IMG/VR virus record: IMGVR_UViG_3300042731_006881
Span: 25,748 to 89,747 of that record
Length of the DNA stretch: 64,000 nucleotides
DNA from: a virus
Strand: one strand, 5' to 3'
In this document: positions 1-64,000 of the stretch, piece by piece
Numbering within the stretch: position 1 is the first letter of the stretch
How the letters are laid out: each line of letters starts with the position of its first letter
Made by a program: the position numbers and the translations under genes
Notes under the pieces: model-generated
What the model was told of the DNA's origin: nothing
What the model saw: only the letters and a program-made list of their open reading frames with translations
Databases searched by the model: none

Positions 1-321
1 CAGTCTGTGAATTGCAGGAACAATCAGCGCCTCGGTGATTGTCTGCTGGGGGAATGGAAGCTCCTTAGGCCACTGAGTCGTGTTATTCGCGTCACAAATC
101 GCGTTTCCGATCACTGCAGCAGCAAACGCTGCATTGTACTCGTCAATCCAGAGCTGTTCGTCGCTCGAGTTGCTACAGCGATCCTGCATGATCCGTGACG
201 CATCAACCCTTGCTACGCTCTCGTCGTTCGGTGACAGCGCCTTCAGGCCAATCACCACCGGCGACTTCGGTCTCTTCTCCCACGTGTCGCTGAACTCCTC
301 AGGGGACACCGTGACAGACAT
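1..321 (-). CDS. Partial tail-region protein (second chaperone-like ORF), runs off the window edge
   Basis: ATG at 321, frame open to position 1 (MSVTVSPEEFSDTWEKRPKSPVVIGLKAL...); directly downstream of 332..979. Confidence 0.6.
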   Translation of the reverse strand, partial: MSVTVSPEEFSDTWEKRPKSPVVIGLKALSPNDESVARVDASRIMQDRCSNSSDEQLWIDEYNAAFAAAVIGNAICDANNTTQWPKELPFPQQTITEALIVPAIHRL

Positions 322-331
322 TGCTGGAGCT

Positions 332-979
332 CTACGTACCTGCGACGCCTTCATTTGTCGTTGTCTCGTTGTTCGTGGCGGTCGTAGAACTCGCTACGGC
401 ATCGGATCCACCAGAGAATCTGTCCTGCAGTAAGGTCAACAGCAGCCTGACCGTAGTAATGGTAAAGCTCGCTGCTATACCTGGCCGCAAAGAGAAGTAT
501 CTCTCCAGAGCTAAAGGGCCTGCCATCTCCTCCAGGAGCTGCTTGAACTCGTCAGTGTCGGCGTTTCCGACCCTGTGCGTTACCTTCTGCAGTTCGTCCT
601 GGTAGGCGACATGACGGCGAGCGAGCGCCAACACCCCGTCCGCCATGAGTTCTCCCATCTCTTCGATCTGCTGCAGACCTCCATCGAAAAATGGCTCAGG
701 TCGCTTCGGGTCGCTGTCTGCGTCGACAACCCCGATCAAGCAGCGGAAGAGAGACTTTGCGAACTCGTAGACCTCGTCTCCTTCTTGAGGCTCATGCTCA
801 GGATTCCCAGCCTCAGCAGCCTTCTTCTTTGCGTAGGCGCGCGCTCTTGCAAAGACTTCTGACTCTTGTCCTGGACGAAGGGGGGCAAGGCCTACCTCGA
901 CCCTGCCCCCATCACCAACAAGCTCCAGTTCGACCCTCTTGAACTGGGCGTCCCCTCTGCGCACATCGCTCGCCTTCAT
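332..979 (-). CDS. Putative tail assembly chaperone
   Basis: 215 aa acidic protein downstream of the tail tube gene; positional call. Confidence 0.5.
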   Translation of the reverse strand: MKASDVRRGDAQFKRVELELVGDGGRVEVGLAPLRPGQESEVFARARAYAKKKAAEAGNPEHEPQEGDEVYEFAKSLFRCLIGVVDADSDPKRPEPFFDGGLQQIEEMGELMADGVLALARRHVAYQDELQKVTHRVGNADTDEFKQLLEEMAGPLALERYFSLRPGIAASFTITTVRLLLTLLQDRFSGGSDAVASSTTATNNETTTNEGVAGT

Positions 980-990
980 TGTCTACCTCA

Positions 991-1018
991 TTGAAAAGTC
1001 GCGCATGGGCGCTATAAT
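991..1018 (+). promoter_or_regulatory. Sigma70-type promoter antisense to the tail operon
   Basis: TTGAAA (991-996), 16 bp, TATAAT (1013-1018); predicted start ~1024-1025 coincides with the 5' end of a structured RNA. Confidence 0.7.
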
Positions 1019-1023
1019 GGGAC

Positions 1024-1104
1024 GGCTCTACACATGGAAAACCGCTAGGGGCATCGCGGAGTACTCCCGTTCCTACGGCCCGGTTCGATTCCGGGGTAGA
1101 GCCC
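1024..1104 (+). ncRNA. tRNA-like RNA element 1 (acceptor stem + T-arm, no canonical anticodon arm)
   Basis: GGCTCTAC (1024-1031) pairs with GTAGAGCC (1096-1103); T-arm CCCGG-TTCGATT-CCGGG (1079-1095); loop ACATGGAAAA then one long helix. Confidence 0.7.
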
Positions 1105-1133
1105 TAGATCAACCAGTGCGATCAAAGCGGTAA

Positions 1134-1280
1134 TCACCACAACATGTCTAGTACCGTGACGACAATAACGGTGACGATTACGATGACGCCAAACCAGCCA
1201 ACGTAATCATCACCGTCACCAACATCTACTCCACCACCAGTGTCACACGGGCCACGCTGGTCCACCGCGCTATCCGACAT
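1134..1280 (-). CDS. Possible small membrane protein
   Basis: ATG overlaps the end of the tube gene; 48 aa with C-terminal hydrophobic run WFGVIVIVTVIVVTVL. Confidence 0.3.
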   Translation of the reverse strand: MSDSAVDQRGPCDTGGGVDVGDGDDYVGWFGVIVIVTVIVVTVLDMLW

Positions 1281-1638
1281 CCTCAAATTCTGGGCCCTCG
1301 AACTCCCAGTTACCGTCGCTCTTCCCGGATGAATTATCCCAGTCTCCTCCGTACTTGGTGCACACCATCTCAGACTGCTTGAGAACTCCACACCACGGCC
1401 CCAGCGTGATCTTCACGGTATCACCGGCCTTGATTGACGAGACCGGGATGCGTGACACTGGAGCCAAAGAAGTGATGCTCAGGGTTCCTGTGTTTACCCC
1501 TTTGCTTCGTCCTGCGAACCCGTTCTCGATGATCTGGTTTTCTCCGCCATCGGTGACCGTGAAGTTCCCAGTCTTTGTCTCCCCGAGACGCCTGCCGTCC
1601 TTGTATACGGTTATCCCTCGCACTGTGTATCTAGGCAT
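1270..1638 (-). CDS. Tail tube protein (contractile tail)
   Basis: 122 aa beta-rich protein immediately after the sheath gene. Confidence 0.7.
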   Translation of the reverse strand: MPRYTVRGITVYKDGRRLGETKTGNFTVTDGGENQIIENGFAGRSKGVNTGTLSITSLAPVSRIPVSSIKAGDTVKITLGPWCGVLKQSEMVCTKYGGDWDNSSGKSDGNWEFEGPEFEDVG

Positions 1639-1655
1639 TTTATAGCCCTTTCAGC

Positions 1656-3512
1656 TCAGCCAGCAATCTGACGCACAGACTGAGCCATCTGATGTTGGTG
1701 CTTGCGGACCACGCACGGGACAACCGTGTTGATGCGGTCCGTATCGTCGTCGTACTCGCTCACAGGAGGGTTAGCGTCAACGGACTTTAGGTATCCGATC
1801 TTTTCGACATCCTTCAGGTCTGCGAGTACCAGTGCGTTCCAGACTCGAGGGGTACCAACCCCTTCGATCTGCGGCTGACCATCTGGCAAGTCTGGGCCTA
1901 CACCCGGGTTCTCCTCCAGGTATGACTGCGCAAGTGTCCCCATCCTCACACGAACGTACTGTGGGACGGTTACGTCAGCCGTATCCAGGCATCGGTAGTC
2001 AGGGTCTGAACCGTTCAAGCAGTGCGAGCAGATGGATCGAACAATGCGAGTGTCCCCGTTGAAGTCGTTGACCGGTGACACGCCTGCATTCAACAGAGCC
2101 TTTAGCTCAGCGTGGTTCCATCGGTCAGTTGCATGAGCCGGGACATCTGTCCACAACTGCGCCCCAGCATCATTGAACTCGCCATCGTATCTGGTCCACG
2201 GGTCGTTGCTTTCTGCCGCAGCCCGTTGAGCAGCTACCTTTGCAGCAATTTGCGCAGGATGCTTGCGACTGTTTCTCTGCGCGTACACAGCACACAGGTA
2301 TGCGTTCAGAGTGGTCTGAGCCAGGCTAGTAACCTCTGTCAACGTTCCTGTGTGACCTAAAACAACCTGTTCCTTGTGGTTGATGAGCGGTGCTGACTCA
2401 CTGTCAGCATGCGCCTCCCAACGTGCCGCGTTGGTAGCGTCGTTCTGCGCTGACCCGATTCTAGCGTACTCCTCCGCCTCCATCAGGTCGATGATGTTGC
2501 TCACGTCATCGGTCCCGACTCCGCCGTAGAATCTCGTCCACCCGCTCGCCGTCTGCTCTGCTTGCGAGTAGACACCAAAAAGGAACTCACCAGAGGTGTT
2601 GACCTGTGCTTCGATATCGATCTGAGTGATCGTGTCGAAGTACTGGTCGCCAACTAGAACCTCACCTCCATCTGCACCAGTGATAGTCAGCACATCGGTA
2701 ACGGGTGAACCGTCGAACGTACCAGTGAACGTGATAGTTGACCCTGCTACATAGGAACCTACGCTCGCAGACAATGTTGCTGTAGCAAATCGTGGCGGGT
2801 CAATCGTCGCTACACCACCAGAGGCAAGAGCCCCGTTGATGTCCGCTCCGCTGTAGCTAGCTGAGCTTGAACTGGTAGCAATAGCGACCTTCACTCCGTC
2901 GTTGTCCTGCGTCGGTCCGAGCGTGATCACGCAACCGGTCGGAGCTTTGCTCATGTCCAGCTTTGCCAGCCAACTGTTCCCACGCTCACCTGGAGAAGCA
3001 ACTGTCAGCGTGACGTCGTACTCAGTAGCACCACCAACTGATGCTACACAGAACCCGTGAGCCTTTCCATTTACCGCGTTGGCTAGGTTTGTCGCTGTCT
3101 GCTGTGCGCTTGTAGTGTCGATCGAGAACTCGACAGTGTTGTCTCCGAAGTGCAGTTTCGCGGACCCGACCCCAGTACCCAGTGACTCGAAGTTCACGAC
3201 CAGCGTTGCCTGCACACCTCCATCTGGTGACGCAGGGGGAGCAAAGAAGATGCTAGCTCCAGTCCCCGCCGCTGCGAGGTACTGCTGCATGAGCTCGCTA
3301 CGTGCACCAGCAAGCGCAGCGGCCTCTGTTTCTCCGAAGACTTCGACTACATCTAGGTCCGGAGTCATCGACCCATCGCTCGTCATGTTACCGGTTAGCA
3401 CGACCGAACTAGGCAAAGTCGCCACCCTGCGGCCCTGCCCGAACTTGTTCTCGGAGTAGTTACCGGGAACCTTGTCGTCACCGGTCAATCCGGAAAGGGA
3501 AAACAGCGTCAT
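1656..3512 (-). CDS. Tail sheath protein (Mu gpL-like) with an inserted domain
   Basis: N-terminal KVPGNYSE, LAGARSEL, G-x-x-GN motif, C-terminal LLNAGVSP...IVRSI...DYRCLD typical of Mu-like sheaths. Confidence 0.85.
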   Translation of the reverse strand: MTLFSLSGLTGDDKVPGNYSENKFGQGRRVATLPSSVVLTGNMTSDGSMTPDLDVVEVFGETEAAALAGARSELMQQYLAAAGTGASIFFAPPASPDGGVQATLVVNFESLGTGVGSAKLHFGDNTVEFSIDTTSAQQTATNLANAVNGKAHGFCVASVGGATEYDVTLTVASPGERGNSWLAKLDMSKAPTGCVITLGPTQDNDGVKVAIATSSSSASYSGADINGALASGGVATIDPPRFATATLSASVGSYVAGSTITFTGTFDGSPVTDVLTITGADGGEVLVGDQYFDTITQIDIEAQVNTSGEFLFGVYSQAEQTASGWTRFYGGVGTDDVSNIIDLMEAEEYARIGSAQNDATNAARWEAHADSESAPLINHKEQVVLGHTGTLTEVTSLAQTTLNAYLCAVYAQRNSRKHPAQIAAKVAAQRAAAESNDPWTRYDGEFNDAGAQLWTDVPAHATDRWNHAELKALLNAGVSPVNDFNGDTRIVRSICSHCLNGSDPDYRCLDTADVTVPQYVRVRMGTLAQSYLEENPGVGPDLPDGQPQIEGVGTPRVWNALVLADLKDVEKIGYLKSVDANPPVSEYDDDTDRINTVVPCVVRKHQHQMAQSVRQIAG

Positions 3513-4031
3513 CTATTCGGTCTCCAGTTCGTTGATGAGGTCTGGTACCACGACAGTGGTCACTGCGACCGTGTTTGCAGCGGATGTGACCTCTTTCGTA
3601 GGCGGGTCGATCCAGTCAACCACTTGGTCTGTTTTTGCTAGCTTCCTAGCAACGATGCGCGCGTCATCCACGCTGACCAGTGCCTTCCCGCACGCTTGCG
3701 CAGTGGCTGCATCAGCTGCAAGCAGCGCGCCCTCCCTGATACGATCACGATAGAATCGGGTATCTGGTATCTGGAACGGGGTGCGCTTGAATTGCCACGT
3801 CACATCCCAGCGCTTGCTTGGGTCTGATGCGTCACCGTTCTCCGCCCCTTCCCGCAGCAGTGCAGGGGAACGGTTGAGCTGTGCCCCGACGTGTCCTCGC
3901 ACCTCGGCGCTACTCGCCTTTCCGGGGTCGTAGTACCTCGGGTCTCGAGGGTCAATGGGGCATGCGCAACATGGGCGCCCAAGATGGTCGACGGTACGGT
4001 ATGGATTCGTCGCAACGACGAGCATTTTCAT
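3513..4031 (-). CDS. Hypothetical virion-region protein
   Basis: 172 aa ORF abutting the sheath start; FYRDRIREGALL resembles small Mu-like pre-sheath proteins. Confidence 0.5.
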   Translation of the reverse strand: MKMLVVATNPYRTVDHLGRPCCACPIDPRDPRYYDPGKASSAEVRGHVGAQLNRSPALLREGAENGDASDPSKRWDVTWQFKRTPFQIPDTRFYRDRIREGALLAADAATAQACGKALVSVDDARIVARKLAKTDQVVDWIDPPTKEVTSAANTVAVTTVVVPDLINELETE

Positions 4032-4061
4032 GATGTGTCTCTCCCGCCTAATGCGGCGTTC

Positions 4062-4781
4062 TTAGTCGTTGGAAACCACATCCGTCTGCACGAATGCGGG
4101 TGACGTGTTACCGTTCTGGTTGGTGGTCAAACCTATGGATGAACCAATGCTGGTTGGTGTGCCTGGTCTGAAGTACTCGACGACAGCGAACTCAAAGTAG
4201 GCAGCTTGGTACTCAGCTCGACCGTGTTGCAGGTCGATTGGGATTTCTGCCTGCCGAGCCACTGTCATCCTCATCTGGTCGAACCCGCACCGGTCCAGGA
4301 TGTTGCTCCCCCAACGTGGAGCAGCTACATCCGTGTCGTCGTAGTCAACCCAAGCCGGGTCCCTCCACTCTGGCTCGCCTTCAAGTGCGCCATGAAGCGC
4401 AGCAGTCAGTCCAGACAGCACTCCGGACCTGCGAGCCAAGTCGAACTGGGTGCAGGGAGGTAAAACCAACAGGAGTACGATGTTTCTCTCGCGACCAAAC
4501 AGTGCATCAGCAAACCGCTTTGGAGCCCCTTCGTCGCTGTAGCAGAACAGCGCTGGAAGCCCTGAGTCAGCACCGAAATCTGCACGCTCAGGGCGGTGGC
4601 TGACGACACGACGGACGATTGGCTCCCCTGGAGCAACATACGCCCACGCAGTACCGCACTTCGCCTCGATTATGTTCTTCGCCCACCGCAGCAATGTGTC
4701 GATAGACGTGTCGCTCAGCGCGTGAGAGGGGGATGCTGGAGCCTCTACTGGAAGTAGAACTGCTCCGTAGCTGTCGGACAC
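4062..4781 (-). CDS. Putative tail terminator / neck protein
   Basis: LPALFCY motif; position between head-tail genes and sheath. Confidence 0.45.
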   Translation of the reverse strand: MSDSYGAVLLPVEAPASPSHALSDTSIDTLLRWAKNIIEAKCGTAWAYVAPGEPIVRRVVSHRPERADFGADSGLPALFCYSDEGAPKRFADALFGRERNIVLLLVLPPCTQFDLARRSGVLSGLTAALHGALEGEPEWRDPAWVDYDDTDVAAPRWGSNILDRCGFDQMRMTVARQAEIPIDLQHGRAEYQAAYFEFAVVEYFRPGTPTSIGSSIGLTTNQNGNTSPAFVQTDVVSND

Positions 4782-4783
4782 GA

Positions 4784-5314
4784 TTACCTCCAGATTGCAG
4801 CGATTCGCTTTTCAACCAGCTTCGCTGATTCGATCATCGTGTAGTAGCCCTTGCGGGCTGCCAGCGACATGAACCAGGTTGGTTTGGTGCCGGGGTGATT
4901 GACGCGAGGGAACGAGACCAACCGACCCATCTTTGCCCAGTAGAAGACGAGGCGACCAGTCACTTTCTTCTTGCGTGACCGAGACTGCCCCTGTTCCATT
5001 GGTCCAACGAATCCGCGAGCTGCCTTTGCTACGATAGGGTGAGGACTCGTTCCCCACTCGACGTGTGCCGCGTATGGGGCCGTTGCCTGGATGATGGCGT
5101 CCCAAATCCTGCGAACGCGCCTGCTTGCTGGCTGAAATCCTAACGACCCTCGAAGTCGTCCACTGCGATCTCGGAACTTCGTTGTAGCCTTCGCGTGCTC
5201 CAGCGCCGCCTTTGCTCCAGCGTTGGCTGCATCCTCTGCTGCGTACTCCATCTCATTGATGGTCCGCTCCTTGAGGCGATGGTAATCCTCTAGGTCAAGG
5301 CGACATCGAATCAT
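4784..5314 (-). CDS. HK97 gp10-like neck/tail completion protein
   Basis: DRSGRLRGS, APYAAHVEWGT and HPGTKPTWFM motifs. Confidence 0.75.
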   Translation of the reverse strand: MIRCRLDLEDYHRLKERTINEMEYAAEDAANAGAKAALEHAKATTKFRDRSGRLRGSLGFQPASRRVRRIWDAIIQATAPYAAHVEWGTSPHPIVAKAARGFVGPMEQGQSRSRKKKVTGRLVFYWAKMGRLVSFPRVNHPGTKPTWFMSLAARKGYYTMIESAKLVEKRIAAIWR

Positions 5315-5782
5315 TCAAAACATCCCGAATCCGCCACGGTAGAACGATGTTGTGGAGTCGTCCTCAACATCTGGGATCACATCACCGCCAACGTTGCTCG
5401 GTTCGTTTGGAGCCCCTTCAGTGTCGACCTTGGTGAAGCTCTTCCTCAGCATTGAAAGGTCTGAGTTCACTGCCTTCATCATCTCAACCCAGTCGTGCCC
5501 AGGGCACGCGGCAGGGTGACGCTTGACGGCCATGTACTCGCACACATCAAGGGTGAGCCGAACTACCTCATGAGCTTCCCCACTGTCTATCGCTGACTGC
5601 ACTTCTTCCAGCGAAGTGATGCCTCTCAGATACCCAGCAACCTTGCTGGTTGCGTCAAGACGTAGCTGAGTCAATGGGGACGTGTCGGCGAAGCCGTCAC
5701 CGTCGTCGTCATAGAGCCTGTCAACCCCAATAGACGACAGACGGCTTCGTACCTGAGCTTCGGTTACGAACTCCCACGCCAT
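5315..5782 (-). CDS. Head-tail connector (Mu gp36-like)
   Basis: DATSKVAGYL helix pattern; position after capsid genes. Confidence 0.6.
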   Translation of the reverse strand: MAWEFVTEAQVRSRLSSIGVDRLYDDDGDGFADTSPLTQLRLDATSKVAGYLRGITSLEEVQSAIDSGEAHEVVRLTLDVCEYMAVKRHPAACPGHDWVEMMKAVNSDLSMLRKSFTKVDTEGAPNEPSNVGGDVIPDVEDDSTTSFYRGGFGMF

Positions 5783-5817
5783 GACATCACTCAGTCAGCA
5801 ACTCGAAACGCGCAGGT

Positions 5818-6339
5818 CTACTCCAGCTCCTCGACCAATGCAGCTAGCCTGCGAGCGTCGTTTTCCGTTAGTGTGATGACGGATCCAGGTCGCCGCACGC
5901 GGCGATCTATGATCACGGCTCCTGGACCAACGACACGGTACTTTCCGGCTCTGCGCTTCTGGTAGTGGTCTGGTGGTAGCACCTGTTTTCCTAGACCAAG
6001 CTTTACCCTCTCACCGTACTCGCGAGCCTCTTCGTCCGTCAGCTCAAGTACGGTTCCAGGGCGGAGCAGGTCCGTGTTGCGCATGGTCATCTCCTTGCCA
6101 TCTGCCGCAATCTTGGTGGAGATTACGGTGCGCATGATAGCCATAACAACGTGGTAGGTGCGAGTCTCGACCGCTTCATTCGTCTCGACCTCGTCATTCT
6201 GAGGCTTTGTTGAACTCGCTGATCCGTGTTCTCTTGAATCGAAGAGATCGGAAGGTTTTTGAACCTCTGAAGATTGCCCAGATGAATCCTCAGAAACGGA
6301 GGGGGATCGATGCCCCCCTCTATTCTGATTCCTGGACAT
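5818..6339 (-). CDS. Hypothetical protein with two short internal repeats
   Basis: RPGTVLELTDEEARE and RPGSVITLTENDARR; follows the capsid gene. Confidence 0.55.
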   Translation of the reverse strand: MSRNQNRGGHRSPSVSEDSSGQSSEVQKPSDLFDSREHGSASSTKPQNDEVETNEAVETRTYHVVMAIMRTVISTKIAADGKEMTMRNTDLLRPGTVLELTDEEAREYGERVKLGLGKQVLPPDHYQKRRAGKYRVVGPGAVIIDRRVRRPGSVITLTENDARRLAALVEELE

Positions 6340-7476
6340 TTATCCGATAACTCCGGTTAGTAGGTAGCCGCACGATGACGAGATGACCTTCGATGAATCA
6401 GAGAAAGCCACCTTCGTGATGTACTCTCCCCAGCCACCAACGTTTGGCTCAAAGTGCTCGAGCTCCATCATCGGCTCCTCAAGCGTGATGCCAAAACAGG
6501 CGATCTTCTCCTGCACAACGCGAGGGACCTTTACGACACCGAACACGCTAGGCCAGAGATTCGTCCACGATTGCGTAGCCCCTTCGTTTGCGGTCTGCTC
6601 TCGAGCCTTGCCGACCAACAGATCGTCAACCTCGAAGTACTCCGCGAGCATTTGCCGACTCAGGGTCTCTCTACCCGTGTATTTGAACTGTTCTCGAATC
6701 GTCGGGTGACGCTTCAGAACGTTGAAGACGCGCTCGTTGCAGAAAGCAACCGTGTCCGTCTCCGCGATGCCAGAGAACAGCTCAGCCTTTGCGGCGTCAA
6801 CAGATCCAGCAGGATCTCCACCAAGGTCAGTATTCCACTGGTCAGCAGCAGAGATTGCTGCTGTGTTCGACCCGAAACTGGCCGAGCTTCCTGCGATTGC
6901 AACGATGCGTTTCTCCTGATTGAGCCTGAGTCCGTTGACTACCAGAGGAAGTCTTGACGCCAATGCCAACACTGGAGCATCCATCGCTGCTCGAGATCTC
7001 GCATCAACCGATCCCTGCAACGCATGAGGATGCATCGTAGCGGTTTGCTTGACGAACCCTGCGTTGATGTTGTTCACCGACCCACCAGTACCAATGGTGT
7101 CGTCTGGAGCCTCGAACATCGTTTCCTTGTCGAGCTCCCACCAGGTCGCAGCATCGGTGCCAAAGCTGACTGGGAAGGAAGGCATCAATCGCAGACCAAT
7201 GTACTCATCATTGGTGTACGCAACGCTCATGTTTTGGAGCACTGACGTGGTCTGGACTGAACCAGGGGTAAGGTTCAGCGAAACCAAGTCATTGATTCCG
7301 ATCTTCCCCTGCCACATCTCGTATTGAGCGCGCAACCTCTGGTTGGCTGCTTCGATTTCGCTCTTGTGCTTGTCCGGGGTGTTCCGGAGAAACTCGAGCG
7401 TCGCTGCGTGGAGCTTCTCCCATCGCAGACCGTTTTTGCTTCGGGCCACGAAGTCGCGGCTGTGTTCGATCGTCAT
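6340..7476 (-). CDS. Major capsid protein
   Basis: Downstream of protease and cement genes; LQNMSVAYTN, W...GDP, FNVLKRHPTI, LAEYFEVD patterns of HK97-fold capsids; start set at ATG 7476. Confidence 0.8.
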   Translation of the reverse strand: MTIEHSRDFVARSKNGLRWEKLHAATLEFLRNTPDKHKSEIEAANQRLRAQYEMWQGKIGINDLVSLNLTPGSVQTTSVLQNMSVAYTNDEYIGLRLMPSFPVSFGTDAATWWELDKETMFEAPDDTIGTGGSVNNINAGFVKQTATMHPHALQGSVDARSRAAMDAPVLALASRLPLVVNGLRLNQEKRIVAIAGSSASFGSNTAAISAADQWNTDLGGDPAGSVDAAKAELFSGIAETDTVAFCNERVFNVLKRHPTIREQFKYTGRETLSRQMLAEYFEVDDLLVGKAREQTANEGATQSWTNLWPSVFGVVKVPRVVQEKIACFGITLEEPMMELEHFEPNVGGWGEYITKVAFSDSSKVISSSCGYLLTGVIG

Positions 7477-7510
7477 ATCATTCCCCTTCAGGATGGTCAG
7501 AATGGTTGGG

Positions 7511-7960
7511 TTATGCCGCTGCTCCGCCGGCGCATCCTGCTGCAAGGTTGCAGCCAACTAGTTGCCCAGCCCCCGTTGCGCTTTCGGTCATCTGCCCGAC
7601 GATGTGGCTCGCTACAGCTCCGCCGTGCGTGACGTTGACAACACCTCCGCTGCCAGGAGCGCATAGAGACCCCTTGGTGAGCCCAGCAGCAGTTGCTCTC
7701 ACCGGAATCACAACTGGAGACCCGCGTAGCACCACGGTCACTCTCTCCCCTGCAGTTGCCGTCCAGGGCCGAGTGTCGCTCGGAGCAAGGTCTTCGTTGG
7801 AGTATGCAACTCCGTAGTAGACATCGTCGTCGCTGTCGCACTCGACGATGTCTCCGCTCGACAGCATTACTGGCATGCCCTGCCGAACAGTGTTTCCTGT
7901 CGCCACACTTAGCACCTCAGTGATGGCATTCTGAAGGTTCTTTCTCGTAGCCTTCGACAT
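7511..7960 (-). CDS. Capsid cement/decoration protein
   Basis: YYGVA...AGERVTVVLRG...VGQMTESATGAGQLV, DUF2190-like pattern; between protease and capsid genes. Confidence 0.7.
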   Translation of the reverse strand: MSKATRKNLQNAITEVLSVATGNTVRQGMPVMLSSGDIVECDSDDDVYYGVAYSNEDLAPSDTRPWTATAGERVTVVLRGSPVVIPVRATAAGLTKGSLCAPGSGGVVNVTHGGAVASHIVGQMTESATGAGQLVGCNLAAGCAGGAAA

Positions 7961-7985
7961 GTTTCACCTGTCTAAAAGACTGCGC

Positions 7986-9185
7986 CTAGACGCATGCTTT
8001 CTGGTTTAGGTAGTCGCAAGCGCTCTCGCTGGAGTCCGTGGTTTCCGACACGACCTCTCTGGATAGCTCGTTGGTTTCGTTCGCGATGAGCTGCTTGCTC
8101 GTCGCAAGGTCGGCACGCCGCGCCATGCGTTCTGCAAATGGCACCTTGCCGAGTCGTCGTCGGTCCTCGCGCAGGTCATCCAGCTCACCAGCGTGGCACT
8201 TCTTACCGACGTATGACTGGATCTCGCTCTCGATCGCGTCGCTTTCGTACTCGTCTCGTTCTGTTCGAACCCTCACAAGCTCCTCGTTGGCGACAGCCAG
8301 GTCTCTGGCTGCAGCTGCAACGTCTGCGGACAGCTGCTCTACCTTTTCGTTCAGCTCTCCAACCTGCTTCTCGTGCGACTGCGCCAGCTCCAGAGCAGCC
8401 TTCTCGTTCGAGCGAGATGCATCTAGAAGCTTCTCCAGCTCCGCGAGCTTCGCTCTCAGCTCATTTTCTTGCATGCTTTTCTCCTGGCCACTCGCGGCCG
8501 GTTGAGGTTCGTTGTTACCGCTGCGCTTGGCGCACTCAGCCACACGTTGAGCAAGGTACGCTCTGCGCTCTTCTCTGCTGCCTAGCGAGTTCGAAACAGC
8601 ATTCGCGTTTGCCCCAATTGGGCATACGGAAAACTCGAACAATTCGTTGTCCGACAACACGTACCGCTCCACATCGTCGTGGGTCTCCACCTTCACGGTG
8701 TGTGGATAGAATCCGACGGACCCAGCGCGCAGGAATTGCGATCTTACTAGCTGCCAAACAGCCTCAATTCGCTCCCCATCGCTCCCCATCTTCGCAATGA
8801 CTTCCTCGGGGATGAACTGGACTGTCCCTGCTAGGTAGTATCCGTCTGTCTTGTTCCCCTTACGTTTCAGCGTATCAGGAAGAATCCTTCCTACAGGGAA
8901 TGTCTCTCCTTGTGTGAGTCCACTTCCTCCGAACCATCCAGCTCCTGATTGTCGGTTGTGGGAGTACAAGACTACTGGGTTCTTCTTGAACCGCTCAAGC
9001 CTCCATGTCTGCTCGACGATCTCGTCGTAAGAGTCAACGGTGTCGTCGCTCAGAACGTATTCGACAGTTCGCTTCTCTTCGTCAATCGACAGCAATCGCG
9101 CTCCAGCCCACGCGAGTCTGCGACTCACGGCCTGGGAATCGCTCTCTGGTTGCTGAAGAAGCTCAGCACCGTTTCTAACGGTCAT
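7986..9185 (-). CDS. Prohead protease with C-terminal scaffold
   Basis: DSYDEIV, FKKNPVVLYSHN, GSVGF, LFEFSVCPIGANANA (HK97-type protease) plus coiled-coil tail. Confidence 0.9.
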   Translation of the reverse strand: MTVRNGAELLQQPESDSQAVSRRLAWAGARLLSIDEEKRTVEYVLSDDTVDSYDEIVEQTWRLERFKKNPVVLYSHNRQSGAGWFGGSGLTQGETFPVGRILPDTLKRKGNKTDGYYLAGTVQFIPEEVIAKMGSDGERIEAVWQLVRSQFLRAGSVGFYPHTVKVETHDDVERYVLSDNELFEFSVCPIGANANAVSNSLGSREERRAYLAQRVAECAKRSGNNEPQPAASGQEKSMQENELRAKLAELEKLLDASRSNEKAALELAQSHEKQVGELNEKVEQLSADVAAAARDLAVANEELVRVRTERDEYESDAIESEIQSYVGKKCHAGELDDLREDRRRLGKVPFAERMARRADLATSKQLIANETNELSREVVSETTDSSESACDYLNQKACV

Positions 9186-9242
9186 CTGGTCACCAAACCC
9201 CGCGCTTGGCGGTCCTCGTAGTGTTCAGTTAGGTAGCGACGA

Positions 9243-10553
9243 TCACGCAGCTTTTTTGGCGGCTTCGCCTTCTTCTCGGCTACCGCAACACGGTTCGTCG
9301 TCGCTTGGTTTTCGGATTCCGATCTTTTCACGAACCCAGTCCTCTGGAATGTCCAGCTTGTCAGCCAGCTTTGACACTATTTCTGCGACATCAATTCGCT
9401 CAAGGTCAGCCTCGGTCTTGAACCTGAACGTTCCCCTTCGCGCTGTCGGCCAATTGAAACCGTAGATATGCGCTACGATGTCTCGGTTCACGCTAGCCTC
9501 AACACCAGTTACGTCGAAGTCGCGAACGTCGAGACGAATGTTGTTCTGCACCTCTCCAAGGGAACGTGCCCCTCGACTCCCGGCTTCTGTGGTGAGTGTC
9601 TGCCCTACTGTGGCCTTACTCATCTCCTGACCGAAGAACTCGGACATCTCACGGTGCACGCTCTGTAGACCTGCTCCAGACATCTTCGGCCAGAACACGT
9701 CCAGGTCAATCGAGTCTGGCTTCACCGCTGCGCCTGTAGATGACAGTGCCCGCAACGCTCCCCTCGCAAACTCGCGGTCCTTTCCGTCAGAGCTTTTGGT
9801 ATATGATGCGATTCGCCACGGCTTCCATCCCATCTCTGCGAGAAGCAGCCAGTCACGAACTCCCCAGTTACGAAAGAGGGCCAGCCACAGCAGAACTCTA
9901 GCAAGCCCCTCACGAACCCTTACGTCTCCATTTACCCGAGGAAGGTAGTGGATGAAGTTCCCAGCCGGGTACTCCTCCAACAGGTCCACGCCACTGTTCT
10001 CTGGTTCCTGACCGAACTCAACGAACACTAATCTGGAATCACTGCGACGGAACCCGAAGCGGCGAGAACTGATTCTGTTGAACGCGACTGGTACCTCCAT
10101 CCCAGCGAGTTCCCCAAACCGCTCGAATCCCCAGATGTTCTCTGCCCACGCTCCGGTTGGAAACAGTGTTCCCTCACCGACCAGGTGAGCCAACAGCACG
10201 ACGAAGTCGTCGCACTGCTCGATAGCTCGCTGCGTGAGTAGGGCCTGTTTCTTTTCCTCCGTGGTTGCCTCAGGTGGTGGATCGATTCCCCACGGTAGAC
10301 CAGCGAGGGCTATCTCGCGGGTCCCCAACACCGCCTGGAAATGCCCGTCCTTCTGGCGGCACTCGTGAACTAGGTCAACCAGCTTTGCCGGGCGGCCCAT
10401 GTCCGCATCGTAGATGATATTGGAGACTTCACCAGGTGTTAGGTTACCTCCGATGCGGCTGAACTGCCTCCACAGTGCAACCTCAGAGACGATCGTATCG
10501 ACGACACCTCGAGCAGCCCCAAGCGCATTCTGGAAGAATTCTATCAAGCTCAT
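9243..10553 (-). CDS. Portal protein (DUF935 / Mu gp29-like)
   Basis: KDGHFQAVLGTR, EMSKATVGQTLTT, ARSLGEVQ; start set at MSLIEFF. Confidence 0.9.
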   Translation of the reverse strand: MSLIEFFQNALGAARGVVDTIVSEVALWRQFSRIGGNLTPGEVSNIIYDADMGRPAKLVDLVHECRQKDGHFQAVLGTREIALAGLPWGIDPPPEATTEEKKQALLTQRAIEQCDDFVVLLAHLVGEGTLFPTGAWAENIWGFERFGELAGMEVPVAFNRISSRRFGFRRSDSRLVFVEFGQEPENSGVDLLEEYPAGNFIHYLPRVNGDVRVREGLARVLLWLALFRNWGVRDWLLLAEMGWKPWRIASYTKSSDGKDREFARGALRALSSTGAAVKPDSIDLDVFWPKMSGAGLQSVHREMSEFFGQEMSKATVGQTLTTEAGSRGARSLGEVQNNIRLDVRDFDVTGVEASVNRDIVAHIYGFNWPTARRGTFRFKTEADLERIDVAEIVSKLADKLDIPEDWVREKIGIRKPSDDEPCCGSREEGEAAKKAA

Positions 10554-10567
10554 GCGCGTCGCACTCG

Positions 10568-11167
10568 CTACTCGTATAGCACAACACCAACGTCGGTAGT
10601 GTCTGCGTAAACGCGACTCACCGTGACAGGCTCGTGCTGATGAGAAGACACTGCCAGGTTGTCGGTGAAATCTCCAGGATAGCCGACCTTTACGGTCCCT
10701 GACCCAACAGGCTTCATCAGCAGCTTGTTGTCCGTACCATGTCTCCTGCGGCAAGCAACCCCAGAGAAACCAAACTGAAAAGCCCCCGAGGCTCCGTCCT
10801 GCGCAGGAACGGAGATTCCTGTCACTGTATCTAGCGGTGACGAAGCAACAATGGTCTGATCTCCTCCAGCATTTGTTAGCTTGGTCTCCACCGTGACGGG
10901 AATGCCGTCACGAGTTCCGTTCCAGACGATCGGGTCTGTAGTGTTGTAGGTTGACGCTGACGCAGATGTCGTGACAGACGGGTACCGAGGGAGCCCCATC
11001 TTGGACTCAGTCACGGGACCTGGGTTCGCCAAAGCACCGTTCAGGTCGGCTTCTTCGTAAACGACAGCCGTCTCCGACGTCGCAACCGAAGTCTTGAACG
11101 CATCCGTGTCCGCCAGCGATCCCGCTGTCGCGAACGTATGCGTTCGATGCGCAATCCCTTCTCTCAC
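10568..11167 (-). CDS. Virion-type beta-rich protein, paralogous to the sheath insertion domain
   Basis: Shares ADxNGALA, PR[YF], GTxDGxPVT and SGxFxFG with sheath residues ~205-315. Confidence 0.65.
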   Translation of the reverse strand: MREGIAHRTHTFATAGSLADTDAFKTSVATSETAVVYEEADLNGALANPGPVTESKMGLPRYPSVTTSASASTYNTTDPIVWNGTRDGIPVTVETKLTNAGGDQTIVASSPLDTVTGISVPAQDGASGAFQFGFSGVACRRRHGTDNKLLMKPVGSGTVKVGYPGDFTDNLAVSSHQHEPVTVSRVYADTTDVGVVLYE

Positions 11168-11182
11168 TGGCTACCTCGGTAC

Positions 11183-11605
11183 CTAGGACACCACGACGAA
11201 AACGACGTTGATGGTCCAGTTTCCTGCAGTTAGGCTAGCAAGCGCCGTGGCGGCGAATGTAGCAACAAGCTGCTGCTCGCTGAAGAACCCCACGGGGCAC
11301 GCTCCAGCTGTACCGCTTCTTGCCCCAACCGTCATAGCGTCCAGATCAGTACTGGCAACGATCGCATCATCGTCTGTACCACCGATCTTGATGGTCAGGT
11401 CGCTCTGGCCAGCTCCCTGCTCGTTGCACACGATTTGATGCCCGAGAACCCAAGCATTTTCCGGAAGTGCGGCGCCAACGTTTACCTCAGCACTCGTCCC
11501 AGTGAGGTTTGCCTCGTCCACAGTTACAGTCCTCACCTGAATCGCGCCGGCCAAGTTTCTAGCGACCTGATCACCGAACGCAGGAACGTGTCCAAACCCA
11601 ATCAT
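11183..11605 (-). CDS. Hypothetical beta-rich virion/decoration protein
   Basis: 140 aa; LPENAWV...IKIGGTDDD...LTAG pattern resembling spike-base/decoration proteins. Confidence 0.5.
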   Translation of the reverse strand: MIGFGHVPAFGDQVARNLAGAIQVRTVTVDEANLTGTSAEVNVGAALPENAWVLGHQIVCNEQGAGQSDLTIKIGGTDDDAIVASTDLDAMTVGARSGTAGACPVGFFSEQQLVATFAATALASLTAGNWTINVVFVVVS

Positions 11606-11696
11606 TTATCACCTCACTGGTGTCTAGTTAGGCAGACCATTGGGGATGGCTGGTCTGCGAGTGGCCATTGGCAGGATAGCCGAAAGAGAACAGACT

Positions 11697-13259
11697 TCAG
11701 AACCCGCAGGACTCGCCGCCCCAACGGGAAAGTTGCATCGACGGGTCATTGAGCATCTCTTCGTTTGCTTCCTCAGCAAACGTCGTGTCAACAACGCTAC
11801 CGTTCCAGATCGCAAGCGCCAAAGCGTCGTAGTAGTCGGTGGAGCGTCCCAGGCGTTTCTTGATGTCCGCCTTCTTCTCTACCTTGCGTGCACCGTTTGT
11901 GTGGAGTGAGTACTTTGGTGCAACGAGGTCAGATTCGAGCTTGGGGCAACTCGGGAATGCGCCTCCTTCTACGATCCAATTCCTCACCGAGTAGTGAAGC
12001 TCAGTGCGAAGGTTGTAGTATTCCTCCGGCTCAGTGCTCGACTCGCTTGCGTTTACCGGTACTACAGTGACGTTGTCGTCATCCTCGTAGTTCTGTCTGA
12101 GTAGGTCGTATGGGCCCGATCCGTGACCTCCGGTCGTGTCCAGCTTGATGCGAACTCGCTCGCCAGGTTTCCTCATGTCGGATACCGTGCGAATAACCAG
12201 GCCCGTTACCTCGGTGTTGTCGAAGCCGTTGACCGCAACTGGAATGTACGCAACCGTTCCACGAACTGGCTGCACCACGGTGTCGTCGTCGCCAAAACGC
12301 GCCACGTCGACACCAATGTCAAGAACCATTCCTGGCTCAATCTCTCCGTTCTCGACATCCTCCCACCGGGAAAGTGCAAGCTCGACGAGCGCGACACCGA
12401 TCACCGAGTCGGCAGCCTGCGCCGGGAAGTTACCGTCTACGCGAACATCGTAGATGGGATTGCCGGGGCCTCCGTACTTTTCCCGCATCTCCTCGACCCA
12501 CTCCGGGGTCGCGAGTCCGGTGATCCGCCTGCCTCCTGGTTGGCAGTTTGGGGAATCCGCGCTCGAGATGTGGATTAGCGCGCCATCATCGTAGAGGTGA
12601 CGCTGCGTCGTGAACGCTTCGTATAGCTCTCCAGACGTTTGCGTCGGGTTGCCCATCATGACCAGCCTGGCCCCGCCAGCGCGGTTTCCGTGGATGGCCT
12701 GGAAGATATCCTCGGGTACTCCAGAGGCTTCATCCACGATGTAGAGCACCTCCGCGCCAGAGATGCCAGAGAAGTTGTCGGGGTCTTTCGTCGAAAATCC
12801 GAAGATCTCTCGACCGTCGTCGAACTGGATTCCAGTTCCAGGGTCCTTCGGGACCTCTGGCATGTGGTATCCGCGGGCTACCGCTAATTTTCGTAGCCTT
12901 CGCAGTTCCCGCCACAACACCTTTCGGATCTGACGGTCCGTTGGAGCAGTGAGTACAACACGAGCATCTTGCCGGGTGCAGGCAAACCACCATGCCAGCG
13001 CCGATACAACGAAGCTCTTGCCAACCTTGTGACCAGACCGGCACGCCACAAGCATCGATACAACGACCGCCAGTGCAATCGCTGCCTGCCTGTCCCATGG
13101 CTCGCACCCGAAGACGTCGCAGACGAACCCAACCGGATCGTCGCGGTACTTGCTTAAGTCGCTAGGTGTTGGCTGGTGGCGTTTCGCCTTCCCCAGTCTC
13201 TTCTTCCTCTCCGTCGCCTTTCTCTTCCAGCGCATCGAGGAGCTTGAGGAACCACTCAT
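11697..13259 (-). CDS. terL: Terminase large subunit
   Basis: Walker A RSGHKVGKS, Walker B IVDEASG, MGNPT, nuclease GVDVARFGDD and DYYDALALA. Confidence 0.95.
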   Translation of the reverse strand: MSGSSSSSMRWKRKATERKKRLGKAKRHQPTPSDLSKYRDDPVGFVCDVFGCEPWDRQAAIALAVVVSMLVACRSGHKVGKSFVVSALAWWFACTRQDARVVLTAPTDRQIRKVLWRELRRLRKLAVARGYHMPEVPKDPGTGIQFDDGREIFGFSTKDPDNFSGISGAEVLYIVDEASGVPEDIFQAIHGNRAGGARLVMMGNPTQTSGELYEAFTTQRHLYDDGALIHISSADSPNCQPGGRRITGLATPEWVEEMREKYGGPGNPIYDVRVDGNFPAQAADSVIGVALVELALSRWEDVENGEIEPGMVLDIGVDVARFGDDDTVVQPVRGTVAYIPVAVNGFDNTEVTGLVIRTVSDMRKPGERVRIKLDTTGGHGSGPYDLLRQNYEDDDNVTVVPVNASESSTEPEEYYNLRTELHYSVRNWIVEGGAFPSCPKLESDLVAPKYSLHTNGARKVEKKADIKKRLGRSTDYYDALALAIWNGSVVDTTFAEEANEEMLNDPSMQLSRWGGESCGF

Positions 13260-13674
13260 CAGGCAGCACTCGCTGTGCCGTGTCTAGCATCACGTCGAGC
13301 TCTCTTTCAATCTCGACACTCACGCGCTGCGAAAACTGCTTCGGGTAGGCTCGACTCAAAACCTCCAGAGCAGCCTTTGCAGGACCGAACGAAACACCCC
13401 TGTCGTCTCCACTGAGAACCTTGCGAAGAAGACTCACCTTTGCGTCTGCACGTGCGCGGGTTACGGCCGTGAAAAACTCTCGGTGCACTCCATTTTGTTC
13501 ATTCCGACCCCGAATCATCCATTTCCTGAATGTCGAGTCGTCGATGCCGCAAACCTGTGCCGCATCCTCAATGTAGTGCCCTTCGCGAATGAGTCGCAGA
13601 AGCTTAGTCTTCGTACTGGCTGTGAGCTTAGTTGGCCTTCCAAACGGCTTGTTGTTGGCCTTCCTGGTAGCCAT
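13162..13674 (-). CDS. terS: Terminase small subunit
   Basis: GRPTKLT N-terminus with HTH (AAQVCGIDDSTFRKW); upstream of and overlapping terL. Confidence 0.8.
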   Translation of the reverse strand: MATRKANNKPFGRPTKLTASTKTKLLRLIREGHYIEDAAQVCGIDDSTFRKWMIRGRNEQNGVHREFFTAVTRARADAKVSLLRKVLSGDDRGVSFGPAKAALEVLSRAYPKQFSQRVSVEIERELDVMLDTAQRVLPDEWFLKLLDALEEKGDGEEEETGEGETPPANT

Positions 13675-13779
13675 TTTCTTCTCTCTGTTGTTTCAGATTG
13701 TATCCCCCTCAGTTTCTCTATCCCCTAGTCTTCCACCAGTGGGTGGCTGACACGGTTCGATCCAACCTGAACCGTCCTG

Positions 13780-14160
13780 CTAAAGACTACGTCCTGGGGT
13801 GGTCGGCTCGGTCGGTTGTTGGCCAAGCGGCCTGCATACTGTACGCCTTAGTTTAATGTGTGAATTCCGCAACATGACTAGCTTTGCGTCGATATCTTCT
13901 ACTCGGTCTCGTATTTCATAAATCGCCTTTGCTAACTCTCCATGATGGCGCATGTAGGAAGCGAATGCGTCCACCGAAACGTACCAGTGCCCTCGCTGTC
14001 CCCAGCGTTTCATCACTTCGATTCCAGAGTCGTCGTGGATGGCTCGAATGTGGCGTTTCAGGGTGCGTGTGGAGTGCCCCGATATCTTCGCCGCCACGCT
14101 CATCAGCAGCCACCGCCCCTGGATTCGGTTCAGGTCATCGACCAGGTTACTCACTGCCAA
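13780..14160 (-). CDS. HTH DNA-binding protein
   Basis: SVAAKISGHSTRTLKR helix-turn-helix. Confidence 0.55.
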   Translation of the reverse strand: MAVSNLVDDLNRIQGRWLLMSVAAKISGHSTRTLKRHIRAIHDDSGIEVMKRWGQRGHWYVSVDAFASYMRHHGELAKAIYEIRDRVEDIDAKLVMLRNSHIKLRRTVCRPLGQQPTEPTTPGRSL

Positions 14161-14258
14161 CCACCATCCTACAGATCATAGTTTTGTTCTTTCATTTCGC
14201 AACGTTGCGCTAGTTTTGCGGCAGGGTTCAGATCGCCGTCTTTGTGCTTGAAGAAGCA

Positions 14259-15020
14259 CTATTCGCTCAGCCATGCCTCAGCTACCACACGGCGAGCGTA
14301 TGCGAAGGCCCGGTGAGCCTGCTTGGTTGCCTGCTCCGCGCGATTTCGTAGCGGACCAAGCGCAGCGTCGTCACCCATCTGTGCGAGGTTCAGGACTACC
14401 TCAAACTGGTCCTGGTGTGGTTTCTTCCTCTTCCCTGCCAGAATTGCCAATGCATCCTTGAACGCAGCAACCACCGAGTCGTCGTGCGCCAGCAGCATCG
14501 CTACCCCAGACACCTCGCCAAACATGGCCTCCACCCCCTGAGGGAAGGTCATCCACGGGTGACGGACCAGCTCTGTCGCTTCGTCGACGTCAGAATTTGT
14601 TCTAAGCCGTCGTGTTGTTGTGTACTTCGGAACACGGACGACCGTCCCCATTGCTCTCTCTGGTAGTCGCAGACAGTATCGTGCAATGAGTACGCGGTGG
14701 GGGTGGAGTCCTCGACTCTGCCACCACCTAGGGCACCCGTGCCCGCTCGGAGTATCTGGGGATGAACCGTGTGGAACCAGAGGAAGAACGCTTTCCCATA
14801 CCATCCTGAGGCGGCTATGGCGCGCGCACTGCCTCCGGTTGATTGCAGGAGCTGCTCGCGGGACGTCACTTGGAACCCCTTTAGCACACCCGCTCATGAT
14901 CGCAGCTATCTGACCTCCAAGGTTCGACTGCGCTCCAAGCGCCGAATCGGCTTCTGTAAGAAACCATTCGATGTCCGCAGAGTAGAGGTCAGAACGAAAA
15001 GTTGCTCTAGATACTGCCAT
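14259..15020 (-). CDS. Hypothetical protein (late-regulator position)
   Basis: Probable start MAVSRATF at 15020; lies just upstream of the packaging operon. Confidence 0.45.
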   Translation of the reverse strand: MAVSRATFRSDLYSADIEWFLTEADSALGAQSNLGGQIAAIMSGCAKGVPSDVPRAAPAINRRQCARHSRLRMVWESVLPLVPHGSSPDTPSGHGCPRWWQSRGLHPHRVLIARYCLRLPERAMGTVVRVPKYTTTRRLRTNSDVDEATELVRHPWMTFPQGVEAMFGEVSGVAMLLAHDDSVVAAFKDALAILAGKRKKPHQDQFEVVLNLAQMGDDAALGPLRNRAEQATKQAHRAFAYARRVVAEAWLSE

Positions 15021-15279
15021 CCGATACCAGCTTCCCACTCCTAACACCTCCAGCCGTCTCTTCGAGCTTCCTAGCCCATTCATCCAGGCACTCTGGAGGC
15101 GGCTCCCACGTATCAGATGAGGCGTATTCAATCCGCTTGAGCCACGCGAGCAGATCAAGCTTTTGCTGCTCACGGAGCCCCATGAACCACGTGAGCGAAG
15201 GGCACGTGATGCCTCCAATCCGTGTGATGAGCAGCTTCATCCGTTTGCTGCATTCGGCTTCAATGCACAGCGATCCCAT
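15007..15279 (-). CDS. Hypothetical protein
   Basis: RBS GGAGG; N-terminus duplicated with that of 15704..16189. Confidence 0.5.
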   Translation of the reverse strand: MGSLCIEAECSKRMKLLITRIGGITCPSLTWFMGLREQQKLDLLAWLKRIEYASSDTWEPPPECLDEWARKLEETAGGVRSGKLVSDGSI

Positions 15280-15422
15280 CTATTCCTCCATTCCTGCTCG
15301 CTCTCTCCGAGCGGTTTCCAGCATCTTGCTAACGTCAGCGAACAGTGCCTCGTAAAGCGAGACAACTTCTGCCATATCGAACGCCTTCTTGAGCCCATCG
15401 CTGCTGATTCTCTCCATCGCGG

Positions 15423-15707
15423 TCATGCAGGAACCCACTTTCCTTCACGCACAAATCCGTGAAGCTTGCATCGTGTACAGAGCAGCGACGGGCTCAGTGT
15501 TATCGGTTCTAGTGACTGGACATTCCAGCCGTTGCTCCAGGTTGGCTGCAGTGGAATCGCATCCTCACGAAGACATCCTAGGCAGGAGTGCTCGTATTCT
15601 AGCGCATCAATCTCTCCATCGAAATAGCGGACCCTTGCGCGAACTCCATGGCCAAGGTCCTGCCACTCTCCGAGAGAGAATCGCTCATCCATGTTGCTCA
15701 GAGTCAT
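15423..15707 (-). CDS. Small Cys/His protein (DUF6527-like)
   Basis: TLSPSLLCTRCKLHGFVREGKW. Confidence 0.55.
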   Translation of the reverse strand: MTLSNMDERFSLGEWQDLGHGVRARVRYFDGEIDALEYEHSCLGCLREDAIPLQPTWSNGWNVQSLEPITLSPSLLCTRCKLHGFVREGKWVPA

Positions 15708-16189
15708 GGCATCTCGAACGGTTTCAGGTCTCCGCGCAGATACAGCGGGTGCGCTGGTGACCGGTCTCTGTTTAGTTTCAGCGCATTCTGCGCCTTGCCA
15801 ATACTCCGTACCAACTCTAGCACGTACTCTCCACGCTCGTTGTCTGGTCCTATGGCACGAGGATCTGGTGGTACAAGCTTCGGGTTGGTCTCACGCCACG
15901 CTCGAACGTTGGCGACCCAGCACCACCCATAACCCCATCCACCAGCGTATCCAACTGCTCTGGTAACCGTTGGGTCCATAGCCTCCGGTGTCGCCGTCGA
16001 TGGATTCGCGAGGATGAAGAGGCATACACGGTCGTTCACGCAACACGTTGGGTACCGCAGCAGGTAACGGAACCGACGCCCGCGGCAGAACGGATCACCA
16101 CACTGCTCGTGCTCCTCACACTCAGAGAACTCAGCCGATGGGACTGCATCTTTGCATTCGGCTTCAATGCACAGTGTTTCGTAGTTCAT
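15704..16189 (-). CDS. DUF1643 family protein
   Basis: FRYLLR, FILANPSTA, DPTVTR, RETNP, HPLY motifs. Confidence 0.8.
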   Translation of the reverse strand: MNYETLCIEAECKDAVPSAEFSECEEHEQCGDPFCRGRRFRYLLRYPTCCVNDRVCLFILANPSTATPEAMDPTVTRAVGYAGGWGYGWCWVANVRAWRETNPKLVPPDPRAIGPDNERGEYVLELVRSIGKAQNALKLNRDRSPAHPLYLRGDLKPFEMP

Positions 16190-16510
16190 CTATTCCTCCA
16201 TTCCTGCTCGCTATCCAAACCTCCATGCTTGCTCGCCCACTTCCGCACGCATTGCTGCCAGCGCGCGTCGAGGTGTTCCTGATATAGCTTCTGCTCACGC
16301 TCGATCCGCTCTGACTCCTGTTCTGCGATGCGGCGCTCGATTTCTCCCTCCCTCGCTGCCACCTCTGCCTTGAGTTCGTCGATGCTGAAGCTGGAGATGG
16401 GGTTCAGTGTCGGGAAGTCACCATGTAGAGACAGCCGCACGATAGGAAGCGGGTCGATGAACTTCGCTGCGGCCGCGTACTGCATCGCGGTCAGCAGTGC
16501 GTTGGTAGCG

Positions 16511-17389
16511 CTATCGGCCACTACACACCTCCGGCCATTCACGAGGCCACGGTCCACCAGGCCAATGCTGCGGATCCCCCCCCTTTCGGTCATGCTGGTT
16601 GGCAATCTGCTTGGTGAAGAACGGGACTTTTGCTTTGTGGCATTGATCGCGTAGCGACTCAGCCCAACTAAGATCCATTTGTCTAGCTCCAGGGCCAGAC
16701 TCTGAACCTGCGATCACCCAGTCGAGCGTGTGGTCCGCGTCACGGCATGGTCTACCCATGTCCGTGTTGCGGCCCGTCAGGGAGTCAAGTTGATAGAATG
16801 GTCCGCCGGGGTGGGCGCGTTCGGCGTCGATGTGCTCGAGATCTATTGGGCCCAAAAATGGCTCTGCGCTCACGAACCTCACTGCAGCAGGAGTCTGCAG
16901 CAGCATCGGGATGCGCTTGTCTGCGGTGGCCTGGTTCTCGACGGATACGCCGATCCATACGTTTGGAATGTGCCAACGCGGTGGGTACAGAAAAAGCTCA
17001 TTCCACCTAGAGAACCACTCCAACATCCGCTGAGCCCTCTTCGTCAGCACCTGAAACGTGTGCTGAGGACAGGCAGCCATCACGCCGAACACTGTCGCAA
17101 TTTGCTCATCGGACAGCATCCCGTGGAACAGGTCGCTCATGCTTGCCACGAACACCATGCGAGGCTTGCGCCACCGCAGCGGTGCGTCGAGCATCTCCGG
17201 AACGAAGCGTACCTCGCCAGTCCATATCGGACCACGCTTGCTGAGCATAGTCAGCCCCTCGTATGGCAGACACGATCCGCTGAAACGGTGCGCCATTCGC
17301 ATCGCGTAGCAGTTTCGGCACCCTTCCGAGACGCGGGAGCATCCTCGCACCGGATTCCACGTTTCGGTCGTCCACTCGATTTTGCTCAT
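16511..17389 (-). CDS. DUF5131 / phage Gp37-Gp68 family (radical-SAM-like)
   Basis: IEWTTETWNPVRGCSRVSEGCRNCYA, SMSDLFH, HTFQVLTKR, WVIAGSESG. Confidence 0.9.
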   Translation of the reverse strand: MSKIEWTTETWNPVRGCSRVSEGCRNCYAMRMAHRFSGSCLPYEGLTMLSKRGPIWTGEVRFVPEMLDAPLRWRKPRMVFVASMSDLFHGMLSDEQIATVFGVMAACPQHTFQVLTKRAQRMLEWFSRWNELFLYPPRWHIPNVWIGVSVENQATADKRIPMLLQTPAAVRFVSAEPFLGPIDLEHIDAERAHPGGPFYQLDSLTGRNTDMGRPCRDADHTLDWVIAGSESGPGARQMDLSWAESLRDQCHKAKVPFFTKQIANQHDRKGGDPQHWPGGPWPREWPEVCSGR

Positions 17390-17889
17390 GCTTGCTCCAG
17401 CTTTCTTACCCGATCACGAAGCGATCTGATGTCTTTCTGTATGCGCTTGCTTCGGTCTAGCTCTCTTGACACATCCTCGCGAGCCTTCTCCAACAAGTAC
17501 TTTGTTAGAGAACTTTTCGTGGTGAACACCAGACTGGCGTCGTGCAAACAAACACGGTCGTGCGAAACGAGTTCAACCACTTCACCGCCTCCGAACGGGT
17601 ACCGGTCACTGTGGCTTCGGGGTCTCCTGCTTCCTTTGATCATCAGCCGCTCCGTGAACTCTGGCTCGTCATCGTAGCGATTCTGCGGAACGACAAACAC
17701 CTTCTGTGTCGAATGCCACTGAGCCACGCAAGCGGCAGGGTCAGTGTAGACGCGCGCTGACGGGATTACATCAGCCCGATTGCTAGACTTCTTCGCCATC
17801 AGGAATGCTACACGCCCTACAATCGCACCCCATCGCTCCTTTGGCGCGTTCTTGCGCTTGTCCCATATGTACAGCTTTTGTAGTTTCAC
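17386..17889 (-). CDS. Hypothetical protein
   Basis: 167 aa ORF coupled (4-bp overlap) to the next gene. Confidence 0.5.
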   Translation of the reverse strand: MKLQKLYIWDKRKNAPKERWGAIVGRVAFLMAKKSSNRADVIPSARVYTDPAACVAQWHSTQKVFVVPQNRYDDEPEFTERLMIKGSRRPRSHSDRYPFGGGEVVELVSHDRVCLHDASLVFTTKSSLTKYLLEKAREDVSRELDRSKRIQKDIRSLRDRVRKLEQA

Positions 17890-17973
17890 AGTCTTTCCTC
17901 AATGTGGTGTTGTCTTCACCAGTGGTCGCTCTGGATGCATACCAGTCACTGCTGTCCAATAGCGAGTAGGCCA

Positions 17974-18483
17974 TCAGAACCCCCTCGCTATTAACATCCT
18001 CGCTATCTTCAGCTCATTCTCGAGCTCAGCAATTCGCTCACGAAGTCGCTTGCATGCAGCTCTCGCCCCACACCTGATCCTCCTCGCGTGAACGGTGGTA
18101 CCGGAGAGGCTTGGTGCCAGCGGATACACGTCGCACACGTCGGTTGCGTTTGGGACTTCGATCTTGATCGAACACCACTTATCCCGGTGAACTCCGCCTG
18201 ATTCGATGCTGTCAGCAATCTGTCTGGCAGCATCGGCAGAATCGTATTTTCCGATCTTGCGCCAGTCTCTCTCCAGCCGGCGCCACCAGTACGCATAGAC
18301 GTCTCTCTCAATCGCGTCAGCTGCGTTCCTGAGAGCTTGGGCCACTGGATCTAGCGAGTCAGCTGTCCCCAACAACGCGCGCGATCCAATCGATCCGTCT
18401 GGACGCACGCACATCCTGATGAGCTCTGGGACGGCCTCCAACGAGTTGGCGATTTCGCGTAGTCGGTTCATCTCAGCGACCAT
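17974..18483 (-). CDS. Hypothetical protein
   Basis: 169 aa ORF in operon orientation. Confidence 0.45.
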   Translation of the reverse strand: MVAEMNRLREIANSLEAVPELIRMCVRPDGSIGSRALLGTADSLDPVAQALRNAADAIERDVYAYWWRRLERDWRKIGKYDSADAARQIADSIESGGVHRDKWCSIKIEVPNATDVCDVYPLAPSLSGTTVHARRIRCGARAACKRLRERIAELENELKIARMLIARGF

Positions 18484-18631
18484 TTCGACACATCCAGCAG
18501 GTTCATGCTGCCCTCTTCAGTTGCTCCTGGCACCAGAGCACCACTGAGCCGGGAGGGTCGGTCTTTACGCTCTCCAGCAACGATCTGGTGACCCATCACC
18601 TCAACGATTGCCCAGACGGAGAATTCCTCGC

Positions 18632-18979
18632 TCATTGGTAGCCACTCCCGTCGTCCACGATGACGCGCTCATGACCATGGTGTATTGGTGGTGGATCTGG
18701 CCGATGCATCGGTATCCCTGCCTCGGTCAACAGTTGCTCGATCGCGTCGGCTGCTCCGAGCTCTAGCGAGTTGTCCGTCTTCATGCATGCGCGGTCCAGG
18801 AAGAGCGCTCTTGCTACTCGGAGGGACTCTGCCCAGCCCTTCCATGGGCTCAAGTTCCGAAAATGGTGTACAACTAACCTTTGTGCACCATCGCGACAAG
18901 AAGCTCGAGCGACAGCAATTTCAACCTCGTAGACTATCATATCTACGACGGCTTCTATTCCTCTACTCATCTTCATCAA
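18632..18979 (-). CDS. Hypothetical protein
   Basis: Coupled to the dnaB stop codon. Confidence 0.45.
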   Translation of the reverse strand: MMKMSRGIEAVVDMIVYEVEIAVARASCRDGAQRLVVHHFRNLSPWKGWAESLRVARALFLDRACMKTDNSLELGAADAIEQLLTEAGIPMHRPDPPPIHHGHERVIVDDGSGYQ

Positions 18980-21438
18980 TCCAAACTCCTATCAAATCCC
19001 CAGTCGTCAACGTCACCCGGGCGCGGCCTGGCGTAGGACGGCTCCTCATCGATTTCCTCCAGGTTGTCGAAGCGCGTGTATGCCGACGTGAACCTAGTCC
19101 GCACAGTCCCTGTTGGACCATTTCGCTGCTTCGCGATGATGACCTCCGCAACGCCCATGTCAACGCTATCCATGTTGTAGTATTCATCACGGTAGATGAA
19201 TATGATAGTGTCGGCGTCCTGCTCAATTGCCCCTGACTCGCGCAAATCGCTCAGCTGAGGGCGCTTGTCATGTCGAGACTCCACCGAGCGATTCAATTGT
19301 GATAGCGCTAGTACAGGAACTTCGAGCTCTTTAGCCAACTGCTTGAGCCCGCGCGACAACTCGCTGACCTCCTGCTCCCTGCTATGCGCATTCCGCCTTC
19401 CGCGCATGAGTTGCAGATAGTCGATCGCGATGAGACCGAGGCGCTTCCCTTTGTGTCTGAGCTCCGCCTGATACCGGCGCGATTTCGCCCGCACTTCTCC
19501 GAGCGATATTGCAGGAGTGTCGTCCACCCGAAGCAGCATGTGCTGGAATGCTCTAGACTTGTCGGTGATGCGACTCCAATCGTCGGAGTTGAGAGATCCG
19601 CTCCTGAGTCGCGACACATCAACCCGCGCTTCCGCAGCAAGGAGACGCAACGCCAATTGCTCAGTCGGCATCTCGAGCGAGAAGAATGCCGCAGCCAAAT
19701 CGCTCTGCTCCCAATTTCCAGGGGTTACCTCGCGCGCCCCAGTCATGTTCGCAGCCACGTTGAGGACGTAGCTCGTATTGTGGGTAACAATGAACCCCTC
19801 GGTAACGAACATCCCATCCTCGTTGCTTACCTTGATGCAAGTGCAACTGCTCCGACCGGTTGGTATCACCCTTGCGATATATCGCTCGCGAAGTCGAAGT
19901 TCCCCACCAACCCACTTCTTCAAATTCTTGTCGCTGCTCACGGGCATGATATCCCCACCGGGGAACGAAAGGTTGATCCTCCAGTACTGTCTCGCGCTGC
20001 ATAGTTCCCCGTTCTTCCGATACGATCCTTGGTGCTCTGCTGATTTCGCTCTACCACCGAGCGACCTAACCAGGAACTCAACGTCATCGCGCAGCTTCTC
20101 CGATGTAGTGCAGTATTCAATTCCCTTCCCGTGCGGGTCGCAGACATAACCGTCTGAATCGCACAAGCCGTTGAGAAGAAGTTGCCGATGCTCCCAGCAC
20201 CCTAGCAGGTACGCCTCTGGAATGAACTTCTCGTGCGACCTACAACATAGCAGACCCAACGCCATCAGGTACCGTTTGATCCCCAACAGTGAAACTCCAC
20301 CACATCCATCGTTGAACCTGCTAGAACCACCTTCCCAACGCTGTTCGACGCAGAAGACAACGTCTTTCTCTGGGTTGTGTATTCGCTGCCCACTACCATC
20401 CCCGAGCCATACACCAAGCACGTATGGGTCAATCGGAATCTCGGATGGTTCCCGTTCAGACCACCGCATCTTCGCAGCAAACTGGATGCTATGATTCAAT
20501 CCTCCATCTGAACGATGAAGTGTTCTGGCAATATCCGCCGTGGTACGCACTGCTCCACACAAACCAGCGCGCCTATCAGATCGTGTACGAGTCACCCACA
20601 GGTGCTCGCCGCACACCTCTACCGAGCAACCGTCTGATGTTTCAACAGAAAACGTCTCCTTCGTTCCTTGTGGAAATACACCCTGCACAATAGTTGGTAA
20701 CCCGTCGGCTCCCATCACCAGATCGCCAACTCGCAGCGACTCTACGCGCTTCCATCCACCCGGCGTCAGTACTCGCTGTCCATCCTTCAGGGCCTTCCCC
20801 ATCCCGGGCCTCCCAGCCACGATGAAGAGCTCTCCAGGGTGCATCCCCGTCGTGAGTCTGTCCACATCGTCAAAACCAGTTCTAGCTCCGGTCACTCCGC
20901 TCGCGCCCGACCTCGATGCGGTTGCCACCGACTCGAGAGCTTCTCCCACCGCTTCGCCGATATCGACCATTGATCGCGCCGATCCGGCCTGGGCGATCGC
21001 CGAGAGTTTCTGCTCCGTTGCGTCGATGTATTCCTGTGGGTCCCCACAATCTCCGTGGGCCTCCGCCGCTGCCCTCTGGCACACGCTAATGAAGCGCCGC
21101 AGACGCGCCTTGTCGCGTACCGTCTCGGCGTGCTGGACTACGTTCGATATCGCCGGTGTCGCATGGGTGACACGCACGAGGTACTCGGTGCCTCCGACCC
21201 GATCGAGCTGGCCAGCGTCCTTCAGCCGCCCGCGGATCGAAACCAGGTCAACCGCGGATCCGTCGGAGCTGACACCGATGACTGCCTGAAACAGGATCCG
21301 GTGAGCGTCCGAGTAGAAATCAGCTGGCTCAACCAGTCCGTCCACGAGGTCTAGCGATGGGTCCGGGTGCAGGATGCAGGCGCTCAGCACAGCCACCTCG
21401 GCCTCAATGTCGTGCGGGGGTAACGAACCGTCGCTCAC
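18976..21438 (-). CDS. dnaB: Replicative DNA helicase DnaB containing an intein
   Basis: PPHDIEAE, GRPGMGK|T, FSLEM, IDYLQL, LSQLNR, DLRESGAIEQDAD, KQRNGPTG. Confidence 0.97.
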   Translation of the reverse strand: MSDGSLPPHDIEAEVAVLSACILHPDPSLDLVDGLVEPADFYSDAHRILFQAVIGVSSDGSAVDLVSIRGRLKDAGQLDRVGGTEYLVRVTHATPAISNVVQHAETVRDKARLRRFISVCQRAAAEAHGDCGDPQEYIDATEQKLSAIAQAGSARSMVDIGEAVGEALESVATASRSGASGVTGARTGFDDVDRLTTGMHPGELFIVAGRPGMGKALKDGQRVLTPGGWKRVESLRVGDLVMGADGLPTIVQGVFPQGTKETFSVETSDGCSVEVCGEHLWVTRTRSDRRAGLCGAVRTTADIARTLHRSDGGLNHSIQFAAKMRWSEREPSEIPIDPYVLGVWLGDGSGQRIHNPEKDVVFCVEQRWEGGSSRFNDGCGGVSLLGIKRYLMALGLLCCRSHEKFIPEAYLLGCWEHRQLLLNGLCDSDGYVCDPHGKGIEYCTTSEKLRDDVEFLVRSLGGRAKSAEHQGSYRKNGELCSARQYWRINLSFPGGDIMPVSSDKNLKKWVGGELRLRERYIARVIPTGRSSCTCIKVSNEDGMFVTEGFIVTHNTSYVLNVAANMTGAREVTPGNWEQSDLAAAFFSLEMPTEQLALRLLAAEARVDVSRLRSGSLNSDDWSRITDKSRAFQHMLLRVDDTPAISLGEVRAKSRRYQAELRHKGKRLGLIAIDYLQLMRGRRNAHSREQEVSELSRGLKQLAKELEVPVLALSQLNRSVESRHDKRPQLSDLRESGAIEQDADTIIFIYRDEYYNMDSVDMGVAEVIIAKQRNGPTGTVRTRFTSAYTRFDNLEEIDEEPSYARPRPGDVDDWGFDRSLD
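19777..20793 (-). mobile_element. Class 3-type intein with LAGLIDADG homing endonuclease in the DnaB P-loop
   Basis: Starts ALKDGQRVLTP after GK and ends FIVTHN before T; LGVWLGDG and LNGLCDSDG motifs; 339 aa. Confidence 0.9.
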
Positions 21439-21827
21439 TTCTCGAGCACCTTCACCAAATCCGAAACCTCTGGCCGCTTGCTCGCTGATTGGTCAACGCC
21501 GGCCCGTGACAGGGCCTGTCGCGCGTTTTCGGTGGCTAAGCGCGTCTGCTCCTGCACCCATTCCTCGTGGCGCTTAGAGGCCGCCTCAGCGGCCCTGCGT
21601 CGCATTCCAGCAAGGGCGGACTTTCTTATCTCACCGAGCGTTGGAGCGAACTGGCGGTGCTCATCCTGAGCGAGTGCATCCACCGCCGCCACCATGGCCT
21701 CCGGGTCCAGGTCGCTGAGGAGCCTCCCCCACTCAGCCAGTGACTCGCGCGTCTGCTTCGCGGCCCAGCTCGGAAATGCTGCAAGCATGACCGAGTAGGC
21801 CCGGCGCAGGTGCGGATTGGAGCTCAT
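21435..21827 (-). CDS. Helicase loader/inhibitor (G39P-like)
   Basis: LAAFP...W..LLSDL...FAPTLGEIR; lies between rep and dnaB. Confidence 0.7.
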   Translation of the reverse strand: MSSNPHLRRAYSVMLAAFPSWAAKQTRESLAEWGRLLSDLDPEAMVAAVDALAQDEHRQFAPTLGEIRKSALAGMRRRAAEAASKRHEEWVQEQTRLATENARQALSRAGVDQSASKRPEVSDLVKVLEK

Positions 21828-22834
21828 CCGAAAACGTCCTCGGGGCGGGGGGCGCGCGACCTCTCGGCTCCGTTCGCTCGTTGCTCGTCAGATATCACCC
21901 ACGCCTCTGCAGTGTCCTGCCACCTATCCGAATGCGTGCCCTTCCCGCGATGGTGCGATCGGAATTTTCGCTCGTGTTGCTCTGGGTCAATGCCGATTTC
22001 TCGAAGGCGACGCACCTGGTCCTGCGTCCACCCCTTCCACCGACCTACCCTCCCATACTGGGATGGGTCAGAACCAAACAGCAGCTCGTCCGCAGGGCTC
22101 GGATGAGGTTGCTCGCGAGCGCGGAGTCGTGACCTGTCAGGTGGATCCGGATCTTCAGGATCAGGATCAGGATCAGGATCAGGATCAGGATCAGGAGATC
22201 GGGGGTCGGTGGACCCCATGCCAACCCCTTCACAAGGGGCTTCTAGAACTCCCTTACTAAGGGGCTGTTCATTGGCTACAAACCCCTTCACAAGGGGCTT
22301 CGAAGGGGCTTGCCAAGGGGCTTGCCAAGGGGCTTGCCAAGGGGCTTCGAAGTACACATGTGACCCCTTCTTTGGTGGCTTCGAAGTACCATCCCAATCT
22401 CGCGTGAGGTTAAACCTCTCGTCGTACATCTCAACGAACCGGCGCGTGAACTGGTGATCACCAAAGTTCTGAAGAGAACGGATCACCTGTATCCGCTTGT
22501 TGTCGCCCACCTTCATCGATTCCCCAATCTGAGTTCTAGCTCCAGACGGGAGAAACATCAGCTCCTCGCCTTCGTCGATGAGCGCAAAGTCTTCGGCGAT
22601 CAAAACGTCTAGCGCCTCCCTTACGCGATCCTCTTTCCACCCGAGCTCATGCATGATGATCGGGACGGATAGGTGAAACAGACCGGTCATTGTCGTGTGC
22701 GGACCCGTCATTAGGTAGCAAGCCAGCGCCTGAGCCAGTGGATTTCCTCGAAGACGCTTTCCGGTCCCTCGAGTCCAAAACACAGGAGCAACCTGAGCGT
22801 GGTGCCTCACTCTTCGGTTCCTCGCGGGTCGCAT
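21824..22834 (-). CDS. Replication initiator protein
   Basis: FW...YLMTGPH..MTGLF N-terminal wHTH pattern, internal repeats, (DP)n linker; upstream of loader and dnaB. Confidence 0.75.
   Translation of the reverse strand: MRPARNRRVRHHAQVAPVFWTRGTGKRLRGNPLAQALACYLMTGPHTTMTGLFHLSVPIIMHELGWKEDRVREALDVLIAEDFALIDEGEELMFLPSGARTQIGESMKVGDNKRIQVIRSLQNFGDHQFTRRFVEMYDERFNLTRDWDGTSKPPKKGSHVYFEAPWQAPWQAPWQAPSKPLVKGFVANEQPLSKGVLEAPCEGVGMGSTDPRSPDPDPDPDPDPDPEDPDPPDRSRLRAREQPHPSPADELLFGSDPSQYGRVGRWKGWTQDQVRRLREIGIDPEQHERKFRSHHRGKGTHSDRWQDTAEAWVISDEQRANGAERSRAPRPEDVFG
22149..22352. repeat. Iteron-like repeats / probable replication origin inside rep
   Basis: (CAGGAT)n at ~22155-22195; AAGGGGCTT(GCC/CG) units tandem at ~22291-22352 with further copies near 22234 and 22259. 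Confidence 0.7.
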
Positions 22835-23028
22835 ACACCGAACACAAGCGCCGCCGGTGGAACCCCGAGTGATGAAGCCAGCTTCGTCCAGGTCTCGATC
22901 GTGCCATTCCTCTGACCGAGTTCGAGTTGAGATAGATAGGCGACGGTGAGCCCAGTATCGCTGGCAATGTCAGCCAGCGTCCTTCCTGCGCTCTTCCTTG
23001 CGGCCCTTAGCCTGTCTTGAGCTGTCAT
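22807..23028 (-). CDS. XRE/Cro-family HTH regulator (probably leaderless)
   Basis: LRAARKSAGRTLADIASDTGLTVAYLSQLELGQR. Confidence 0.9.
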   Translation of the reverse strand: MTAQDRLRAARKSAGRTLADIASDTGLTVAYLSQLELGQRNGTIETWTKLASSLGVPPAALVFGVCDPRGTEE

Positions 23029-23064
23029 TCAGCTGAATGTAGACATTCAGCTGACAGTTTTCAA
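23029..23064 (-). promoter_or_regulatory. Promoter with overlapping palindromic operator
   Basis: Minus strand TTGAAA-17-TACATT, 7 nt, ATG; inverted repeat TCAGCTGAATGT-AG-ACATTCAGCTGA. Confidence 0.75.
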
Positions 23065-23258
23065 GCGATCAGTTGATTAGATGTCACGCTGGTACCTGCG
23101 CTTGTCCAGAGCACTCCCCCCGCTCCTCCTCCAACAGGTCAAGTTGTGCCAGCCACTCACGGGGGGTCATGCCGAATTTTCTCGCCAGCACGCTCACCGC
23201 AGCCACGTTAGCCCAGTCCATTTCATCGTCCATGCATCTCATTTTCACTGCTCTCATT

Positions 23259-23609
23259 TTACCCAACATCATCCATTCGGACGCTGTGTTCGAGCAGCAC
23301 GCGCCCCTCTGGAGTGAGCTCGTAGACGGCTTGAGCACCACACTTCACGAGCTGACTGACTAGCCCGCAGGCGATGAGGGACGACAGCTCCTCTTGGGTA
23401 AGGTAACGCGACTGTGGATGCCGTTTGCCGAGGTCTTCCTTCGCGTCAAGAATCGACGCCTGCCTCTCGTTCTCCAGCGCCGCTTGGATCGCCGCTTCCC
23501 TGTCCCACCGGTACGCTCCAATTCCGTCCGCGGTCTCGGCGTACCAGACGCAATCTTCCATTTCGACCTTTTCGATCCGTCTATCGTTGTGCGATTGTCT
23601 GTCCATCAT
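23259..23609 (-). CDS. Hypothetical protein
   Basis: 116 aa with RBS GAGG; C-terminal YELTPEGR resembles a wHTH wing. Confidence 0.45.
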   Translation of the reverse strand: MMDRQSHNDRRIEKVEMEDCVWYAETADGIGAYRWDREAAIQAALENERQASILDAKEDLGKRHPQSRYLTQEELSSLIACGLVSQLVKCGAQAVYELTPEGRVLLEHSVRMDDVG

Positions 23610-23693
23610 GCCTCACTCGCATATCCCGAACATAAGCGAAGCTGGAGGCACTCCAAGATCCGACGCCAGCTTTCTCAGCGATCAAATCGCGTC

Positions 23694-25313
23694 TCAAAAC
23701 AGCTTCCCCTGCCTAGGCGACTTCTCTGGTTCCGCTCGCAATGACTCACGCGGCACGTAGCTGCCGCCATCTTCGTGGGTGAGGCGAGCTCGCGCGATCG
23801 ACACGAACGGCTCTTCGTCGGTGTCGTTGAGCTCGCACCCAATCCAACGGCACCCTTCGCGCATCGCCGCGATCCCCTCAGACCCGCCGCCGGCGAATGG
23901 GTTGAAGACGACCTGGCCAGGTCGAGCCACGAGTCGCGTCAGCCATCGGATGACGTCAACGCTCTTTGATGTTGGGTGTACGTTTCGCGCACCACCAGCG
24001 CCGGCGCGGGCGCTCTTCAGCCCTACCTGCTCGTCTTTCCGCGCCGTTGCCTCGGCCGCGCTTCTGGTTCTGAAATGCTTCAGGCCAGCGTCCTTCTCGG
24101 CGCGACCGGGCTTCGCATGGTAGAGAAATTCCGGCTCGTCTGACGCGAACTGGGGAAAGTAGCGTGCACGGTCGCCAAGCGCCTTCGCTGGGCACCCGTC
24201 GACGCACTCCCAAACCTCAATATCCTCGGTAGCCTGGTCCCGTCGCTGTCCAGGCCTGAAGGCGAACGAGGTTGAACCATCGCCCTGGTAGGACTTATCT
24301 CCGCTCACTTCGTTCTCTCGCCCGTTGGTGTGTCTCACCTTCGAAACGCTGGAGCCGGTGAACGAAGACGGCTGCGTGTCGCGGTTCGGCGTGTCCCAGG
24401 CTGGATTTGCCGCAACGGATCGAGTTCCTACGAGTCGGCATCCAGGGGCGTGTTGGATGAGCACGTTGGGGGGCCATCGTCCTGATGTTACCTCGCTCGC
24501 TCCAGAGAGATCGCTGGCATTTTTCCAGCTATTTTCCATCTCGCCACCGCGCGCCCGAATCGCCTCGACCCCGGATCGGTGCTGCTCGAAGTCATCTTTG
24601 GACGCATGCTCAATGCGACAGGCGTCGATGTTGAGCGTACCCGTTCCGTGCGCCAGCGCATTCTCGGCGTAGGTACCCTCGAGCGGCTTACGGCAGACGA
24701 AGATCGGTTCATGCGATGGGCGCAACCCAGAGCCCTGCCCAGACCACCGCATAGACTCCTCAGTGGACGGGCATAGGTGGTCGCCAGGCTTCCGTGCCTT
24801 AGGCAGCGTGCTGGCGCAGTGCCGTCCTGGCAGCGTGCATTGGTGCATCGCTACCATCCGCTCCATGTTTACAGACTTCGGCATCCCTTGGCCGTATAGC
24901 CACTGGATCGTGTCCAGTAGCTCGAATCCGGCTAGGCGCAGCGAGATGCCCATCAGATCCTCTGTTCGCGTACCGGAGAACGTGAGTAGGTATCCGCCTG
25001 GCTTGAGAATTCTGAGGCACTCGCTCCACACCTCGGGACCCGGGACGAAGCGGTCCCATGTGCGGCCCATGAAGCCGCGCTTGCGCTTCAAGTACGCCTG
25101 TCCAGCAAGCCAGCACTCGAGCGCCTCGGTCACGTCTTTCGTCGTGATTTTGCTGAGCCCATATGGAGCGTCGGTCACGATCGCGTCGACGCAGCTGTCG
25201 GACATGCTCCGCATCGTGTCGATGCAGTCTCCGTGGACTACACACCACCGCGCTTCGCCAGAGAGGACGTCATCTGGGGTTGAATCAGCCACGCCGATCC
25301 CAAGGCCTCTCAC
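23694..25313 (-). CDS. DNA amino-methyltransferase (N4/N6)
   Basis: GDCI, IVTDAPY, RILKPGG, HPTSK, NPFAGGGSEG. Confidence 0.9.
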   Translation of the reverse strand: MRGLGIGVADSTPDDVLSGEARWCVVHGDCIDTMRSMSDSCVDAIVTDAPYGLSKITTKDVTEALECWLAGQAYLKRKRGFMGRTWDRFVPGPEVWSECLRILKPGGYLLTFSGTRTEDLMGISLRLAGFELLDTIQWLYGQGMPKSVNMERMVAMHQCTLPGRHCASTLPKARKPGDHLCPSTEESMRWSGQGSGLRPSHEPIFVCRKPLEGTYAENALAHGTGTLNIDACRIEHASKDDFEQHRSGVEAIRARGGEMENSWKNASDLSGASEVTSGRWPPNVLIQHAPGCRLVGTRSVAANPAWDTPNRDTQPSSFTGSSVSKVRHTNGRENEVSGDKSYQGDGSTSFAFRPGQRRDQATEDIEVWECVDGCPAKALGDRARYFPQFASDEPEFLYHAKPGRAEKDAGLKHFRTRSAAEATARKDEQVGLKSARAGAGGARNVHPTSKSVDVIRWLTRLVARPGQVVFNPFAGGGSEGIAAMREGCRWIGCELNDTDEEPFVSIARARLTHEDGGSYVPRESLRAEPEKSPRQGKLF

Positions 25314-25749
25314 CAGAGATGTTGCTTCGCAGGAACGCTAGGTCGTAATCGTCGTTCACAACGTCAATGCACCACCTAGCTAGTTCCTCAAGCGTTGAGA
25401 ATACCGGAGACAGTGGTGTCCCAGGACCAGTTATCATCTCCTCATACAATTGGTATGATGTTGCCTGGTCAGTAGACCATCTAGGCATGTACCACTCAGG
25501 ATCAGGCTTTTGAGTCCACCCGTCAAAAGATACTCCAGACGCTTTGTCTTCCATCATGGCGTCAAAAAGATATCTTCCATACCGATCTGCGTAGGATCCT
25601 GGGATCTCGGTTTCCCATGTCCTTCTTGCTAGTTCATGAGCCTTGCTGTCACGCGCAAACTTCCACCCGTCGAACAAGGGTATGAAATCCCCTTGCTCGT
25701 TGACTGGGTGCTTCCAGTCAGACGTCACTCGTCGTACCTCGCAGCCCAT
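25285..25749 (-). CDS. Hypothetical phage protein
   Basis: REVRRV..W.HP-like N-terminus, YQLYE...GTPLSPVF...EELARW. Confidence 0.55.
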   Translation of the reverse strand: MGCEVRRVTSDWKHPVNEQGDFIPLFDGWKFARDSKAHELARRTWETEIPGSYADRYGRYLFDAMMEDKASGVSFDGWTQKPDPEWYMPRWSTDQATSYQLYEEMITGPGTPLSPVFSTLEELARWCIDVVNDDYDLAFLRSNISGERPWDRRG

Positions 25750-26868
25750 CTACTCAGCCGCCTCCCCACCCAACATCTCCAGCAGCCGCGCGTTCCTGGC
25801 TTCCAAGCTACGCATCTGTTCGTACAGGGTTCGACGCTGCTCTCGTATGCAGTCTATCTTTCCGCAGTTCTCTTCACGCTCAGCCTCAATACGCTTCCTG
25901 AGGACCGCGGCGCGCTGCTCAAGAATTTCGAATTCCTCGTCGATGCTTGGCGTCGATTGGTCAATGGCAACCGTGCAGGTTGCTGTACCTGAGCACCCGC
26001 TACCATCACGCCCCAGCAGATCGTCATCCCCTGGCTTCAGTGCAGCCTCCAGCGCGTCCAGAGTGCGCTCCCATGCCGACGTCTCGCTCCTGGCAGGCGG
26101 CCCGGCAGGGACCAACAGCGGCAGCTCTCCGCCTCCAATCGTCACTGGAGTGAGCTCTATTTCGTCGGATTGCGGTACTGGAGCCCAGTCGTAGCACGCA
26201 GGTGATTCTGGGGTTAGGTCGTCTCCATAGATTTGGCAAACGGAGCACTCCTCTCCGTCCCAGGCTGCGCAACTTCCGCATGTGCGACGATTGATGCCTT
26301 CGGCGCCGTCTACCTTCGCTACTAGTCTCTCATACGCCGCATCTGGGTCGATTCCCTCGGAATCGAGAATACCACGAGCTTCCTCGTCTGACATTGGCTG
26401 GTTGTCGTCTCCGTCGTTCTCTCCGAATGGGCAATCTCCTGCTGTGTCAGCATCATCAACGGATTCGGTGTTAGCGTCTGTTTTCTCTTCCTTCTCCTTC
26501 GCAACGCACGCAACGAACTCATAAAACTCCGATACGGTCTCAACTCCGTATTGGATCGACTGGTCAGTGGCGGCGGTTGCGGACGCCATCTCGACGACAT
26601 GAGTAGGAACCGGAAGTGATGGAACACTATCAGTGTCTTGGCTTTCGTTGTCCTCCAGTAATCTCGTTCGCTCATGGTTGGTCAACCGCCACTTATATCG
26701 GTGGTTCTGCACCGTCCTCCCCTGCCTCATGAGCTCGAGGAGCTCGTCTCCGACCCGGAGCGCGCTGGTCGGATCCGGCATGCCGAGATGCGCGGCGATG
26801 TCATCCGCCATCATGGGCACGCCGCTGGTGTGCAGGGTGGTGATGATTCGTTGCTTTAGGTCAGTCAT
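25750..26868 (-). CDS. Protein with N-terminal wHTH, Cys cluster and coiled coil
   Basis: DIAAHLG...LMRQG..., CGSCAAW...C...C, acidic linker. Confidence 0.55.
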   Translation of the reverse strand: MTDLKQRIITTLHTSGVPMMADDIAAHLGMPDPTSALRVGDELLELMRQGRTVQNHRYKWRLTNHERTRLLEDNESQDTDSVPSLPVPTHVVEMASATAATDQSIQYGVETVSEFYEFVACVAKEKEEKTDANTESVDDADTAGDCPFGENDGDDNQPMSDEEARGILDSEGIDPDAAYERLVAKVDGAEGINRRTCGSCAAWDGEECSVCQIYGDDLTPESPACYDWAPVPQSDEIELTPVTIGGGELPLLVPAGPPARSETSAWERTLDALEAALKPGDDDLLGRDGSGCSGTATCTVAIDQSTPSIDEEFEILEQRAAVLRKRIEAEREENCGKIDCIREQRRTLYEQMRSLEARNARLLEMLGGEAAE

Positions 26869-27113
26869 CGCACTTCGACTCCTTCTTGATGTTCATTCGG
26901 TTGGCTCCCAATGAGCACAGAAGTGTTCATTGGGCACGTATACGTTTCCGAGTTTCCCGCAGTAGCCGAAGGCGTCCGACGCCTCCACAGTCCCGCAGTG
27001 TTTGCACGTGTGGCACGTCGTTTCGTCCAGCACCGCCAGCGCCAGCCGCACACCTTCACCGGTGCCGCCTGGGTGCCTGCGGACGAGCGCCTCGAGCTTG
27101 TCGCGGATGGCGC

Positions 27114-27524
27114 TCACCCCGGCACCCCTTCCAGCTCCTCGAGGATGCGGCGTGCGGCGATGCGCAGTGCTGAAGCTGCTGCGAGGTTCCGTCTTCCTGA
27201 GTCCGCATCCTCTCTCAGCTCGTTCACCAGAGCATTCATCCTGTCGCGCCAGTAGACGCCGTTCTCGCGGTCGTGTCTGGCGATGACGTGACGAACGTCC
27301 TGCAGACTGAAACTGTCGTCCAAAAGCTCGAGCCTTTCGTCGTCAATCCAGCACTCTTGTCCGGCAGAATCTACCGCGTTTCCACGGCGATTTGTCCACG
27401 GACTCCATCGCGACCCATCTGCCAGCGGCGGCAAACCGCCGTCGCTTGGATCCGATTTCTTCTCGCCAGACCACGCAGCACGCGACCCGTTCCACATTCC
27501 AATCATCGTCTCACCTCCGCTCAT
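27114..27524 (-). CDS. Hypothetical protein
   Basis: 136 aa ORF in operon orientation. Confidence 0.4.
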   Translation of the reverse strand: MSGGETMIGMWNGSRAAWSGEKKSDPSDGGLPPLADGSRWSPWTNRRGNAVDSAGQECWIDDERLELLDDSFSLQDVRHVIARHDRENGVYWRDRMNALVNELREDADSGRRNLAAASALRIAARRILEELEGVPG

Positions 27525-27632
27525 GACACTCCTTCACCTGTCGCACTGGTTTTATGTTGAATGCGTCCGCTCCGAGTTGGCGCTCGGGTTGGACATGCCC
27601 CAGTCGGCGTTTAAGCGCCGACTGGAGCTGAT

Positions 27633-27944
27633 TTATCGTCTCCACTTCACTACGGCGTCGATTGCCTCTCTCACGCTCTGCACCTGCACCAGCCTCACTC
27701 CTCGCTCAAGAGCTCTGGTGCGCCACTGCTCTTGAGCTTTCTTCGTCTCTGGGTTGCTTTGGTATCGCCCCGGACGTTTGACTTCGATCCACCCTGGTGG
27801 GTCAACCACGCAGATATCTGGAGTTCCACGTGGCGCTAGTCGCACTCTTCCGACGCGACCTCCTGAGTTGACTCGAAACGCCCAGACCCCAATTCTGCCT
27901 AGAGCATCTAGGATTTCGGATTGGACGTCAGCTTCTCCGGTCAC
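27633..27944 (-). CDS. VRR-NUC / PD-(D/E)xK nuclease
   Basis: EADVQSEI, RVNSG, GTPDI, IEVK, Q..W. Confidence 0.85.
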   Translation of the reverse strand: MTGEADVQSEILDALGRIGVWAFRVNSGGRVGRVRLAPRGTPDICVVDPPGWIEVKRPGRYQSNPETKKAQEQWRTRALERGVRLVQVQSVREAIDAVVKWRR

Positions 27945-28870
27945 GATACCAGCAAAAATGCCTCTGGCCTCTCTGGGGACGGTTCCGGAGAGCCAAACAA
28001 AACCGGAAGACCGGCAACCTCACGAACTCGCCCAGCCACAAGGTCAGTGAATTGCCGCAGAACGATGTCCATACGGAATGGCTGAAGATTCCATTTCACT
28101 CCACCATTTCCAACCCGATAGTTGAGTCGCGCTGGAACTAGCACCAGGTCACCTCCGTCGACCACCGGGATTTCGAGCATCGCTGCCCGAGGGACCCTGA
28201 GCTTCCCGCCGCTCGCATCGCGGTGCTCGACCTCGAACGTGAGCGCTCTCTCGCCGGATTGGAGGTTCTCCTTGTTCACGACCCTCCTACCTTCGACAAC
28301 TTCGAGCCCTCGCGATAGCTCAATCAGTCGCGTCGGGCTGGAGAAGGGGTCTCCACCCATTCGCGATGCGAATCGGCCTGCAACGCTGTCTGGGTCGAGC
28401 TTTGCTGCCAAGGCATCAACGAAGTCGATGTTGCGCTCCTCAAGGAGGATGGCGAACTCCTCTTGAGAGTGCCATGTCTCACCAATATCCGACCAGAATC
28501 TCCACTCTTCAGAGAGAGGGAATCGGTAGTTCGCCCGGTGTGCGCACCACTGCGGGTCGCTTCCTGGTAGGTGGTAGTCATATACCGCAACGAGAGCAGG
28601 TCCATCATCGAGGAATATGACCGAGCTCTCCCTCTTGTTGCGATCAACATGCTCCAGAAACGACTCAATGCGCGTGAACGCAGCGGTGCCAGTGACACGC
28701 TCCGGGAATTCCAGGAACTGGTCAATTAGTGGCTTGAGCGAGACAATTTTCTGACCACCATCCGCGTCTCGCAGGGTTGCCGCTTTTGGCAGTTCTTCGA
28801 AAACAGTAACGTCTGTGATACTGCTGGCGACGTCGTAGAAAGCTTTGACAGCTGCTTGGTCGATATTCAT
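27941..28870 (-). CDS. DUF2303 family protein
   Basis: AVYDYH...WCAHRA.Y....SEEW..W, QEEFA..LEE; start set at MNIDQ. Confidence 0.75.
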   Translation of the reverse strand: MNIDQAAVKAFYDVASSITDVTVFEELPKAATLRDADGGQKIVSLKPLIDQFLEFPERVTGTAAFTRIESFLEHVDRNKRESSVIFLDDGPALVAVYDYHLPGSDPQWCAHRANYRFPLSEEWRFWSDIGETWHSQEEFAILLEERNIDFVDALAAKLDPDSVAGRFASRMGGDPFSSPTRLIELSRGLEVVEGRRVVNKENLQSGERALTFEVEHRDASGGKLRVPRAAMLEIPVVDGGDLVLVPARLNYRVGNGGVKWNLQPFRMDIVLRQFTDLVAGRVREVAGLPVLFGSPEPSPERPEAFLLVS

Positions 28871-28872
28871 TC

Positions 28873-29238
28873 TCAATTCTTCTCCATGGTGAATAGCGGG
28901 CTTTTGCCCCGCTCGAAGTCTAGGTCCTGTTGCCGGCTCGGTCGAGCTGGCTGCATTTCTCCGTCGTCCGTCACGTAGATGACGGTCCTGGAGGTTTTGG
29001 CCTTCGGTGGGGTAGCGCTGAGCGTGTAGCCAACGTCTACAGCTCCATTCTCGTCGCTCTTGTATGAGATTTTGAGCGTGATAACACCATCCGCCTTGCC
29101 CTGCCTGCGAGCGAGGGTCACAACCTTGCACAGTAGCTCCCGCTGCAGTTCTGTTGCTTCGTTGTCGAGGTCTCCCTCTGCAAGATCAGCAACGTGATCA
29201 GAAAACAGTCTCTCTTTTTCTTCTTCAGACATCATACT
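28873..29238 (-). CDS. Hypothetical partner of DUF2303
   Basis: GVITLKISY...PPK.....IYVTDDG pattern typical of the gene upstream of DUF2303. Confidence 0.55.
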   Translation of the reverse strand, partial: SMMSEEEKERLFSDHVADLAEGDLDNEATELQRELLCKVVTLARRQGKADGVITLKISYKSDENGAVDVGYTLSATPPKAKTSRTVIYVTDDGEMQPARPSRQQDLDFERGKSPLFTMEKN

Positions 29239-29977
29239 CATCTCCATTCGCCACGGATGACGACAGCTTCCACCGATTCGAATCGCGAAGCCCTGCGCGG
29301 AGTTCTCCACCCGCATCAACGATCCGAGAATCAGCCAACACAATGGCATCGTCCGACAGGTCGCACCCGAGAAACGATCGCTCGGTTCTCACCGCCGCCA
29401 CCCCAACGGATCCCGAGCCCATGAACGGGTCCACGACGAGTTCGCCGGGTTCTGAGCTTTGCTGAATTAGCACACCGCTAACCTCTGGCGGCTTCTCCGT
29501 TGGGTATCCACCTCGCACATGCTTGCAGGTGATGATGTCAGTGACACTGAGACTGTTTAGCCGCCTCTTCCCCTTCTCGAAGAATAGGATGAACTCATAT
29601 CGACATCGGTAATGATACCCCATTCCCATGTTTACTTTGTCCCACACGAGCGGTTTCCAGAACCGGAACCCAGCCGCTTCTGCCAGCGGCTTCGCGACGA
29701 ACATCGTCTCCTGGTCGCAGAAAAGGTAAAAGTGAGTGTTCTTCTTGAGCACCCGATACACCTCTCGAAAGAGCTCTGGAAAACGCTGATTCGGGAATAT
29801 CTGGAACCAGTCGTTGCTGCTCGCCTTGCTGTGCTTGAGCCGTGTCGTGGTTCCCACCTTCCGGTGCTTTTCGAGTGACTCGTAAGCAGGATCGGTCACG
29901 ACGAGGTCGACCGTCTCGTCCCCGAGTCCTCGGAGCCACTCAACGCAATCGAGTTTGGAGATGTGGTAATCAGCCAT
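29225..29977 (-). CDS. DNA amino-methyltransferase (N4/N6)
   Basis: VDLVVTDPAY, YRVLK, YPTEKP, DPFMGSGS. Confidence 0.9.
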   Translation of the reverse strand: MADYHISKLDCVEWLRGLGDETVDLVVTDPAYESLEKHRKVGTTTRLKHSKASSNDWFQIFPNQRFPELFREVYRVLKKNTHFYLFCDQETMFVAKPLAEAAGFRFWKPLVWDKVNMGMGYHYRCRYEFILFFEKGKRRLNSLSVTDIITCKHVRGGYPTEKPPEVSGVLIQQSSEPGELVVDPFMGSGSVGVAAVRTERSFLGCDLSDDAIVLADSRIVDAGGELRAGLRDSNRWKLSSSVANGDEYDV

Positions 29978-30140
29978 CGATCCCCCATGCGCGGAACGCT
30001 GCGAGTGCTGACGCAACAACGATCAGCAGCATCCATCCCTCAGTTGCGGTGGGACGCTCGCTGGCGCCCATCAGAACCTCCCACTGCTTGCCTTGTGGCA
30101 TGCGTACCCGAGGAGGGAACGCGCTTCCTTGTGGATTCCT

Positions 30141-30845
30141 TCAGCCATTCTCTTCCTCCATTGAAGTTCTCCTGAACTCAGACCAGCACCGGCCAACAAC
30201 CCCTGAGCCAGGGAACAGATCGTCGAGATCATCACCGGGAGACGCTCCCAGCAGATTGAACACCCAAAAGCAGAATCGAATCGGCTTTCGTCCGATGAGA
30301 TTTGAGTCTCCACCGCGAGCCGCTGCAGCCACCAGCGCATCCGGGGGGCCGTTGATCAAGCGTCGCGCCGGCTTCACGAGCACGTACTCGTGAATGTTTG
30401 CAGGTCCACGAGCTTTTGGACGGAAATGAGTCTTCACCCAGGGCGCGACGATGAGTTCATCGTCTCCTGGAGTCGGCGACAGACCGTCGCCACCTGGGAT
30501 GAGAGACAGAATGTATCTCAATGACCTCCGCGACGTCGACAGCGCCCAGCCGTCGAACGTCTCGAGCTGCTCTAGGAGACGCATGTGGTCCACCTCCCCG
30601 GCGAACGTCGGCTGGTCTCGGTAGTAGTGCGCCAGGCCGGGGAATGGCGGGTCCGCATATGCAAGTCGCTTCGTGGTGTCGTCCGAGTACTCTCGAGACG
30701 CCAGCTGCCGAGCTCGCCAAGCGGTCTGTCTACAGCGTTTCGAGCACCATTTTAGCTGCGTCACCTCGAGGTGTCTGCGACACCAGAGACAGCGCCTGTC
30801 GCTGTCTACTCGAGTAGACAGCGACACCTTGGAACGCCCCTTCAT
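30141..30845 (-). CDS. Zn-finger plus DNA methyltransferase-like protein
   Basis: CLWC...CSKRCRQ, AYADPPF, GRKP, DLFPGSG. Confidence 0.75.
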   Translation of the reverse strand: MKGRSKVSLSTRVDSDRRCLWCRRHLEVTQLKWCSKRCRQTAWRARQLASREYSDDTTKRLAYADPPFPGLAHYYRDQPTFAGEVDHMRLLEQLETFDGWALSTSRRSLRYILSLIPGGDGLSPTPGDDELIVAPWVKTHFRPKARGPANIHEYVLVKPARRLINGPPDALVAAAARGGDSNLIGRKPIRFCFWVFNLLGASPGDDLDDLFPGSGVVGRCWSEFRRTSMEEENG

Positions 30846-32146
30846 GCCGCAACCATCGCTTTCTCGCCAAAATTCGCTCTAACCAACGATTCAGCCACCT
30901 CAGGACACACGCTATTTCCAATGAGACGAATCTGGTTCGTCTTCGTTCGCGCCAAGCTCAAATCGTATCCTGAAGCGAATCGCCCGAACTGAGCCGCCAG
31001 GAGCTCGTGCGGCTGGAGCATTCGGAGGCCGACGTCGATGATCTGGTAGTCCACGCCAGCAACCGTCACGATACCGAAACGATTCCGCGCGGTGATGGTG
31101 AGTTGCTTCCCCCCATAGTTCGCGAGAAACGCGCGGACCTCAGCCACGTGCACACCTCCAGCGGAGATGGTTGGAAGAGGAGCATTGATGGGGGCGCTTC
31201 CTGGCTGGCTTGGGTGGGTCCCTCGGAACTTGGCGAGGCAGACTGCGGCCAGGCTGTTGTGGTCCCACGCGGTTACTGTCGGCAGTGGGGAGCGCGCGTC
31301 GCTCCCCACGACGGGCCGTGACCCACCGTAGAAGCGCGAGATAAACGCGCTAACGATGGCGCGCTTCTGGCCTGGGTAGACATCCTGCCCGCGAGTGTTG
31401 CGAACGATGAACGGCTCTGCAGCGTCGAACATGTATCTTTGAATCCCATGGGCGATCCGCCAAAGCGTCTTCTCCGCCAGTGGTCGCTTGCGCTCGAAGA
31501 TGCTCGGGCATGGCATGGACCAGTCAACGCACTCCGCCGCCGTTCTGAGTGGGGCAAGCCCTGGACCGTGCGTGGGGGCTGGCCACTCGATCGCCTGACC
31601 ATCATGACGAGCCACGATGAACAGCCGACGACGCTTCGTCGGCGCCCCATACTCCGAAGCGTCAAGCACGCGCCAGTCCACCGCGTAGCCGAGCTTCCTC
31701 AGATCGCGCACCCACCGGATGAAGGTCTGCCCCCTACGGTCCTTGCTCGGTCGCCCGTCGGGCCCGAGTGGCCCCCAGTCCTCGAACTCTGGAACGTTCT
31801 CGACACAAATCACCCGGGGTCTGGTCTCCCGCGCCCAGCAGACTACTACCCACGCCAGCGACCGAATCCCCTTCGAGCGTGGCTTGCCACCCTTTGCTCG
31901 AGAATGGTGGGTGCAGTCAGGTGATGCCCAAAGGAGCTCAACTGGAGCTCCACCAGTGGCATCTCGTGGTCTGACATCCCAGATATTCGCTTCTAGGTGA
32001 CACGTGCTGGGGTGGTTGTGTCGGTGGACTGCGAGAGCCACTGGGTCGTGGTTGATGGCGATGTTAACAGGACGGCGGAGAGCTGCCTCGATCCCGACCG
32101 AAGCGCCCCCACCGCCGGCGAATAGGTCAACGACAATGCCGCTCAC
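30842..32146 (-). CDS. C5 cytosine DNA methyltransferase
   Basis: DLFAGGGG, WASPDC, ENV, RRRLF, IGNSVCP; start set at GTG 32146. Confidence 0.92.
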   Translation of the reverse strand: MSGIVVDLFAGGGGASVGIEAALRRPVNIAINHDPVALAVHRHNHPSTCHLEANIWDVRPRDATGGAPVELLWASPDCTHHSRAKGGKPRSKGIRSLAWVVVCWARETRPRVICVENVPEFEDWGPLGPDGRPSKDRRGQTFIRWVRDLRKLGYAVDWRVLDASEYGAPTKRRRLFIVARHDGQAIEWPAPTHGPGLAPLRTAAECVDWSMPCPSIFERKRPLAEKTLWRIAHGIQRYMFDAAEPFIVRNTRGQDVYPGQKRAIVSAFISRFYGGSRPVVGSDARSPLPTVTAWDHNSLAAVCLAKFRGTHPSQPGSAPINAPLPTISAGGVHVAEVRAFLANYGGKQLTITARNRFGIVTVAGVDYQIIDVGLRMLQPHELLAAQFGRFASGYDLSLARTKTNQIRLIGNSVCPEVAESLVRANFGEKAMVAA

Positions 32147-32496
32147 TGAATATCCTGTGCTAATCGACGACGAGCTCGATTGCGAGCCGAACTCGAGAAT
32201 GGGAGGACTTTCAAGACCCGCGCTGACTCCACCTCGAAGGAGAGACCATCGACTAGGCAGTCCGGATCGGACGTAATTTCTCCACACGGCTCAACTAGAT
32301 AGATTTGTCCGTTCGGCCACGCGCTTGCGAACATGCGAGCGGCAACCATGGAGGTTGTTACGTAGACTCGATCTCGGCGTGAGATTCCTTCCGCCTGCTC
32401 GCATATGTCTGCGCAGCTCGTCGCACCTGTAACGCTCGGAGGTAGCAACATGTCTCCTTGTTTCCTCCCAGCAGCTCCACCATGGTAGTAGTCCAT
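32143..32496 (-). CDS. Arr-like NAD+ ADP-ribosyltransferase
   Basis: YYHGG...GDMLLP, VYVTT, YLVEPCG...DPD as in Arr (rifampin ART) family proteins. Confidence 0.7.
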   Translation of the reverse strand: MDYYHGGAAGRKQGDMLLPPSVTGATSCADICEQAEGISRRDRVYVTTSMVAARMFASAWPNGQIYLVEPCGEITSDPDCLVDGLSFEVESARVLKVLPFSSSARNRARRRLAQDIQ

Positions 32497-32498
32497 CG

Positions 32499-32972
32499 CT
32501 ATCTCAATCTCCGGTTGGCTTCATGCAGCTCACTCTCTAGCTCAGCGATGCGATCACGAAGTCTCTTTAGTTTACGGTTGCGTTTGCGTTTGCGGACAGC
32601 GATCTTTTCCATCGCTTCCCTCTCTACCTTCTTGAACACGATGATGGCCTTGTGGAGCCTTTCCGCGTCGTCGTGCTGACCCAGAGTGCGCAGAAACCAC
32701 TCGTTTGCTTCCAGTGTCTTGATGTCGAGCGGGTTGCATGGCTGCCTAGATACGTACTGCCAGAGTAGTGCCCCCCACGGGTTCTGCTGGTCCCACTTGT
32801 AGCAACCGTACACTGCTGGACCTGACAGCCACACCCAGGATCCAGGGTTCGGTTTGCGTGCGGATATCTTGATCCAATCTTCGTCGAAGATCACAGGATA
32901 ATAACTCTCTGATAGGCGCCATTCATCAGCTTGACGCGGGGGACGTACCCTGCTCGCTCGTAAGCTACGCAC
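32499..32972 (-). CDS. Hypothetical protein
   Basis: Operon orientation, C-terminal coiled coil; start uncertain. Confidence 0.4.
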   Translation of the reverse strand: MRSLRASRVRPPRQADEWRLSESYYPVIFDEDWIKISARKPNPGSWVWLSGPAVYGCYKWDQQNPWGALLWQYVSRQPCNPLDIKTLEANEWFLRTLGQHDDAERLHKAIIVFKKVEREAMEKIAVRKRKRNRKLKRLRDRIAELESELHEANRRLR

Positions 32973-33316
32973 ACTTCCTCTGCGTATTCTCTCGCCAGGA
33001 ACGTGGGTTTGTCATTGTCGTTGAGCAAAGTTGCGGAGTGCGTGCATCCGCGTGATTTGTAGAATGTCATCACGATCCACCCCTGCGTGGACACCACAAT
33101 TTCAGGAATGTGAACCACCGCAATCGAACCCGCGCTCTCATCATCGCGATTGTGAAAACAGCGGTTGAATCCTCCAAATTCAGCGATGTCGCGAAGCTCT
33201 AGCAGCGTCTCGCAGGCGTAGTTGTCATCGCGAAAGCGACCGTCAACACCCCAAGCGCAACGACGGTCGTTCACCAACGGAGCGTGCATGCATCGCAGGC
33301 ACGGTCCGCGCATCAT
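32891..33316 (-). CDS. Hypothetical Cys-containing protein
   Basis: CLRC...RCAW...F..DNYACETL..LR. Confidence 0.5.
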   Translation of the reverse strand: MMRGPCLRCMHAPLVNDRRCAWGVDGRFRDDNYACETLLELRDIAEFGGFNRCFHNRDDESAGSIAVVHIPEIVVSTQGWIVMTFYKSRGCTHSATLLNDNDKPTFLAREYAEEVCVAYERAGYVPRVKLMNGAYQRVIIL

Positions 33317-33972
33317 GACGAAACCTCAAACTCCACTCGCCACACCCATGGATTGGATGCCCACATCAGTGAATGGCGGTCGTCATAGATGGTATCCCAC
33401 GTCACCACGAATGACAGGACGTGGGGGTCTGATCCGTTCGTGCGGTGTAGCTCGTCTCCGAATATCCGCTGGTCTTTGCCGATCATATCGAGAGGTGTAA
33501 CTCCCTCTCGTTGCGCGTCATCATCGGTGATGTCCTGGAGGTGCTCGACACGAACATCAGTCACACGCAGCGTGATTCTAGACGCCCATCGCGGCATGTG
33601 GATGGATGGTCTCCACGTGATGTGCGGTGGCGGGTCGTTGGCGTTTGCGATCGGCCCATGTACGTGCTGACGGTTTGACGGAACGAACGCCATATCTGCT
33701 GCAAATAGCGTCCCCCAGCACCCGTGCGAGAAAGCGCTAGCCCACTTCTCTCGTACCCATAGACGATCGCCTGTCTTGCCACATGGCGACCAGTCCAGCA
33801 GCTTTTCGCTCGACACATCGTTCCACCGCATGCGCCGATCGCGGAAAGTCCAATCGTAGCCCCTGGTAGTGCTCGGCCCGAACTCGCGCAGTTTGACCGG
33901 GCGGCGCGTGACGGTCTTCCTCCCGTCGAGGATTGCACGAACCAGTGGTCCAGAGAAGAGGATTGGCTTCAT
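33313..33972 (-). CDS. ASCH/PUA-like phage protein
   Basis: MKPILFSGPLVRAILDGRKTVTRR, GDRLWVRE, WRPSIHMPRWASRI, NPWVWRVEF. Confidence 0.8.
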   Translation of the reverse strand: MKPILFSGPLVRAILDGRKTVTRRPVKLREFGPSTTRGYDWTFRDRRMRWNDVSSEKLLDWSPCGKTGDRLWVREKWASAFSHGCWGTLFAADMAFVPSNRQHVHGPIANANDPPPHITWRPSIHMPRWASRITLRVTDVRVEHLQDITDDDAQREGVTPLDMIGKDQRIFGDELHRTNGSDPHVLSFVVTWDTIYDDRHSLMWASNPWVWRVEFEVSS

Positions 33973-34273
33973 GAGAAAACTCCGTGTCACTGCGCACCTA
34001 CAGGTGGCTCCAAAACCAACAGTCTGCGTCGGTGGATCTTGCACTGCCTATCGATCTCCTCGCCGTACCAGCAGAGCCACTCGCCACAACGCCACATTTT
34101 TCCTGAGTAGACACCTGATGGGCATGACCACTCGTAGTTGGCTAGTCCGGAAAACTCCTCCCTGGTGATGATGGCGATACGGTCAGTGATGACAATGTCC
34201 TCGCTACTGGGTTGGGTCCAGTGGCGAGCAAGCGGGCTCGTCATGGGCGGGATGCGGTTGGTGACGGAGATCA

Positions 34274-34525
34274 TCAGAAACCCCTATTCACCTCGCTGAA
34301 AACCTCCGTGAACTCATCCGGTGTCAGCCACGATGACTGTGGCACCCTCCCCTGACTCCACCGCTCGATGCGAACCCTGTTCACGTATTCGGGCCGAGCT
34401 TGACCACAAACCCAAGCCAGGAGGCTTGGTGCGCTCACTCCAATCTCCCTGGAGACTTGGGCTTTATTCCCGCCACGAGACTCTATTTCCCGCAGCAGCA
34501 TGGTGCGTGCCGGTACGTCGTGCAT
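34274..34525 (-). CDS. Cro-like HTH regulator
   Basis: KAQVSREIGVSAPSLLAWVCGQARP; first gene left of the divergence point. Confidence 0.75.
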   Translation of the reverse strand: MHDVPARTMLLREIESRGGNKAQVSREIGVSAPSLLAWVCGQARPEYVNRVRIERWSQGRVPQSSWLTPDEFTEVFSEVNRGF

Positions 34526-34533
34526 TTTAGGAG

Positions 34534-34606
34534 GAGCTAACGCCGCCAGATTATTTTGTCAACAACAGGCTTTTTCCTTGCGCCATGGATTAGCCGTGGC
34601 TAACAT
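34534..34606. promoter_or_regulatory. Divergent promoter pair
   Basis: Leftward TTGACA (34562-34557)-17-TAGCTC; rightward TTGCGC (34578-34583)-17-TAACAT with palindrome TTAGCC-GT-GGCTAA; coding strand switches here. Confidence 0.7.
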
Positions 34607-34825
34607 GTGTCCTGTGACGGGGACGATACTGACAAGCGCCACATCCGAAGTTGCAGGCACACACCTGCAACGAGTTCGCAAATCAGTTCGCTCATTTGAG
34701 CGCACTCGGGAGCGTAAGTGGCTTGAGATTGCGAAAGCAGAACTAGCCATTCTACATCAGATGGCGGCGCGTTCCCCCCAGCTCTACGGGGACGTATTCG
34801 GAGAGGCTAGGCGCCTAGTTGAGGA

Positions 34826-35392
34826 GTGGTCGTGAGCATGTCTGCTGTCCTCGACCAGGCAGACGCCATCTGCCAGGAAAAGCGGGACCTGGCTGAATGG
34901 CGCTCGGCTACGATCCACCATGCGTTTGGGTGGATCCACTGCGAGGGTGGGTACGAGGCAATCGAGTATCGCCACCAGCCGGACAACACAACCGTGTCCC
35001 GATCGTTGGGGCGACTCATCTACAAGGATCGCGAGCATGGAGTATGCATGCACTGCGGTCGAGAATTCGAGCTGTACCACACGCCCGGTTCGGCCTGGAG
35101 CTTCGGCGAGTACGTCCCTGAGGGACCGTGCTGCTGCTCGCCGGAGTGCGAGCTGGAGATCGATATCGAGTGCGGGATCACCTGCACTAGTTGTGGAGTG
35201 GAGCGAGCCACACGCAAGGATTCGGACGGGAACGCAGAGTGCACCGTTTGTGCTTCGCGTGCCCTTCGTGCCTGCGTAGAGGCAGAGCTCCGACACCTGC
35301 GGGACCTATCCGCAGGATACCGGGACACCATCCCGGCACCTATCCCGGTTGACGGCTGTCTGGATACGCCGGCCGCCGACCGGAGCATTTAG
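34826..35392 (+). CDS. Cys-rich hypothetical protein
   Basis: Multiple CxxC pairs. Confidence 0.55.
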   Translation: MVVSMSAVLDQADAICQEKRDLAEWRSATIHHAFGWIHCEGGYEAIEYRHQPDNTTVSRSLGRLIYKDREHGVCMHCGREFELYHTPGSAWSFGEYVPEGPCCCSPECELEIDIECGITCTSCGVERATRKDSDGNAECTVCASRALRACVEAELRHLRDLSAGYRDTIPAPIPVDGCLDTPAADRSI

Positions 35393-35418
35393 CCGCAAAC
35401 AAGCGGCGGGAGGAACAA

Positions 35419-35775
35419 ATGAAAAATTGCATCGCCCAGGAAGTTGTGTTTCTAACCCGTGGCCACGTGGTAGCGAAGCTGCCGCCGGCTAAGAATCCTG
35501 CCATGGCCGTGGCCAAGCCATCAACCACCGACTTCGACTCCGTGATGGGAGTCCCCATTGAGGTGTCGGACCGCGCTCCAACCGAGCGCATTGACAATCT
35601 ACCAGATGAAGGGGATATCCTAGTGGCTCTCGCAGTCGTGTCGGCGATGCGAGAGCTTGGAACTCGACACCATGGGAGAGTGTTCTCGCCGAAGCCTCTA
35701 GTCTTCGATGAGAACAGAAAACCAATCGGCACGCCTGGCCTCATCAGGCATCGAGACGTCGAAGAGACTGACTGA
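35419..35775 (+). CDS. Hypothetical protein
   Basis: RBS GGAGG; partly duplicated at 35951-36175. Confidence 0.6.
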   Translation: MKNCIAQEVVFLTRGHVVAKLPPAKNPAMAVAKPSTTDFDSVMGVPIEVSDRAPTERIDNLPDEGDILVALAVVSAMRELGTRHHGRVFSPKPLVFDENRKPIGTPGLIRHRDVEETD

Positions 35776-35849
35776 AACGAAGCGGCGCAGTACCCGTCCC
35801 CTCGAACTGTGTCGCGACCCGTCTACAGGCCATCTGTAGCGGGTCAAAT

Positions 35850-35908
35850 GCCTTATCTCTGGGAGCAGGATTGGTCCTACCTGGTCGGTTCGATTCCGAC
35901 GTAAGGCC
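35850..35908 (+). ncRNA. tRNA-like RNA element 2
   Basis: GCCTTAT/GTAAGGC acceptor; loop CTCTGGGAG; CAGG/CCTG helix; T-arm GTCGG-TTCGATT-CCGAC. Confidence 0.65.
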
Positions 35909-36419
35909 TAGGAGGTGTTGGTGAATGCCTAGCGCATACCCCGAAAACCAATGAGGAATTGTACGTTGCAGACCCTCCACGAGTGGATGGTTTTAACCCA
36001 CAAACCGCTCGGTACGCCTGGCCTCATCAGGCATCGGTCCGTCGCAGCGAGCTCGCTGCGACGGACCGCGGTCGAGTGTATCGACCACCTACAGCCCTTG
36101 GAAGAGCGGCTCGCAGCCATCGTTGCGCCAGCAGTCGTGTCGGCGATGCGAGAGCTACGCCGTGCTCACAGGTGACGGCCTGCTTCGACGCGATTGCCAC
36201 GCACAGGAGGTGTTGGTGAAGCTGATTGTAGAAACAACAGAAGACGAGTACGGTACAGCGTGGTTCACCGCAACGGTGAACGGAAAGAGCTGGATAAGCG
36301 TTGACCTGAACTTCGCGCTGAGTGTTCCTGACCTAATGCGAGAAGCATACGAGGCTGGGAAGCGCGGAGAGCCGTTTGATATCGAGAAACGAAATGACCC
36401 AGAAAGGGTCGATTAGAAT

Positions 36420-36472
36420 TCCTAACAGCTGGTAGCTGATGGTCCGTTGCGGTTCGATTCCGCGGTTAGGAT
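36420..36472 (+). ncRNA. tRNA-like RNA element 3
   Basis: TCCTAAC/GTTAGGA acceptor; AGCTGGTAGCT; T-arm TGCGG-TTCGATT-CCGCG. Confidence 0.65.
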
Positions 36473-36535
36473 CAGGGCGAGAGCAGCCGAACCGCGGGAC
36501 AGCCCTTGGCGCCAACGAGGGACCCTCAACGACAG

Positions 36536-36580
36536 CGGTGGACATCCGGGAAAGACCGGTGGACAGCCGGGAAAGACCGG
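36536..36580 (+). repeat. 21-bp tandem repeat of hairpin units
   Basis: CGGTGGACA(T/G)CCGGGAAAGAC x2 followed by CGG; each forms CCGG-GAAAGA-CCGG. Confidence 0.8.
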
Positions 36581-36699
36581 CATTCAAGCTAACGCAATCT
36601 GGCTGGCTGACAACGCCACATGTCAATCACTCTCCATAACAACACTGCGTTGTCAGCCATCTAGAGTGCGTTAGCACCTAATAGGAGGAAGCAAAATAT

Positions 36700-36781
36700 C
36701 TACAGCTCTCTAGCGGGCTGACGTCGTGGTTTCGTCCCCCTCCCAACCCCATCACGACGTCGGTCCACTAGAGCGCTGTAG
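36700..36781 (+). ncRNA. Long hairpin with C-rich loop (putative sRNA)
   Basis: 31-bp stem 36700-36730/36751-36781 with three G-U pairs on the + strand; loop TTCGTCCCCCTCCCAACCCC. Confidence 0.55.
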
Positions 36782-36795
36782 CCTGAAAGGATCTG

Positions 36796-37311
36796 ATGAT
36801 AGTAGCTTTCGACGTGGAGACAAATGGTCTCTTTGGGCAGCCGTTCGCAGTCGGCGGCGTTGTCTTGGACGAACGAGGGGATACTTTCAGCATATTCAGG
36901 TCGCGCTGCCCGATTGTCGGGAACGTTGACCAATGGGTTGGCGCTAACGTTATCCCAAAGCTCGAAATGCATGTTTCAGCCACTTCATTGTCCGAAATGC
37001 AGGACGCATTTTGGGAGTGGTGGCTGGAGTATAGAAATGATGCAGACGGACGTATAGTTGTGGACGTAGGATACCCTGTTGAGACCGGGTTCCTAAGGGC
37101 ATGTCAGGAAGCGGACCCATCGCGCGAGTGGGAGGGACCGTATCCTCTAATCGATCTTGCTGGAGTACTTTTGGCGAGCGGAATAGACCCTCAAATACAG
37201 AGGGTACAGCTCATGGAGCGTCTGGATCTGCAGGGTCGATCCTTCAACCAGCACAACCCCGTTGATGATGCTATGATAGCAGCGCTTGCCGTATGGAGAC
37301 TGACGCCATGA
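36796..37311 (+). CDS. DEDDh 3'-5' exonuclease family protein
   Basis: FDVETNG ... HNPVDDA. Confidence 0.8.
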   Translation: MIVAFDVETNGLFGQPFAVGGVVLDERGDTFSIFRSRCPIVGNVDQWVGANVIPKLEMHVSATSLSEMQDAFWEWWLEYRNDADGRIVVDVGYPVETGFLRACQEADPSREWEGPYPLIDLAGVLLASGIDPQIQRVQLMERLDLQGRSFNQHNPVDDAMIAALAVWRLTP

Positions 37312-37757
37312 GCAGCGGAGATGCGCATTTTCCAGGAATTCGCGACGCGATGCGGGATCTACAGCAGGCGCGAGAAGACTGCCATCGCACCATGGCACGC
37401 AGCAGCAAGTCCAGCTCGTCGATCCAAGCGCAGCGGGAACATCTGGCATCTCGGCTCAGTGATGAACTGAGTTCGATGGACCTCGGAAGCCTAGTCACTC
37501 GTGACCGTGTAGTGCGGCACGTTCAGAGTCTGGAGAGAGCTCTAGAGGTAGAAGAGGCTCGCTCCAGAGGTCTCGAAAGCGACGTTGCTTTCCGCGACCA
37601 AGCAATCGCAGATCTGCGTCAACAGATCGCGAATCTCGAGATGCGTGTTGACGCTGAGCGCCGCACATCGGAGGGGCTACTGGAGTCCCTCAACCGAGAC
37701 GGAGTGCGGCAGGCGCACTCTGAGGCGATCCGTCGAGATCTGGAGGAGAGGGGATAG
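37308..37757 (+). CDS. Coiled-coil hypothetical protein
   Basis: ATGA-coupled to the previous gene; heptad-rich. Confidence 0.5.
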   Translation: MSSGDAHFPGIRDAMRDLQQAREDCHRTMARSSKSSSSIQAQREHLASRLSDELSSMDLGSLVTRDRVVRHVQSLERALEVEEARSRGLESDVAFRDQAIADLRQQIANLEMRVDAERRTSEGLLESLNRDGVRQAHSEAIRRDLEERG

Positions 37758-38273
37758 GTGACTAGCGATACTCCTTCCATGACGTGCCGGTACTGCCAGT
37801 CTCCACTCGTGCGTGGTGGACCTCAGCAGCGTCTGTGCGGAGACCTGATTGAGTACTGCAAATGCAGCAACCCTGCATGTCTAGGGACCACTCCGCTGGT
37901 CGTTGAGGCATGTCAGCACGCACGTGTGGCAAGGGTGTCAATCGACCGTCTGGGAGACATGGCCGTTGACGTTCGCAAGTACAGCTATCGCGTCATCTGG
38001 TCGCAGGATGACGAGGAGCACGTGGGGCTGTGCTCGGAGTTCCCGAGCCTGAGTCACCTAGCTCCAGACCAACTCGAAGCGTTGCAGGGCATTCACGACC
38101 TCGTGGAGTCCGTCTGCGCTGACATGGAGGCAGCAGGCGATCCGCTTCCGGAGCCGCTGGCGATGAAGGCTACTTTCGATCTCCACAATGGCTCGAGCAG
38201 CAGTAGGTCAGTCGTGCGTGTCAGATGCGTGGAATGCGGACGTATCTGGACAGAGCACCAGGACGTAACGTGA
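37758..38273 (+). CDS. HicB-like domain flanked by Zn-finger motifs
   Basis: YSYRVIWSQDDEEHVGLCSEFPSLS...EAL...LPEPL; CRYC, CSNPAC and CVECG. Confidence 0.65.
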   Translation: MTSDTPSMTCRYCQSPLVRGGPQQRLCGDLIEYCKCSNPACLGTTPLVVEACQHARVARVSIDRLGDMAVDVRKYSYRVIWSQDDEEHVGLCSEFPSLSHLAPDQLEALQGIHDLVESVCADMEAAGDPLPEPLAMKATFDLHNGSSSSRSVVRVRCVECGRIWTEHQDVT

Positions 38274-39310
38274 TGGATACAAAGCGTACCAGCGACGTCA
38301 CTCACTTCAGCGACGCAGCCATGTGGACCGGAGCGACAGTTCACGAGTTCCAAGGGTGGCTCGACGCGCGCAGGAAGATCATCACCGCGTCACGAATGGC
38401 AGCCCTACTCGGGTGCGATCCACGAATCGACGCTCTGGACGTCTACGTGGACATGGTGTGTCCGCGAGAAAGGGTCGTCGATGAGGACAAACTGGACGAC
38501 CCCATGCTATGGGGTCGAGTTCTGGAGGAGCCGATCGCACGAACGGTAGCCAAAGTTCTCGACTGGGAAATCGAGATGGGTGGTTCGCTGCTGGTGTCCC
38601 GCAAGCATCCGCAGATAGGTGCGACTCTAGACGCGGAGATTCGGCCTCGCTCTGGTGTGGACTGGTTCGTCTACGAAGGGAAGACAGTTGCGTCGTGGAT
38701 GCGTAGAGACTGGGACGAAGAGGCTGGGCTTCCTCCCGATCACATCCTGATCCAGGCTCAGACTCAGCTCCTGGTGACTCAAGCTCCTCAGGACATCGTT
38801 TTCGCTCTAGTCGGCGGAAACATTCCGATTCGGGTCCCTGTGCAACCAGACCCTGAGCTCCACGCTGTCATGGTCGAAGCCGTGGACGAGTTCCTCGAAC
38901 GAGTCCGTGAACTCGATCCACCACCTCCAACAATGCGGAGCGAGAAGGCCCTCGCACGGCTCTACCCAAACGAGAACGGTCGGCGCGTCTACCTCAGCGC
39001 AGAGGAGGCGGAGTGGACGCGAGAACTGCAGGAACTAGCTGCCACGCGGCTCGACTGCAAGAAGCGCGAGAATGAAATCAAGAACCGCATCCGGGCATCA
39101 ATGGGTGAGGCGAGCTTCGCCGAGCTACCAGAAATTGTTGGAGGCAAGCAGCTCTGGAAGTGGGTCACCGAACACCGTAACGAAAGGCCAGCGATCCCTG
39201 CATCGAGTTCACGAGTCCTACGACTCGTGAAGGGTGATCGGAAGAATCGCGATGGCACGACCACGAGCAACACCGCGCGGCCGAAGCGTCGGCGTGCACG
39301 GAGAGCATGA
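38273..39310 (+). CDS. YqaJ/lambda-exonuclease-like recombination nuclease
   Basis: WLDARRKIITAS, WGRVLEEPIA, ATLDA, YEGKT, IQAQTQL. Confidence 0.9.
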   Translation: MDTKRTSDVTHFSDAAMWTGATVHEFQGWLDARRKIITASRMAALLGCDPRIDALDVYVDMVCPRERVVDEDKLDDPMLWGRVLEEPIARTVAKVLDWEIEMGGSLLVSRKHPQIGATLDAEIRPRSGVDWFVYEGKTVASWMRRDWDEEAGLPPDHILIQAQTQLLVTQAPQDIVFALVGGNIPIRVPVQPDPELHAVMVEAVDEFLERVRELDPPPPTMRSEKALARLYPNENGRRVYLSAEEAEWTRELQELAATRLDCKKRENEIKNRIRASMGEASFAELPEIVGGKQLWKWVTEHRNERPAIPASSSRVLRLVKGDRKNRDGTTTSNTARPKRRRARRA

Positions 39311-39325
39311 TCAGGAGGTACAAGG

Positions 39326-40414
39326 ATGAACGACTACGCACCACAAGAAACCGCTGTTGTGACCCAGGGATTCGGCAGCACCGAGATGGCGATCCAGCGC
39401 GAGACCAGCGCCACGGCGATGGCTGCTCGAGCTCGAGCTCAGATCGAGGCGCGCTACGTGATGGCGCTGCAGCGACCGCGAAACATCGACCTCGTGCGAC
39501 AGAACCTGCTACACGAGTGCGAGCGGCCAAACTTCGCCAGGAGCGCCCGGTACTCACTGCCGCGACGTGCGTACAACCGCGACACGGGGGAATGGGAGAA
39601 TCGCCCCATCGAGGGTCCCACTATTCGGTTTGCCGAGGCTGCGCTTCGCTGCATGACCAACGTTGCGATCGAAGTGTCGGTCATCAGCGATGACCCAAAG
39701 AGGACAGTATTGCACATCGCGGTAACTGACCTAGAGGCGAACTTGCCTTACGAGACCGAAGTGAGCGTAAACAAGACGATTGAGCGGGGAACTCTGAAGA
39801 AGGGGCAGACGAAGATCAGTGAGCGTCTCAACAGCTTTGGAAACCGAGTGTACCTCGTAGAAGCCACCGACGACGAGGTGCTCCAGAAGACGAACGCGCT
39901 TGTCTCGAAAGCGATCCGTACCCTGGGGCTCCGCCACCTTCCAGGCGACATTCTAGACGAGGCTATGGACAAGTGCATCGACACGGCTCGGAGGGCTGAC
40001 GCCTCGGATCCGGACGCAGCGAGAAAGAAGCTGATCGACGCATTCTTCAAAATCGGTGTCACTGCCGACGAGATCGCTCTGTACCTGGGACACTCCCCAA
40101 GTACCCTAGATCCTGCCGAGATCGAGGAGCTTCGTGCGGTATTCGGTGCTGTGCGCGATGGCGAGACGACGTGGAGATCGGTCATCAACGCCAAAACTGG
40201 AGAGGTACCCGAGAACGAGAAGGACGGAAAGAAAGCAAGCGCACAGCAGCAGAAGACCCAGGAGATTCTCGACAAGCGCAAGGCGGAAGCTGCGAAGAAG
40301 CGTTCAACCAAGAAATCGGAACCAAAGAACGACGCTCCAGAGCACGACTCTCCAGAACCAACGGAGAACGAACGAGTCGCAGCAAACCCAGACGACCCAG
40401 ATAGCTACGGGTGA
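39326..40414 (+). CDS. Putative single-strand annealing recombinase
   Basis: Follows YqaJ; MALQRPRN, YSLPR, IEGPTIRFAE, DLEAN. Confidence 0.6.
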   Translation: MNDYAPQETAVVTQGFGSTEMAIQRETSATAMAARARAQIEARYVMALQRPRNIDLVRQNLLHECERPNFARSARYSLPRRAYNRDTGEWENRPIEGPTIRFAEAALRCMTNVAIEVSVISDDPKRTVLHIAVTDLEANLPYETEVSVNKTIERGTLKKGQTKISERLNSFGNRVYLVEATDDEVLQKTNALVSKAIRTLGLRHLPGDILDEAMDKCIDTARRADASDPDAARKKLIDAFFKIGVTADEIALYLGHSPSTLDPAEIEELRAVFGAVRDGETTWRSVINAKTGEVPENEKDGKKASAQQQKTQEILDKRKAEAAKKRSTKKSEPKNDAPEHDSPEPTENERVAANPDDPDSYG

Positions 40415-40798
40415 TTCGTGCCAACACCGGGATACGCGATCAAGCACTGGTGGCGCAATACGCGCCACGCCGGGGAGTCGCTAAAGGCTTTCGCCTTGCG
40501 CCATGCAGGCTCCGTTTTGATGACGACGACGACTCAGGAGCGCATCTCAACCGCACTGAGATGGATCCGAAACAAGAAACACGGTCGTACCGAAGAACCA
40601 CCGAATCAATAGATAGCGGAGCACACTCTCCATATCGGGAGGCTGTTGACGACTGGATACGAACTCCCACCAATCCGTCTCAGGTCGTCGGCGGCCTCCA
40701 GCGTGAACGCTCCCCTGTGGGAGACGGACGACGATTCAACCAACGTATCCCCCCAATGCGTTGCTGGGTCGTCGTTCGTCTCGCGCGGTGGAGTGCGA

Positions 40799-42091
40799 AT
40801 GGAGGACGAGATGCAAATCGTGCAATTGACTGCTGAGAATCTGCTGCGGCTCAAGGCTGTCAGTATCACCCCCGAGGGATCCATGGTGGTCGTCTCGGGT
40901 AAGAACGGTGCTGGAAAGTCCAGCGTCCTGACCGCAATCGAGTGCGCTCTAGGCGGCAAAGCAGCTATCCCGGACGAGCCTATCCACCGCGGAAAGCGCA
41001 AAGCTAGGATCGTTGCCGACCTGGGAGACATCGTTGTCGAGCGAACGTTCACCCATGCTGGCAGCAAGCTCGTTGTGAAGGATCGTGACGGAAAGACAGT
41101 AAAGAGCCCACAGCGACTGCTCGACGACCTCGTATCGCGCATCACATTCGATCCTCTCGAGTTCGCAACGATGGACCCTCGAGAACAGGATAGAGTGTTA
41201 CGTGAGCTAGTTGGCGTTGACTTCACCGAACTCGATGCGGATCGCAAGGCGATCTACGAACAGCGAACGAATGAGAATCGCGAAGCGAAGCAGCTTGAGG
41301 CGCGTCTGCAATCAATGCCACCAATGTCCACCGGAGTGCCCGATTGCGAGGTTAGCGTTGCTGACCTGATCGAGGAATTGAGGCGACGGGAGGCGGAGGA
41401 ACGCCACAAGAGGCATCTAGCGGAAGCGCTTGAACGCGCCGAAGACGCTGATAAGCGAGCCTCTGGTGCGGTACAGCGTCAGAAGCAACTGATTGACGAA
41501 TTGGAGGCTAAGCTAAGTGAGGCTCGCCAGGCGCTGAGTGTAGCCATCGATGAGGAGGATGACGCATTCAATGCTCGAGAGGCGTCTCAAAAGGCACTCG
41601 ACTCCTACACATACGATGACCCAGCTGAGATTAAGACACAACTATCCACCGTCGATGAGACCAACCGCAAGGTACGACAGAACTCAGAACGCAGTCGCGT
41701 GTCATCAAGTCTTGATGCGGCTCGGATGCGTTCCACGGACCTAACCGAAGCGATCGATAGCATCGACCAGCAGAAGGCCGAGATGCTCGAGAAGGCAGAA
41801 TACCCAATCCCAGGTCTCGGACTCGACGAGTCCGGTGTGCTGCTGGACGGACTTCCATTCGACCAGGCATGCACGTCTGCCAAGATTCGAGCAAGCATCG
41901 CCATTGGCGCCGCGCTGAACCCGAAGCTCCGAGTGTTGCTGGTGCGTCGGGGTAATGACCTGGACCGCGATCGACTGCGAGAGGTCGCGCAGATGGCGGA
42001 AGAGATGGGGCTCCAGGTTTGGGTGGAGAGGATCGAAGACGGAGGAATGCCCGCGGTCGTGATCGAGGATGGCGAGGTAGTCGAAGGTTGA
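40799..42091 (+). CDS. SMC/SbcC-like AAA ATPase
   Basis: GKNGAGKSSVL Walker A, long coiled coil, C-terminal LNPKLRVLLV. Confidence 0.85.
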   Translation: MEDEMQIVQLTAENLLRLKAVSITPEGSMVVVSGKNGAGKSSVLTAIECALGGKAAIPDEPIHRGKRKARIVADLGDIVVERTFTHAGSKLVVKDRDGKTVKSPQRLLDDLVSRITFDPLEFATMDPREQDRVLRELVGVDFTELDADRKAIYEQRTNENREAKQLEARLQSMPPMSTGVPDCEVSVADLIEELRRREAEERHKRHLAEALERAEDADKRASGAVQRQKQLIDELEAKLSEARQALSVAIDEEDDAFNAREASQKALDSYTYDDPAEIKTQLSTVDETNRKVRQNSERSRVSSSLDAARMRSTDLTEAIDSIDQQKAEMLEKAEYPIPGLGLDESGVLLDGLPFDQACTSAKIRASIAIGAALNPKLRVLLVRRGNDLDRDRLREVAQMAEEMGLQVWVERIEDGGMPAVVIEDGEVVEG

Positions 42092-42121
42092 CTCCAATTT
42101 GAAGATGAAGAGGAAGACACA

Positions 42122-42478
42122 ATGAAAACAGCAACGAACCAGCAGCAATCACTCGAAGATGAGCTCGAACTAGCCAGGCTAGAGCGCGACGAGGCCAGAG
42201 ACGCACTGGCGAAGATTTCCGCAAACATGGAGACTTTGAGGAGACTCTCTGAGACTGATGAGAGTACGGAGACGTTGCCGAGACTCTCTGATCATGACCG
42301 ACTAGAGCTGGATGGTTTCCGCAGGATCCTCCATTGGCTTAGGGAGGACCACAACCGCACGCTTACGGCTAGTCCGAATGGGCGTCTCTGCGCCTCGCAA
42401 CTCGAGCCATGGCAGTTAGCGAGAGGCGTACACGTCTACGCCGACGACCCAATCGCTATGTCTAAAGAGTTGAAGTAG
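42122..42478 (+). CDS. Hypothetical protein
   Basis: 118 aa with RBS. Confidence 0.5.
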   Translation: MKTATNQQQSLEDELELARLERDEARDALAKISANMETLRRLSETDESTETLPRLSDHDRLELDGFRRILHWLREDHNRTLTASPNGRLCASQLEPWQLARGVHVYADDPIAMSKELK

Positions 42479-42900
42479 TGAAAGTTGCCATTGTCACCGG
42501 TTCCCGCGACTGGGAGAACCGTACAGCAATCTGGTCAGCGCTGGACCAGGAGCATCCAGACATCGTGGTGCATGGTAGCTGCGAGTTTGTGGACAAGAAG
42601 ACGCAATCGCGTACCCTCCGCGGTGCCGATCGCTTCGCCGACGAATGGGCTCGGAAACACGGAGTGATGCTCGCTACCATGCCCGCGTTGTTCGGATCAC
42701 CACTCAAGGAGCGAGCTGGCCCCATTCGCAACAGCTTCATGGTGAGGCTCGTGCACGCGGTGCTATGCGGGTGGCCAAACCAGCCTCACCAGGTCGTCGT
42801 GATCGCTGCCCCGTCACCAGACGGTAGCGGGACCCAAGACCTCGTGGCAAAGGCACAGAAGCACTTGTGGAGAATAAGGGAGGTCGTCCCCTATGGCTGA
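42478..42900 (+). CDS. SLOG/YspA-like (DUF2493) protein
   Basis: IVTGSRDW, VVHG, GADRFA..WA, AGPIRN, GSGT. Confidence 0.85.
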   Translation: MKVAIVTGSRDWENRTAIWSALDQEHPDIVVHGSCEFVDKKTQSRTLRGADRFADEWARKHGVMLATMPALFGSPLKERAGPIRNSFMVRLVHAVLCGWPNQPHQVVVIAAPSPDGSGTQDLVAKAQKHLWRIREVVPYG

Positions 42901-43231
42901 CGAATCAAGGGCCTACCAGGCGTGGGTGCGCACTCTCCCGTGCCTCGGCTGTGGTCGCGATCCTGGCGGAGAGATTCACCACGTGGGCCGCAAAGGCACC
43001 TCACAGCGTTCGCACGACTCTTGTGGTGTGCCTCTATGCCGAGAGTGCCACCAGGCTATGGAGGACCTTCACGGGCCGTTCAGGGGGTTCCGTCGCGAGC
43101 ACCGAAAAGCTTGGGAAAGGATGGCTGTCACCAACACTCGCGGCCGTGCCCGTTACGCTGGGTGGCGCTGGCGCGAGAATGGGAGGGCCTACCGGATGCG
43201 GGAGGCGCCTGCCCACGAAGAGGCGTTCTGA
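42893..43231 (+). CDS. DUF968/HNH-like protein
   Basis: YQAWVRTLPCLGCG...HH...VPLCRECH. Confidence 0.75.
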   Translation: MADESRAYQAWVRTLPCLGCGRDPGGEIHHVGRKGTSQRSHDSCGVPLCRECHQAMEDLHGPFRGFRREHRKAWERMAVTNTRGRARYAGWRWRENGRAYRMREAPAHEEAF

Positions 43232-43244
43232 GGAATTTCAGAAA

Positions 43245-43277
43245 CTGGTTGCGTATGCGCAACCAGTTGCGTATACC
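43245..43277 (+). promoter_or_regulatory. Promoter with palindromic operator upstream of the helicase
   Basis: CTGGTTGCG-TATG-CGCAACCAG; TTGCGT-17-TATACC. Confidence 0.55.
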
Positions 43278-43300
43278 CTTAGACCAGGGTAGGGACCAAA

Positions 43301-46300
43301 ATGATGAAACTTCCGATCGCCGAATACAGTTCTCGCATCGTCGATACAGTGAGCAAAAACGCAGTGACCATCATCACTGCTGAAACCGGGGCAGGAAAGT
43401 CCACCCAGGTACCGCAATACCTGGCCAAAGCCGGGTACCGCGTGCTATGCACGCAGCCTCGCAGAATCGCTGCTGCCACTCTGGCAGAGCGGGTTGCGGT
43501 TGAGCAGGGTTGCCGCCTAGGCGGCAAGGTTGGGTTTCGCACTGCGCGCGACAGCCAGTGCAGTGCGAAATCGCGAATCCTCTTCGTCACGGACGGTCTG
43601 GCGCTCGTTCGTGAGCTGCTGGGGGAGCGTCGGGGTTACGACGTTCTCGTTGTCGACGAAGTCCACGAGTGGTCAGAGTCGATTGAGATTCTCGTCGGAT
43701 GGGCACGACGAGAGATCGCGAATGGTGCGCAGTTCCGCCTCGTTATCATGTCCGCTACTCTCGAGGCGGAGAAGCTCGCCGCCTACTTCGACGGGGCGCC
43801 GATCATCTCGGTACCCGGCCGCTGCCACCCTGTGGAGGTGATGCAGCCGGCGAACTCAGACCATCACATCGACAAGAGGTTCCGATGGAAGGCAGACATG
43901 GCGGCTGACATCTCCAGCCTCTTCGCTAGGGGGAAGAACGTTCTCGCGTTCCTCCCAGGCAAGCGCGAGATCGCAGAACTGGGAGAGATGCTCCAAGACC
44001 TCCCAGTCGTCGAGCTCCACGGGGAGCAGTCGAGAGCAGAGCAGCGGATCGCCTTCGAAAATGGCGTCCGCAAGGTCGTCTTGGCCACCAATGTGGCACA
44101 AACCTCGATTACGATCGAGGACATCGACGCGGTGGTGGACTCCGGTCTGGTGCGCCAGATCGAGGTCAATCACGGAGTGGAGGGGCTATTTTTGCGCCCG
44201 TGCTCTGAGGCGGACTCGGCGCAACGAAAGGGACGCGCCGGGCGTACTCGTCCTGGTGTCTACGTTGACCACTGCCCGGACACTGCTTTCCGGCCTGAGT
44301 ATCAGGTCCCGGAGATCCAGCGAACGATGCTGGACCAGGTAGTTTTGCGCCTGCTCGTAGCTGGCGTTGATATCGAGCAACTGAAGCTGTACCACCAGCC
44401 AGACCCGTCAGAGGTTCGGGTGGCTAAGGAAACGCTCAGAGCTCTCGGCTGCATCGCAGCTGATGGTTCAGTGACCGACGTTGGAAGACGCATCGCGCGT
44501 CTTCCTGTCGGAACCCGTTCGGGTCGCGCCATCATCGAGGCAGAGCGTCGTGGCGTGGTCCACCGCGTCACTAGCGCTCTCGCCGTCATTGAGGCGAAGG
44601 GAATCGTGGACGACCGACGACTGGACGAAACTGGTCGTCCCGTCTGGCGCTCCCATGTGCCAGCGACGAACAGTGACCCGCTGGCGTTCGGAGAACTGCT
44701 GGACCGCTCTCACCGTCGGGAGTGGTCATCGCTCGGGCTGCACGGCAAGCGTGCTAGCGAGGCTGTCGAGATCAGAAAGCAGTTAGCGAATGCTCTTCGC
44801 GTAGTAATTCGATGCGGAGACAGAGACACTGGGTCCCGCGATGACGCGGCGAAGTGCCTCATCATCGCAGAAGGGGATCGACTCCTGGAGGGCAGCCAGA
44901 ACCGCTGGGGTGAGTTCGTCTATGGCGGTAGAAAGATCGCCAAGGAGAGCGCTGTTGGGTGCTCCCAGCGATGGATGGTCGGGACTCCGTTCGACGTCTC
45001 GACGAAGAAGGGTGGCAGCCTTGGGTTGCTCCAGATGTGTACTGAGGTTCCTGTTGAGTGGATCGTCGAGCTATTCCCCGAGCGCATCACTGAGCGCCGT
45101 AGCAGCGCTTCGTATGACGCTGAAGAGGACTCTTGCATGGTGGTCGTGACCACTCTGCTGGATGGTTCTTCACGTCTCTGCGAACGCAGGGAACCAGCTT
45201 CGGATGATGAGGCAACAGCATGCCTCGTAGCGCACATTGAGCGCCGTATTCGCGGAGGATGGGGATACCCTGTGCCGGATACCCATAGCGCGGCTCTGGA
45301 TTCCGCACACGAGTCGTATACTCGCGCACGCAAGGTCTCAGAGCGCACTGGCGTCCAGGTAGACGACGTGACAGAGCTGGTCCGGTGCGTGGTGGATGGC
45401 GCTACCCACATGGCTGACATCGACCCGGAGCTACTCCGGATTGAGTTTGCCAGCGAAGAGGATCTCCACAAGGCTATCGAGCTGCACCCAGACTCGATCA
45501 CGATTGGTGGTCACCAGTGCACGATCTCATACACGGATAGCTGTGCTTCCGTTACCGTGCCAACAGATGCGCTTTGGGCATCTCCAGACGTTGTTGAGAC
45601 TCCTGGCGGTCGAAGGATTCGGATTCGCACGAATGTCGGATGGGGTTCGTACTCTGCGGACACCGCTAGCGAGCTCCTTGCGAAGGTCGAGGAGATGCTC
45701 CGTGATGACGCAGAGCGAGAGTTCCTGCGCGAGTCTGACGACGCTCAGGAACTCACCGAGCGTCGCTACGGTCCACGCGACCAGTGGACTGGGTGGGCAG
45801 CACTGGGACGTCGCTACCGCACTCGAGATGAGGCGGTTCGGGCGCTCTATGAAGCCGCATGCGTTGATCTACCATTGCATCATGCGATGCGCGACGGAGT
45901 TCCATCGGAGGATGGAATCGAGGTAGTGCGCGCCGAGGTTGCTCGTCTCGCTTCCGAGGCCGATGCTGAGGCCGCTGAGCTGGAGCGCAACCGTTCCGAG
46001 GTCCGCCGGGTGTGCGGTGACAACATCAGCGACGAGGAGGCCGACGACGTGTTCCTCTTCGTCCGAGACGCATTTGCTCTTCGCGACGATGCTCTAGACG
46101 TACTGGAGCGTGAGGCTGACGCACCATATGGGCGCGACCGGCGAACGAGTTCGATCGAAGTAGCTTTCCCTGGCATCGACCACCGGGGACTCGACTGGAA
46201 GCAGGGTGCTAGCATTGAGCTTGTGGTCATGTGGTCTCGCTCGAAGTTCAAGCGGCCACAGCCAAAGCATTCCAAGCAGCGGAAGGCCAAGCATCAATCT

Positions 46301-46360
46301 AGTTCTAGCTCCGGATTCGGGACGCTCGGAGACATGCTACGGGAGAAAGGATTGGTATAA
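43301..46360 (+). CDS. HrpA/HrpB-like DEAH-box helicase
   Basis: AETGAGKSTQVPQ, TQPRRIAA, DEVHE, MSATL, FLPG, ATNVAQTSITI, QRKGRAGR. Confidence 0.93.
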   Translation: MMKLPIAEYSSRIVDTVSKNAVTIITAETGAGKSTQVPQYLAKAGYRVLCTQPRRIAAATLAERVAVEQGCRLGGKVGFRTARDSQCSAKSRILFVTDGLALVRELLGERRGYDVLVVDEVHEWSESIEILVGWARREIANGAQFRLVIMSATLEAEKLAAYFDGAPIISVPGRCHPVEVMQPANSDHHIDKRFRWKADMAADISSLFARGKNVLAFLPGKREIAELGEMLQDLPVVELHGEQSRAEQRIAFENGVRKVVLATNVAQTSITIEDIDAVVDSGLVRQIEVNHGVEGLFLRPCSEADSAQRKGRAGRTRPGVYVDHCPDTAFRPEYQVPEIQRTMLDQVVLRLLVAGVDIEQLKLYHQPDPSEVRVAKETLRALGCIAADGSVTDVGRRIARLPVGTRSGRAIIEAERRGVVHRVTSALAVIEAKGIVDDRRLDETGRPVWRSHVPATNSDPLAFGELLDRSHRREWSSLGLHGKRASEAVEIRKQLANALRVVIRCGDRDTGSRDDAAKCLIIAEGDRLLEGSQNRWGEFVYGGRKIAKESAVGCSQRWMVGTPFDVSTKKGGSLGLLQMCTEVPVEWIVELFPERITERRSSASYDAEEDSCMVVVTTLLDGSSRLCERREPASDDEATACLVAHIERRIRGGWGYPVPDTHSAALDSAHESYTRARKVSERTGVQVDDVTELVRCVVDGATHMADIDPELLRIEFASEEDLHKAIELHPDSITIGGHQCTISYTDSCASVTVPTDALWASPDVVETPGGRRIRIRTNVGWGSYSADTASELLAKVEEMLRDDAEREFLRESDDAQELTERRYGPRDQWTGWAALGRRYRTRDEAVRALYEAACVDLPLHHAMRDGVPSEDGIEVVRAEVARLASEADAEAAELERNRSEVRRVCGDNISDEEADDVFLFVRDAFALRDDALDVLEREADAPYGRDRRTSSIEVAFPGIDHRGLDWKQGASIELVVMWSRSKFKRPQPKHSKQRKAKHQSSSSSGFGTLGDMLREKGLV

Positions 46361-46735
46361 ATGGGTGACAGGGCCAATGTTGTGATAAGCGATGACCACA
46401 ATGATGTCTGGTTCTACTTGCACTGTGGAGGCCACGAAGTGTCTCGCAAAGTGCAGCGTGCACTGCAACGGCGGGAGAGATGGCACGATGCGCCGTACCT
46501 GGCTCGCATCGTGTTCTGTCACCTTATTGACGGAGACACTGATGGAACCACTGGATTTGGAATCTCTAGTGGTATGTGCGACAACGAACACCTTATCACG
46601 GTAGTCGACGTTTCGTCGCAGCAGGTTGTTCTGCGTACTGAAGGAGGAGACACCAAACGGTCGTGGTCATTCGATGAATACTGCGCGCTGGCCATCAAAT
46701 ACGATATGAGCCCAGAAGATCTCGCGGGAACGTGA
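46361..46735 (+). CDS. Hypothetical phage protein
   Basis: MGDRAN...FYLHCGG...RWHDAPYLARIVF. Confidence 0.55.
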   Translation: MGDRANVVISDDHNDVWFYLHCGGHEVSRKVQRALQRRERWHDAPYLARIVFCHLIDGDTDGTTGFGISSGMCDNEHLITVVDVSSQQVVLRTEGGDTKRSWSFDEYCALAIKYDMSPEDLAGT

Positions 46736-46775
46736 CTAGCCCAGAGCGAGTGGAACCATAACAATGTGCGTCCAC

Positions 46776-47354
46776 TACGTGGTGACTAGACATCTCCGTG
46801 TTGTCCGGCTTCTGGACGCTAGGAGACATGCCTGGCGAAAGGATTGGTATGAAGTTGAGCGAGGAGATTAGCAACTACGCCATCGGAGTCGCACTGTACG
46901 GACAGTGGGCTCAAAGGGCTGCTGAGCTGGAGCGCGAACGCGACGATGCGGAGAGGCGCGTTGCCGAGTTGGAGCGCGAACTTGATGCATGTAAAGACGC
47001 TAGAGGTGAGACGTGAAGCGCCTCCTCGGGTACGCCGCGCATCGGGCGAGCGTCGCGTTGCACGGGGTGGCTGAGCGTTGTCTGCGGGAGGTATATTGCG
47101 GCCAGGCACGACCTGGGTTTCGCGTCCACCGTGGAGAGGAGCGCAACTGCTTCGGCGAGCGCTATACCCCAGAGTTACCAATCACCATCTCCGACGTCGC
47201 CCCACGAATCGCCGACGCCAGCGACTACATCCGCCGCAAGTGGCAGCACGTCAGCTGGCTCGCCATGGCGAGCGCAACCGGAAGGAAGGGGAGATTCTGA
47301 TGCCGGCACCACGTGGTTACGATACATCTCCGTGTGGTCCGGCTTCTGGACGCT
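46776..47354. repeat. Dispersed direct repeat with small hairpin
   Basis: ACATCTCCGTGT(T/G)GTCCGGCTTCTGGACGCT at 46790-46820 and 47324-47354; related copy at the helicase 3' end 46310-46357. Confidence 0.8.
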
Positions 47355-47376
47355 GCACGCTACCAGGCGGAGTACT

Positions 47377-47613
47377 ATGAGAAAGCCTAGGTCGCAACAC
47401 TTCCTCCACGCTCTCCTCTCAGAGGAGAGTCACCGTCATGAGGCGCTGGCTCGCATAAGGACTGCATTGATCAATACGCATGGTCGCGTCCTTCCTGCGT
47501 CTCGGGAGCTAGACGTACCGCACAGGACGTTTTTGGAGTGGATGAGATCGTTCCGAGAACTACAGGAGTTGGTCGACGAGGTACGCGCCGAGCATCGCCC
47601 AAAAAAGCACTAA
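47377..47613 (+). CDS. Fis-like HTH protein
   Basis: ALINTHGRVLPASRELDVPHRTFLEWM. Confidence 0.55.
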   Translation: MRKPRSQHFLHALLSEESHRHEALARIRTALINTHGRVLPASRELDVPHRTFLEWMRSFRELQELVDEVRAEHRPKKH

Positions 47614-47624
47614 GATGAGGTATT

Positions 47625-48041
47625 GTGGTGGATAGACCTTCGTTCGAAACGATATTCATGGATCTGGCCGAGAAGCTAAGTTTGAGGAGCACCTGCAGCA
47701 GACTCAGCGTAGGTGCAGTGATCACTAGCGCGGATTTCCGGATAGTACTCGCTGTCGGGTACAATGGAAACGCCGCTGGGCTTCCAAATGCGTGTGACTC
47801 CAACACGCCTGGTGCATGCGGGTGTCTACACGCAGAGGAGAATGCTTGCATCTCGTGCACCGAACCGAGAACTACACCGAAGGTATTTTTCTGCACACAT
47901 TTGCCGTGCAAAATGTGTTCGAAAAGAATCATCAACCTGGGCGGAGTGGTTCGCGTTGTTTACCGAGAAGACTACAGACTACGCGACGGTGCTGAGATTC
48001 TTATCACATCCGGGATTGTACTGGAGCATTTCGATCGATGA
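47625..48041 (+). CDS. dCMP deaminase
   Basis: RSTCSRLSVGAVI, GYNG, HAEEN, PCKMC. Confidence 0.92.
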   Translation: MVDRPSFETIFMDLAEKLSLRSTCSRLSVGAVITSADFRIVLAVGYNGNAAGLPNACDSNTPGACGCLHAEENACISCTEPRTTPKVFFCTHLPCKMCSKRIINLGGVVRVVYREDYRLRDGAEILITSGIVLEHFDR

Positions 48042-48265
48042 GCAATATCGTACCTGGTTTCGTTGTCGGAAAGCTAACCGTTGTGAGTCAGCACACTCCT
48101 GGTAAAAAGCCAAAATGGCTTTGCCGATGCGAGTGTGGAGCGACATGCGTCCGCAATGACCAGTCCCTGCGCGCCGCAAAGCGCACAGGTTCGAAACCTA
48201 GCTGCGAGTCATGTCGTCGGAGTCACGCTCGCAGGGGCCTATCAGCGGCAGTGTGGACGCGGTGA
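48038..48265 (+). CDS. Small Zn-finger protein
   Basis: GKLTVV...WLCRCECG...SCESC. Confidence 0.6.
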   Translation: MSNIVPGFVVGKLTVVSQHTPGKKPKWLCRCECGATCVRNDQSLRAAKRTGSKPSCESCRRSHARRGLSAAVWTR

Positions 48266-48302
48266 TGGTACCGTTGGTTGCAGCCGCTAGAAAGGACGCG
48301 GA

Positions 48303-49160
48303 ATGCAGGCTAGTCATGTAATCCATGCTGCAACAGCAGACTCTACTCCGTGCGACAGCTTTGGGGTTGAGATACCCAGTCGAGGATCTGGTTACTGTGC
48401 CGCATGCGGCAGGCCAGCTTACTATTCAATTGCTGATACGCTGTCGGACAATTTCACTACGGTAAAGAACGCGAGCCGAGCATGGCCATTCGGTGGCGGA
48501 GCCACATGCGCAGCATGCGTATTTGCAGCTCGCACGCTTCGCCTTCGGTGCGCAGCATGGTGGGCAACCGAGAGTAGCATTCGTTTCTGGAGGACGCGGG
48601 CAATAGTTGGACAAGAGAAGAATCCTGGTCTACACAAGCAAGCTGCAGACTGGTGGAATCCAGACAGCACTAGCCAACCAGACGGAGTGCTCGAGCTATG
48701 CGATCCGCCGGATCCTCCATTTGTTGCAGCGGTCCCACTTGCTGGAATATCCCATGGCGGAGAAACACACGTGATGCGTGCATGGTGGCCAGGCGAGAAA
48801 GAGCACCAGTCTGGCTATCTTTCCAAGCTTCAATCCAAGCACGTTGCCATCTACGCGCGTGTAGCTACGCGCCGAGAACGCTACCCGCTGCAGGTTGACG
48901 ACCTGATGGACGTCGTGGTGGACGTGGCTCTGTGGCTCGACCTGCACGATGATGCGATAGGGCTACTGGATGACATGGTCGGTTCTTGGCCGAGCGCGAA
49001 GCGCCAAGCGATACTCACGCTTAACCCACCAATTCTAGCTCCGCTCGGTCTAGTGCGAGACTGGAATAACCGCGTTCGGCGTTTGCGCCAGCACGCACAC
49101 AAAACGTGGTGGCCGCTATTCGTCGGCCTTCTGCCAGTGAGGAATGATGGAACGACCTAA
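48303..49160 (+). CDS. csf1: Type IV CRISPR large subunit Csf1 (Cas8-like)
   Basis: CAACG...NFT...CAAC Zn motifs, DPPDPPFV, QSKHV; directly upstream of csf2. Confidence 0.75.
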   Translation: MQASHVIHAATADSTPCDSFGVEIPSRGSGYCAACGRPAYYSIADTLSDNFTTVKNASRAWPFGGGATCAACVFAARTLRLRCAAWWATESSIRFWRTRAIVGQEKNPGLHKQAADWWNPDSTSQPDGVLELCDPPDPPFVAAVPLAGISHGGETHVMRAWWPGEKEHQSGYLSKLQSKHVAIYARVATRRERYPLQVDDLMDVVVDVALWLDLHDDAIGLLDDMVGSWPSAKRQAILTLNPPILAPLGLVRDWNNRVRRLRQHAHKTWWPLFVGLLPVRNDGTT

Positions 49161-50583
49161 GAAGCGAATGGATCCGAAGAAGCTCGAGCAGTCGCCAGCA
49201 ACCCAGAGAGTTCTGCTATTTTACCTAGTTCGCGGCATCATCGCAGCGGTGTCGAAGGATCGTGTCGGCGAACGGCGCTACCGGGGGCTCGCTGCTGAAC
49301 TGAAGGATGCTCTGCTCCCCATCATCGTCGCGAAGCGCCACCCGATGGGGTTCGCCAATGCGCTAGCAAATCGCTTCCGCGTCGACTTGGCCGGCGGCGA
49401 GGACAGCTACCCGGTTGAGTTGTGCACCCCAGACTGGCACATGCGCTGGGACCGCGCTGTCTCTGCTCTCGACTACAGCGCGATGCGCTCCACCATCGAG
49501 GAGAACCCAGCATTCGTTGCCCAGTTCGCAGTCGGATTCTACGAGACGGTTGACGATCTACGAGAAGACCATGAGCTGATCATTGAATACGACCTGCCAG
49601 ATGCTCCAGATGCATTCACCGTTGAGTTGCCAGGCCATGATGTTGTTCGACCACGCGAGTACACTGCAGTGTGGACACTGCTTTCGCCACTCGCGCACGG
49701 CGCAGACGAGAAATGCGGAAACGCAAAGATGTTCCGCCGCGAGCACGCATACGATGCCATAACAGGGCGGTTTCACCAAGTTCCATTCATCGCCGGGAAC
49801 GCCGTGCGCGGTGCGTGGCGCGACATGGTGATGGGTCGGTGGCTCGAGCTAATCGGCTTGAGCGAGACAGAACTCCCTCCGTCGAAGGCGCACGCACTCC
49901 TAGCTGGAGGAAGCGTTGCTGCTGGGTCCGACACCGGCGTTGCTGACCCGGTTGTCCGCGCTGAAGCGCGCGAACTGTGCCCTGCGTGGGACCTGTTTGC
50001 TGGCTGCATCGAGCAGCAGATCATGTCAGGCCGCGCCCGCGTTGGCGATGCGACGTTGGTGTGTCGAGAAAATGCCTGGCGTGTTGGTGACGCCCTGGCT
50101 CCAGGAGAGGACTCTAGGGAACTAGCATGTCGTCTTCCAGAGGCGTCAAACTGCACATCACTCAGACTCGGTACGCGCCAGGCGCACAAGGATATCCCAG
50201 AGTCTGATGGGAGCCAGATGCTGTTTAACACCGAGGTGCTCGTAGCCGGCTGTCAGATGGTACACCGCGTCGCGCTGTGTGGTCTGAGCGGAATCAGTGA
50301 CGTGACACAGGCGTGTTTATCAGACCTGCTCAGCGCCTTCGCCGAGTCTCCATACGTCGGGGCGCAAGCGTCGCATGGATTCGGAAAGGTGGCATTCGCG
50401 CCATACCAGCCGCAAGGCGGAGCACCAGAACTACAGCCACCAAGCATCTACCTGGAATACGTGGCGAGGCGACGAGAAGAAATGCGCGAGTGGGCGATGC
50501 GACCAGCAGTACAAGCGTCCACGAAGAAGGCTGCAAAGCGCGGGAAGGGGAAGCGCAGTGCCGATACTGCCAACTCTGGCTGA
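49147..50583 (+). CDS. csf2: Type IV Cas7 (Csf2) with ~165-aa N-terminal helical extension (probable Cas11 fusion)
   Basis: TLLSPLAHG, VPFIAGNAVRGAWRD, LLAGG, LFAG, GRARVG, QMLFNTEVLVAG, G-rich VGAQASHGFG. Confidence 0.88.
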   Translation: MERPKKRMDPKKLEQSPATQRVLLFYLVRGIIAAVSKDRVGERRYRGLAAELKDALLPIIVAKRHPMGFANALANRFRVDLAGGEDSYPVELCTPDWHMRWDRAVSALDYSAMRSTIEENPAFVAQFAVGFYETVDDLREDHELIIEYDLPDAPDAFTVELPGHDVVRPREYTAVWTLLSPLAHGADEKCGNAKMFRREHAYDAITGRFHQVPFIAGNAVRGAWRDMVMGRWLELIGLSETELPPSKAHALLAGGSVAAGSDTGVADPVVRAEARELCPAWDLFAGCIEQQIMSGRARVGDATLVCRENAWRVGDALAPGEDSRELACRLPEASNCTSLRLGTRQAHKDIPESDGSQMLFNTEVLVAGCQMVHRVALCGLSGISDVTQACLSDLLSAFAESPYVGAQASHGFGKVAFAPYQPQGGAPELQPPSIYLEYVARRREEMREWAMRPAVQASTKKAAKRGKGKRSADTANSG

Positions 50584-51268
50584 GCGGTGGTGGCCCAGGA
50601 GAGTGTCTCAGGTGACCGTCCGCTGCTGGATGCGGTCACCTGTCGCATGGGACACCTACGACGGACTCACTCTCGAGGGTGCGCTACAGTGTTCGGTCGT
50701 CATGATCGAGACCGGAAAGACACCTGACGACGCCTTCGCCGGCTACACCGGTCCGAAGATCGACATCCCGATTCCGATTGCTGACGTAGAGTTGAATGGC
50801 AGCAAGGTGTCGCTGTCGTCATGGGCACACCCGTGTCGCAGCGCAATCGAGGCGGTTCGAGTTCGGCGCCGTCGGCTTCGCACAGACGCCATCGGAGGAA
50901 AATCGAAGGTCCGATACAACCAGGGTCCATTCAAGTGCGCGCAGCTTCCGACGCCAATTCTCGTCACGCCGTACATTGACTTCTTCGTCGACGGGGACGT
51001 CGAGCTGCTGCGTGAGCTGCTCTCCGACTCCATAATGTTGGGCCGTTCTCGTGGTGGCGGATTGGGTTGGGTATATGGCTGCGAGTTCCTTCCGCGAGAT
51101 GGCGACGTCCTGGTTCGCGGAGGAGCCTTGACCAGAACCGTTCCTGCTGGAAGCGTATCCGACGTTGACCCGTCAAAATACATTGAACGAGAAGCGACGA
51201 CGCGAGCACCGTACTGGCATCGGGCGACACGCCAGATGTGCTGGGTTCCGGTGATGAGGGAATCATGA
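50558..51268 (+). CDS. csf3: Type IV Cas5 (Csf3)
   Basis: MRSPVA, LTLEGAL, FFVDGD, LGRSRGGGLGWV, RAPYWH; GTG start 50558 overlaps csf2. Confidence 0.82.
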   Translation: MPILPTLAERWWPRRVSQVTVRCWMRSPVAWDTYDGLTLEGALQCSVVMIETGKTPDDAFAGYTGPKIDIPIPIADVELNGSKVSLSSWAHPCRSAIEAVRVRRRRLRTDAIGGKSKVRYNQGPFKCAQLPTPILVTPYIDFFVDGDVELLRELLSDSIMLGRSRGGGLGWVYGCEFLPRDGDVLVRGGALTRTVPAGSVSDVDPSKYIEREATTRAPYWHRATRQMCWVPVMRES

Positions 51269-51867
51269 AATCGGCAAGCAAGTCTGCCCTCGCTGCCCTT
51301 CGAAAGTGCGTCGATTCAAGCCTCAGCGAGTCCGCTCGGGTGGAGCTGTACAACGCCATGTCAACGCTGCTTGGGGAGCTGGTAGCCGACATCTCCCCGG
51401 ACCCTGCCGCGTCACCTCGTCTTCTCGCCACCGACACCGTAGAAGGGAATGACTACAACCCGAACAGGGTAGCAGACCCAGAACTAGATCTACTGGAACA
51501 AAGCATGCGCGCCGACGGCATCACGATGGCTGTCGTGGTGATGCCGGACGGAACTGTAGTAGACGGCTTTCACCGTCGAACTGTCGCTGGCGCAAGGCTT
51601 GGTCGCCGATACATCCCATGCTCCGTGATCGACCGACCGATCGCAGACCGCATGGCTTCAACCGTGCGCCACAACAGGGCACGCGGAAAGCACCAGGTGG
51701 AACTTATGGCTCACCTGGTGCGAGGCATGCTCGAACTCGGGTGGGATGACGAGAAGATCGCTAACGCGCTCGGTATGAGCGTTGAGGAATTGCTCCGGCT
51801 GAAGCAGATGGTCGGGGCTGCCAGGCTGCTCGCAGGAGAGCAGTACACCAGGACGTGGGACCCGTGA
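51265..51867 (+). CDS. ParB/Srx-domain IbrB-like protein
   Basis: NDYNPNRVA..ELDLL..S...DG, VVDGFHR, RMASTVRHNRARGKH. Confidence 0.88.
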   Translation: MKSASKSALAALRKCVDSSLSESARVELYNAMSTLLGELVADISPDPAASPRLLATDTVEGNDYNPNRVADPELDLLEQSMRADGITMAVVVMPDGTVVDGFHRRTVAGARLGRRYIPCSVIDRPIADRMASTVRHNRARGKHQVELMAHLVRGMLELGWDDEKIANALGMSVEELLRLKQMVGAARLLAGEQYTRTWDP

Positions 51868-52634
51868 TCGTACTGTGTGCTGACACCGCAGCAGCTCCGG
51901 TTCGAGCACGGCGTGCGCTGTGCGTTCGTCACAAATCATATGAGGCTCCGAACAGCTGCCGCAACATCGTTCTGTGGGACGACTTTCAGGGCTCTTGGAA
52001 GTCACAGTTACACGGGTTTGACACGCTTGTGGTAGTCGGACTGAGCCGCATCATCACGCCTTCGAACCGAGTCAAGGTCGGACAGGTCCTGATGCGCCCC
52101 ATCGACGGCGTTCGGAGAATCTCGGTTGACCGCACGATGTTCATCTCAGAGCCGTGGCGCCTATTCTGGCACTTCAGCTGCATCCGACAGCCGTACCAAG
52201 AGCTTACGGACAGCTATCTTGCGGAGACCCGCTACAAGCAGTCTCTCGATGGATTCCGTGAGGATCCGTTTTCGCTCGCCGAGATCAAGGCGTACTCAGA
52301 CGGAAAAATTCAGGCGCATGGACATCCGTTCTTCGAGTCGTTCGAGGTGACTCGAGTGCCCGTCTCGCAGGAGTGGCACCGTCGGTATGCTGCAGAGAAG
52401 GCGTCAGCGTTCGATGAGGAGCACACACCATCTGCCATCATCAAGCGGCTGGAAGCGGTATCGAGAGAGGCGCTGAAGGATCGCAAGATCCCAACACCAT
52501 CTCGGCTTTTTGCTAACCGTCACCCCGTCGCAATTCAGTCTGACCTGAAGGTGGACGATTTCCTCGTCGGGCGCCTTCGTTACCTAGTTGAGCTCACCAA
52601 TGGCATCCACGAAGCATTTCAACCGCGAGCGTGA
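51864..52634 (+). CDS. Hypothetical protein between IbrB-like and IbrA-like genes
   Basis: GTGA-coupled to the IbrB-like gene and overlaps the IbrA-like start. Confidence 0.6.
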   Translation: MIVLCADTAAAPVRARRALCVRHKSYEAPNSCRNIVLWDDFQGSWKSQLHGFDTLVVVGLSRIITPSNRVKVGQVLMRPIDGVRRISVDRTMFISEPWRLFWHFSCIRQPYQELTDSYLAETRYKQSLDGFREDPFSLAEIKAYSDGKIQAHGHPFFESFEVTRVPVSQEWHRRYAAEKASAFDEEHTPSAIIKRLEAVSREALKDRKIPTPSRLFANRHPVAIQSDLKVDDFLVGRLRYLVELTNGIHEAFQPRA

Positions 52635-53685
52635 GGATGTTCTTACAGCAGCTCGTAGGCGCATGTCGATGGTGTTCGACGAGTTCAAACACGTTGTCGT
52701 TAGCGTTTCAGGAGGGAAGGACAGTTCGGTGATCCGTGAGCTGGCGATCGATGAAGCATGCCGCCGAGGCCGCCGCGTATCGATGTTCTTCCTTGACCAA
52801 GAAGCGGAGTACGCAAGCACTGTGTCGATCATGCGCGACTGGATGCACGACACTCGTATAGACCCGATGTGGTACCAGGTTCCAATTCGCATGACCAACG
52901 CAACCAGCCATGCAGAGTACTGGCTGCGCGCTTGGTGGGATGGTGAAGAGTGGATGCGTGAGAAGGACCCAAACGCGATTACCGCTATCGGAGAGAAATA
53001 CCCAACTCGATTCTATGACTTCTTCGAGTGGATGGAGATGCGATCACCGACATCCACAGCCTTCGTGGTTGGGATGCGCGCTCGTGAGTCGCTCAATCGC
53101 CACCGCTCCACAACGAAAGTTGCTGGGTACAGTGACTGGACTTGGAGCACGAAAACGAAGAACCCAGGAGTATTCCGTGTCTACCCGATATACGACTGGT
53201 TTTTTGGAGACGTTTGGAAATTCATCGCAGACAACGGGATATCGTACAACACGCACTATGATAGGATGTTCGCCAAGCATGGCGCAGACGAGAAACGGAT
53301 GCGAGTGTCGAACCTCATCCACGAGCAGGCGTTTCAATGCCTGGCTGATCTTCAGGAGTTCGAACCAGACACATATGATCTACTTATAAAGAGGCTTGGT
53401 GGAGTTCACGCAGCGGCTCTCTATGCTCGCGAGAAGAGTATTTATTCAGCAGGCGAACTCCCGGATACGTTTCCATCGTGGTTGACCTACCGCGACTACC
53501 TTCTAGCCAGCACCCCATGCGACAAAATCGATCGCTTTCGAAAGCGCTTTTCGAAGCAGCCACAAGACGAAGAGACGTACCGCCAGCAGTGCCGTCAAAT
53601 TCTACGCAACGACTGGGAGAACAACGTCCCGGTTCCAAACACGAGAAAGGAAAGGTTGAGGGAGGTATGGTGGGAGAGATTGTAG
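52600..53685 (+). CDS. IbrA-like PAPS reductase family protein (DUF3440)
   Basis: DVLTAARRR, SVSGGKDS, FLDQEAEY, GMRARESLNR, YPIYDW...DVW, MRVS. Confidence 0.9.
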   Translation: MASTKHFNREREDVLTAARRRMSMVFDEFKHVVVSVSGGKDSSVIRELAIDEACRRGRRVSMFFLDQEAEYASTVSIMRDWMHDTRIDPMWYQVPIRMTNATSHAEYWLRAWWDGEEWMREKDPNAITAIGEKYPTRFYDFFEWMEMRSPTSTAFVVGMRARESLNRHRSTTKVAGYSDWTWSTKTKNPGVFRVYPIYDWFFGDVWKFIADNGISYNTHYDRMFAKHGADEKRMRVSNLIHEQAFQCLADLQEFEPDTYDLLIKRLGGVHAAALYAREKSIYSAGELPDTFPSWLTYRDYLLASTPCDKIDRFRKRFSKQPQDEETYRQQCRQILRNDWENNVPVPNTRKERLREVWWERL

Positions 53686-54323
53686 CGTGGAGCGACGTTG
53701 CCATCGTCATCCCGACGATGGAGGAACGGTCGCATCTGCTGTGTCAGCTTGTGGCAGAGCTGCAGCGCGAGTGTCGAGGAGCACAAATTGCCGTCCACTA
53801 CCACGAGCCAGGATCATCGGCGCGGGTAGACTTCCCAGAGACCATCGATCTCGGAATCACAACGGACCGCCGCTGGATCCTGCAGGTCGAGGACGATGTG
53901 TGGCTGTGCCCTGAATTCGGAGATCGGTGCCTGGGCGGAATCCGATACGCTGAGGCGTCCGACGTCTCAGCCGTGACATTCTTCAGTCGTTCGAAGCGCG
54001 ACGTAGAAATGCTATCAATCGGAAAAACTTGGCGCACTCAGTCGCCAGCGTCTTTCTGCATGATGCAGTGCGTGTCGCTGAAAACCGACGCACTACGAGG
54101 GTTTTCTGCATGGGCTCCGACCTGGTACAACGATCCTCGCAATAGCCACCACCAGCACGCCGCAGACCTACTGCTCGGTGCGTGGCTGTCGCGCAACAAG
54201 CGCAAAATGCTGGCTCACATCCCATCATTGGTGCAGCACAGAAAGGTGAAATCGACACTTACTGGTCACCGTGGAGCCAGGCAATCTGATACGTACAGTA
54301 TAGCGTTCGGTGAGGCCCCATGA
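53667..54323 (+). CDS. GT-A fold glycosyltransferase-like protein
   Basis: IVIPT, LQVEDD (DxD-like), PSLVQH. Confidence 0.7.
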   Translation: MVGEIVAWSDVAIVIPTMEERSHLLCQLVAELQRECRGAQIAVHYHEPGSSARVDFPETIDLGITTDRRWILQVEDDVWLCPEFGDRCLGGIRYAEASDVSAVTFFSRSKRDVEMLSIGKTWRTQSPASFCMMQCVSLKTDALRGFSAWAPTWYNDPRNSHHQHAADLLLGAWLSRNKRKMLAHIPSLVQHRKVKSTLTGHRGARQSDTYSIAFGEAP

Positions 54324-54661
54324 AGATCAACGATCTGGTCAACGCTGCCGCTTCCGAGGGGTGGCGTGTGCGTCCGCCAGAGTTGGAGAAACACCCGATC
54401 CTCAGTGATAGAGGGGATGTTGTAGGTTTTTTTTGCCCTCATTCAGCAGGCAGAGGAAGGTGGCGTGTTGGACCAATCTATGTGCACCCATCACACCGCG
54501 GTCGCGGGCTCGCTGCGCAGGCATACTCTTGGGCTGACGGAGTTCCTCTGGTAGCGTACACGCACGTCGACAACAAGGCGTCCGCTCGGGTGCACGAAAA
54601 GCTCGGCTTCGTCCGCTGGTACACCACACGCTCAGGCGGGCAGTACTGGAAACGTGACTGA
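54320..54661 (+). CDS. GNAT acetyltransferase
   Basis: IYVHPSHRGRGLA, NKASARVHEKLGF. Confidence 0.9.
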   Translation: MKINDLVNAAASEGWRVRPPELEKHPILSDRGDVVGFFCPHSAGRGRWRVGPIYVHPSHRGRGLAAQAYSWADGVPLVAYTHVDNKASARVHEKLGFVRWYTTRSGGQYWKRD

Positions 54662-55460
54662 GCCACGCATCACCGACCACGACCGCCGCATCTGGAGGTC
54701 GTGGTCGGTGACTGCGCGCATGCACTCGCGAACTCGCCATCACAAGCGGCGAGTTGAGAAGGCTCGCGCAGTGGTCTCCGATTTCATCGACCGCGATCCG
54801 TCCGCGATCGTCATGTGGAGCGGAGGGAAGGACTCAACTGCGATGACACATCTCGCGCTTGGTGTCTGTCCCACCATAGATGTCATCAGCGAAAAGGACG
54901 ACCTAGACTATCCTGGTGAGCGTGACTATGTAGAGTGCCTAGCGCGTAAGTGGGTCGCTCAACTCACCATAGTTGAGCCTGCTGTGTCCCCAGCAGAGTG
55001 GATGCGCAAGAACGGACTCTCACTCGCTCCTGGAGACGATATCCACGGAAGGGCTGCAGCAATGAGTAAGGATTGCTTCTATAGCGTCGTCGAGGGTGAA
55101 ACAGCAGGGCGCGGTATCATGCTAGGTCTACGCGCTGAGGAGTCCAAGGGTCGCACCGCAAACAGAGCTACCCGTGGTCTCATCTACCACGCTCGCAATC
55201 AGTTGGTAGCGACTCCTCTTGCTGACTGGTCAGGGCTGGACGTGTACGCATACTGTGAGTCGCATGGGATTGAGCTGCTTCCACTCTATCAGTGCGTATC
55301 GCTCATGCACGCGCGTGAGCCGTGGAGACTGCGAAAATCGTGGTGGGTTCCTGGTGCTCATGGGATGACGGGATCAGTCCAGTGGCTCAGACACTACTAC
55401 CCGTCACTGTACTCCAAGCTTGTTCAGTGGTCGCCATCGTCACAATCGCTAGGTGCATGA
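54654..55460 (+). CDS. CysH-like PAPS reductase family protein (type IV-B associated)
   Basis: WSGGKDS PP-loop, GLRAEESKGR, PLADWSGLDVYAY, WLRHYYP. Confidence 0.85.
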   Translation: MTEPRITDHDRRIWRSWSVTARMHSRTRHHKRRVEKARAVVSDFIDRDPSAIVMWSGGKDSTAMTHLALGVCPTIDVISEKDDLDYPGERDYVECLARKWVAQLTIVEPAVSPAEWMRKNGLSLAPGDDIHGRAAAMSKDCFYSVVEGETAGRGIMLGLRAEESKGRTANRATRGLIYHARNQLVATPLADWSGLDVYAYCESHGIELLPLYQCVSLMHAREPWRLRKSWWVPGAHGMTGSVQWLRHYYPSLYSKLVQWSPSSQSLGA

Positions 55461-55466
55461 TCCTGC

Positions 55467-55495
55467 TTGCGTCCGTCGTTCGCCGTGACCACAAT
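55467..55495 (+). promoter_or_regulatory. Promoter of the RHH gene
   Basis: TTGCGT-17-CACAAT; shares CTTGCGTCCGTC with the promoter at 55712. Confidence 0.55.
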
Positions 55496-55503
55496 ACCGT
55501 GTG

Positions 55504-55692
55504 ATGGCACGACGAGCAATCAAGCAAGGGCGGACAGCCAGACTAGAGTTCCGGCTCAGTGACGACGAGCGCGAGTTGGTGGAGATCGTGGCCGAGTCGC
55601 TCGGCTTCGACAAGCCGGGCACGTGGGCGCGGTCGATCGTGCTAGGAGAGGCCAGGAAACTCCGTAATAAGTTGGCGTCCGAAGAAAAATGA
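55504..55692 (+). CDS. Ribbon-helix-helix regulator
   Basis: RLEFRLSDDERELVEIVAESLG...WAR. Confidence 0.7.
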   Translation: MARRAIKQGRTARLEFRLSDDERELVEIVAESLGFDKPGTWARSIVLGEARKLRNKLASEEK

Positions 55693-55711
55693 GGAAATCG
55701 ACGGCTCTCTC

Positions 55712-55739
55712 TTGCGTCCGTCAGCGGACGGTGTATAAT
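55712..55739 (+). promoter_or_regulatory. Promoter with palindrome, leaderless ORF downstream
   Basis: TTGCGT-16-TATAAT, CGTCCG-TCAG-CGGACG; ATG 55747 lies 7 nt after the -10. Confidence 0.65.
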
Positions 55740-55746
55740 ACCTATC

Positions 55747-55962
55747 ATGACGACGCAAGAGACCACCAAGATGACCGAGTTCGAGACCAGCACCCTTGGC
55801 ACATGGCGCCGCGGCGACGACACACTGACTGCCATGTACTTCGATGTGGACGCCATCCGCATCGTCAACAGCAAGGGAGACGACTTCGTGGTGAGCGTTC
55901 GGGAGTGGATGTCTCGCTATGACGGCATCCGAGACGCTGGATTCACCCGCGCGGCTCACTGA
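55747..55962 (+). CDS. Small hypothetical protein
   Basis: Follows the promoter; hairpin GGCCCC-TTCG-GGGGCC after the stop. Confidence 0.5.
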   Translation: MTTQETTKMTEFETSTLGTWRRGDDTLTAMYFDVDAIRIVNSKGDDFVVSVREWMSRYDGIRDAGFTRAAH

Positions 55963-56050
55963 CCAACCAGGGCCCCTTCGGGGGCCCACTAGACATTGGG
56001 GATTTCCCATACCTGGAACGGGACTGCAGTGGCCGCGACGCGGAGACACG

Positions 56051-56350
56051 ATGACCTACTACCGAATTCAGCCAGCTGGCTGTGCCCTCGTTGGGCACAA
56101 TAGCGAAGACTGGGATGGCACCGTCATGCCGGGTCGAGTCTGCGCCTACTCGGACCCTGAGCTGTTACTGTCAGGGGAAGGCGACGACTGGTTCCGGAAT
56201 GAGGTATCTGGTTCTGAGGTGGTTGAGTTCGATGGCATCGACCCCGAGTGGCTTGCTGTGGCGAACGCTGGCGTCAGCGTTGTCCCAGTCCGTGAACTCC
56301 GTCGCGCGCCGGCAAGCGAGTGGCTTGCTCGGCGCGGGTGGGAGCCGTGA
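56051..56350 (+). CDS. Hypothetical protein
   Basis: RBS GGAG, start MTYYRIQ. Confidence 0.5.
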   Translation: MTYYRIQPAGCALVGHNSEDWDGTVMPGRVCAYSDPELLLSGEGDDWFRNEVSGSEVVEFDGIDPEWLAVANAGVSVVPVRELRRAPASEWLARRGWEP

Positions 56351-56462
56351 GGAGTTGAGACTACCGGGCAGGCGTCCTCCTGCTCGACGGTATCCTGCCA
56401 GGCTTTACGAGCCCTGGAGGAGGAGACTAGTGAACTAAATCGCCACCCGCATCGTTTTCTTG

Positions 56463-56491
56463 TTGCGCGCGCTGATATCAGCGCGCATAAT
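56463..56491 (+). promoter_or_regulatory. Promoter with 20-bp perfect palindrome
   Basis: TTGCGC-17-CATAAT; GCGCGCTGATATCAGCGCGC 56467-56486. Confidence 0.65.
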
Positions 56492-56536
56492 GGTTGGTGT
56501 CAGCGCGGGGATTCGTTGCCCCGCCAAGGAGGACCA

Positions 56537-56905
56537 ATGGCGTTTTTTGGAACAGAGACAGAGACCTATTACGTGTCGTCACTCAGCGGGCGCATTTATC
56601 TCATCAGCTCCGAGTGCTCCGAGTGCCGAGAGCTCCCAGATGGGGCAGAGGAGGTCACCATGACAGGCGCAATAGCGCATGACGTTCCTCGAGAAGTTTT
56701 CACGAACGACGAGATGTCTTCGTCACAACTCTGGGAGCTGTACTGTGGACAGAACCCCAGCGAATTCATGTCAGGATTGGACGATTTGGGCGACGCGGTT
56801 CACGCCTACGTCTCCGAGTGCGAGTTTTTCACTCACGTCTCCGACGCTGGGCGTGAGTGGATCCAGAAGCGGCTGATTGAGCACGCTGAGAGCGAGCTAG
56901 CCTGA
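56537..56905 (+). CDS. Acidic hypothetical protein
   Basis: RBS AAGGAGG, start MAFFGTE. Confidence 0.55.
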   Translation: MAFFGTETETYYVSSLSGRIYLISSECSECRELPDGAEEVTMTGAIAHDVPREVFTNDEMSSSQLWELYCGQNPSEFMSGLDDLGDAVHAYVSECEFFTHVSDAGREWIQKRLIEHAESELA

Positions 56906-56992
56906 GACCTCAGCCACCCCCCACTCATCATACGAGCGGGGGGTAGCGGGGGCCTGAGTGCCACCGACTGGAGACGACGCAATGGGTGGAGG

Positions 56993-57325
56993 ATGAAGCA
57001 ACGAACAAATGACGAGCTCTTGGCGCTCCGCGCTGAGATCAACTCGGAGCTAGCCCGACGCGCTGGCACCGGGATTAAAGTCTGGAGCGATCGCGACGGG
57101 CGCGTCGCGGACACGCCCGACGGCGGAGCAATGCTGAAAGTTCGATGGCGCACGGGGTCATCGCACACTTGGTATCAGAATGTAGTGGCCGCTGAAGCGG
57201 GGCTCGTCGCGCTGGCAGACAAGCACAGGATAGTACCGAACAGAAGTCTAGACGGCAGATTTGCCGTCGATCTAACCTGCGACGGATGTGCCTCATTTGA
57301 GGCATGGGTGGAGGATTGGTCGTGA
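56993..57325 (+). CDS. Hypothetical protein
   Basis: RBS GGAGG. Confidence 0.5.
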   Translation: MKQRTNDELLALRAEINSELARRAGTGIKVWSDRDGRVADTPDGGAMLKVRWRTGSSHTWYQNVVAAEAGLVALADKHRIVPNRSLDGRFAVDLTCDGCASFEAWVEDWS

Positions 57326-57780
57326 TGACAACGATAGGAGAGACAATGAACATGATCCAAAAGCGAGTCGTTCGTGACCTCGCGGCTCACGGCCTCTACG
57401 AGGAGGCGCGCCGAGGACTTGCGCGGGACCTCGTGCCAATACTCGCCGCTGATCAGGATCCCCAGGTTCGTGCTCAGGTCTCCAGAACCTGTTCGGATGC
57501 GTACAACGAAGACGTGAGCGCGATCCCTCTCGAGGTACTGAGGACGCTCGCATCCGACCCAGACCCTGGTGTCCGGGAGGCGGTTGCTTATAGCAACCAT
57601 CCTGGGATATGTTTCGATCTTCTCGCCGACCCTTGTTCTGATGTCCGCGCAGGGGTCGCGTATTGGGGTCCGCGTTCCTGCGTGCGCAAGCTACGCAGGG
57701 ACAAGGACCCGGAGGTCCAGAAGTATGTCGCCTGGCGCGACAATGAGCCAAAATGGGATCTCTCACGGAGGTGGAGATGA
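57325..57780 (+). CDS. HEAT-like repeat protein
   Basis: LAADQDPQVR, LASDPDPGVR, LLADPCSDVR, RRDKDPEVQ; start uncertain. Confidence 0.7.
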   Translation: MTTIGETMNMIQKRVVRDLAAHGLYEEARRGLARDLVPILAADQDPQVRAQVSRTCSDAYNEDVSAIPLEVLRTLASDPDPGVREAVAYSNHPGICFDLLADPCSDVRAGVAYWGPRSCVRKLRRDKDPEVQKYVAWRDNEPKWDLSRRWR

Positions 57781-58268
57781 AAACGATATTCGAAAAAGTC
57801 TCCGCAGCGCTAACGGCGCTGACGCTAGGCGACGATCCAACGCAACTCCTGCGAGAGGCGTTGTGCGAGATGGCCCCCGCTGTGGAGCGTGAGATCGCGC
57901 TACTCGCCGAGATCGAACGAATGCGATTGGAACGCGACCGCATGCAGTCGGAGCTCGAAGAGCGCGACCGCCGTCACGAAACCCTGCGCGCAGAGCGTGA
58001 CGAACAACGACGCAAATGCGCCGAGCTCGCCAGCAGCATGGCGTTCGTTCAACGCCGCGCTGCTCAGCGAGAGGAGAGAGCCGCTCAAATGCGAGAACGC
58101 TGGCTAGCGGCGTGCCCGCCAGCTCGCCTGGTGCAGGTTCCGGTCTTCGTTGGCCCGGGCACCGAGATCGAAGTTCGGCGTCTCGGAAGAGAGCGCGATG
58201 CGCTTCTGGACGAGATTTCAGACTTGCGCCATGCGCGCCGTGAAGAGGAGCAAACATGCGTGAAATAG
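57777..58268 (+). CDS. Coiled-coil hypothetical protein
   Basis: ATGA-coupled to the previous gene. Confidence 0.5.
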   Translation: MKTIFEKVSAALTALTLGDDPTQLLREALCEMAPAVEREIALLAEIERMRLERDRMQSELEERDRRHETLRAERDEQRRKCAELASSMAFVQRRAAQREERAAQMRERWLAACPPARLVQVPVFVGPGTEIEVRRLGRERDALLDEISDLRHARREEEQTCVK

Positions 58269-58747
58269 GGCCCTACGCCACTCTCGTTGATGATGAAGGC
58301 TACCCCCGCCCCGAGAGCTTGGACGAGGGGGTCGCACTCTACCCAGACGAGCCGTGCTGCGATGTGAGTCTCCTCACGCAGTACGGGCTGTGGGGGCACG
58401 GACAGTTCCGGTTCGCGTCGGAGGGATGGTATATCCGTACCGACATGCCGTACTTCCCGCTGGTCCTCGCCTGGGGCATCCGCCCCGGGGCGACGGACGA
58501 CGAGAGAACTGTGTACGCCGCGGACTACTCGGTTCCGCGGGTTAGCGAGTCGGCTTTTGCCGACCATGAGTACGCAATCAGATACGGTCGTGGCCGGTAC
58601 TCCGGAGGCGCGATGCACTACAGAGCGGCGGATCGTTGTGCGTTGTGCGCCGACGACTCGGCTTTGCGCCGAGCAATCGCCCTGGAGCAACAGACGAGGC
58701 AGAAATACGGACTTCCGAGCATCTATGCCCCAGACACAGTGGGATGA
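58256..58747 (+). CDS. Hypothetical protein
   Basis: RBS GAGGAG. Confidence 0.5.
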   Translation: MREIGPYATLVDDEGYPRPESLDEGVALYPDEPCCDVSLLTQYGLWGHGQFRFASEGWYIRTDMPYFPLVLAWGIRPGATDDERTVYAADYSVPRVSESAFADHEYAIRYGRGRYSGGAMHYRAADRCALCADDSALRRAIALEQQTRQKYGLPSIYAPDTVG

Positions 58748-58812
58748 GTCACGTAAACGTTTTTTGGATGTAGCTAGCAATGTGGAATATATACGTTGGT
58801 ATCGCGCTCGTC

Positions 58813-59937
58813 ATGGAATCGTCATGCATGTCTCCCAGCACCATGCTTCGGACGGCAGGCAGCGGATCACTCTCCGCCGCCGAGATCTACGATCGGCTTC
58901 AGCACGGGCCGGTCGAGGTTGAAGCCTACGACCCGCTATCCCGCGACCCGCTGATGGTCGTTGGCGGGTGTCGAACGAGAGCCCCAGGCGTCCGCATCGA
59001 GTTTGCGGACGGCGCATCGGTTGAGCTTACGAACGGGCACGTCCTATTCGTCTCACAGGACGGTACAGACGACCTGTACCTCCGAGCCCAGGACGTTCGC
59101 GTTGGCGACGTCCTGTCGGACAAGACGGTTGTCTCCGTTCAACAGCTCGGCGAGATCGACGCCATCAGACTCTGGACTGACCGACCAGAGTGGCTCATCA
59201 CTGCCGACGGTGTTGTCATCGGCAGCCGTTGGCAGGAAATCATCTCCGCATGGGGGACATGCGGGATCGAGGTCGAGGACAACCGCGGCCACCGAATCAC
59301 GCGCCATGAGGTTGGTTTCGTTCACGCTCGGTCGCAGGAAATCTGGGATGCCGAGCGGGGTGAAGAGGATCCATATAATGTCCCGTGGGATCACTGGACG
59401 GAACTCGGGGACCGAGAGCACCGGTACCGAGCTTGGAAAGAATCCTCATTCTCGCTCAACACTGTGCACTGGACGGAGTTCATGTCCAGCGCAAAAGGAT
59501 CTGGCGATGGGCAGTTGGACACTGGTCCAGAGGTTGTGCCTGGCTCGGTCCGTGCGACGGGGCGCTGGATCAGAATGCAGGAGGTCACCGTGGACCGGTG
59601 GTCGGTCACGTTCGAAGACGACCGGTTCGCGGCCGCGGCCGACGTTCACACGCTGCCGCGCGAGGTTGCCGAGCAGTGGGTGTCCGAGGTGGCAGGCATG
59701 CCCGAATCCGTGTGGCGGAATTTGGTGCTCGAGTCCTGGGAGGACGCCACCGATATCCATTGGAGCATCATGCTCGACGAGGCGGACGCGGCACAGTTCG
59801 CGCTATGGCTTGAGTCGTGTCCACCGCATCCGTTCCAGCGGACTGTCGCGGCCGAGGTGGCGGATCGCCCGCGTTGGGTCGAAATTGCAGCAGAGTGCGG
59901 TGTCGAGGAGATGCAGGGCTCTCGAGCTGCCGCCTGA
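58813..59937 (+). CDS. Hint (intein-like) domain protein
   Basis: SSC-MSPSTML block A, VELTNGHVLF block B, LRAQDVRVGDVL, ITADGVVIGS end lacking His-Asn; start uncertain. Confidence 0.7.
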   Translation: MESSCMSPSTMLRTAGSGSLSAAEIYDRLQHGPVEVEAYDPLSRDPLMVVGGCRTRAPGVRIEFADGASVELTNGHVLFVSQDGTDDLYLRAQDVRVGDVLSDKTVVSVQQLGEIDAIRLWTDRPEWLITADGVVIGSRWQEIISAWGTCGIEVEDNRGHRITRHEVGFVHARSQEIWDAERGEEDPYNVPWDHWTELGDREHRYRAWKESSFSLNTVHWTEFMSSAKGSGDGQLDTGPEVVPGSVRATGRWIRMQEVTVDRWSVTFEDDRFAAAADVHTLPREVAEQWVSEVAGMPESVWRNLVLESWEDATDIHWSIMLDEADAAQFALWLESCPPHPFQRTVAAEVADRPRWVEIAAECGVEEMQGSRAAA

Positions 59938-59953
59938 TTGGGTACGAAATGAA

Positions 59954-60319
59954 ATGAGAATTCCAAAAAGAATAGATGGACCTTTCGCCACCCGTATTGA
60001 CGGAGCCTGGAAGAGCAGGCGCACACTGGACGCGGCGTGGAGAGCGATTTTAGATTATGCACGTTCCGGTGGTGGAAGTGGTGCTGTAGCGGTTGTTCGT
60101 GTCGATCGCGCCGGTGTTGGGACTCGCGTCGATCCTCCTGAAAGGAGGCCATACGGGAACCGATCCGGATCGACTCGCAGGCAGCGCTCTTTCGTTGTCC
60201 GCATGTCGGACAGCCAACTGGCTGCGCTTGACGCGGCCGCACAAGGAAACTCAATGAGTCGCGAGGCAGCCGTTCGTGCTGCTGTCGAGGAGTGGATATC
60301 ATCATGCAAAGATTCCTAG
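59954..60319 (+). CDS. Protein with C-terminal ribbon-helix-helix
   Basis: SFVVRMSDSQLAALDAAAQGNSMSREAAVRAAVEEW. Confidence 0.65.
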   Translation: MRIPKRIDGPFATRIDGAWKSRRTLDAAWRAILDYARSGGGSGAVAVVRVDRAGVGTRVDPPERRPYGNRSGSTRRQRSFVVRMSDSQLAALDAAAQGNSMSREAAVRAAVEEWISSCKDS

Positions 60320-60825
60320 TAGTCATGGAAGACGGAGTGGTGTGTTCAGCGCACACCAACCGCAGCGGTGATACGGTTGACGTGCGACCGCTGAAGGCCG
60401 TCTGGTGGAAGATGGTTGTCCGTGACGACTACGGTGCAGAGTGGCCGATTAGTGAGCGAGAAATCGCTCGCGAAGAGTGCAATCTAAATTGGGACCGTGT
60501 AACATATGAGGGGACCGTCGATGTCGATGGTGTCCCTCACGCAGTTGTTACTTACACGCGGAAAGAGGTCATCATCGGCTACGATAGAGAGCAGCGTACC
60601 GAAATCCTCGCTCGTGCGGTAGCGAGTCACCAGGAATCAACCACAGATGAGGCGCGATGGGAGGAATTCGTTGCAGATCCAAAATTAACAAATAAGGAAC
60701 GCGGGCGCTTTAAGCGGGTTCGAGGCAACGCCGCTAGATGGCTACTCGAGCGGCGCGGGTTCGCCTGGTCATATGAACGCGAGACTGCAGTCCGCGCTCT
60801 AGTCTGTAGATTGGGTGGAACATGA
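60304..60825 (+). CDS. Hypothetical protein coupled to the Cas12-like gene
   Basis: Stop codon overlaps the ATG at 60822. Confidence 0.55.
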   Translation: MQRFLVVMEDGVVCSAHTNRSGDTVDVRPLKAVWWKMVVRDDYGAEWPISEREIAREECNLNWDRVTYEGTVDVDGVPHAVVTYTRKEVIIGYDREQRTEILARAVASHQESTTDEARWEEFVADPKLTNKERGRFKRVRGNAARWLLERRGFAWSYERETAVRALVCRLGGT

Positions 60826-62780
60826 GCCCCCGTGTCTATTCATTCGGTTGTTCACCACTAGACACAGACTCTATGGAGTCTGTGCAGGGACAGATACAGG
60901 CCTACCACGACCACTACAATGGTCTGGTAGACATCGAGAACGCTCGACGTCTGGCATACGACGCGGCGCGAAGAAGTGCGGTCCCAGGTCTCGTTGAGGC
61001 AGAGGAAGAGATCGCTCCTCTCGAAGCTGAGCTTGCGGCAGCAACCGAAGCTGCAAACCTTGCCGCCCGCACCGGTAAAGGGCCTTCCCCGAAGCGCTGC
61101 CCCGAGGTTGCGCGAATCAAGAAAGCGCTGAAAGCACCGCGAGCACGTGCACGCTCCCTTCGAGCTACCGGCAACGAGATGCTGGCTCCGGGTCATGCCC
61201 GCAAAGAAGAGCTAGACTGCGCCAAGCGTGGAGTTGGAGCGGACGGGAAAAAGCTCGCCGTGGCTCCGAGGATAGCTGAGCGACTCAACGAAGAGGTGAC
61301 AGCTGAGCTTTTGGCTGACGATTCACTCAGCGAGTTCTATCGTGCCGTCGTGGCTCTCGAGGCTGATGCCTTGGCGAAGAGCAAAGCGCTGCGAGGGACA
61401 ACCGGGTGCACCGCCGGAACCTATCTCATGGCCGAGCGGGCATTTGATTCCGCTCGGAAGAAACGCGCGGCTGGACTCCTCCATCGACGCAGATGGGACG
61501 GCGGAGGGAAGGTTGCCGTACAGCTTCGCAAACTCTCTACAGAGGGGCTTTTCCAACAGGCGTCAACGATGCTCCAGGTAGATCGACTTCCATCGAATAC
61601 CTGGGATGATCGGGGGCGCCCCCGAAGAAAACCTAGAAAATACTGCGAAACGCGAGCACGCATTCGATGCGGCTCAGACGGACGCATGCCGGTCTGGGCT
61701 GAGCTTCGAGTCTGGATGCACCAGCCTCTCCCAGCAAATACGTCGATCACATGGGCGTGGCTTCAGGTGCGACGCCACGGAGGAGAGACAACGTACAGCC
61801 TCCAGTTGACACTCGATGGAGACCTGTCTAGGACTGCATCGGGACAGGGAGCATGTGCCATCGATTTCGGTTGGCGCCATATCCCAGACCACGGGCTGCG
61901 TGTCGGATTTCTCCGAGGAGAGGATGGGCATAGGCAAGAGCTGCTGATCCCAGAGCAGCTAGTAAAGAAGCTCGTGCATCCCGACGCGCTACGAAGCGTT
62001 ACGGACACTGTTTTTGCTGACGCCAAGTCGGCATTCCGCGACCTGATGGATGCGGACGACACTCCAGAATGGGTCCGCGAAGAGGGTCAGTACCACGCCC
62101 AGTGGAGGTCTCCTCGTAGGCTCGCCACGATCGTGTGGCGTCGCGTATCTGAAATCAAAAACTCCCAGTCGCTTTGGCACGACTGGGAGCGAGAAAGAAA
62201 GGCTTCAAGGATGGACCTCCTGGACACTCGAGAGGTGATCGAGTCGTGGCTGGCATCCAGAGGCGTTTCCGGGTCAGAGCTCACGTGGCTCTATCTCGAG
62301 TGGTGGCGCAAGAAAAACAAGCATATCTACATGTGGGAGTCATCTCTCCGACTGAAGGCTATCGCTGCTCGGAAAGAGATTTTCCGATGCTGGGCAAAGC
62401 AGATTGCTACTCGATACTCAGACGTCGTGTTGGAAGATTTCGATCTTCGCAACGTGTCCCGCCTTCGGGACGGAGCATCTGAACAGGAGAAGCGGGCAAA
62501 CCACTACAGAACCCTGGCGTGTGTTAGCACGCTCCGAGACGCGATATACAACGCATGCGGAAAGAGCCGCGTGCACAAAATCAACGCGGCGGGCTCAACG
62601 TACACATGCCACGTGTGTGGACATGACTGTCGAGATGACGATACATGGGCTCCAGAACGCAGCGTCACCCACGAGTGTGGCCAGTGCCGCACCGAGTGGG
62701 ATCAGGACGAAAATGCCAGTATCAATATGATCTCCTTCATGCGCGAGAGGTCCGGTGGTGACGCTGAACAAACTCGTTAA
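60822..62780 (+). CDS. cas12m: Type V-M (Cas12m-like) RuvC effector
   Basis: HRRRWDGGGKVAVQL, RIRCGSDGRMPVWAELRVWMHQPLP, AIDFGWR, QWRSPRRLA, VVLED, CHVC/CGQC, WDQDENA match the Cas12m/TnpB layout; array directly downstream. Confidence 0.85.
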   Translation: MSPRVYSFGCSPLDTDSMESVQGQIQAYHDHYNGLVDIENARRLAYDAARRSAVPGLVEAEEEIAPLEAELAAATEAANLAARTGKGPSPKRCPEVARIKKALKAPRARARSLRATGNEMLAPGHARKEELDCAKRGVGADGKKLAVAPRIAERLNEEVTAELLADDSLSEFYRAVVALEADALAKSKALRGTTGCTAGTYLMAERAFDSARKKRAAGLLHRRRWDGGGKVAVQLRKLSTEGLFQQASTMLQVDRLPSNTWDDRGRPRRKPRKYCETRARIRCGSDGRMPVWAELRVWMHQPLPANTSITWAWLQVRRHGGETTYSLQLTLDGDLSRTASGQGACAIDFGWRHIPDHGLRVGFLRGEDGHRQELLIPEQLVKKLVHPDALRSVTDTVFADAKSAFRDLMDADDTPEWVREEGQYHAQWRSPRRLATIVWRRVSEIKNSQSLWHDWERERKASRMDLLDTREVIESWLASRGVSGSELTWLYLEWWRKKNKHIYMWESSLRLKAIAARKEIFRCWAKQIATRYSDVVLEDFDLRNVSRLRDGASEQEKRANHYRTLACVSTLRDAIYNACGKSRVHKINAAGSTYTCHVCGHDCRDDDTWAPERSVTHECGQCRTEWDQDENASINMISFMRERSGGDAEQTR

Positions 62781-62785
62781 ACATC

Positions 62786-62840
62786 GCTTTGCGCATCGGT
62801 ACCAGGTCAGCTACAACTTGATCTGAACCGATCGCAAAGC
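62786..62840 (+). other. Long hairpin between the Cas12-like gene and the array
   Basis: GCTTTGCG/CGCAAAGC, ATCGGT/ACCGAT and CAGGTCA/TGATCTG stacked stems. Confidence 0.6.
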
Positions 62841-62881
62841 ACGCTTCATGTCATTGGAAACTTACCGTTTCTGATTGGGCG

Positions 62882-63544
62882 AATCTACGCCTTGCCCAGA
62901 GGCCTCGTGTCTGGGACCCTGGCCCCTGCTGAGTACGTGAACGATGACGTCAACATCCACGCCTTGCCCATAGGCCTCGTGTCTGGGACTGTGCGGGGCC
63001 GAAGTCACCCCGTGGGTACCGGTCGCATCCACGCCTTGCCCAGAGGCCTCGTGTCTGGGACCGTTAGCGCGCCATTGCCAGTCAGAGTGTTCGGACGACA
63101 GCAACGCCTTGCCCGGAGGCCTCGTGTCTGGGACCGTGCCGCCATCAACCTGTCGCTCAGCTCTCCCATCATCCTCATCCATGCCTTGCCTGGAGGCTTC
63201 GTTTCTGGGACCTGGCTCGGCCGTGTGTGATTGATGGCGATGACTCCATCCATGCCTTGCCCGGGGGCTTCATACCAGGGACCCGAACTGGTGGATGGAC
63301 ATCCATGCCTTGCCCAGAGGCCTCGTGTCTGGGACAGACCGGAACCAGTGTTGCCACGGACCTACACGATCATGCCTTGCTCGGGGGATTCGTTCCCGGG
63401 ACCAGTCCGGTTGTCAGCACTCTGAACGCCGCCACCGCGACAGCAACGCCTTGCCCGGAGGCCTCGTGTCTGGGACCCATCGCTTCGGCCCTCACGATCC
63501 ATTTCGATTCACCACGCCTTGCCCTGGGGCTTAGTGCCAGGGAC
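62882..63544 (+). CRISPR. CRISPR array, 10 repeats of 36 bp and 9 spacers
   Basis: Consensus CATCCACGCCTTGCCCAGAGGCCTCGTGTCTGGGAC starting at 62882, 62954, 63026, 63099, 63176, 63247, 63300, 63367, 63441 and 63509; spacers 36, 36, 37, 41, 35, 17, 31, 38 and 32 bp. Confidence 0.93.
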
Positions 63545-63564
63545 GTGGATAGAGTTCGCGTGTG

Positions 63565-63957
63565 TCACGGATTCTGAACCTCGAAAACGAGAGGGTGAGA
63601 GCGTGGCCAGAACAGAGCGTCTCCCATCTCCTGAGGGCCTAGACCGTCTGGCCAGCGAACGAAGTAGCGAGCACTGAACCTCCCAACCTCAAGCTGAGTG
63701 TCGAAGCTGGTTACGATGCGACCATCCTCCCCATCCGACGCGAACTCTACCCCGGCTGATGTCCAAGCATCTCCAGTCGTAGCGCGCTCCATGGATCGCG
63801 ACCATGCAATAGCGTCACCATCACGCACATCGAAGCGGATCTCTAGCGCTCCACTCAGGTCCACTGGAATCGATTCGCCTCCAGCAATGCGAGAAGTGAG
63901 CGTGTGGTGGAGGCGGTACGACCCTCCAACCACGATTCCGTCAATCGTCGAGATCAT
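63565..63957 (-). CDS. BppU-N-like virion protein (probable end of a late operon)
   Basis: PVDLSGA.EIRF...DG..GRIV...GRFSARYFVRWPDG Ig-like pattern; converges on the array. Confidence 0.5.
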   Translation of the reverse strand: MISTIDGIVVGGSYRLHHTLTSRIAGGESIPVDLSGALEIRFDVRDGDAIAWSRSMERATTGDAWTSAGVEFASDGEDGRIVTSFDTQLEVGRFSARYFVRWPDGLGPQEMGDALFWPRSHPLVFEVQNP

Positions 63958-64000
63958 TCTTCGTCGTCCTCCACCAGTAGGTCATATTCGTTGCCTGCAA

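Follow-up and report, generated by a model that had tools for sequence, protein, structure and literature searches.

The locus is carried by a 90-kb wetland phage whose whole genome measures 89.7 kb and has direct terminal repeats at its ends. Within the window, which is the whole 64,000-nucleotide stretch of this genome that was analysed (IMGVR_UViG_3300042731_006881:25748-89747), positions 48303-55460 of the plus strand contain nine tightly coupled genes in one string: csf1, a long csf2, csf3, a ParB/IbrB-like gene, a gene belonging to no family, ibrA, a GT-A-fold gene, a GNAT gene and a CysH-like gene. Adjacent genes of the string overlap by 4-26 nt or lie in near contact. A sequence-only reading of the window had described a single coupled string, as the overlapping starts and stops along this strand bear out, but had counted eight genes where its own list named nine. 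It had also set a dCMP deaminase gene just upstream, and this gene lies at 47625-48041 (PF00383, E 3.2e-17), separated from csf1 by a 75-aa ORF. A gene for a 1019-aa DEAD/HA2 helicase is located 2 kb upstream of the operon and is not linked in relatives. In agreement with the earlier failure to recognise cas1, cas6 or dinG, Cas1, Cas6 (PF10040) and a DinG-type Helicase_C_2 are absent across the 89.7-kb genome: HMM searches that included positive controls returned no match to PF01867, PF10040 or PF13307 anywhere in it.

The first gene, csf1 (48303..49160, plus strand; PADLOC Csf1_0_IV, E 1.7e-10), is predicted to encode a Cas8-like large subunit of 285 aa with two CxxC pairs. An RBS-like GAAAGGA precedes its ATG, and csf1 homologues are found upstream of a long csf2 in 21 further distinct loci. 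The csf2 ORF (49144-50583, plus strand) encodes 479 aa, of which the PADLOC typeIV_Cas7 model (E 6e-42) covers residues 174-449 only. The Csf2 (Cas7) core corresponds to 49660..50583, and an N-terminal domain of about 170 residues (49144..49659), outside the HMM match, occupies the slot of the IV-B cas11 gene and might be a fused Cas11. Residues R45, E52, P59, R77, W102, R115, F128 and A129 of this domain are kept in relatives. There is no separate cas11, as no ORF lies between csf1 and csf2. The N-terminal 170 residues have no Cas11 HMM match, while the upstream ORFs of three classical loci score E 1e-18 to 2e-38; hhalign comparison of the domain with verified Cas11 gives a probability of 14-23%, and no stand-alone short homologues of it were found. 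Against the PDB, a profile of 27 Csf2 homologues matches the IV-B structure 7jhy at E 2.1e-17 and the IV-A structure 8rc2 at E 0.32, so that the nearest relative of known structure is IV-B Csf2, far ahead of IV-A Csf2, and the initial assignment as type IV-B-like stands. The third gene, csf3 (Cas5), spans 50558..51268 on the plus strand, with candidate starts at 50558 or 50603 (PADLOC typeIV_Cas5, E 2e-19; TIGR03116, E 1.5e-4). The predicted products Csf1, Csf2 (Cas7) and Csf3 (Cas5), encoded together, are a type IV effector set.

Five additional genes lie between csf3 and cysH. The first (51265..51867, plus strand), whose ATG overlaps the csf3 stop, encodes a 200-aa IbrB-like protein of the ParB/Srx fold (phrog_2159 ParB-like, E 1.6e-54). 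Its DGFHR motif includes the invariant residues D100, G101, H103 and R104 (DGxHR); the protein has no Pfam match at 0.01, ParB_N included. One gene separates it from ibrA. This intervening gene (51864..52634, plus strand) encodes a family-less protein of 256 aa that has 70 representatives among 1.84 billion proteins and no match in Pfam and PDB searches. It lies between parB and ibrA throughout its subclade and, among the surveyed loci, is restricted to the present locus, L002 and the L003 group; its product bears a weak likeness (hhalign probability 57%, E 1e-4) to the 286-aa product of the gene that stands before ibrA in the sister subclade. The IbrA-like protein itself (52600..53685, plus strand) is a PP-loop ATP pyrophosphatase with an SGGKDS motif, matched by PF01507 PAPS_reduct (E 1.4e-14), then by PF11922 DUF3440 (E 7.9e-8), and by phrog_2302 (E 1.4e-85).

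The gene that follows (53667..54323, plus strand) encodes a 218-aa protein with IPT..R, EDD and PSLVQH motifs. Its Atlas model, of GT-A fold, has a pTM of 0.87 and a TM score of 0.75-0.80 to the Glyco_transf_25, mannosyltransferase and NTP_transf_3 clusters. In an alignment of 24 homologues, D77 is invariant and E75 and D76 occur in at least 90% (EDD). The window protein has no Pfam match and its profile no PDB match; one of the 24 homologues matches Glyco_tranf_2_3 (PF13641, E 3.8e-4). Fold and motifs, and not a family match, tentatively suggest a glycosyltransferase-like product. To this gene an ATGA overlap joins that of a short GNAT acetyltransferase of 113 aa (54320..54661, plus strand; PF00583 Acetyltransf_1, E 4.3e-9, and PF13508, E 1.1e-6, each exceeding its cut-off). 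The string ends with a CysH-like, CasCysH-type PP-loop protein (54654..55460, plus strand; PF01507 PAPS_reduct, E 1.4e-12) with a WSGGKDS motif, of which S56, G58, K59, D60 and S61 are retained in at least 85% of 70 Csf-linked homologues. The PP-loop motifs are thus intact in both the IbrA-like and the CysH-like protein. The Cys of a Y(Q/R)C motif, which is not equated with the catalytic cysteine motif of CysH, is kept in eight of nine aligned Csf-linked CysH proteins.

With the type IV-B system known from the Mycobacterium sp. JS623 complex (PDB 7JHY), the operon shares csf1, csf2, csf3 and a cysH-like PP-loop gene, carriage by a mobile element, and the lack of Cas1, Cas6 and DinG-type helicase (three families, whole genome) and of an operon array. 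It differs from this reference in missing a separate cas11 gene, in the place of which stands the N-terminal Csf2 domain, in the five genes added between csf3 and cysH, and in its 90-kb phage carrier with a Cas12-like gene and an array. A Cas6-like gene is present in 12 related loci; passages of Pinilla-Redondo et al. describe such a gene as rare in IV-B, with 12 instances. The array of the present phage, of 10 repeats, is located at 62879-63545 beside the Cas12-like gene (PF07282, E 7.1e-8), 7.4 kb downstream of the operon and on the same strand. The operon and its flanks contain no array, and the repeat model matches only the 10 array copies, none of them near the operon. The statement that no adjacent array exists is correct for the operon itself, but had overlooked the phage's own array farther downstream.

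A PP-loop protein with DUF3440 near a small ParB/Srx-fold protein is also the arrangement of IbrA/IbrB in E. coli prophages, and a similar pair, ParB and a 'PAPS reductase/adenylyltransferase', occurs in actinophages and in Flavobacterium and Streptococcus phages. GNAT, MTase or GT genes are frequent companions of such phage pairs. Elsewhere the pairs lie beside the terminase or at genome ends, whereas here the pair is split by the family-less gene and sits inside a cas operon. We know of no biochemical function for the IbrA/IbrB pair or for the phage pair of ParB and PAPS reductase-like proteins. The pairing of a ParB-fold protein with a PAPS-reductase-family PP-loop protein further recalls Dnd DNA phosphorothioation (DndB ParB-like, DndC PAPS-reductase-like) and BrxP of BREX type 4, and weak PADLOC matches were obtained to DndC (E 4.8e-6), BrxP (E 1.4e-5) and DndA. 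Unlike in Dnd and BREX, the nine genes include no recognisable DndA, DndD, DndE, cysteine desulfurase or PglZ, and membership in Dnd is rejected (TIGR03183 scores 22 bits where the cut-off is 290). The resemblance is one of logic, not of membership. According to passages of PMC13229309, a dioxygenase that modifies DNA bases is switched on by phage ParB homologues and depends on the ParB to act on duplex DNA. As with these 5mYOX176/ParB176 thymine dioxygenases, a phage ParB here lies beside a putative nucleic-acid-modifying enzyme and glycosyltransferase-type hypermodification genes; unlike there, the candidate enzyme is a predicted PP-loop ATPase and not a dioxygenase.

Recurrence of the pairing was surveyed in 67 distinct, de-duplicated Csf2 loci (22 window-type and 45 other). 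A cysH-family gene is linked to csf in 19 of the 27 'long' and 31 of the 40 'short' distinct loci. IbrA and ParB both lie within 12 kb of csf in 8 of the 22 window-type loci, or in 7 of the 10 that extend at least 6 kb downstream (L008, L009 and L061 being the three evaluable loci without them), and in one of the 45 others, L034. The sequence-only reading would have been refuted had this block gone unlinked to csf in other genomes; the linkage was found there, and the assignment of the additional enzymes to the Csf set holds. L002 (27-53% amino-acid identity) and the L003/L004/L060 provirus carry the full set of nine as linked genes, though in another order, and linkage persists through such reordering at 27-57% identity. 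The GT and family-less genes lie beside Csf in three distinct loci only. In eight of nine loci the cassette directly adjoins cysH, the exception being L070, with a gap of about 1 kb. L034 is a classical string of overlapping genes, csf1-cas11-csf2-IbrA-ParB-cysH-csf3, whose IbrA matches DUF3440 (E 9e-25) and whose ParB matches ParB_N (E 6.7e-10). In a tree built by a quick method with an arbitrary root, the eight window-type IbrA proteins fall in one clade (SH-aLRT 99) together with one long-branch Flavobacterium phage entry, and the IbrA of L034 branches a long way from this clade. IbrA-ParB has thus been joined with csf on at least two separate occasions; since the eight window-type cases may represent one inherited event, independent support amounts to two joinings and not nine.

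We tentatively favour, at somewhat less than even chances, the explanation that a type IV-B-like Csf operon of a phage, lacking an array and Cas6, has taken in an IbrAB cassette between csf3 and cysH, and that the two modules cooperate. Unlikely, yet to be given real weight, is the alternative that two accessory modules with no working relation have become neighbours, sharing one variable region and a transcript by descent and chance insertion. The cassette is self-sufficient: GT-IbrA-ParB occurs without csf in 13 of 18 other viral GT loci, often immediately before the terminase, IbrA homologues are present in 188 of 50,697 isolated phage records, and variants carrying an MTase exist. Hendrix and Salgado are among the isolated phages that carry it free; in Hendrix, MTase, acetyltransferase and IbrA lie together and ParB at the opposite genome end. 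The IbrAB-GT-GNAT block is not particular to Csf but is a common free-standing phage cassette. IbrA and ParB are moreover missing in 14 of the 22 window-type loci, many of them short contigs, and in 44 of the 45 other Csf loci, and the single window-type IbrA clade would fit one old insertion. Against mere juxtaposition stand the very distant second IbrA-ParB pair inside the classical IV-B operon L034, between csf2 and cysH, the linkage kept despite reordering and divergence, and the recurrent position of the cassette by cysH.

It is improbable that Csf is instead loaded with crRNAs of the downstream array, processed by the Cas12-like protein or the host, and keeps host or rival DNA silent by binding to it, with IbrAB irrelevant. 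The proximity and shared strand of the array and Cas12-like gene agree with such loading, as does a plasmid region shown in PMC12669027, which combines IV-B, an inactivated Cas12b3 and a mini-array. However, the genome lacks Cas6, repeat copies are missing near the operon, and the Cas12-like protein was not found in nine related virus records, four of them at least 94% complete. A scan that does detect the window's array found none in four relatives' records.

Many PP-loop enzymes adenylate RNA bases, which counts for a counter-defence at the RNA level, in which the Csf filament would absorb host crRNAs or small RNAs and the PP-loop enzymes would modify RNA in the manner of those that modify tRNA, DNA not being the target. 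The chance of this is likewise small. In favour, the IV-B complex of known structure had formed on a mixture of non-CRISPR RNAs (PMC7937560), and crRNA sequestration is discussed by Pinilla-Redondo et al., where the sponge idea is nevertheless judged unlikely by those authors themselves. The ParB-fold partner, the MTase variants and the terminase-side position all suggest DNA instead. Very improbable is a role of the two PAPS-reductase-family genes as auxiliary metabolic genes of sulfur assimilation: PF01507 matches both and PHROGs places both in the category 'auxiliary metabolic gene', but they lie inside a cas operon, passages of the review by Taylor et al. hold CasCysH to be without catalytic cysteine chemistry, and NCBIfam models of CysH, CysD and APS reductase score far under cut-off (the best CysH-type scores being 23-30 bits against 154-254), so that membership in the assimilatory PAPS/APS reductases is rejected.

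If the Csf and IbrAB modules do work jointly, as we infer, binding to nucleic acid would come from a Csf ribonucleoprotein built on a non-CRISPR or borrowed RNA. A nucleic-acid position would be adenylated, and so activated, by the two PP-loop enzymes, which the ParB-like protein would place on duplex DNA or switch on there; a sugar and an acetyl group would then be attached by the GT and the GNAT. Because of the ParB partner, DNA is the likelier substrate than RNA. Such a system would probably shield the phage's own DNA, or else mark or silence that of the host or of rivals. RNA-directed modification, raised in the sequence-only reading, is at this stage wholly inferential. A bolder version, which we consider quite unlikely, makes the Csf-RNA complex the targeting or scaffold part of a multi-step hypermodification machine, in which adenylation of a base or of the backbone would take place at Csf-opened sites, with ParB clamp loading and finishing by the GT and the acetyltransferase. 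If true, a phage would be placing epigenetic marks under RNA guidance or on an RNA scaffold, and this would be the first function assigned to type IV-B. The recurrent pairing of Csf with the cassette in phages offers a lead, open to experiment, on what type IV-B does.

Nine plus-strand genes span window positions 48303-55460, successive stop and start codons either overlapping by 4-26 bases or lying almost adjacent, in keeping with the coupled operon that a sequence-only reading had placed at these positions. The first three encode Csf1, Csf2 and Csf3, which match their PADLOC profiles with E-values of 1.7e-10, 6e-42 and 2e-19, respectively; their NCBIfam matches are weak, and none of the three has a Pfam match. 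They are followed by genes for a ParB-like protein with an invariant DGxHR motif (phrog_2159, E = 1.6e-54), a 256-residue protein without any family (here called unk), an IbrA-type protein matching PAPS_reduct and DUF3440 (phrog_2302, E = 1.4e-85), a candidate glycosyltransferase of 218 residues (GT), a GNAT protein of 113 residues and, as the last gene of the operon, a second, CysH-like member of the PAPS-reductase family. The SGGKDS motif is retained in both PP-loop proteins (IbrA-type and CysH-like). The unk gene has no match in Pfam, PDB, the ESM Atlas or isolated phages. The five genes lying between csf3 and cysH are referred to here as the IbrAB cassette.

The name glycosyltransferase, given to the 218-residue protein by the sequence-only reading, stands at the level of fold and not at that of family. 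The window protein has zero matches in Pfam; among 24 homologues, one matches Glyco_tranf_2_3 at E = 3.8e-4 and two match Glycos_transf_2 at 0.1 or worse. In their alignment, a (V/I)AIPT..R strand lies at the N terminus and a PSLVQH motif at the C terminus, and an EDD is conserved. The ESM Atlas contains an identical sequence, modelled with confidence (pTM 0.87); the nearest family-bearing structural clusters of that model are NTP_transf_3 (TM 0.79), a mannosyltransferase family (TM 0.77) and Glyco_transf_25 (TM 0.75). A profile search of PDB returned rows at chance level only, and isolated phages gave no match. Judging from the Atlas model and the motifs, the protein likely has a GT-A-type nucleotide-sugar fold, its transferase activity being unproven.

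When a profile built from 27 Csf2 homologues is compared with solved structures, the IV-B Csf2 of PDB 7JHY scores E = 2.1e-17 and an IV-A Csf2 E = 0.32. Cas1, PF10040-type Cas6 and a DinG-type helicase domain are missing from the whole genome in searches that were positive in control genomes, so that the lack of cas6, dinG and cas1 reported earlier holds genome-wide for these families. Because the Csf2 profile is nearest to 7JHY, a CysH-like gene is present, and Cas6, helicase and adaptation genes are absent, the effector is classified by sequence as IV-B-like, which upholds the type IV-B assignment first made for it. However, classical IV-B loci have a separate cas11 gene and the window locus has none, and it thereby departs from the subtype in one defining feature.

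The Csf2 ORF comprises 479 residues; its Cas7 match starts at residue 174, and conservation among relatives also covers the first 170 residues. Relatives that share this N-terminal domain are called window-type. In classical loci of our survey, the ORF immediately 5' of csf2 encodes a type IV Cas11, verified at E = 1e-18 to 2e-38 in the three tested. By this position alone, the window Csf2 may be a Cas11-Cas7 fusion. N-terminal pieces of Csf2 from five window-type loci and two loci of a second kind do not match PADLOC Cas11, and hhalign of the window-type domain against Cas11 (34 candidate Cas11 ORFs) gives probabilities of 23% and 14%. A PDB profile search found nothing for the N-terminal part, and no stand-alone short homologues of the domain were found. 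The second kind of N-terminal extension, unrelated to the first and about 110-130 residues long, is found in the Csf2 of viral loci L012, L013, L016, L018/L019 and L024 (L-numbers denote related loci from the survey), with no Cas11 HMM match in the two tested.

Homologues of the long Csf2 form 95 clusters at 90% identity, all of them metagenomic, one homologue bearing a Longimicrobiales MAG source label; tblastn gave no match to Csf2 in isolated phages. Pattern scans identified 54 viral loci and 24 metagenome loci besides L002, and zero relatives among genome contigs. Profiles of the nine proteins were searched against all ORFs of the surveyed loci, and loci whose Csf2 proteins are at least 90% identical were collapsed, leaving 67 distinct loci. 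Of these, 22 are window-type, sharing the N-terminal domain of the window Csf2 and having a strong Csf1; five carry the second extension (L012, L013, L016, L018 and L024); and the remaining 40, termed short, encode cas11 as a separate gene. The short loci include three contig-end fragments, and L065 and L068 resemble cut window-type genes.

Eight of the 22 window-type loci have IbrA and ParB genes no more than 12 kb from csf2, namely the window's own locus, L002, the L003/L004/L060 provirus, L006, L007/L076, L064, L070 and L079; the fraction is seven of ten among those with at least 6 kb of downstream sequence. L008, L009 and L061 have enough downstream sequence and lack the two genes. Among the other 45 loci, both occur in L034 alone. 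The association of IbrA and ParB with csf genes thus recurs in other genomes, contrary to the absence of linkage that the sequence-only reading had named as refuting it. L034 (8920-13979) is a classical IV-B operon in which csf1-like, cas11, csf2, IbrA, ParB, cysH and csf3 genes all overlap, in that order; its IbrA (DUF3440, E = 9e-25) is very distant from the window IbrA, and its ParB_N match is clear. The ParB match near csf2 in L030, an HTH-containing partition ParB of the ordinary type, was excluded from the cassette count, as was a similar match in L026.

The genes following csf3 are arranged as parB-unk-ibrA-GT-GNAT-cysH in the window, X-GT-GNAT-parB-unk-ibrA-cysH in L002, cysH-parB-unk-ibrA-GT-GNAT in L003, and cas6like-MTase-(GNAT)-y-ibrA-parB-cysH in L006, L007 and L079. 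The cassette contacts cysH directly in eight of the nine loci, L070 having a gap of about 1 kb. The window subclade has a GT-GNAT-unk-IbrA-ParB flavour and its sister subclade of window-type loci an MTase-GNAT-y-IbrA-ParB flavour; unk and y, both family-less, occupy the same position ahead of ibrA and align collinearly with weak similarity (hhalign probability 57%, E = 1e-4). In an IbrA tree of 20 rows, built by a quick method with SH-aLRT support only, the eight window-type proteins fall in one clade (support 99), together with a Flavobacterium phage row on a long branch. The IbrA of L034 branches far from this clade (branch support 100); by this phylogeny, therefore, Csf and IbrAB were joined on at least two separate occasions. 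A single inherited event may account for all eight window-type cases.

The cassette is also encountered without Csf. GT homologues at 45-55% identity are found only in known Csf contigs; more distant relatives (26-32% identity) occur in 18 further viral loci (not de-duplicated), 13 of which have IbrA and ParB beside GT, and none of these 13 has csf genes. The large terminase gene comes next in two csf-less cassette loci tested. IbrA homologues are present in 188 of 50,697 isolated phage records. Microbacterium phage Hendrix (L102) has the same cassette flavour as L006 and L007 but lacks Csf: methyltransferase, acetyltransferase and IbrA genes, the last annotated 'adenylyltransferase', lie at its right end (95117-97757) and a ParB-like gene at its left end (483-559). 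Arthrobacter phage Salgado carries ParB, 'PAPs reductase', ParB-like and methyltransferase genes before the terminase, and IbrA-IbrB are annotated in an E. coli phage. This independent existence, together with the absence of the cassette from most Csf loci, sustains the main alternative explanation, in which the two modules are adjacent and do not cooperate. That explanation is weakened by the L034 operon and by the constant contact between cassette and cysH, and we regard it as less probable than functional coupling.

IV-B complexes assemble on heterogeneous RNA (PMC7937560), and no function is assigned to them in the cited papers (PMC7937560, PMC8175902, PMC7038947). PAPS-reductase-family enzymes have described roles in DNA phosphorothioation and BREX type 4, and phage ParB homologues are able to activate a DNA base-modifying enzyme on duplex DNA (PMC13229309). 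In a coupled system, Csf-RNA would provide binding, the two PP-loop enzymes would adenylate a nucleic-acid position, ParB would load or activate these enzymes on DNA, and GT and GNAT would decorate the product. We tentatively favour functional coupling of the Csf set and the IbrAB cassette in a nucleic-acid-modification manner of this general kind, as a real possibility that falls short of an expectation; any single chemistry is far less probable.

The earlier statement that no array is adjacent holds in the vicinity of the operon, where a profile of the array repeat finds no stray copy, but a CRISPR-like array and a Cas12-like gene lie 7.4 kb downstream. The gene (60822-62780) encodes 652 residues with a Cas12f1-like TNB domain (E = 7.1e-8), and the array (62879-63545) consists of ten diverged repeats, each about 36-40 nt long and spaced 53-77 nt apart. 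The Cas12-like protein was not found in nine records of related viruses, of which four have a completeness of 94-100%, and a repeat scan that recovers the window's array detects none in the records of four relatives. A Cas6-like gene lies beside csf in 12 window-type loci (L005, L006, L007, L008, L061, L066-L071 and L078), the copies of L006 and L007 matching PF10040 at about 1e-5; no array was detected within 10 kb of these genes or in four whole records. Because neither the Cas12-like protein nor an array was found in the relatives searched, no stray repeat occurs near the operon, and the window genome lacks the Cas6-like gene of its relatives, we do not think that the Csf module depends on the phage's array; that it borrows from this array is conceivable.

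The virus record measures 89,747 bases, has 70-base direct terminal repeats and is rated 100% complete. A wetland metagenome is the sole public DNA sequencing run containing the stretch and may be its source; no RNA sequencing run containing it is listed among public runs. Long minus-strand genes occupy window positions 1-34 kb, and genes for replication and accessory functions run rightward as a block from 36 to 64 kb, among them a YqaJ exonuclease, an SMC-like ATPase, a 1019-residue DEAD/Helicase_C/HA2 helicase and a dCMP deaminase. The helicase gene (43301-46360) is on the same strand as the csf genes, 2 kb upstream, and shows no csf linkage among the related loci searched. The deaminase gene is located at 47625-48041 and is distinct from the 160-residue ORF preceding it; the idea that it supplies the cassette by a pre-replicative hydroxymethyl-pyrimidine route was abandoned because the genome has no ThyA/ThyX family gene and the deaminase is unlinked to csf in relatives. 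Upstream of the deaminase gene is a 30-nt direct repeat with one mismatch (46791-46820 and 47325-47354, 534 nt apart; 0 of 100 shuffles).

Two copies of the box TTGCGTCCGTC, separated by 245 nt, lie directly past the cysH stop codon (55467-55477 and 55712-55722). Both make up the -35 element of a promoter-like site, with TATAAT 17 nt on in the case of the second, and a small ORF follows each, the first resembling a ribbon-helix-helix protein. The csf transcript may end at this pair. The box by itself is within chance, three matches being reached in 28 of 100 shuffles; a promoter scan returned no promoter-like site, terminator-like sites are at chance level, and an Rfam search of the window returned zero families. 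Also downstream of the operon, amid small unknown genes, is a 158-residue HEAT-repeat protein (57304-57780; PF02985, E = 2.6e-8; PF13646, E = 9.3e-8).

To our knowledge, type IV-B is the only common CRISPR-Cas subtype without an assigned function. Its CysH-like partner is the key unknown according to reviews (PMC8175902, PMC7038947), and phage-borne IV-B systems and the CysH link have already been published. No literature joining IV-B with ParB or IbrA was found, and supplementary tables may list such loci: 'ParB' has 0 occurrences in PMC8175902, PMC12669027 and the Shmakov preprint, and none of the four papers that mention DUF3440 deals with CRISPR by title or abstract. Beside the CysH gene, a second PP-loop enzyme, a ParB partner and group-transfer enzymes were recruited at least twice. 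This recruitment directs attention to chemistry that modifies nucleic acids and defines a small group of genes for joint expression and assay; it further ties the IbrA/ParB cassette, which is widespread in phages and itself lacks an explanation, to a machine that binds nucleic acids.

Follow-up and report, generated by a model that had tools for sequence, protein, structure and literature searches.

Positions 60822..62780 of the window, the whole 64,000-nucleotide stretch of DNA that was analysed (positions 25,748 to 89,747 of IMG/VR virus record IMGVR_UViG_3300042731_006881), encode a Cas12m effector (type V-M, formerly V-U1), and the gene is carried by a complete tailed-phage genome of 89.7 kb. 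Paired with the phage's own CRISPR array, the protein would most likely act by RNA-guided binding of DNA, silencing its targets without cutting them. It is an ordinary, divergent member of its family and not a missing link. The features of the locus, in window coordinates, are:

59954..60319, + strand: 121-aa open reading frame directly upstream on the same strand, with a C-terminal ribbon-helix-helix (CopG) domain (PF01402)
60292..60825, + strand: upstream 177-aa open reading frame of no known family, whose stop codon overlaps the cas12m start (ATGA)
60822..62780, + strand: cas12m gene, 652 aa, type V-M effector of the D-E-D RuvC type (open reading frame, PDB sequence matches, AF2 model and Foldseek)
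61719..61724, + strand: WED-domain His300-Gln301, counterpart of Cas12m2 His269-Arg270 (alignment)
61863..61865, + strand: RuvC-I Asp348 codon (AIDFGWR), aligned to MsCas12m D274
62433..62435, + strand: RuvC-II Glu538 codon (VVLEDFDL), near-invariant in alignment A2
62607..62687, + strand: TNB zinc ribbon, C596/C599 ... C619/C622 (Pfam PF07282)
62706..62708, + strand: RuvC-III Asp629 codon (WDQDENA), invariant in alignment A2
62781..62881, + strand: structured intergenic leader, from the cas12m stop codon to the first repeat
62882..63580, + strand: CRISPR array of 10 repeats, each about 36 nt long (CATCCAYGCCTTGCCCRGAGGCYTCGTGTCTGGGAC), with nine internal spacers of 17–41 nt and a terminal spacer-like stretch

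Family assignment of the effector

The open reading frame, the three RuvC motifs and the zinc finger given in the preliminary description were all found in place. AIDFG starts at residue 346, VLEDF at residue 536 and DQDENA at residue 627, so that D348, E538 and D629 supply the Asp-Glu-Asp set of the D-E-D clades of Cas12m (clades 3 and 4). The best sequence matches among solved structures are PDB 23vw (E = 2e-60) and UnCas12m4a (1.5e-17), followed by GoCas12m (8e-15) and Cas12m2 (5e-12). MsCas12m is 31% identical over 455 residues (E = 2e-54), and similarity to Cas12m proteins extends over the full length. The AF2 model (pLDDT 89.3, pTM 0.81) has the Cas12m fold, with a WED domain, a long helical REC region, a RuvC domain with a helical insertion and the TNB zinc ribbon. 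In a Foldseek library without the 23vw and 23vu/23vv entries, ranks 1–4 were all occupied by Cas12m (TMq 0.59–0.70, TMt 0.73–0.78), with Cas12f next (TMq at most 0.38) and TnpB at TMq 0.32–0.33. Sequence and fold thus uphold the earlier reading: the effector is of the Cas12m family, its triad is D-E-D and its zinc ribbon is intact. An exhaustive protein search recovered 3020 relatives at E ≤ 1e-3, and the closest protein among 1.8 billion representatives is at most 37% identical. The phage protein belongs to a five-member clade, all D-E-D, with a support of 0.954.

Judged by its residues, the protein seems undamaged: of the 39 positions conserved to at least 85% among 151 relatives it retains 35, the complete triad and the zinc ribbon among them. 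The ribbon scores above cut-off as a Cas12f1-like TNB domain (Pfam PF07282, residues 582–636, E = 7e-8), and its four cysteines are each found in 130–149 of 152 aligned sequences. In the alignment, Asp348 is paired with Asp in 23vw and UnCas12m4a and with His in Cas12m2 and GoCas12m. The histidine previously given for RuvC-I of MmCas12m is therefore correct: HMMER pairs caiDfgwr of the query with vaLHlgwr, and Omura 2023 gives an H-D-D triad. Residue 301 is Gln in the phage protein and Arg in 150 of 151 relatives; the adjacent crRNA-contacting His of the WED domain is kept (query H300, Cas12m2 H269), and H269 and R270 of Cas12m2 are described as contacting the last repeat nucleotide (Omura 2023). 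The 'extra insertions' of the preliminary description stood in one case, residues 132–145, which are specific to the query (17% occupancy against 151 relatives), and not in the remainder, as most relatives share the other length differences that set the query apart from the smallest Cas12m proteins characterised. The gene caller begins the protein at M18 (P0001, 635 aa), but 60822 has the better support as start, since alignment brings the N-terminal YSFGC strand together with the N-termini of 23vw and 23vu.

Among the closest characterised systems is MsCas12m, a D-E-D type V-M effector from the Allomeiothermus/Meiothermus silvanus plasmid pMESIL02 (WP_013159911.1), described by Bigelyte et al. 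2024 (PMC11013384). The two proteins share the triad, with query D348 at the position of Ms D274, and the zinc ribbon; in both loci the array directly follows the gene, and the 36–38-nt homologous repeats have the hairpin in the same position, end in ...GAC at the 3′ side and vary within the array. The query has 116 aa more (652 versus 536), its N-terminal REC helical region and its RuvC helical insertion both being longer, and has Gln in place of the conserved WED Arg; it is phage-borne whereas MsCas12m is plasmid-borne, and it is known from sequence and model. Chain A of 23vw (577 aa, deposited as 'CRISPR-associated DNA-binding protein Cas12m') and UnCas12m4a (23vu/23vv) likewise carry D/E/D at the aligned RuvC positions; a literature search found no paper on either of them. 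MmCas12m2 and GoCas12m (PDB 8hhl/8hio, 8pm4) share the domain order and the fold (TMq 0.69–0.70, TMt 0.75–0.78), but are H-D-D where the query is D-E-D, and are 18–20% identical to it in the structural alignment.

The protein had been placed as an intermediate between TnpB and Cas12m, a position at odds with its full Cas12m architecture and with TM-scores of 0.59–0.78 to Cas12m against a TMq of 0.33 to TnpB. What it has in common with TnpB of IS200/IS605 elements (for example ISDra2; PDB 8h1j, 8exa) is the RuvC and zinc-ribbon core, and its C-terminal 120 residues weakly match TnpB models (NCBIfam guided_TnpB, 31 bits; PHROG 'transposase' families, E = 4e-8). It is nevertheless highly improbable that the gene encodes an IS200/IS605-type TnpB, or a TnpB-like repressor (TldR), lying beside unrelated repeats. 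The guided_TnpB match spans residues 516–636 only and falls under the curated cut-off of 100 bits, and the curated TnpB models were not passed (NF040570, 31.2 bits against 100; NF038281, 17.6 against 425). TnpB proteins have about 400 aa and no REC expansion; the phage protein is about 250 aa larger and contains the Cas12m REC region and RuvC helical insertions. The neighbouring repeats are homologous to those of a bona fide Cas12m array, which stands here in place of an omega-RNA. Searched in all six frames, the entire 89.7-kb genome showed no Y1 transposase, in agreement with the earlier statements that no transposase is present and that this is not an IS element.

The CRISPR array and the phage genome

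The array starts about 100 nt past the cas12m stop codon and bears out the presence of an array next to the gene. Its repeat is homologous to that of MsCas12m, with the common pattern ACGCCT.GC.CAG.GGC...CTG.GAC. In the repeat alignment, 18 of 40 columns are invariant, all of them from column 9 onward, and the terminal GGGAC is invariant. The repeat hairpin is paired in 94.4% of 72 cells, versus 18–53% with the partner slid, and two of its eight pairs change on both sides, a covariation score reached by 1 of 500 shuffles. The leader, folded as 62781–62882, has a minimum free energy of −40.6 kcal/mol (z = −6.0), and none of 200 shuffles folds as well. A promoter scan of 59800–64000 found no sigma-70-like promoter, and Rfam returned no family at gathering score, with one chance-level match inside the array. 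There is no anti-repeat or extra repeat copy elsewhere in the genome, which is consistent with a tracrRNA-free system; the locus thus combines an adjacent array, repeats with a 3′ stem-loop and the absence of a tracrRNA.

That the host replicon is a phage, as first described, was corroborated by its genes for tail sheath, major head, portal, terminase and DnaB, and by a virus record in which the genome has direct terminal repeats and is rated 100% complete by CheckV. Its terminase and capsid have only distant relatives, which are scattered taxonomically. The DNA is contained in a single listed sequencing run, a wetland metagenome that is its probable source, and no RNA run is listed with it. 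No cas1, cas2, TnpA or integrase gene was found in the 89.7-kb genome. Of the two small open reading frames upstream of cas12m, the 121-aa frame matches PF01402 with 21.3 bits (cut-off 20.5; E = 2.5e-4); the 177-aa frame has no Pfam, PHROG or Atlas match and no homologue beside cas12m in the related loci.

With the protein alone as query, a search of viral loci turned up no close relative among viruses; with a six-sequence alignment, cas12m relatives were found on six further distinct IMG/VR viral contigs. The sole relative recovered from GTDB genomes is in a Sorangium (myxobacterial) metagenome-assembled genome, at 30% identity. The layout of gene followed by array recurs in five of the six distinct viral loci, in the Sorangium genome and on pMESIL02. 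A degenerate repeat pattern scanned against IMG/VR gave six single matches, with neither a second repeat nor cas12m beside them, and these were set aside as chance. According to a preprint (bioRxiv 10.64898/2026.09.14.751636), MvCas12m of myxophage MV-1 is also phage-encoded and D-E-D with an adjacent array, which is described there as having eight spacers, no cas1/cas2/cas4 or tracrRNA, and no spacer targets found. Compared by its published description only, MvCas12m has 610 aa and D305/E463/D555, against 652 aa and D348/E538/D629 in the query.

All 10 spacers had only chance matches, of at most 12 nt, to the phage's own genome. The whole array found no target among GenBank phages, where the best match, 30 of 34 nt to mycobacteriophages (E = 0.3), was taken as chance, and no match among PLSDB plasmids. 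Exact scans, which tolerated zero mismatches, covered the first 24–26 nt of 4 of the 10 spacers and returned no matches for spacers 1 and 3 in IMG/VR, spacers 4 and 1 in JGI metagenome contigs or spacer 8 in GTDB genomes. When the arrays of the related loci were compared with the phage genome, and the phage spacers with the related loci, only a shared stretch of cas12m coding sequence matched.

Several of these properties could belong to a decaying relic, a system that has ceased to work and whose array, lacking an adaptation module, has drifted. The repeats range from 65 to 100% identity to the reference copy, their spacing is irregular (53–77 nt) and includes one 17-nt spacer, cas1 and cas2 are absent, the searches run found no spacer targets, and the near-universal Arg301 is replaced. 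Such decay is nonetheless quite unlikely, given an uninterrupted frame of 652 codons with its conserved positions, triad and zinc ribbon preserved, and changes in the repeats that keep the hairpin, through compensatory pairs, and spare the terminal GGGAC. The repeats of MsCas12m, which is experimentally active, and those of other viral loci vary within their arrays in a similar way, and a 17-nt spacer can still serve, since the mature Cas12m guides in print are only about 17–20 nt long.

The D-E-D triad and target cleavage

The D-E-D triad had been singled out as a special retention that might make the protein competent for cleavage; neither part of this proposal is supported by comparison with the family. 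Of the 151 closest relatives, 100 have the triad, as have 23vw and UnCas12m4a; over the family, 102 of 155 members keep it across deep divergence (about 30–37% identity). Two of the four clades into which Cas12m has been split, clades 3 and 4, are of the D-E-D type (Wu et al. 2022, cited in Omura 2023). Four D-E-D Cas12m proteins have been assayed by Bigelyte et al. 2024 (PMC11013384), and none of the four is reported to cleave dsDNA. By the same account, no cutting of DNA or RNA, in cis or in trans, was seen with purified MsCas12m (its D274 is the counterpart of query D348), and D-E-D, H-D-D and N-D-D proteins alike showed PAM-dependent binding to dsDNA without cutting it.

The conservation of the triad in about two thirds of the family does suggest selection on the site, and the phage protein has the full set of three catalytic carboxylates as well as the zinc ribbon. 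It might then destroy its targets as a genuine DNA nuclease (or nickase) guided by RNA, perhaps needing native conditions or a host cofactor missing from the published assays; a phage-encoded mini-Cas12 dependent on host thioredoxin is listed in the literature and in the PDB (9jfs). Omura et al. 2023 raised, as speculation, DNA hydrolysis by clades 3 and 4, and the myxophage preprint proposes, as a proposal only, that MvCas12m has nuclease activity. Against these suggestions stand the uniformly negative assays of D-E-D proteins and the engineered change of Cas12m2 from HDD to DED, which is reported not to have restored cleavage (Omura 2023), and the depositors of the closest solved structure named it a 'DNA-binding protein'. 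The RuvC site of Cas12m2 is described as holding the non-target strand through one Mg2+ (Omura 2023), a role that would explain conservation of the triad without catalysis. We consider a nuclease improbable, and binding without cleavage the preferred reading, which is carried over from relatives only 31–37% identical to the query.

Proposed mode of action and significance

The mechanism outlined here follows from homology to characterised Cas12m proteins with respect to crRNA processing, binding without cleavage and biological target. The array would be transcribed from the + strand, and Cas12m would hold the conserved 3′ part of the repeat, with its hairpin and terminal ...GGGAC, and mature the crRNA to a 5′ repeat handle followed by a guide of roughly 17–20 nt. 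The complex would then locate complementary dsDNA flanked by a PAM and form a stable R-loop, blocking transcription or replication of the target with no cutting. Competing phages, plasmids or host genes would be the phage's likely targets.

The array may alternatively be a hard-wired guide set and not an immune memory, with the non-cutting Cas12m serving as a built-in CRISPRi against specific host genes (or those of a resident prophage or plasmid) during infection. The lack of adaptation genes, together with diverged repeats that show compensatory hairpin changes, would point to long-term selection on fixed spacers, and silencing of host genes would explain spacers without matches in viral or plasmid databases. 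This version of RNA-guided silencing seems unlikely, though it deserves some weight.

Published accounts so far place phage or prophage Cas12m in 'some prophages' (a review) and in one myxophage (preprint bioRxiv 10.64898/2026.09.14.751636). The present locus adds a divergent member of the family, at most 37% identical to any of the 1.8 billion representative proteins, and a further phage-borne example of type V-M. Its practical value is modest, as a compact candidate for CRISPRi or base-editor scaffolds that would bind without cutting by nature. It sharpens the question of why D-E-D is kept in about two thirds of a family in which none of the members tested cuts, and that of what phages target with Cas12m arrays. 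Taken with the six further viral loci, all distinct, it shows that cassettes of Cas12m plus array recur on large phages.

The phage genome and its cas12m gene

The effector gene lies on a virus record of 89,747 bp, the right-hand 64 kb of which make up the window; the record has a 70-nt terminal overlap, direct terminal repeats and a CheckV completeness of 100%. Together with this completeness, genes for a tail sheath, baseplate J, the major head protein, the portal and both terminase subunits bear out the assignment to a phage made in the preliminary description. Further phage genes encode DnaB, helicase loaders, a RecE-like exonuclease, several DNA methyltransferases and a GH25 lysozyme. When the entire genome was searched in all six reading frames, no Cas1, Cas2, Y1 transposase or tyrosine integrase was detected, which agrees with the earlier remark that no transposase was seen. 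No close relative was found among GenBank phages, and the locus occurs in only one sequencing run, its probable source, labelled as a wetland metagenome.

The 820-aa DnaB-like helicase (18979–21438, minus strand) matches helicase families in two separated stretches, and its middle part (approximately residues 200–560) matches PHROGs labelled terminase or primase, a pattern that points to an insertion, for example of an intein. A 385-aa ORF (58780–59934, plus strand) bears a very faint resemblance to Hint/intein sequences (E = 0.03, below cut-offs). DNA-modification genes form a dense set at 23697–32287 (minus strand), 47625–48038 (plus strand) and 52588–55457 (plus strand). They encode three DNA methyltransferase-like proteins, a dCMP deaminase and two proteins with PAPS-reductase domains, of which one also has DUF3440; a small GNAT acetyltransferase gene separates the PAPS pair. 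This set suggests heavy investment of the phage in anti-restriction DNA modification. At 22155–22352, within the DnaD-like helicase-loader gene, lie seven perfect copies of TCAGGA and a 12/24-nt tandem repeat.

The effector gene comes last in a run of three ORFs that share one strand and overlap at their ends:

59954–60319, plus strand: RHH (CopG-type) ORF, 121 aa (PF01402, 21.3 bits, just past the cut-off)
60292–60825, plus strand: 177-aa ORFan of no known family, its stop overlapping the cas12m start (ATGA)
60822–62780, plus strand: cas12m ORF, 652 aa

This layout resembles an operon, which the RHH protein might regulate. The two upstream ORFs are not conserved partners of the effector, because no homologue of either was found beside related cas12m genes.

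The protein contains the RuvC motifs AIDFGWR (D348), VVLEDFDL (E538) and WDQDENA (D629), zinc-ribbon cysteines C596, C599, C619 and C622, and a Cas12f1-like TNB zinc-ribbon domain at residues 582–636 (Pfam, E = 7e-8). The ORF, the D-E-D motifs and the intact zinc ribbon of the preliminary description were thereby confirmed, whereas the interpretation placed on them is only partly supported. The public version of the protein, P0001 (635 aa), starts at Met18. The 17 residues that precede it include the strand RVYSFGC, which can be aligned with the N-terminal ends of two Cas12m proteins of known structure and is a confident β-strand in the AlphaFold2 model, so the ATG at 60822 is the better start.

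Family placement and the RuvC triad

A search of all PDB sequences gave four Cas12m proteins as the best matches.

Best PDB sequence matches of the phage protein
23vw: 'CRISPR-associated DNA-binding protein Cas12m', E = 2e-60
23vu: UnCas12m4a, E = 1.5e-17
8pm4: GoCas12m, E = 8e-15
8hio/8hhl: Cas12m2, E = 5e-12

The AlphaFold2 model, for which 28 family sequences were used, has high confidence (pLDDT 89.3, pTM 0.81), and its four top Foldseek matches are all Cas12m (TMq 0.59–0.70, TMt 0.73–0.78), followed by Cas12f (TMq ≤0.38) and TnpB (TMq 0.32–0.33). The complete Cas12m architecture found with Foldseek does not fit the proposed position intermediate between TnpB and Cas12m, and NCBIfam TnpB models match only weakly (31 bits versus a cut-off of 100). 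The extra insertions described earlier are reduced to one, residues 132–145, which is specific to the phage protein (17% occupancy in relatives); the regions longer than in MsCas12m, namely the N-terminal REC helices and residues 438–484, are occupied in 62–92% of relatives, and the length of 652 aa is near the family median of 624 aa.

An exhaustive HMMER search returned 3,020 relatives at E ≤ 1e-3 and 1,054 at E ≤ 1e-30, the closest of them 37% identical. In the plasmid database, MsCas12m, a characterised D-E-D effector from Allomeiothermus silvanus pMESIL02, is 31% identical over 455 aa (E = 2e-54), with its D274 aligned to D348. The phage protein and 151 relatives, taken from the 150 best HMMER matches without the window's own protein and from three found in a separate search, were aligned; among these 152 sequences the triad is D-E-D in 101 (100 relatives and the phage protein), N-E-D in 15, N-D-D in 9 and N-G-D in 7, the rest being scattered. 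In a FastTree of 155 sequences, from which two fragments shorter than 480 aa, a duplicate viral locus (L011) and a partly matched one (L014) were left out and to which five viral loci were added, the protein falls in a five-member, all-D-E-D clade (support 0.954) nested within larger clades of mixed triads. In the same columns of HMMER alignments, 23vw and UnCas12m4a are D-E-D, and Cas12m2 and GoCas12m are H-D-D, in agreement with the RuvC-I histidine that the preliminary description gave for MmCas12m. According to Omura et al. 2023 (PMC10442227), Wu et al. 2022 recognised four clades in the family, of which clades 3 and 4 have D-E-D, N-E-D or D-N-D. D-E-D is thus the majority state among the closest relatives and belongs to clades already described; judged from these sequences the triad is not unusual, and its special retention falls away. 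This phage-borne protein is a divergent new member of the D-E-D branch already known within Cas12m.

Other phages carry such genes. A 2026 preprint (bioRxiv 10.64898/2026.09.14.751636) describes what it presents as the first Cas12m from a phage, the myxophage MvCas12m (610 aa, D-E-D), accompanied by an array of eight spacers but by no adaptation genes. A degenerate-pattern scan of IMG/VR identified seven loci with Cas12m relatives (25–31% identity, contigs of 54–138 kb), two of them identical. In five of the six distinct loci an array comes immediately after the gene, in one case with more than 33 repeats; four of the six encode a D-E-D triad, one D-D-D and one N-D-D. On a 131-kb contig (L009, 6070–9200), a D-D-D relative with 31% identity precedes more than 33 repeats, arranged in two blocks approximately 880 nt apart with two repeat variants intermingled. 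On a 110-kb contig (L013), the gene sits between repeats: two copies precede its start codon (3808–3908) and seven follow the gene (5847–6326). The GenBank Virus Rctr197k encodes a relative annotated 'transposase', and the one match among GTDB genomes, a Sorangium MAG, has the gene-then-array layout of the phage locus.

The repeat array and its hairpin

Two features follow the gene:

62781–62882, plus strand: structured stretch of 102 nt from the cas12m stop to the first repeat, folding into a pair of highly stable hairpins (−40.6 kcal/mol, z = −6.0; none of 200 shuffles reached this stability)
62882–63544, plus strand: CRISPR array of 10 direct repeats, approximately 100 nt past the cas12m stop, with start-to-start spacing of 53–77 nt

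The first of the two hairpins has no U-tract behind it. An attenuator, a processing signal and a leader element are all possible roles for this stretch. Within the 40-nt repeat alignment frame the first 8 columns vary, the 18 invariant ones are all found from column 9 onwards, and every copy ends in GGGAC (10/10). Columns 17–25 pair with columns 29–37 as a hairpin in 94.4% of 72 cells, compared with 18–53% when the partner is slid by 1–3 columns. In two of the eight hairpin pairs both bases are changed (A-U to G-C or U-A), and only 1 of 500 shuffles reaches the covariation score, with the caveat that the hairpin had been derived from these repeats themselves. The MsCas12m array, also downstream of its gene, has repeats of 36–38 nt that share the framework ACGCCT.GC.CAG.GGC...CTG.GAC with the phage repeat. 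Because both protein and repeat match Cas12m systems, the locus is of type V-M.

An nhmmer repeat profile found only these 10 copies, and no anti-repeat on the opposite strand, in the whole genome. The internal spacers are 17–41 nt long. Queries with the entire array or with every spacer gave no protospacers in the phage's own genome, GenBank phages or PLSDB, nor did exact 24–26-mers of 4 of the 10 spacers in IMG/VR, JGI metagenomes and GTDB genomes. Repeats that diverge yet keep their hairpin, in a genome without adaptation genes, are compatible with two readings: a guide set fixed long ago and still selected, or gradual erosion. A dead locus is argued against by the intact cas12m gene and by the functional MsCas12m array, whose repeats vary among themselves as those of the phage do.

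Of the 39 positions conserved in at least 85% of the 151 aligned relatives, the phage protein keeps 35. Among its departures Gln301 stands out most, being arginine in 150 of the 151 and in all seven viral relatives:

61719–61724, plus strand: codons of H300-Q301, counterpart of Cas12m2 His269-Arg270 (alignment)

According to Omura et al. 2023 (PMC10442227), His269 and Arg270 touch the final nucleotide of the repeat, C(−1), Arg270 by stacking on its base, and they keep the G(−23):A(−2) pair stable; replacing them with alanine has little or no effect on processing. The Gln301 codon, CAG, is one transition from CGG (Arg), and despite Gln301 all 10 phage repeats end in AC. It is provisionally treated as a minor variant.

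DNA binding and cleavage

The earlier suggestion that the protein is possibly cleavage-competent runs against the published record, by which D-E-D does not imply cleavage in Cas12m. Bigelyte et al. 2024 (PMC11013384) report eight chosen Cas12m proteins, four of them D-E-D, with dsDNA cleavage in none and PAM-dependent binding by six; purified MsCas12m cut neither DNA nor RNA and had no collateral DNA or RNA cleavage, and its D274A substitution left pre-crRNA processing unaffected. In Cas12m2, cleavage was not regained when the HDD triad was changed to DED (Omura et al. 2023, PMC10442227). Target cleavage by the phage protein keeps a small chance because the tested relatives are only 31–37% identical to it, but is improbable given that the tested D-E-D proteins lacked dsDNA cleavage. 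Most probably the protein binds DNA without cutting. By homology, crRNA maturation would most likely proceed without a tracrRNA, and the Cas12m–crRNA complex would then form a PAM-dependent R-loop that blocks transcription or replication of the target.

What the first reader, a model, noticed from the sequence alone, without database searches (positions are those of the whole stretch)
62882..63544. CRISPR repeats diverge with compensatory changes that preserve the stem
Seen: the 6-bp stem reads CCCAGA/TCTGGG (R1, R3, R7), CCCGGA/TCTGGG (R4, R9), CCTGGA/TCTGGG (R5), CTCGGG/CCCGGG (R8) and CCCTGG/CCAGGG (R10), with single mismatches in R2 and R6. GCCTTGC and GGGAC are invariant and the loop is always 9 nt. 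G-U-compatible changes indicate + strand transcription. Inference: not random decay but selection on each crRNA handle, as in an old fixed guide set or one assembled by recombination (R4 = R9). Divergence may also protect against deletion by the phage recombinase.
Basis: partly seen in the sequence, partly recalled or inferred. Interest (0 to 1): 0.75.

Follow-up and report, generated by a model that had tools for sequence, protein, structure and literature searches.

The report
Phage Cas12m array with stem-preserving repeat variants
A wetland phage carries a small DNA-binding CRISPR enzyme (Cas12m) with ten guide-RNA repeats that differ from each other yet keep the same RNA fold, a pattern also seen in related phage and plasmid arrays that lack the usual spacer-inserting enzymes.

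Summary
Ten repeats lie at 62883-63544 (+), about 100 nt downstream of a 652-aa Cas12m-family gene at 60822-62780. They comprise 7 distinct 29-nt cores. The 6-bp stem is paired in 58 of 60 cells, two base pairs show changes on both sides, and G-U pairs fit only the + strand.

The "loop" is not a plain loop. Its first three bases (GGC) pair with the invariant 5' GCC, giving the pseudoknot handle solved for Cas12m2 and PmCas12m. The invariant positions are the ones those structures show being read base-specifically.

The complete 89.7-kb phage genome has no Cas1 or Cas2. The best reading is divergence in place, without the homogenising effect of spacer integration, under purifying selection on the crRNA handle.

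This is not peculiar to this phage. Several other Cas12m arrays show the same thing: 8 of 11 IMG/VR phage arrays inspected, a GenBank phage, and an Allomeiothermus plasmid. In one, 21 of 21 repeats differ and 5 of 6 stem pairs covary.

The "old fixed guide set" idea is plausible but untested. The anti-recombination idea has no support, because identical 29-40-nt repeats persist. No spacer target and no RNA data were found. This is a new member of type V-M; the in-array covariation was not found in print.

The parts
60822..62780 (+). cas12m-family effector gene (652 aa). It has a D-E-D RuvC triad (AIDFG / VLED / DQDEN) and a CxxC...CxxC zinc finger. His300 aligns with Cas12m2 His269, which reads C(-1) and the G:A pair; Gln301 stands where Cas12m2 has Arg270.
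   Evidence: PDB sequence search: 23vw_A Cas12m E=2e-60, UnCas12m4a 1.5e-17, GoCas12m entry 8pm4 8.4e-15, Cas12m2 8hio/8hhl about 4.6e-12. Pfam PF07282 TNB domain 7.1e-08. 3020 relatives at E<=0.001, the nearest 37% identical.
62786..62840 (+). Long hairpin in the roughly 100-nt leader between the cas12m stop codon and R1. Its role is unknown.
   Evidence: The fold of 62775-62890 gives -40.6 kcal/mol, z = -4.9, and 0 of 200 shuffles fold as well. No sigma-70-like promoter was found in 60300-64000.
62883..63544 (+). CRISPR array of 10 repeats. Each repeat has a variable 5' tail of about 7 nt and a 29-nt core. There are 9 spacers; with a 36-nt repeat they measure 36, 36, 37, 41, 35, 17, 31, 38 and 32 nt.
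62889..62917 (+). R1 core: stem CCCAGA/TCTGGG, fully paired. R3 and R7 have identical cores.
62961..62989 (+). R2 core: CCCATA/TCTGGG, with one U.C mismatch. The canonical hairpin is not its minimum-energy fold.
63033..63061 (+). R3 core, identical to R1.
63106..63134 (+). R4 core: CCCGGA/TCTGGG, with a G-U at pair 4. It is identical to R9 over 40 nt, including 10 nt upstream of the core.
63183..63211 (+). R5 core: CCTGGA/TCTGGG, with two wobble pairs.
63254..63282 (+). R6 core: CCCGGG/CCAGGG. Pair 6 is compensated to G-C and pair 4 is a G.A mismatch. It is followed by the 17-nt spacer.
63307..63335 (+). R7 core, identical to R1, but with the T-type 5' tail of its neighbours R5, R6 and R8.
63374..63402 (+). 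R8 core: CTCGGG/CCCGGG. It has 5 stem substitutions and no mismatch. The loop starts GGA, which breaks one pseudoknot pair.
63448..63476 (+). R9 core, identical to R4.
63516..63544 (+). R10 core: CCCTGG/CCAGGG. Pair 4 is A-U changed to U-A and pair 6 is A-U changed to G-C. This is the terminal repeat.

Best explanation
This is a phage-borne type V-M (Cas12m) CRISPR locus.

**Expression and guide RNA (inferred by analogy).** The array is transcribed on the + strand together with, or just after, cas12m. Each repeat folds into the Cas12m crRNA handle, which has these parts:
- a 3-bp helix, GCC at -29..-27 pairing with GGC at -17..-15;
- stacked on it, a 6-bp helix, -23..-18 pairing with -8..-3;
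- a closing G(-24):A(-2) pair;
- a final C(-1).

By analogy with PmCas12m, the RNA is cut a few nt into the repeat and about 17-18 nt into the spacer. Only the first ~17 nt of each irregular spacer (17-41 nt) would then serve as the guide. The complex would bind PAM-flanked DNA and silence it rather than cut it.

**Why the repeats differ (inferred).** The phage has no Cas1-Cas2, so no integration step copies the leader-proximal repeat and keeps the repeats alike. The repeats have therefore drifted apart in place, with occasional duplication or conversion (R4 = R9). Purifying selection keeps what the protein needs: positions read base-specifically stay invariant, while stem positions contacted through the backbone change freely as long as they still pair.

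**What is shown and what is not.** Shown here: the anatomy, the covariation, the family membership and the absence of adaptation genes. Inferred: processing, DNA binding, and the functionality of each variant.
For: **Effector.** Cas12m homology: E=2e-60 to PDB 23vw_A and about 4.6e-12 to Cas12m2.

**Placement of the array.** It is co-oriented with cas12m and starts about 100 nt downstream.

**Stem within this array.**
- Pairing is 52 of 54 distinct cells, reached by 1 of 500 shuffles.
- Random-substitution simulation: 0 of 20000 runs did as well.

**Invariant and variable columns.**
- Variable: 0 of 3 in GCC, 0 of 3 in the linker, 0 of 2 in AC.
- Variable: 5 of 6 in the 5' stem arm, 2 of 6 in the 3' stem arm and 4 of 6 in the rest of the loop.

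**Second helix is register-specific.**
- Window: 29 of 30 cells paired, against 11-20 of 30 in other registers.
- L068: 87 of 87.
- It covaries across loci: CCC/GGG in L083, AGA/TCT in Rctr197k, ACC/GGT in one L074 repeat.

**Published structures with the same architecture.**
- Cas12m2: G(-23):A(-2), C(-22..-17) pairing with G(-8..-3), the 5' 7 nt disordered, and C(-1) and the G:A pair read by His269/Arg270 (PMC10442227, section 7 read).
- PmCas12m: G(-28..-26) pairing with -15..-17, and C(-23..-20) with -3..-6. Its mature crRNA is a ~33-nt repeat part plus a ~17-nt guide (preprint 10.64898/2026.03.26.714355, passages).
- His300 aligns with His269.

**No adaptation genes.** No Cas1 or Cas2 was found in the complete genome, and the controls gave hits.

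**Divergence in place.** Each repeat's nearest different repeat is in this array (0.78-0.96 identity), not in another locus (0.70-0.87). All ten share the window-specific 3-nt linker.

**Family trait.**
- Distinct cores per repeats in the model-fitted alignment: L068 13 of 29, L071 6 of 14, L074 21 of 21 (124 of 126 cells paired, 5 of 6 pairs covary), L076 5 of 12, L077 7 of 11, L083 5 of 8.
- The Allomeiothermus plasmid array has 8 repeats, all different, and the phage Rctr197k array is polymorphic.
Against: - Two of the 10 repeats (R2, R6) have a stem mismatch and do not fold canonically as their minimum-energy structure. R8 loses one pseudoknot pair. Some units may therefore be decaying rather than selected.
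- The count of stem pairs with changes on both sides (2) is not above shuffles: 196 of 500 reached it. The repeats are related, so independent compensated events number only about 3.
- The per-array statistics for relatives come from an alignment fitted to the stem model, and from hits selected by that model. Both lean towards pairing.
- Some Cas12m arrays without visible adaptation genes nearby are homogeneous (L080, 1 variant in 10). L071 and L076 have about 10 near-identical repeats before their divergent ones. Lack of Cas1-Cas2 in cis therefore does not always give heterogeneity, and acquisition in trans may occur.
- I did not check those relatives' genomes for Cas1 or Cas2.
- Gln301 replaces the Arg that stacks on C(-1) in Cas12m2.
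- No transcript, target or activity data exist for this locus.
Confidence: 0.68

Rival explanations
1. Mosaic array. The repeat variants evolved in separate arrays or phages that each had uniform repeats. Recombination of repeat-spacer cassettes then brought them together, so the compensatory changes were fixed elsewhere.
For: - R4 = R9 over 40 nt, including 10 nt of upstream flank.
- R7 has the R1 core but the T-type tail of its neighbours R5, R6 and R8.
- The terminal repeats of L071 and L076 resemble repeat types of other loci.
- Low-depth contigs in the likely source sample join window-like repeats to other spacers and to a further repeat variant (one contig each).
Against: - All ten repeats share lineage-specific features: the 3-nt linker and an invariant GCCTTGC.
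- Each repeat is nearer to another repeat of this array than to any of the repeats from other loci in the two model alignments.
- No donor array was found. The pattern scan of IMG/VR gave 59 loci, each with a single match, and none with an array.
Confidence: 0.15
2. Repeat heterogeneity is itself selected, because non-identical repeats resist deletion of spacers by homologous or single-strand-annealing recombination in the phage.
For: - The variants are interspersed along the array rather than confined to the trailer end.
- Heterogeneity recurs in arrays carried on mobile elements.
- It is known from engineered arrays that repeat identity causes instability; this is recalled, not checked here.
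Against: - R1, R3 and R7 share identical 29-nt cores, and R4 and R9 share 40 identical nt, so recombination substrates remain.
- The invariant 7-nt and 5-nt blocks and the conserved loop leave long near-identical runs.
- Drift without homogenisation explains the same pattern with no extra assumption.
- Homogeneous Cas12m arrays also exist on phages (L080).
Confidence: 0.08
3. The array is a decaying remnant that no longer makes working guides. The preserved stem reflects only recent common ancestry and the GC-rich composition.
For: - R2 and R6 have stem mismatches.
- Spacer lengths are irregular, 17-41 nt.
- No spacer match was found in the phage's own genome, the phage or plasmid collections, or 5 related phage records.
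- For single repeats, fold energies are not better than shuffles (z from -1.4 to +1.4).
Against: - The cas12m ORF is intact, with a conserved triad, zinc finger and His300.
- R8 and R10 carry 5 and 4 stem substitutions with no mismatch (P = 0.007 and 0.012).
- The positions read base-specifically in solved complexes are invariant.
- The same constraint is seen across 86 distinct repeats.
- Irregular spacer length matters little if the guide is trimmed to about 17 nt.
Confidence: 0.08

Closest known systems
Type V-M CRISPR-Cas12m2 of Mycolicibacterium mucogenicum (PDB 8HHL/8HIO; PMC10442227)
   Same: - A single compact effector with a C-terminal RuvC and zinc finger.
- A co-oriented array with a repeat of about 36 nt.
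- The crRNA handle has a disordered 5' ~7 nt, a 6-bp helix ending 2 nt before the spacer, a G:A closing pair and a terminal C.
- The WED His (His269 = His300 here) is conserved.
- No adaptation genes.
   Different: - Only E of about 4.6e-12 over parts of the protein.
- The RuvC triad here is D-E-D, not the non-canonical one of Cas12m2.
- Gln replaces Arg270.
- The loop is 9 nt, not 8 nt, and the linker is one nt longer.
- The host element is a 90-kb tailed phage.
- The repeats are heterogeneous; the paper's passages I read do not mention repeat variation.
PDB 23vw_A 'CRISPR-associated DNA-binding protein Cas12m', and PmCas12m of preprint 10.64898/2026.03.26.714355. I did not verify that these are the same protein.
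   Same: - 23vw_A is the best solved relative (E=2e-60) and has a D-E-D-type triad in the alignment.
- The PmCas12m crRNA has the 3-bp GCC-type helix plus a second helix ending at -3, a ~33-nt handle and a ~17-nt guide.
- PmCas12m is reported to be inactive on DNA in a PAM-depletion assay.
   Different: - About 30-35% identity over the aligned parts.
- 577 aa, against 652 aa here.
- The stem described there is 4 bp, against 6 bp here.
Cas12m arrays of other uncultivated phages (IMG/VR loci L068, L070, L074, L077), GenBank phage Rctr197k (KX853510) and Allomeiothermus silvanus plasmid pMESIL02 (NC_014214)
   Same: - The array lies directly downstream of a Cas12m homologue.
- The handle architecture is the same.
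- Repeats are non-identical and interspersed, with stem-preserving changes.
   Different: - The proteins are only 23-31% identical by tblastn.
- Stem sequences differ.
- L074 is far more extreme: a period of about 47 nt, with every repeat different.
- The window alone (with pMESIL02) has a 3-nt linker.
Compensatory base changes between CRISPR repeat families (Kunin et al. 2007, PMC1896005; abstract seen in a search listing), and degenerate terminal repeats of ordinary arrays (recalled)
   Same: Repeat stems are conserved through compensatory changes, and repeats distal to the leader are often diverged.
   Different: The published covariation is between arrays of different organisms. Here it lies among the repeats of one array, and the variants are interspersed, not only terminal.

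Membership tests
Type V-M CRISPR-Cas (Cas12m) | The effector is homologous to characterised Cas12m proteins. | tested here: met
   phmmer against PDB sequences: 23vw_A Cas12m 2e-60, UnCas12m4a 1.5e-17, 8pm4 8.4e-15, Cas12m2 4.6e-12.
Type V-M CRISPR-Cas (Cas12m) | A C-terminal RuvC-like domain with an inserted zinc finger (TNB). | tested here: met
   Pfam PF07282 at 7.1e-08, above its cut-off. The AIDFG / VLED / DQDEN motifs and two CxxC pairs align with the solved Cas12m proteins.
Type V-M CRISPR-Cas (Cas12m) | An adjacent, co-oriented CRISPR array whose repeat 3' part forms the crRNA handle (pseudoknot: a 3-bp helix plus a 4-6-bp helix, ending ..AC). | tested here: met
   compared with the published crRNA descriptions.
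Type V-M CRISPR-Cas (Cas12m) | No adaptation module (cas1, cas2). | tested here: met
   PF01867 and PF09827 gave 0 matches in the complete 89,747-bp genome, and the controls were positive. cas4 was not searched.
Type V-M CRISPR-Cas (Cas12m) | No tracrRNA; the effector matures its own pre-crRNA. | tested here: inconclusive
   The repeat model gave no minus-strand (anti-repeat-like) hit in the 64-kb window at E<=1. Partial anti-repeats would be missed, and processing cannot be tested here.
Type V-M CRISPR-Cas (Cas12m) | PAM-dependent DNA binding without cleavage (silencing). | not testable with these tools
   The triad is D-E-D. D-E-D Cas12m variants were reported not to cleave (PMC11013384 passages; preprint), but this protein is untested.
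Canonical adaptive CRISPR array (maintained by Cas1-Cas2) | Near-identical repeats and spacers of nearly constant length. | tested here: not met
   7 distinct cores among 10 repeats, mean pairwise core identity 0.86. Start-to-start spacing ranges from 53 to 77.

The most novel reading that the evidence does not exclude
Type V-M arrays on phages and plasmids are not kept up by any integrase. Instead they evolve as tandem families of separate guide-RNA genes:
- units are duplicated, converted and individually mutated;
- each handle is held only to the pseudoknot fold and a few base-read positions;
- the array can shrink to minimal units of about 47 nt (29-nt handle plus 17-18-nt guide), as in locus L074.

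This would make V-M a living intermediate between single-guide TnpB/omega-RNA elements and true adaptive CRISPR. Its arrays would also be a natural mutational scan of the Cas12m handle.
Probability: 0.3. Interest if true: 0.7.

Novelty: new member of a known kind. Interest (0 to 1): 0.45.

Why it matters
**A free functional map of the crRNA handle.** If the variant handles work, the array, and the more extreme arrays of relatives, give a natural map of the Cas12m crRNA handle. They show which positions must be fixed (GCC/GGC, the first C-G of the stem, G...AC) and which need only pair.

**Use in engineering.** That map is directly usable for designing non-repetitive multiplex Cas12m guide arrays. 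Cas12m is being developed as a compact DNA-binding platform (base editors, epigenome editors, circuits; listings).

**Evolution of adaptation-less CRISPR.** The pattern bears on how CRISPR systems on mobile elements gain and keep guides without an adaptation module, and on the evolutionary step between TnpB and Cas12.

**Limits.** For this phage, the targets of the nine guides remain unknown. The biological role (inter-phage competition, host gene silencing or anti-defence) is therefore open.

Tried and rejected
**Spacer targets.** None was found.
- Own genome with the array masked: best hits were 12-nt exact matches, E about 0.1.
- GenBank phages: best hit E=0.2, to a Mycobacterium phage membrane-protein gene; treated as chance.
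- PLSDB plasmids: no match.
- Five related phage records: best E=0.26.
- I did not scan the large collections with typed spacers. Only exact matches are possible there, and typing several neighbouring spacers would have split a stretch of the window.

**Expression.** No RNA holder was listed, and only contigs of the likely source DNA run were available. Read laying gave no joints and no base differences at full depth.

**Rfam.** Nothing relevant: only sR36 at E=0.82.

**Promoter and terminator scan.** No promoter-like site. The one + strand terminator-like hit is repeat R5 itself.

**Tandem Repeats Finder.** 0 rows, because the spacers differ.

**Close relatives for array comparison.** None was available.
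- Cas12m in IMG/VR with the single protein: none.
- Metagenome scan: one locus, 31% identical.
- TerL in IMG/VR: none.
- TerL in GenBank phages: at most 34% identical.

**Repeat pattern in IMG/VR.** 59 loci with a single match each, taken as chance.

**Mycobacterium intracellulare plasmid homologue (L088).** No repeats were found downstream.

**Type IV-B idea.** I did not test this. The repeat matches the Cas12m handle and abuts cas12m.

**Literature.** Five searches and several read passages turned up no description of covariation within a single V-M array. Wu et al. 2022 (Mol Cell) was not in the library, and supplements were closed; either may hold repeat tables that bear on this.
Full report
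**What is there**

The window is the last 64 kb of a complete 89,747-bp IMG/VR virus record with 70-bp terminal repeats. It encodes a tail sheath, portal, large terminase, DnaB-type helicase and several DNA methyltransferases.

At 62879-63545 on the + strand, the repeat finder gives ten copies of one repeat, with start-to-start spacing of 72, 72, 73, 77, 71, 53, 67, 74 and 68. A pattern search with up to 3 mismatches finds these ten and no others in the whole genome. A covariance model of the repeat finds only these ten in the window at E<=1, all on the + strand.

About 100 nt upstream ends a 652-aa ORF (60822-62780, +). Evidence that it is a Cas12m-family protein:
- PDB 23vw_A 'Cas12m' at E=2e-60, UnCas12m4a 1.5e-17, 8pm4 8.4e-15, and Cas12m2 (8hio/8hhl) about 4.6e-12.
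- The Pfam Cas12f1-like TNB domain, above its cut-off.
- A large family: 3020 representatives at E<=0.001 and 1054 at 1e-30. The nearest relative is only 37% identical.

**Checking the observation**

- Stem arms: CCCAGA/TCTGGG (R1, R3, R7), CCCGGA/TCTGGG (R4, R9), CCTGGA/TCTGGG (R5), CTCGGG/CCCGGG (R8) and CCCTGG/CCAGGG (R10).
- One mismatch in R2 (U.C) and one in R6 (G.A).
- GCCTTGC and GGGAC are invariant.
- The loop is 9 nt throughout.
- R4 = R9 over 40 nt.

On nine distinct rows, 52 of 54 stem cells pair (96.3%), against 88.9 +/- 2.2% in shuffles; 1 of 500 shuffles reached the observed value. In slid registers only 7-59% of cells pair.

Two pairs change on both sides. Pair 4 occurs as A-U, G-U, G-C and U-A. 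Pair 6 occurs as A-U and G-C.

One measure, the count of such pairs, is not above shuffles (196 of 500 reached it). R6, R8 and R10 share the G-C at pair 6, so I count about three independent compensated events.

I placed the observed number of stem substitutions at random in a simulation. This gave P=0.007 for R8 (5 changes, no mismatch) and P=0.012 for R10 (4 changes, no mismatch). No run in 20000 did as well jointly, assuming independent repeats.

Read from the - strand, 7 of 60 cells would be unpaired, against 2 of 60 on the + strand.

Against a strong reading: single-repeat fold energies are no better than shuffles (z from -1.4 to +1.4), and R2 and R6 do not adopt the canonical hairpin as their minimum-energy fold.

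**What the repeat is**

Two published Cas12m complexes describe the same RNA.

In Cas12m2 (PMC10442227, section 7 read):
- The 36-nt scaffold has a disordered 5' end, -36 to -30.
- There is a non-canonical G(-23):A(-2) pair.
- C(-22..-17) pairs with G(-8..-3).
- This helix stacks coaxially on a second stem.
- C(-1) and the G:A pair are read base-specifically by His269 and Arg270.

In PmCas12m (preprint 10.64898/2026.03.26.714355, passages read):
- G(-28..-26) pairs with -15..-17.
- C(-23..-20) pairs with -3..-6.
- The mature crRNA is a ~33-nt repeat part plus a ~17-nt guide.
- Cuts fall after repeat nt 2-3 and at guide positions 17-18.

The window's repeat maps onto this as follows:

| Element | Position | State in the ten repeats |
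|---|---|---|
| 5' tail | about 7 nt | variable |
| GCC | -29..-27 | invariant |
| Linker TTG, with G(-24) | -26..-24 | invariant |
| Stem | -23..-18 with -8..-3 | variable but paired |
| GG(C), first loop bases | -17..-15 | invariant except C to A in R8 |
| A(-2), C(-1) | -2, -1 | invariant |

So the 'loop' holds the 3' arm of a second helix.

That helix is register-specific. In the window 29 of 30 cells pair, against 11-20 of 30 in neighbouring registers; in L068, 87 of 87 pair. It also covaries between loci: CCC/GGG in L083, AGA/TCT in phage Rctr197k, and ACC/GGT in one repeat of L074.

Variable columns fall where the solved complexes show backbone contacts: 5 of 6 in the 5' stem arm, 2 of 6 in the 3' stem arm and 4 of 6 in the rest of the loop. 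None fall in GCC, the linker or AC.

In the protein, His300 aligns with His269 and is invariant in 25 aligned relatives. Gln301 stands in place of Arg270.

D-E-D Cas12m proteins tested by others did not cut DNA (PMC11013384 passages). This one is untested.

**Why the repeats differ**

The complete genome has no Cas1 and no Cas2; the same searches hit in control genomes. This is typical of subtype V-M (PMC11013384 introduction; PMC11656645 passages).

Without integration, nothing copies the leader-proximal repeat into new units. Repeats can then drift, checked only by what the effector needs.

Two results argue for divergence in place rather than import:
- All ten repeats share the lineage-specific 3-nt linker.
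- Each repeat's nearest different repeat lies in this array (0.78-0.96 identity over the 23-nt stem-loop part), not in another locus (0.70-0.87).

Duplication or conversion inside the array is likely. R4 = R9 including 10 nt of upstream flank. R7 has the R1 core with the T-type tail of its neighbours R5, R6 and R8.

The irregular spacers (17-41 nt with a 36-nt repeat) stop being a problem if, as in PmCas12m and Cas12m2, only about 17 nt form the heteroduplex.

**It is a family trait**

A profile of 25 relatives found 19 IMG/VR loci. These are 15 distinct loci, because L070=L072, L073=L074=L075 and L082=L085. Most are on contigs of 47-229 kb.

Clear arrays lie directly downstream in 11 of the 15 (L068, L069, L070, L071, L074, L076, L077, L079, L080, L083, L086). 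Signals are weak in L078 and L082, and there is none in L081 or in the cut-off L084.

In the model-fitted alignment, the distinct cores per repeats were:

| Locus | Distinct cores / repeats | Notes |
|---|---|---|
| window | 7 / 10 | |
| L068 | 13 / 29 | same A-to-G, G-U polymorphism at stem pair 4: 18 A-U, 11 G-U |
| L071 | 6 / 14 | |
| L074 | 21 / 21 | 124 of 126 cells paired; 5 of 6 pairs covary within one array; period about 47 nt |
| L076 | 5 / 12 | |
| L077 | 7 / 11 | |
| L083 | 5 / 8 | |
| L080 | 1 / 10 | |
| L079 | 1 / 4 | tandem copies of one 73-nt repeat-spacer unit |

- L069 and L070 were poorly captured by the model (3 and 4 rows). They are visibly polymorphic.
- L086 shows single-base variants.
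- By my reading, 8 of the 11 arrays have interspersed variants. L071 and L076 have them mainly at the distal end.

Outside IMG/VR, the GenBank phage Rctr197k has an annotated CRISPR next to its homologue, with a polymorphic loop. Plasmid pMESIL02 of Allomeiothermus silvanus has eight repeats, all different.

Over 86 distinct repeats from the window and 12 loci, the main stem is 98.3% paired, 5 of 6 pairs change on both sides, and the first C-G pair is kept in 85 of 86. Zero of 500 shuffles reach the observed score.

Caveat: hits were selected by, and aligned to, the stem model. This favours pairing. The second helix was not in the model.

**What remains open**

- No spacer target was found, and no RNA run holds the locus.
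- No near relative of the phage or its Cas12m exists in the collections searched. 'Old fixed guide set' therefore cannot be tested by comparison.
- In the one DNA run that holds the locus, probably its source, a few contigs hint at related arrays with other content:
  - A 96-nt contig, at depth 4 against about 190-240 for the main contigs, joins an R5-like repeat to 29 other letters.
  - Single contigs put other sequence before and after an R4-type repeat, including a further repeat variant.
- The idea that heterogeneity protects against recombination is not supported. R1, R3 and R7 share 29 identical nt, and R4 and R9 share 40.
Supplements of the Cas12m papers, which may list repeats, could not be seen.

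**Verdict**

The locus is a new, divergent, phage-borne member of subtype V-M. Its repeat variation is best explained by drift in place, without integrase-driven homogenisation, under selection for the pseudoknot handle.

I did not find covariation within a single V-M array described in five literature searches or in the passages I read. It is shared by many V-M arrays, some far more striking than this one.

Noticed in passing
window 62786-62840 (+): A strong, long hairpin lies in the leader between the cas12m stop codon and the first repeat. The 116-nt stretch folds at -40.6 kcal/mol, z = -4.9, and 0 of 200 shuffles fold as well. No U-tract follows it. It could be an attenuator, a processing site or a leader element.
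   Followed up: partly
L074:4760-6100 (identical in L073 and L075), IMG/VR contig of 180 kb: This Cas12m array has a period of about 47 nt, i.e. a ~29-nt handle plus a ~17-18-nt spacer. Every repeat differs (21 of 21 in the model alignment) and 5 of 6 stem pairs covary within the one array. It is a far more extreme case than the window.
   Followed up: partly
L079:4937-5191: Three to four perfect tandem copies of one 73-nt repeat-plus-spacer unit lie downstream of a Cas12m homologue. This is duplication of a whole guide unit.
   Followed up: no
window 63175-63211 and 63102-63134, in run X1: Low-depth or single contigs of the likely source sample attach window-like repeats to other spacers and to a further repeat variant. 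This suggests minor array variants in the population.
   Followed up: no
window 60822-62780, residues 300-301: The conserved His-Arg pair that reads C(-1) and the G:A pair in Cas12m2 is His-Gln here. The column is Arg in at least 90% of 25 aligned relatives.
   Followed up: partly
window 48303-55460: Earlier notes of this scan place a type IV-B module, with a cysH-like gene, on the same strand about 5-12 kb upstream. My PHROG scan hit the PAPS-reductase-like gene at 54654-55460. Whether that array-less complex uses this array is untested.
   Followed up: no
window 18976-21438 (-): An 820-aa ORF combines matches to DnaB-like helicase (residues 560-799) with matches in residues 184-561 to PHROG families labelled 'terminase large subunit', 'helicase loader' and 'primase'. 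It may contain an intein or inserted domain, or be a fusion.
   Followed up: no
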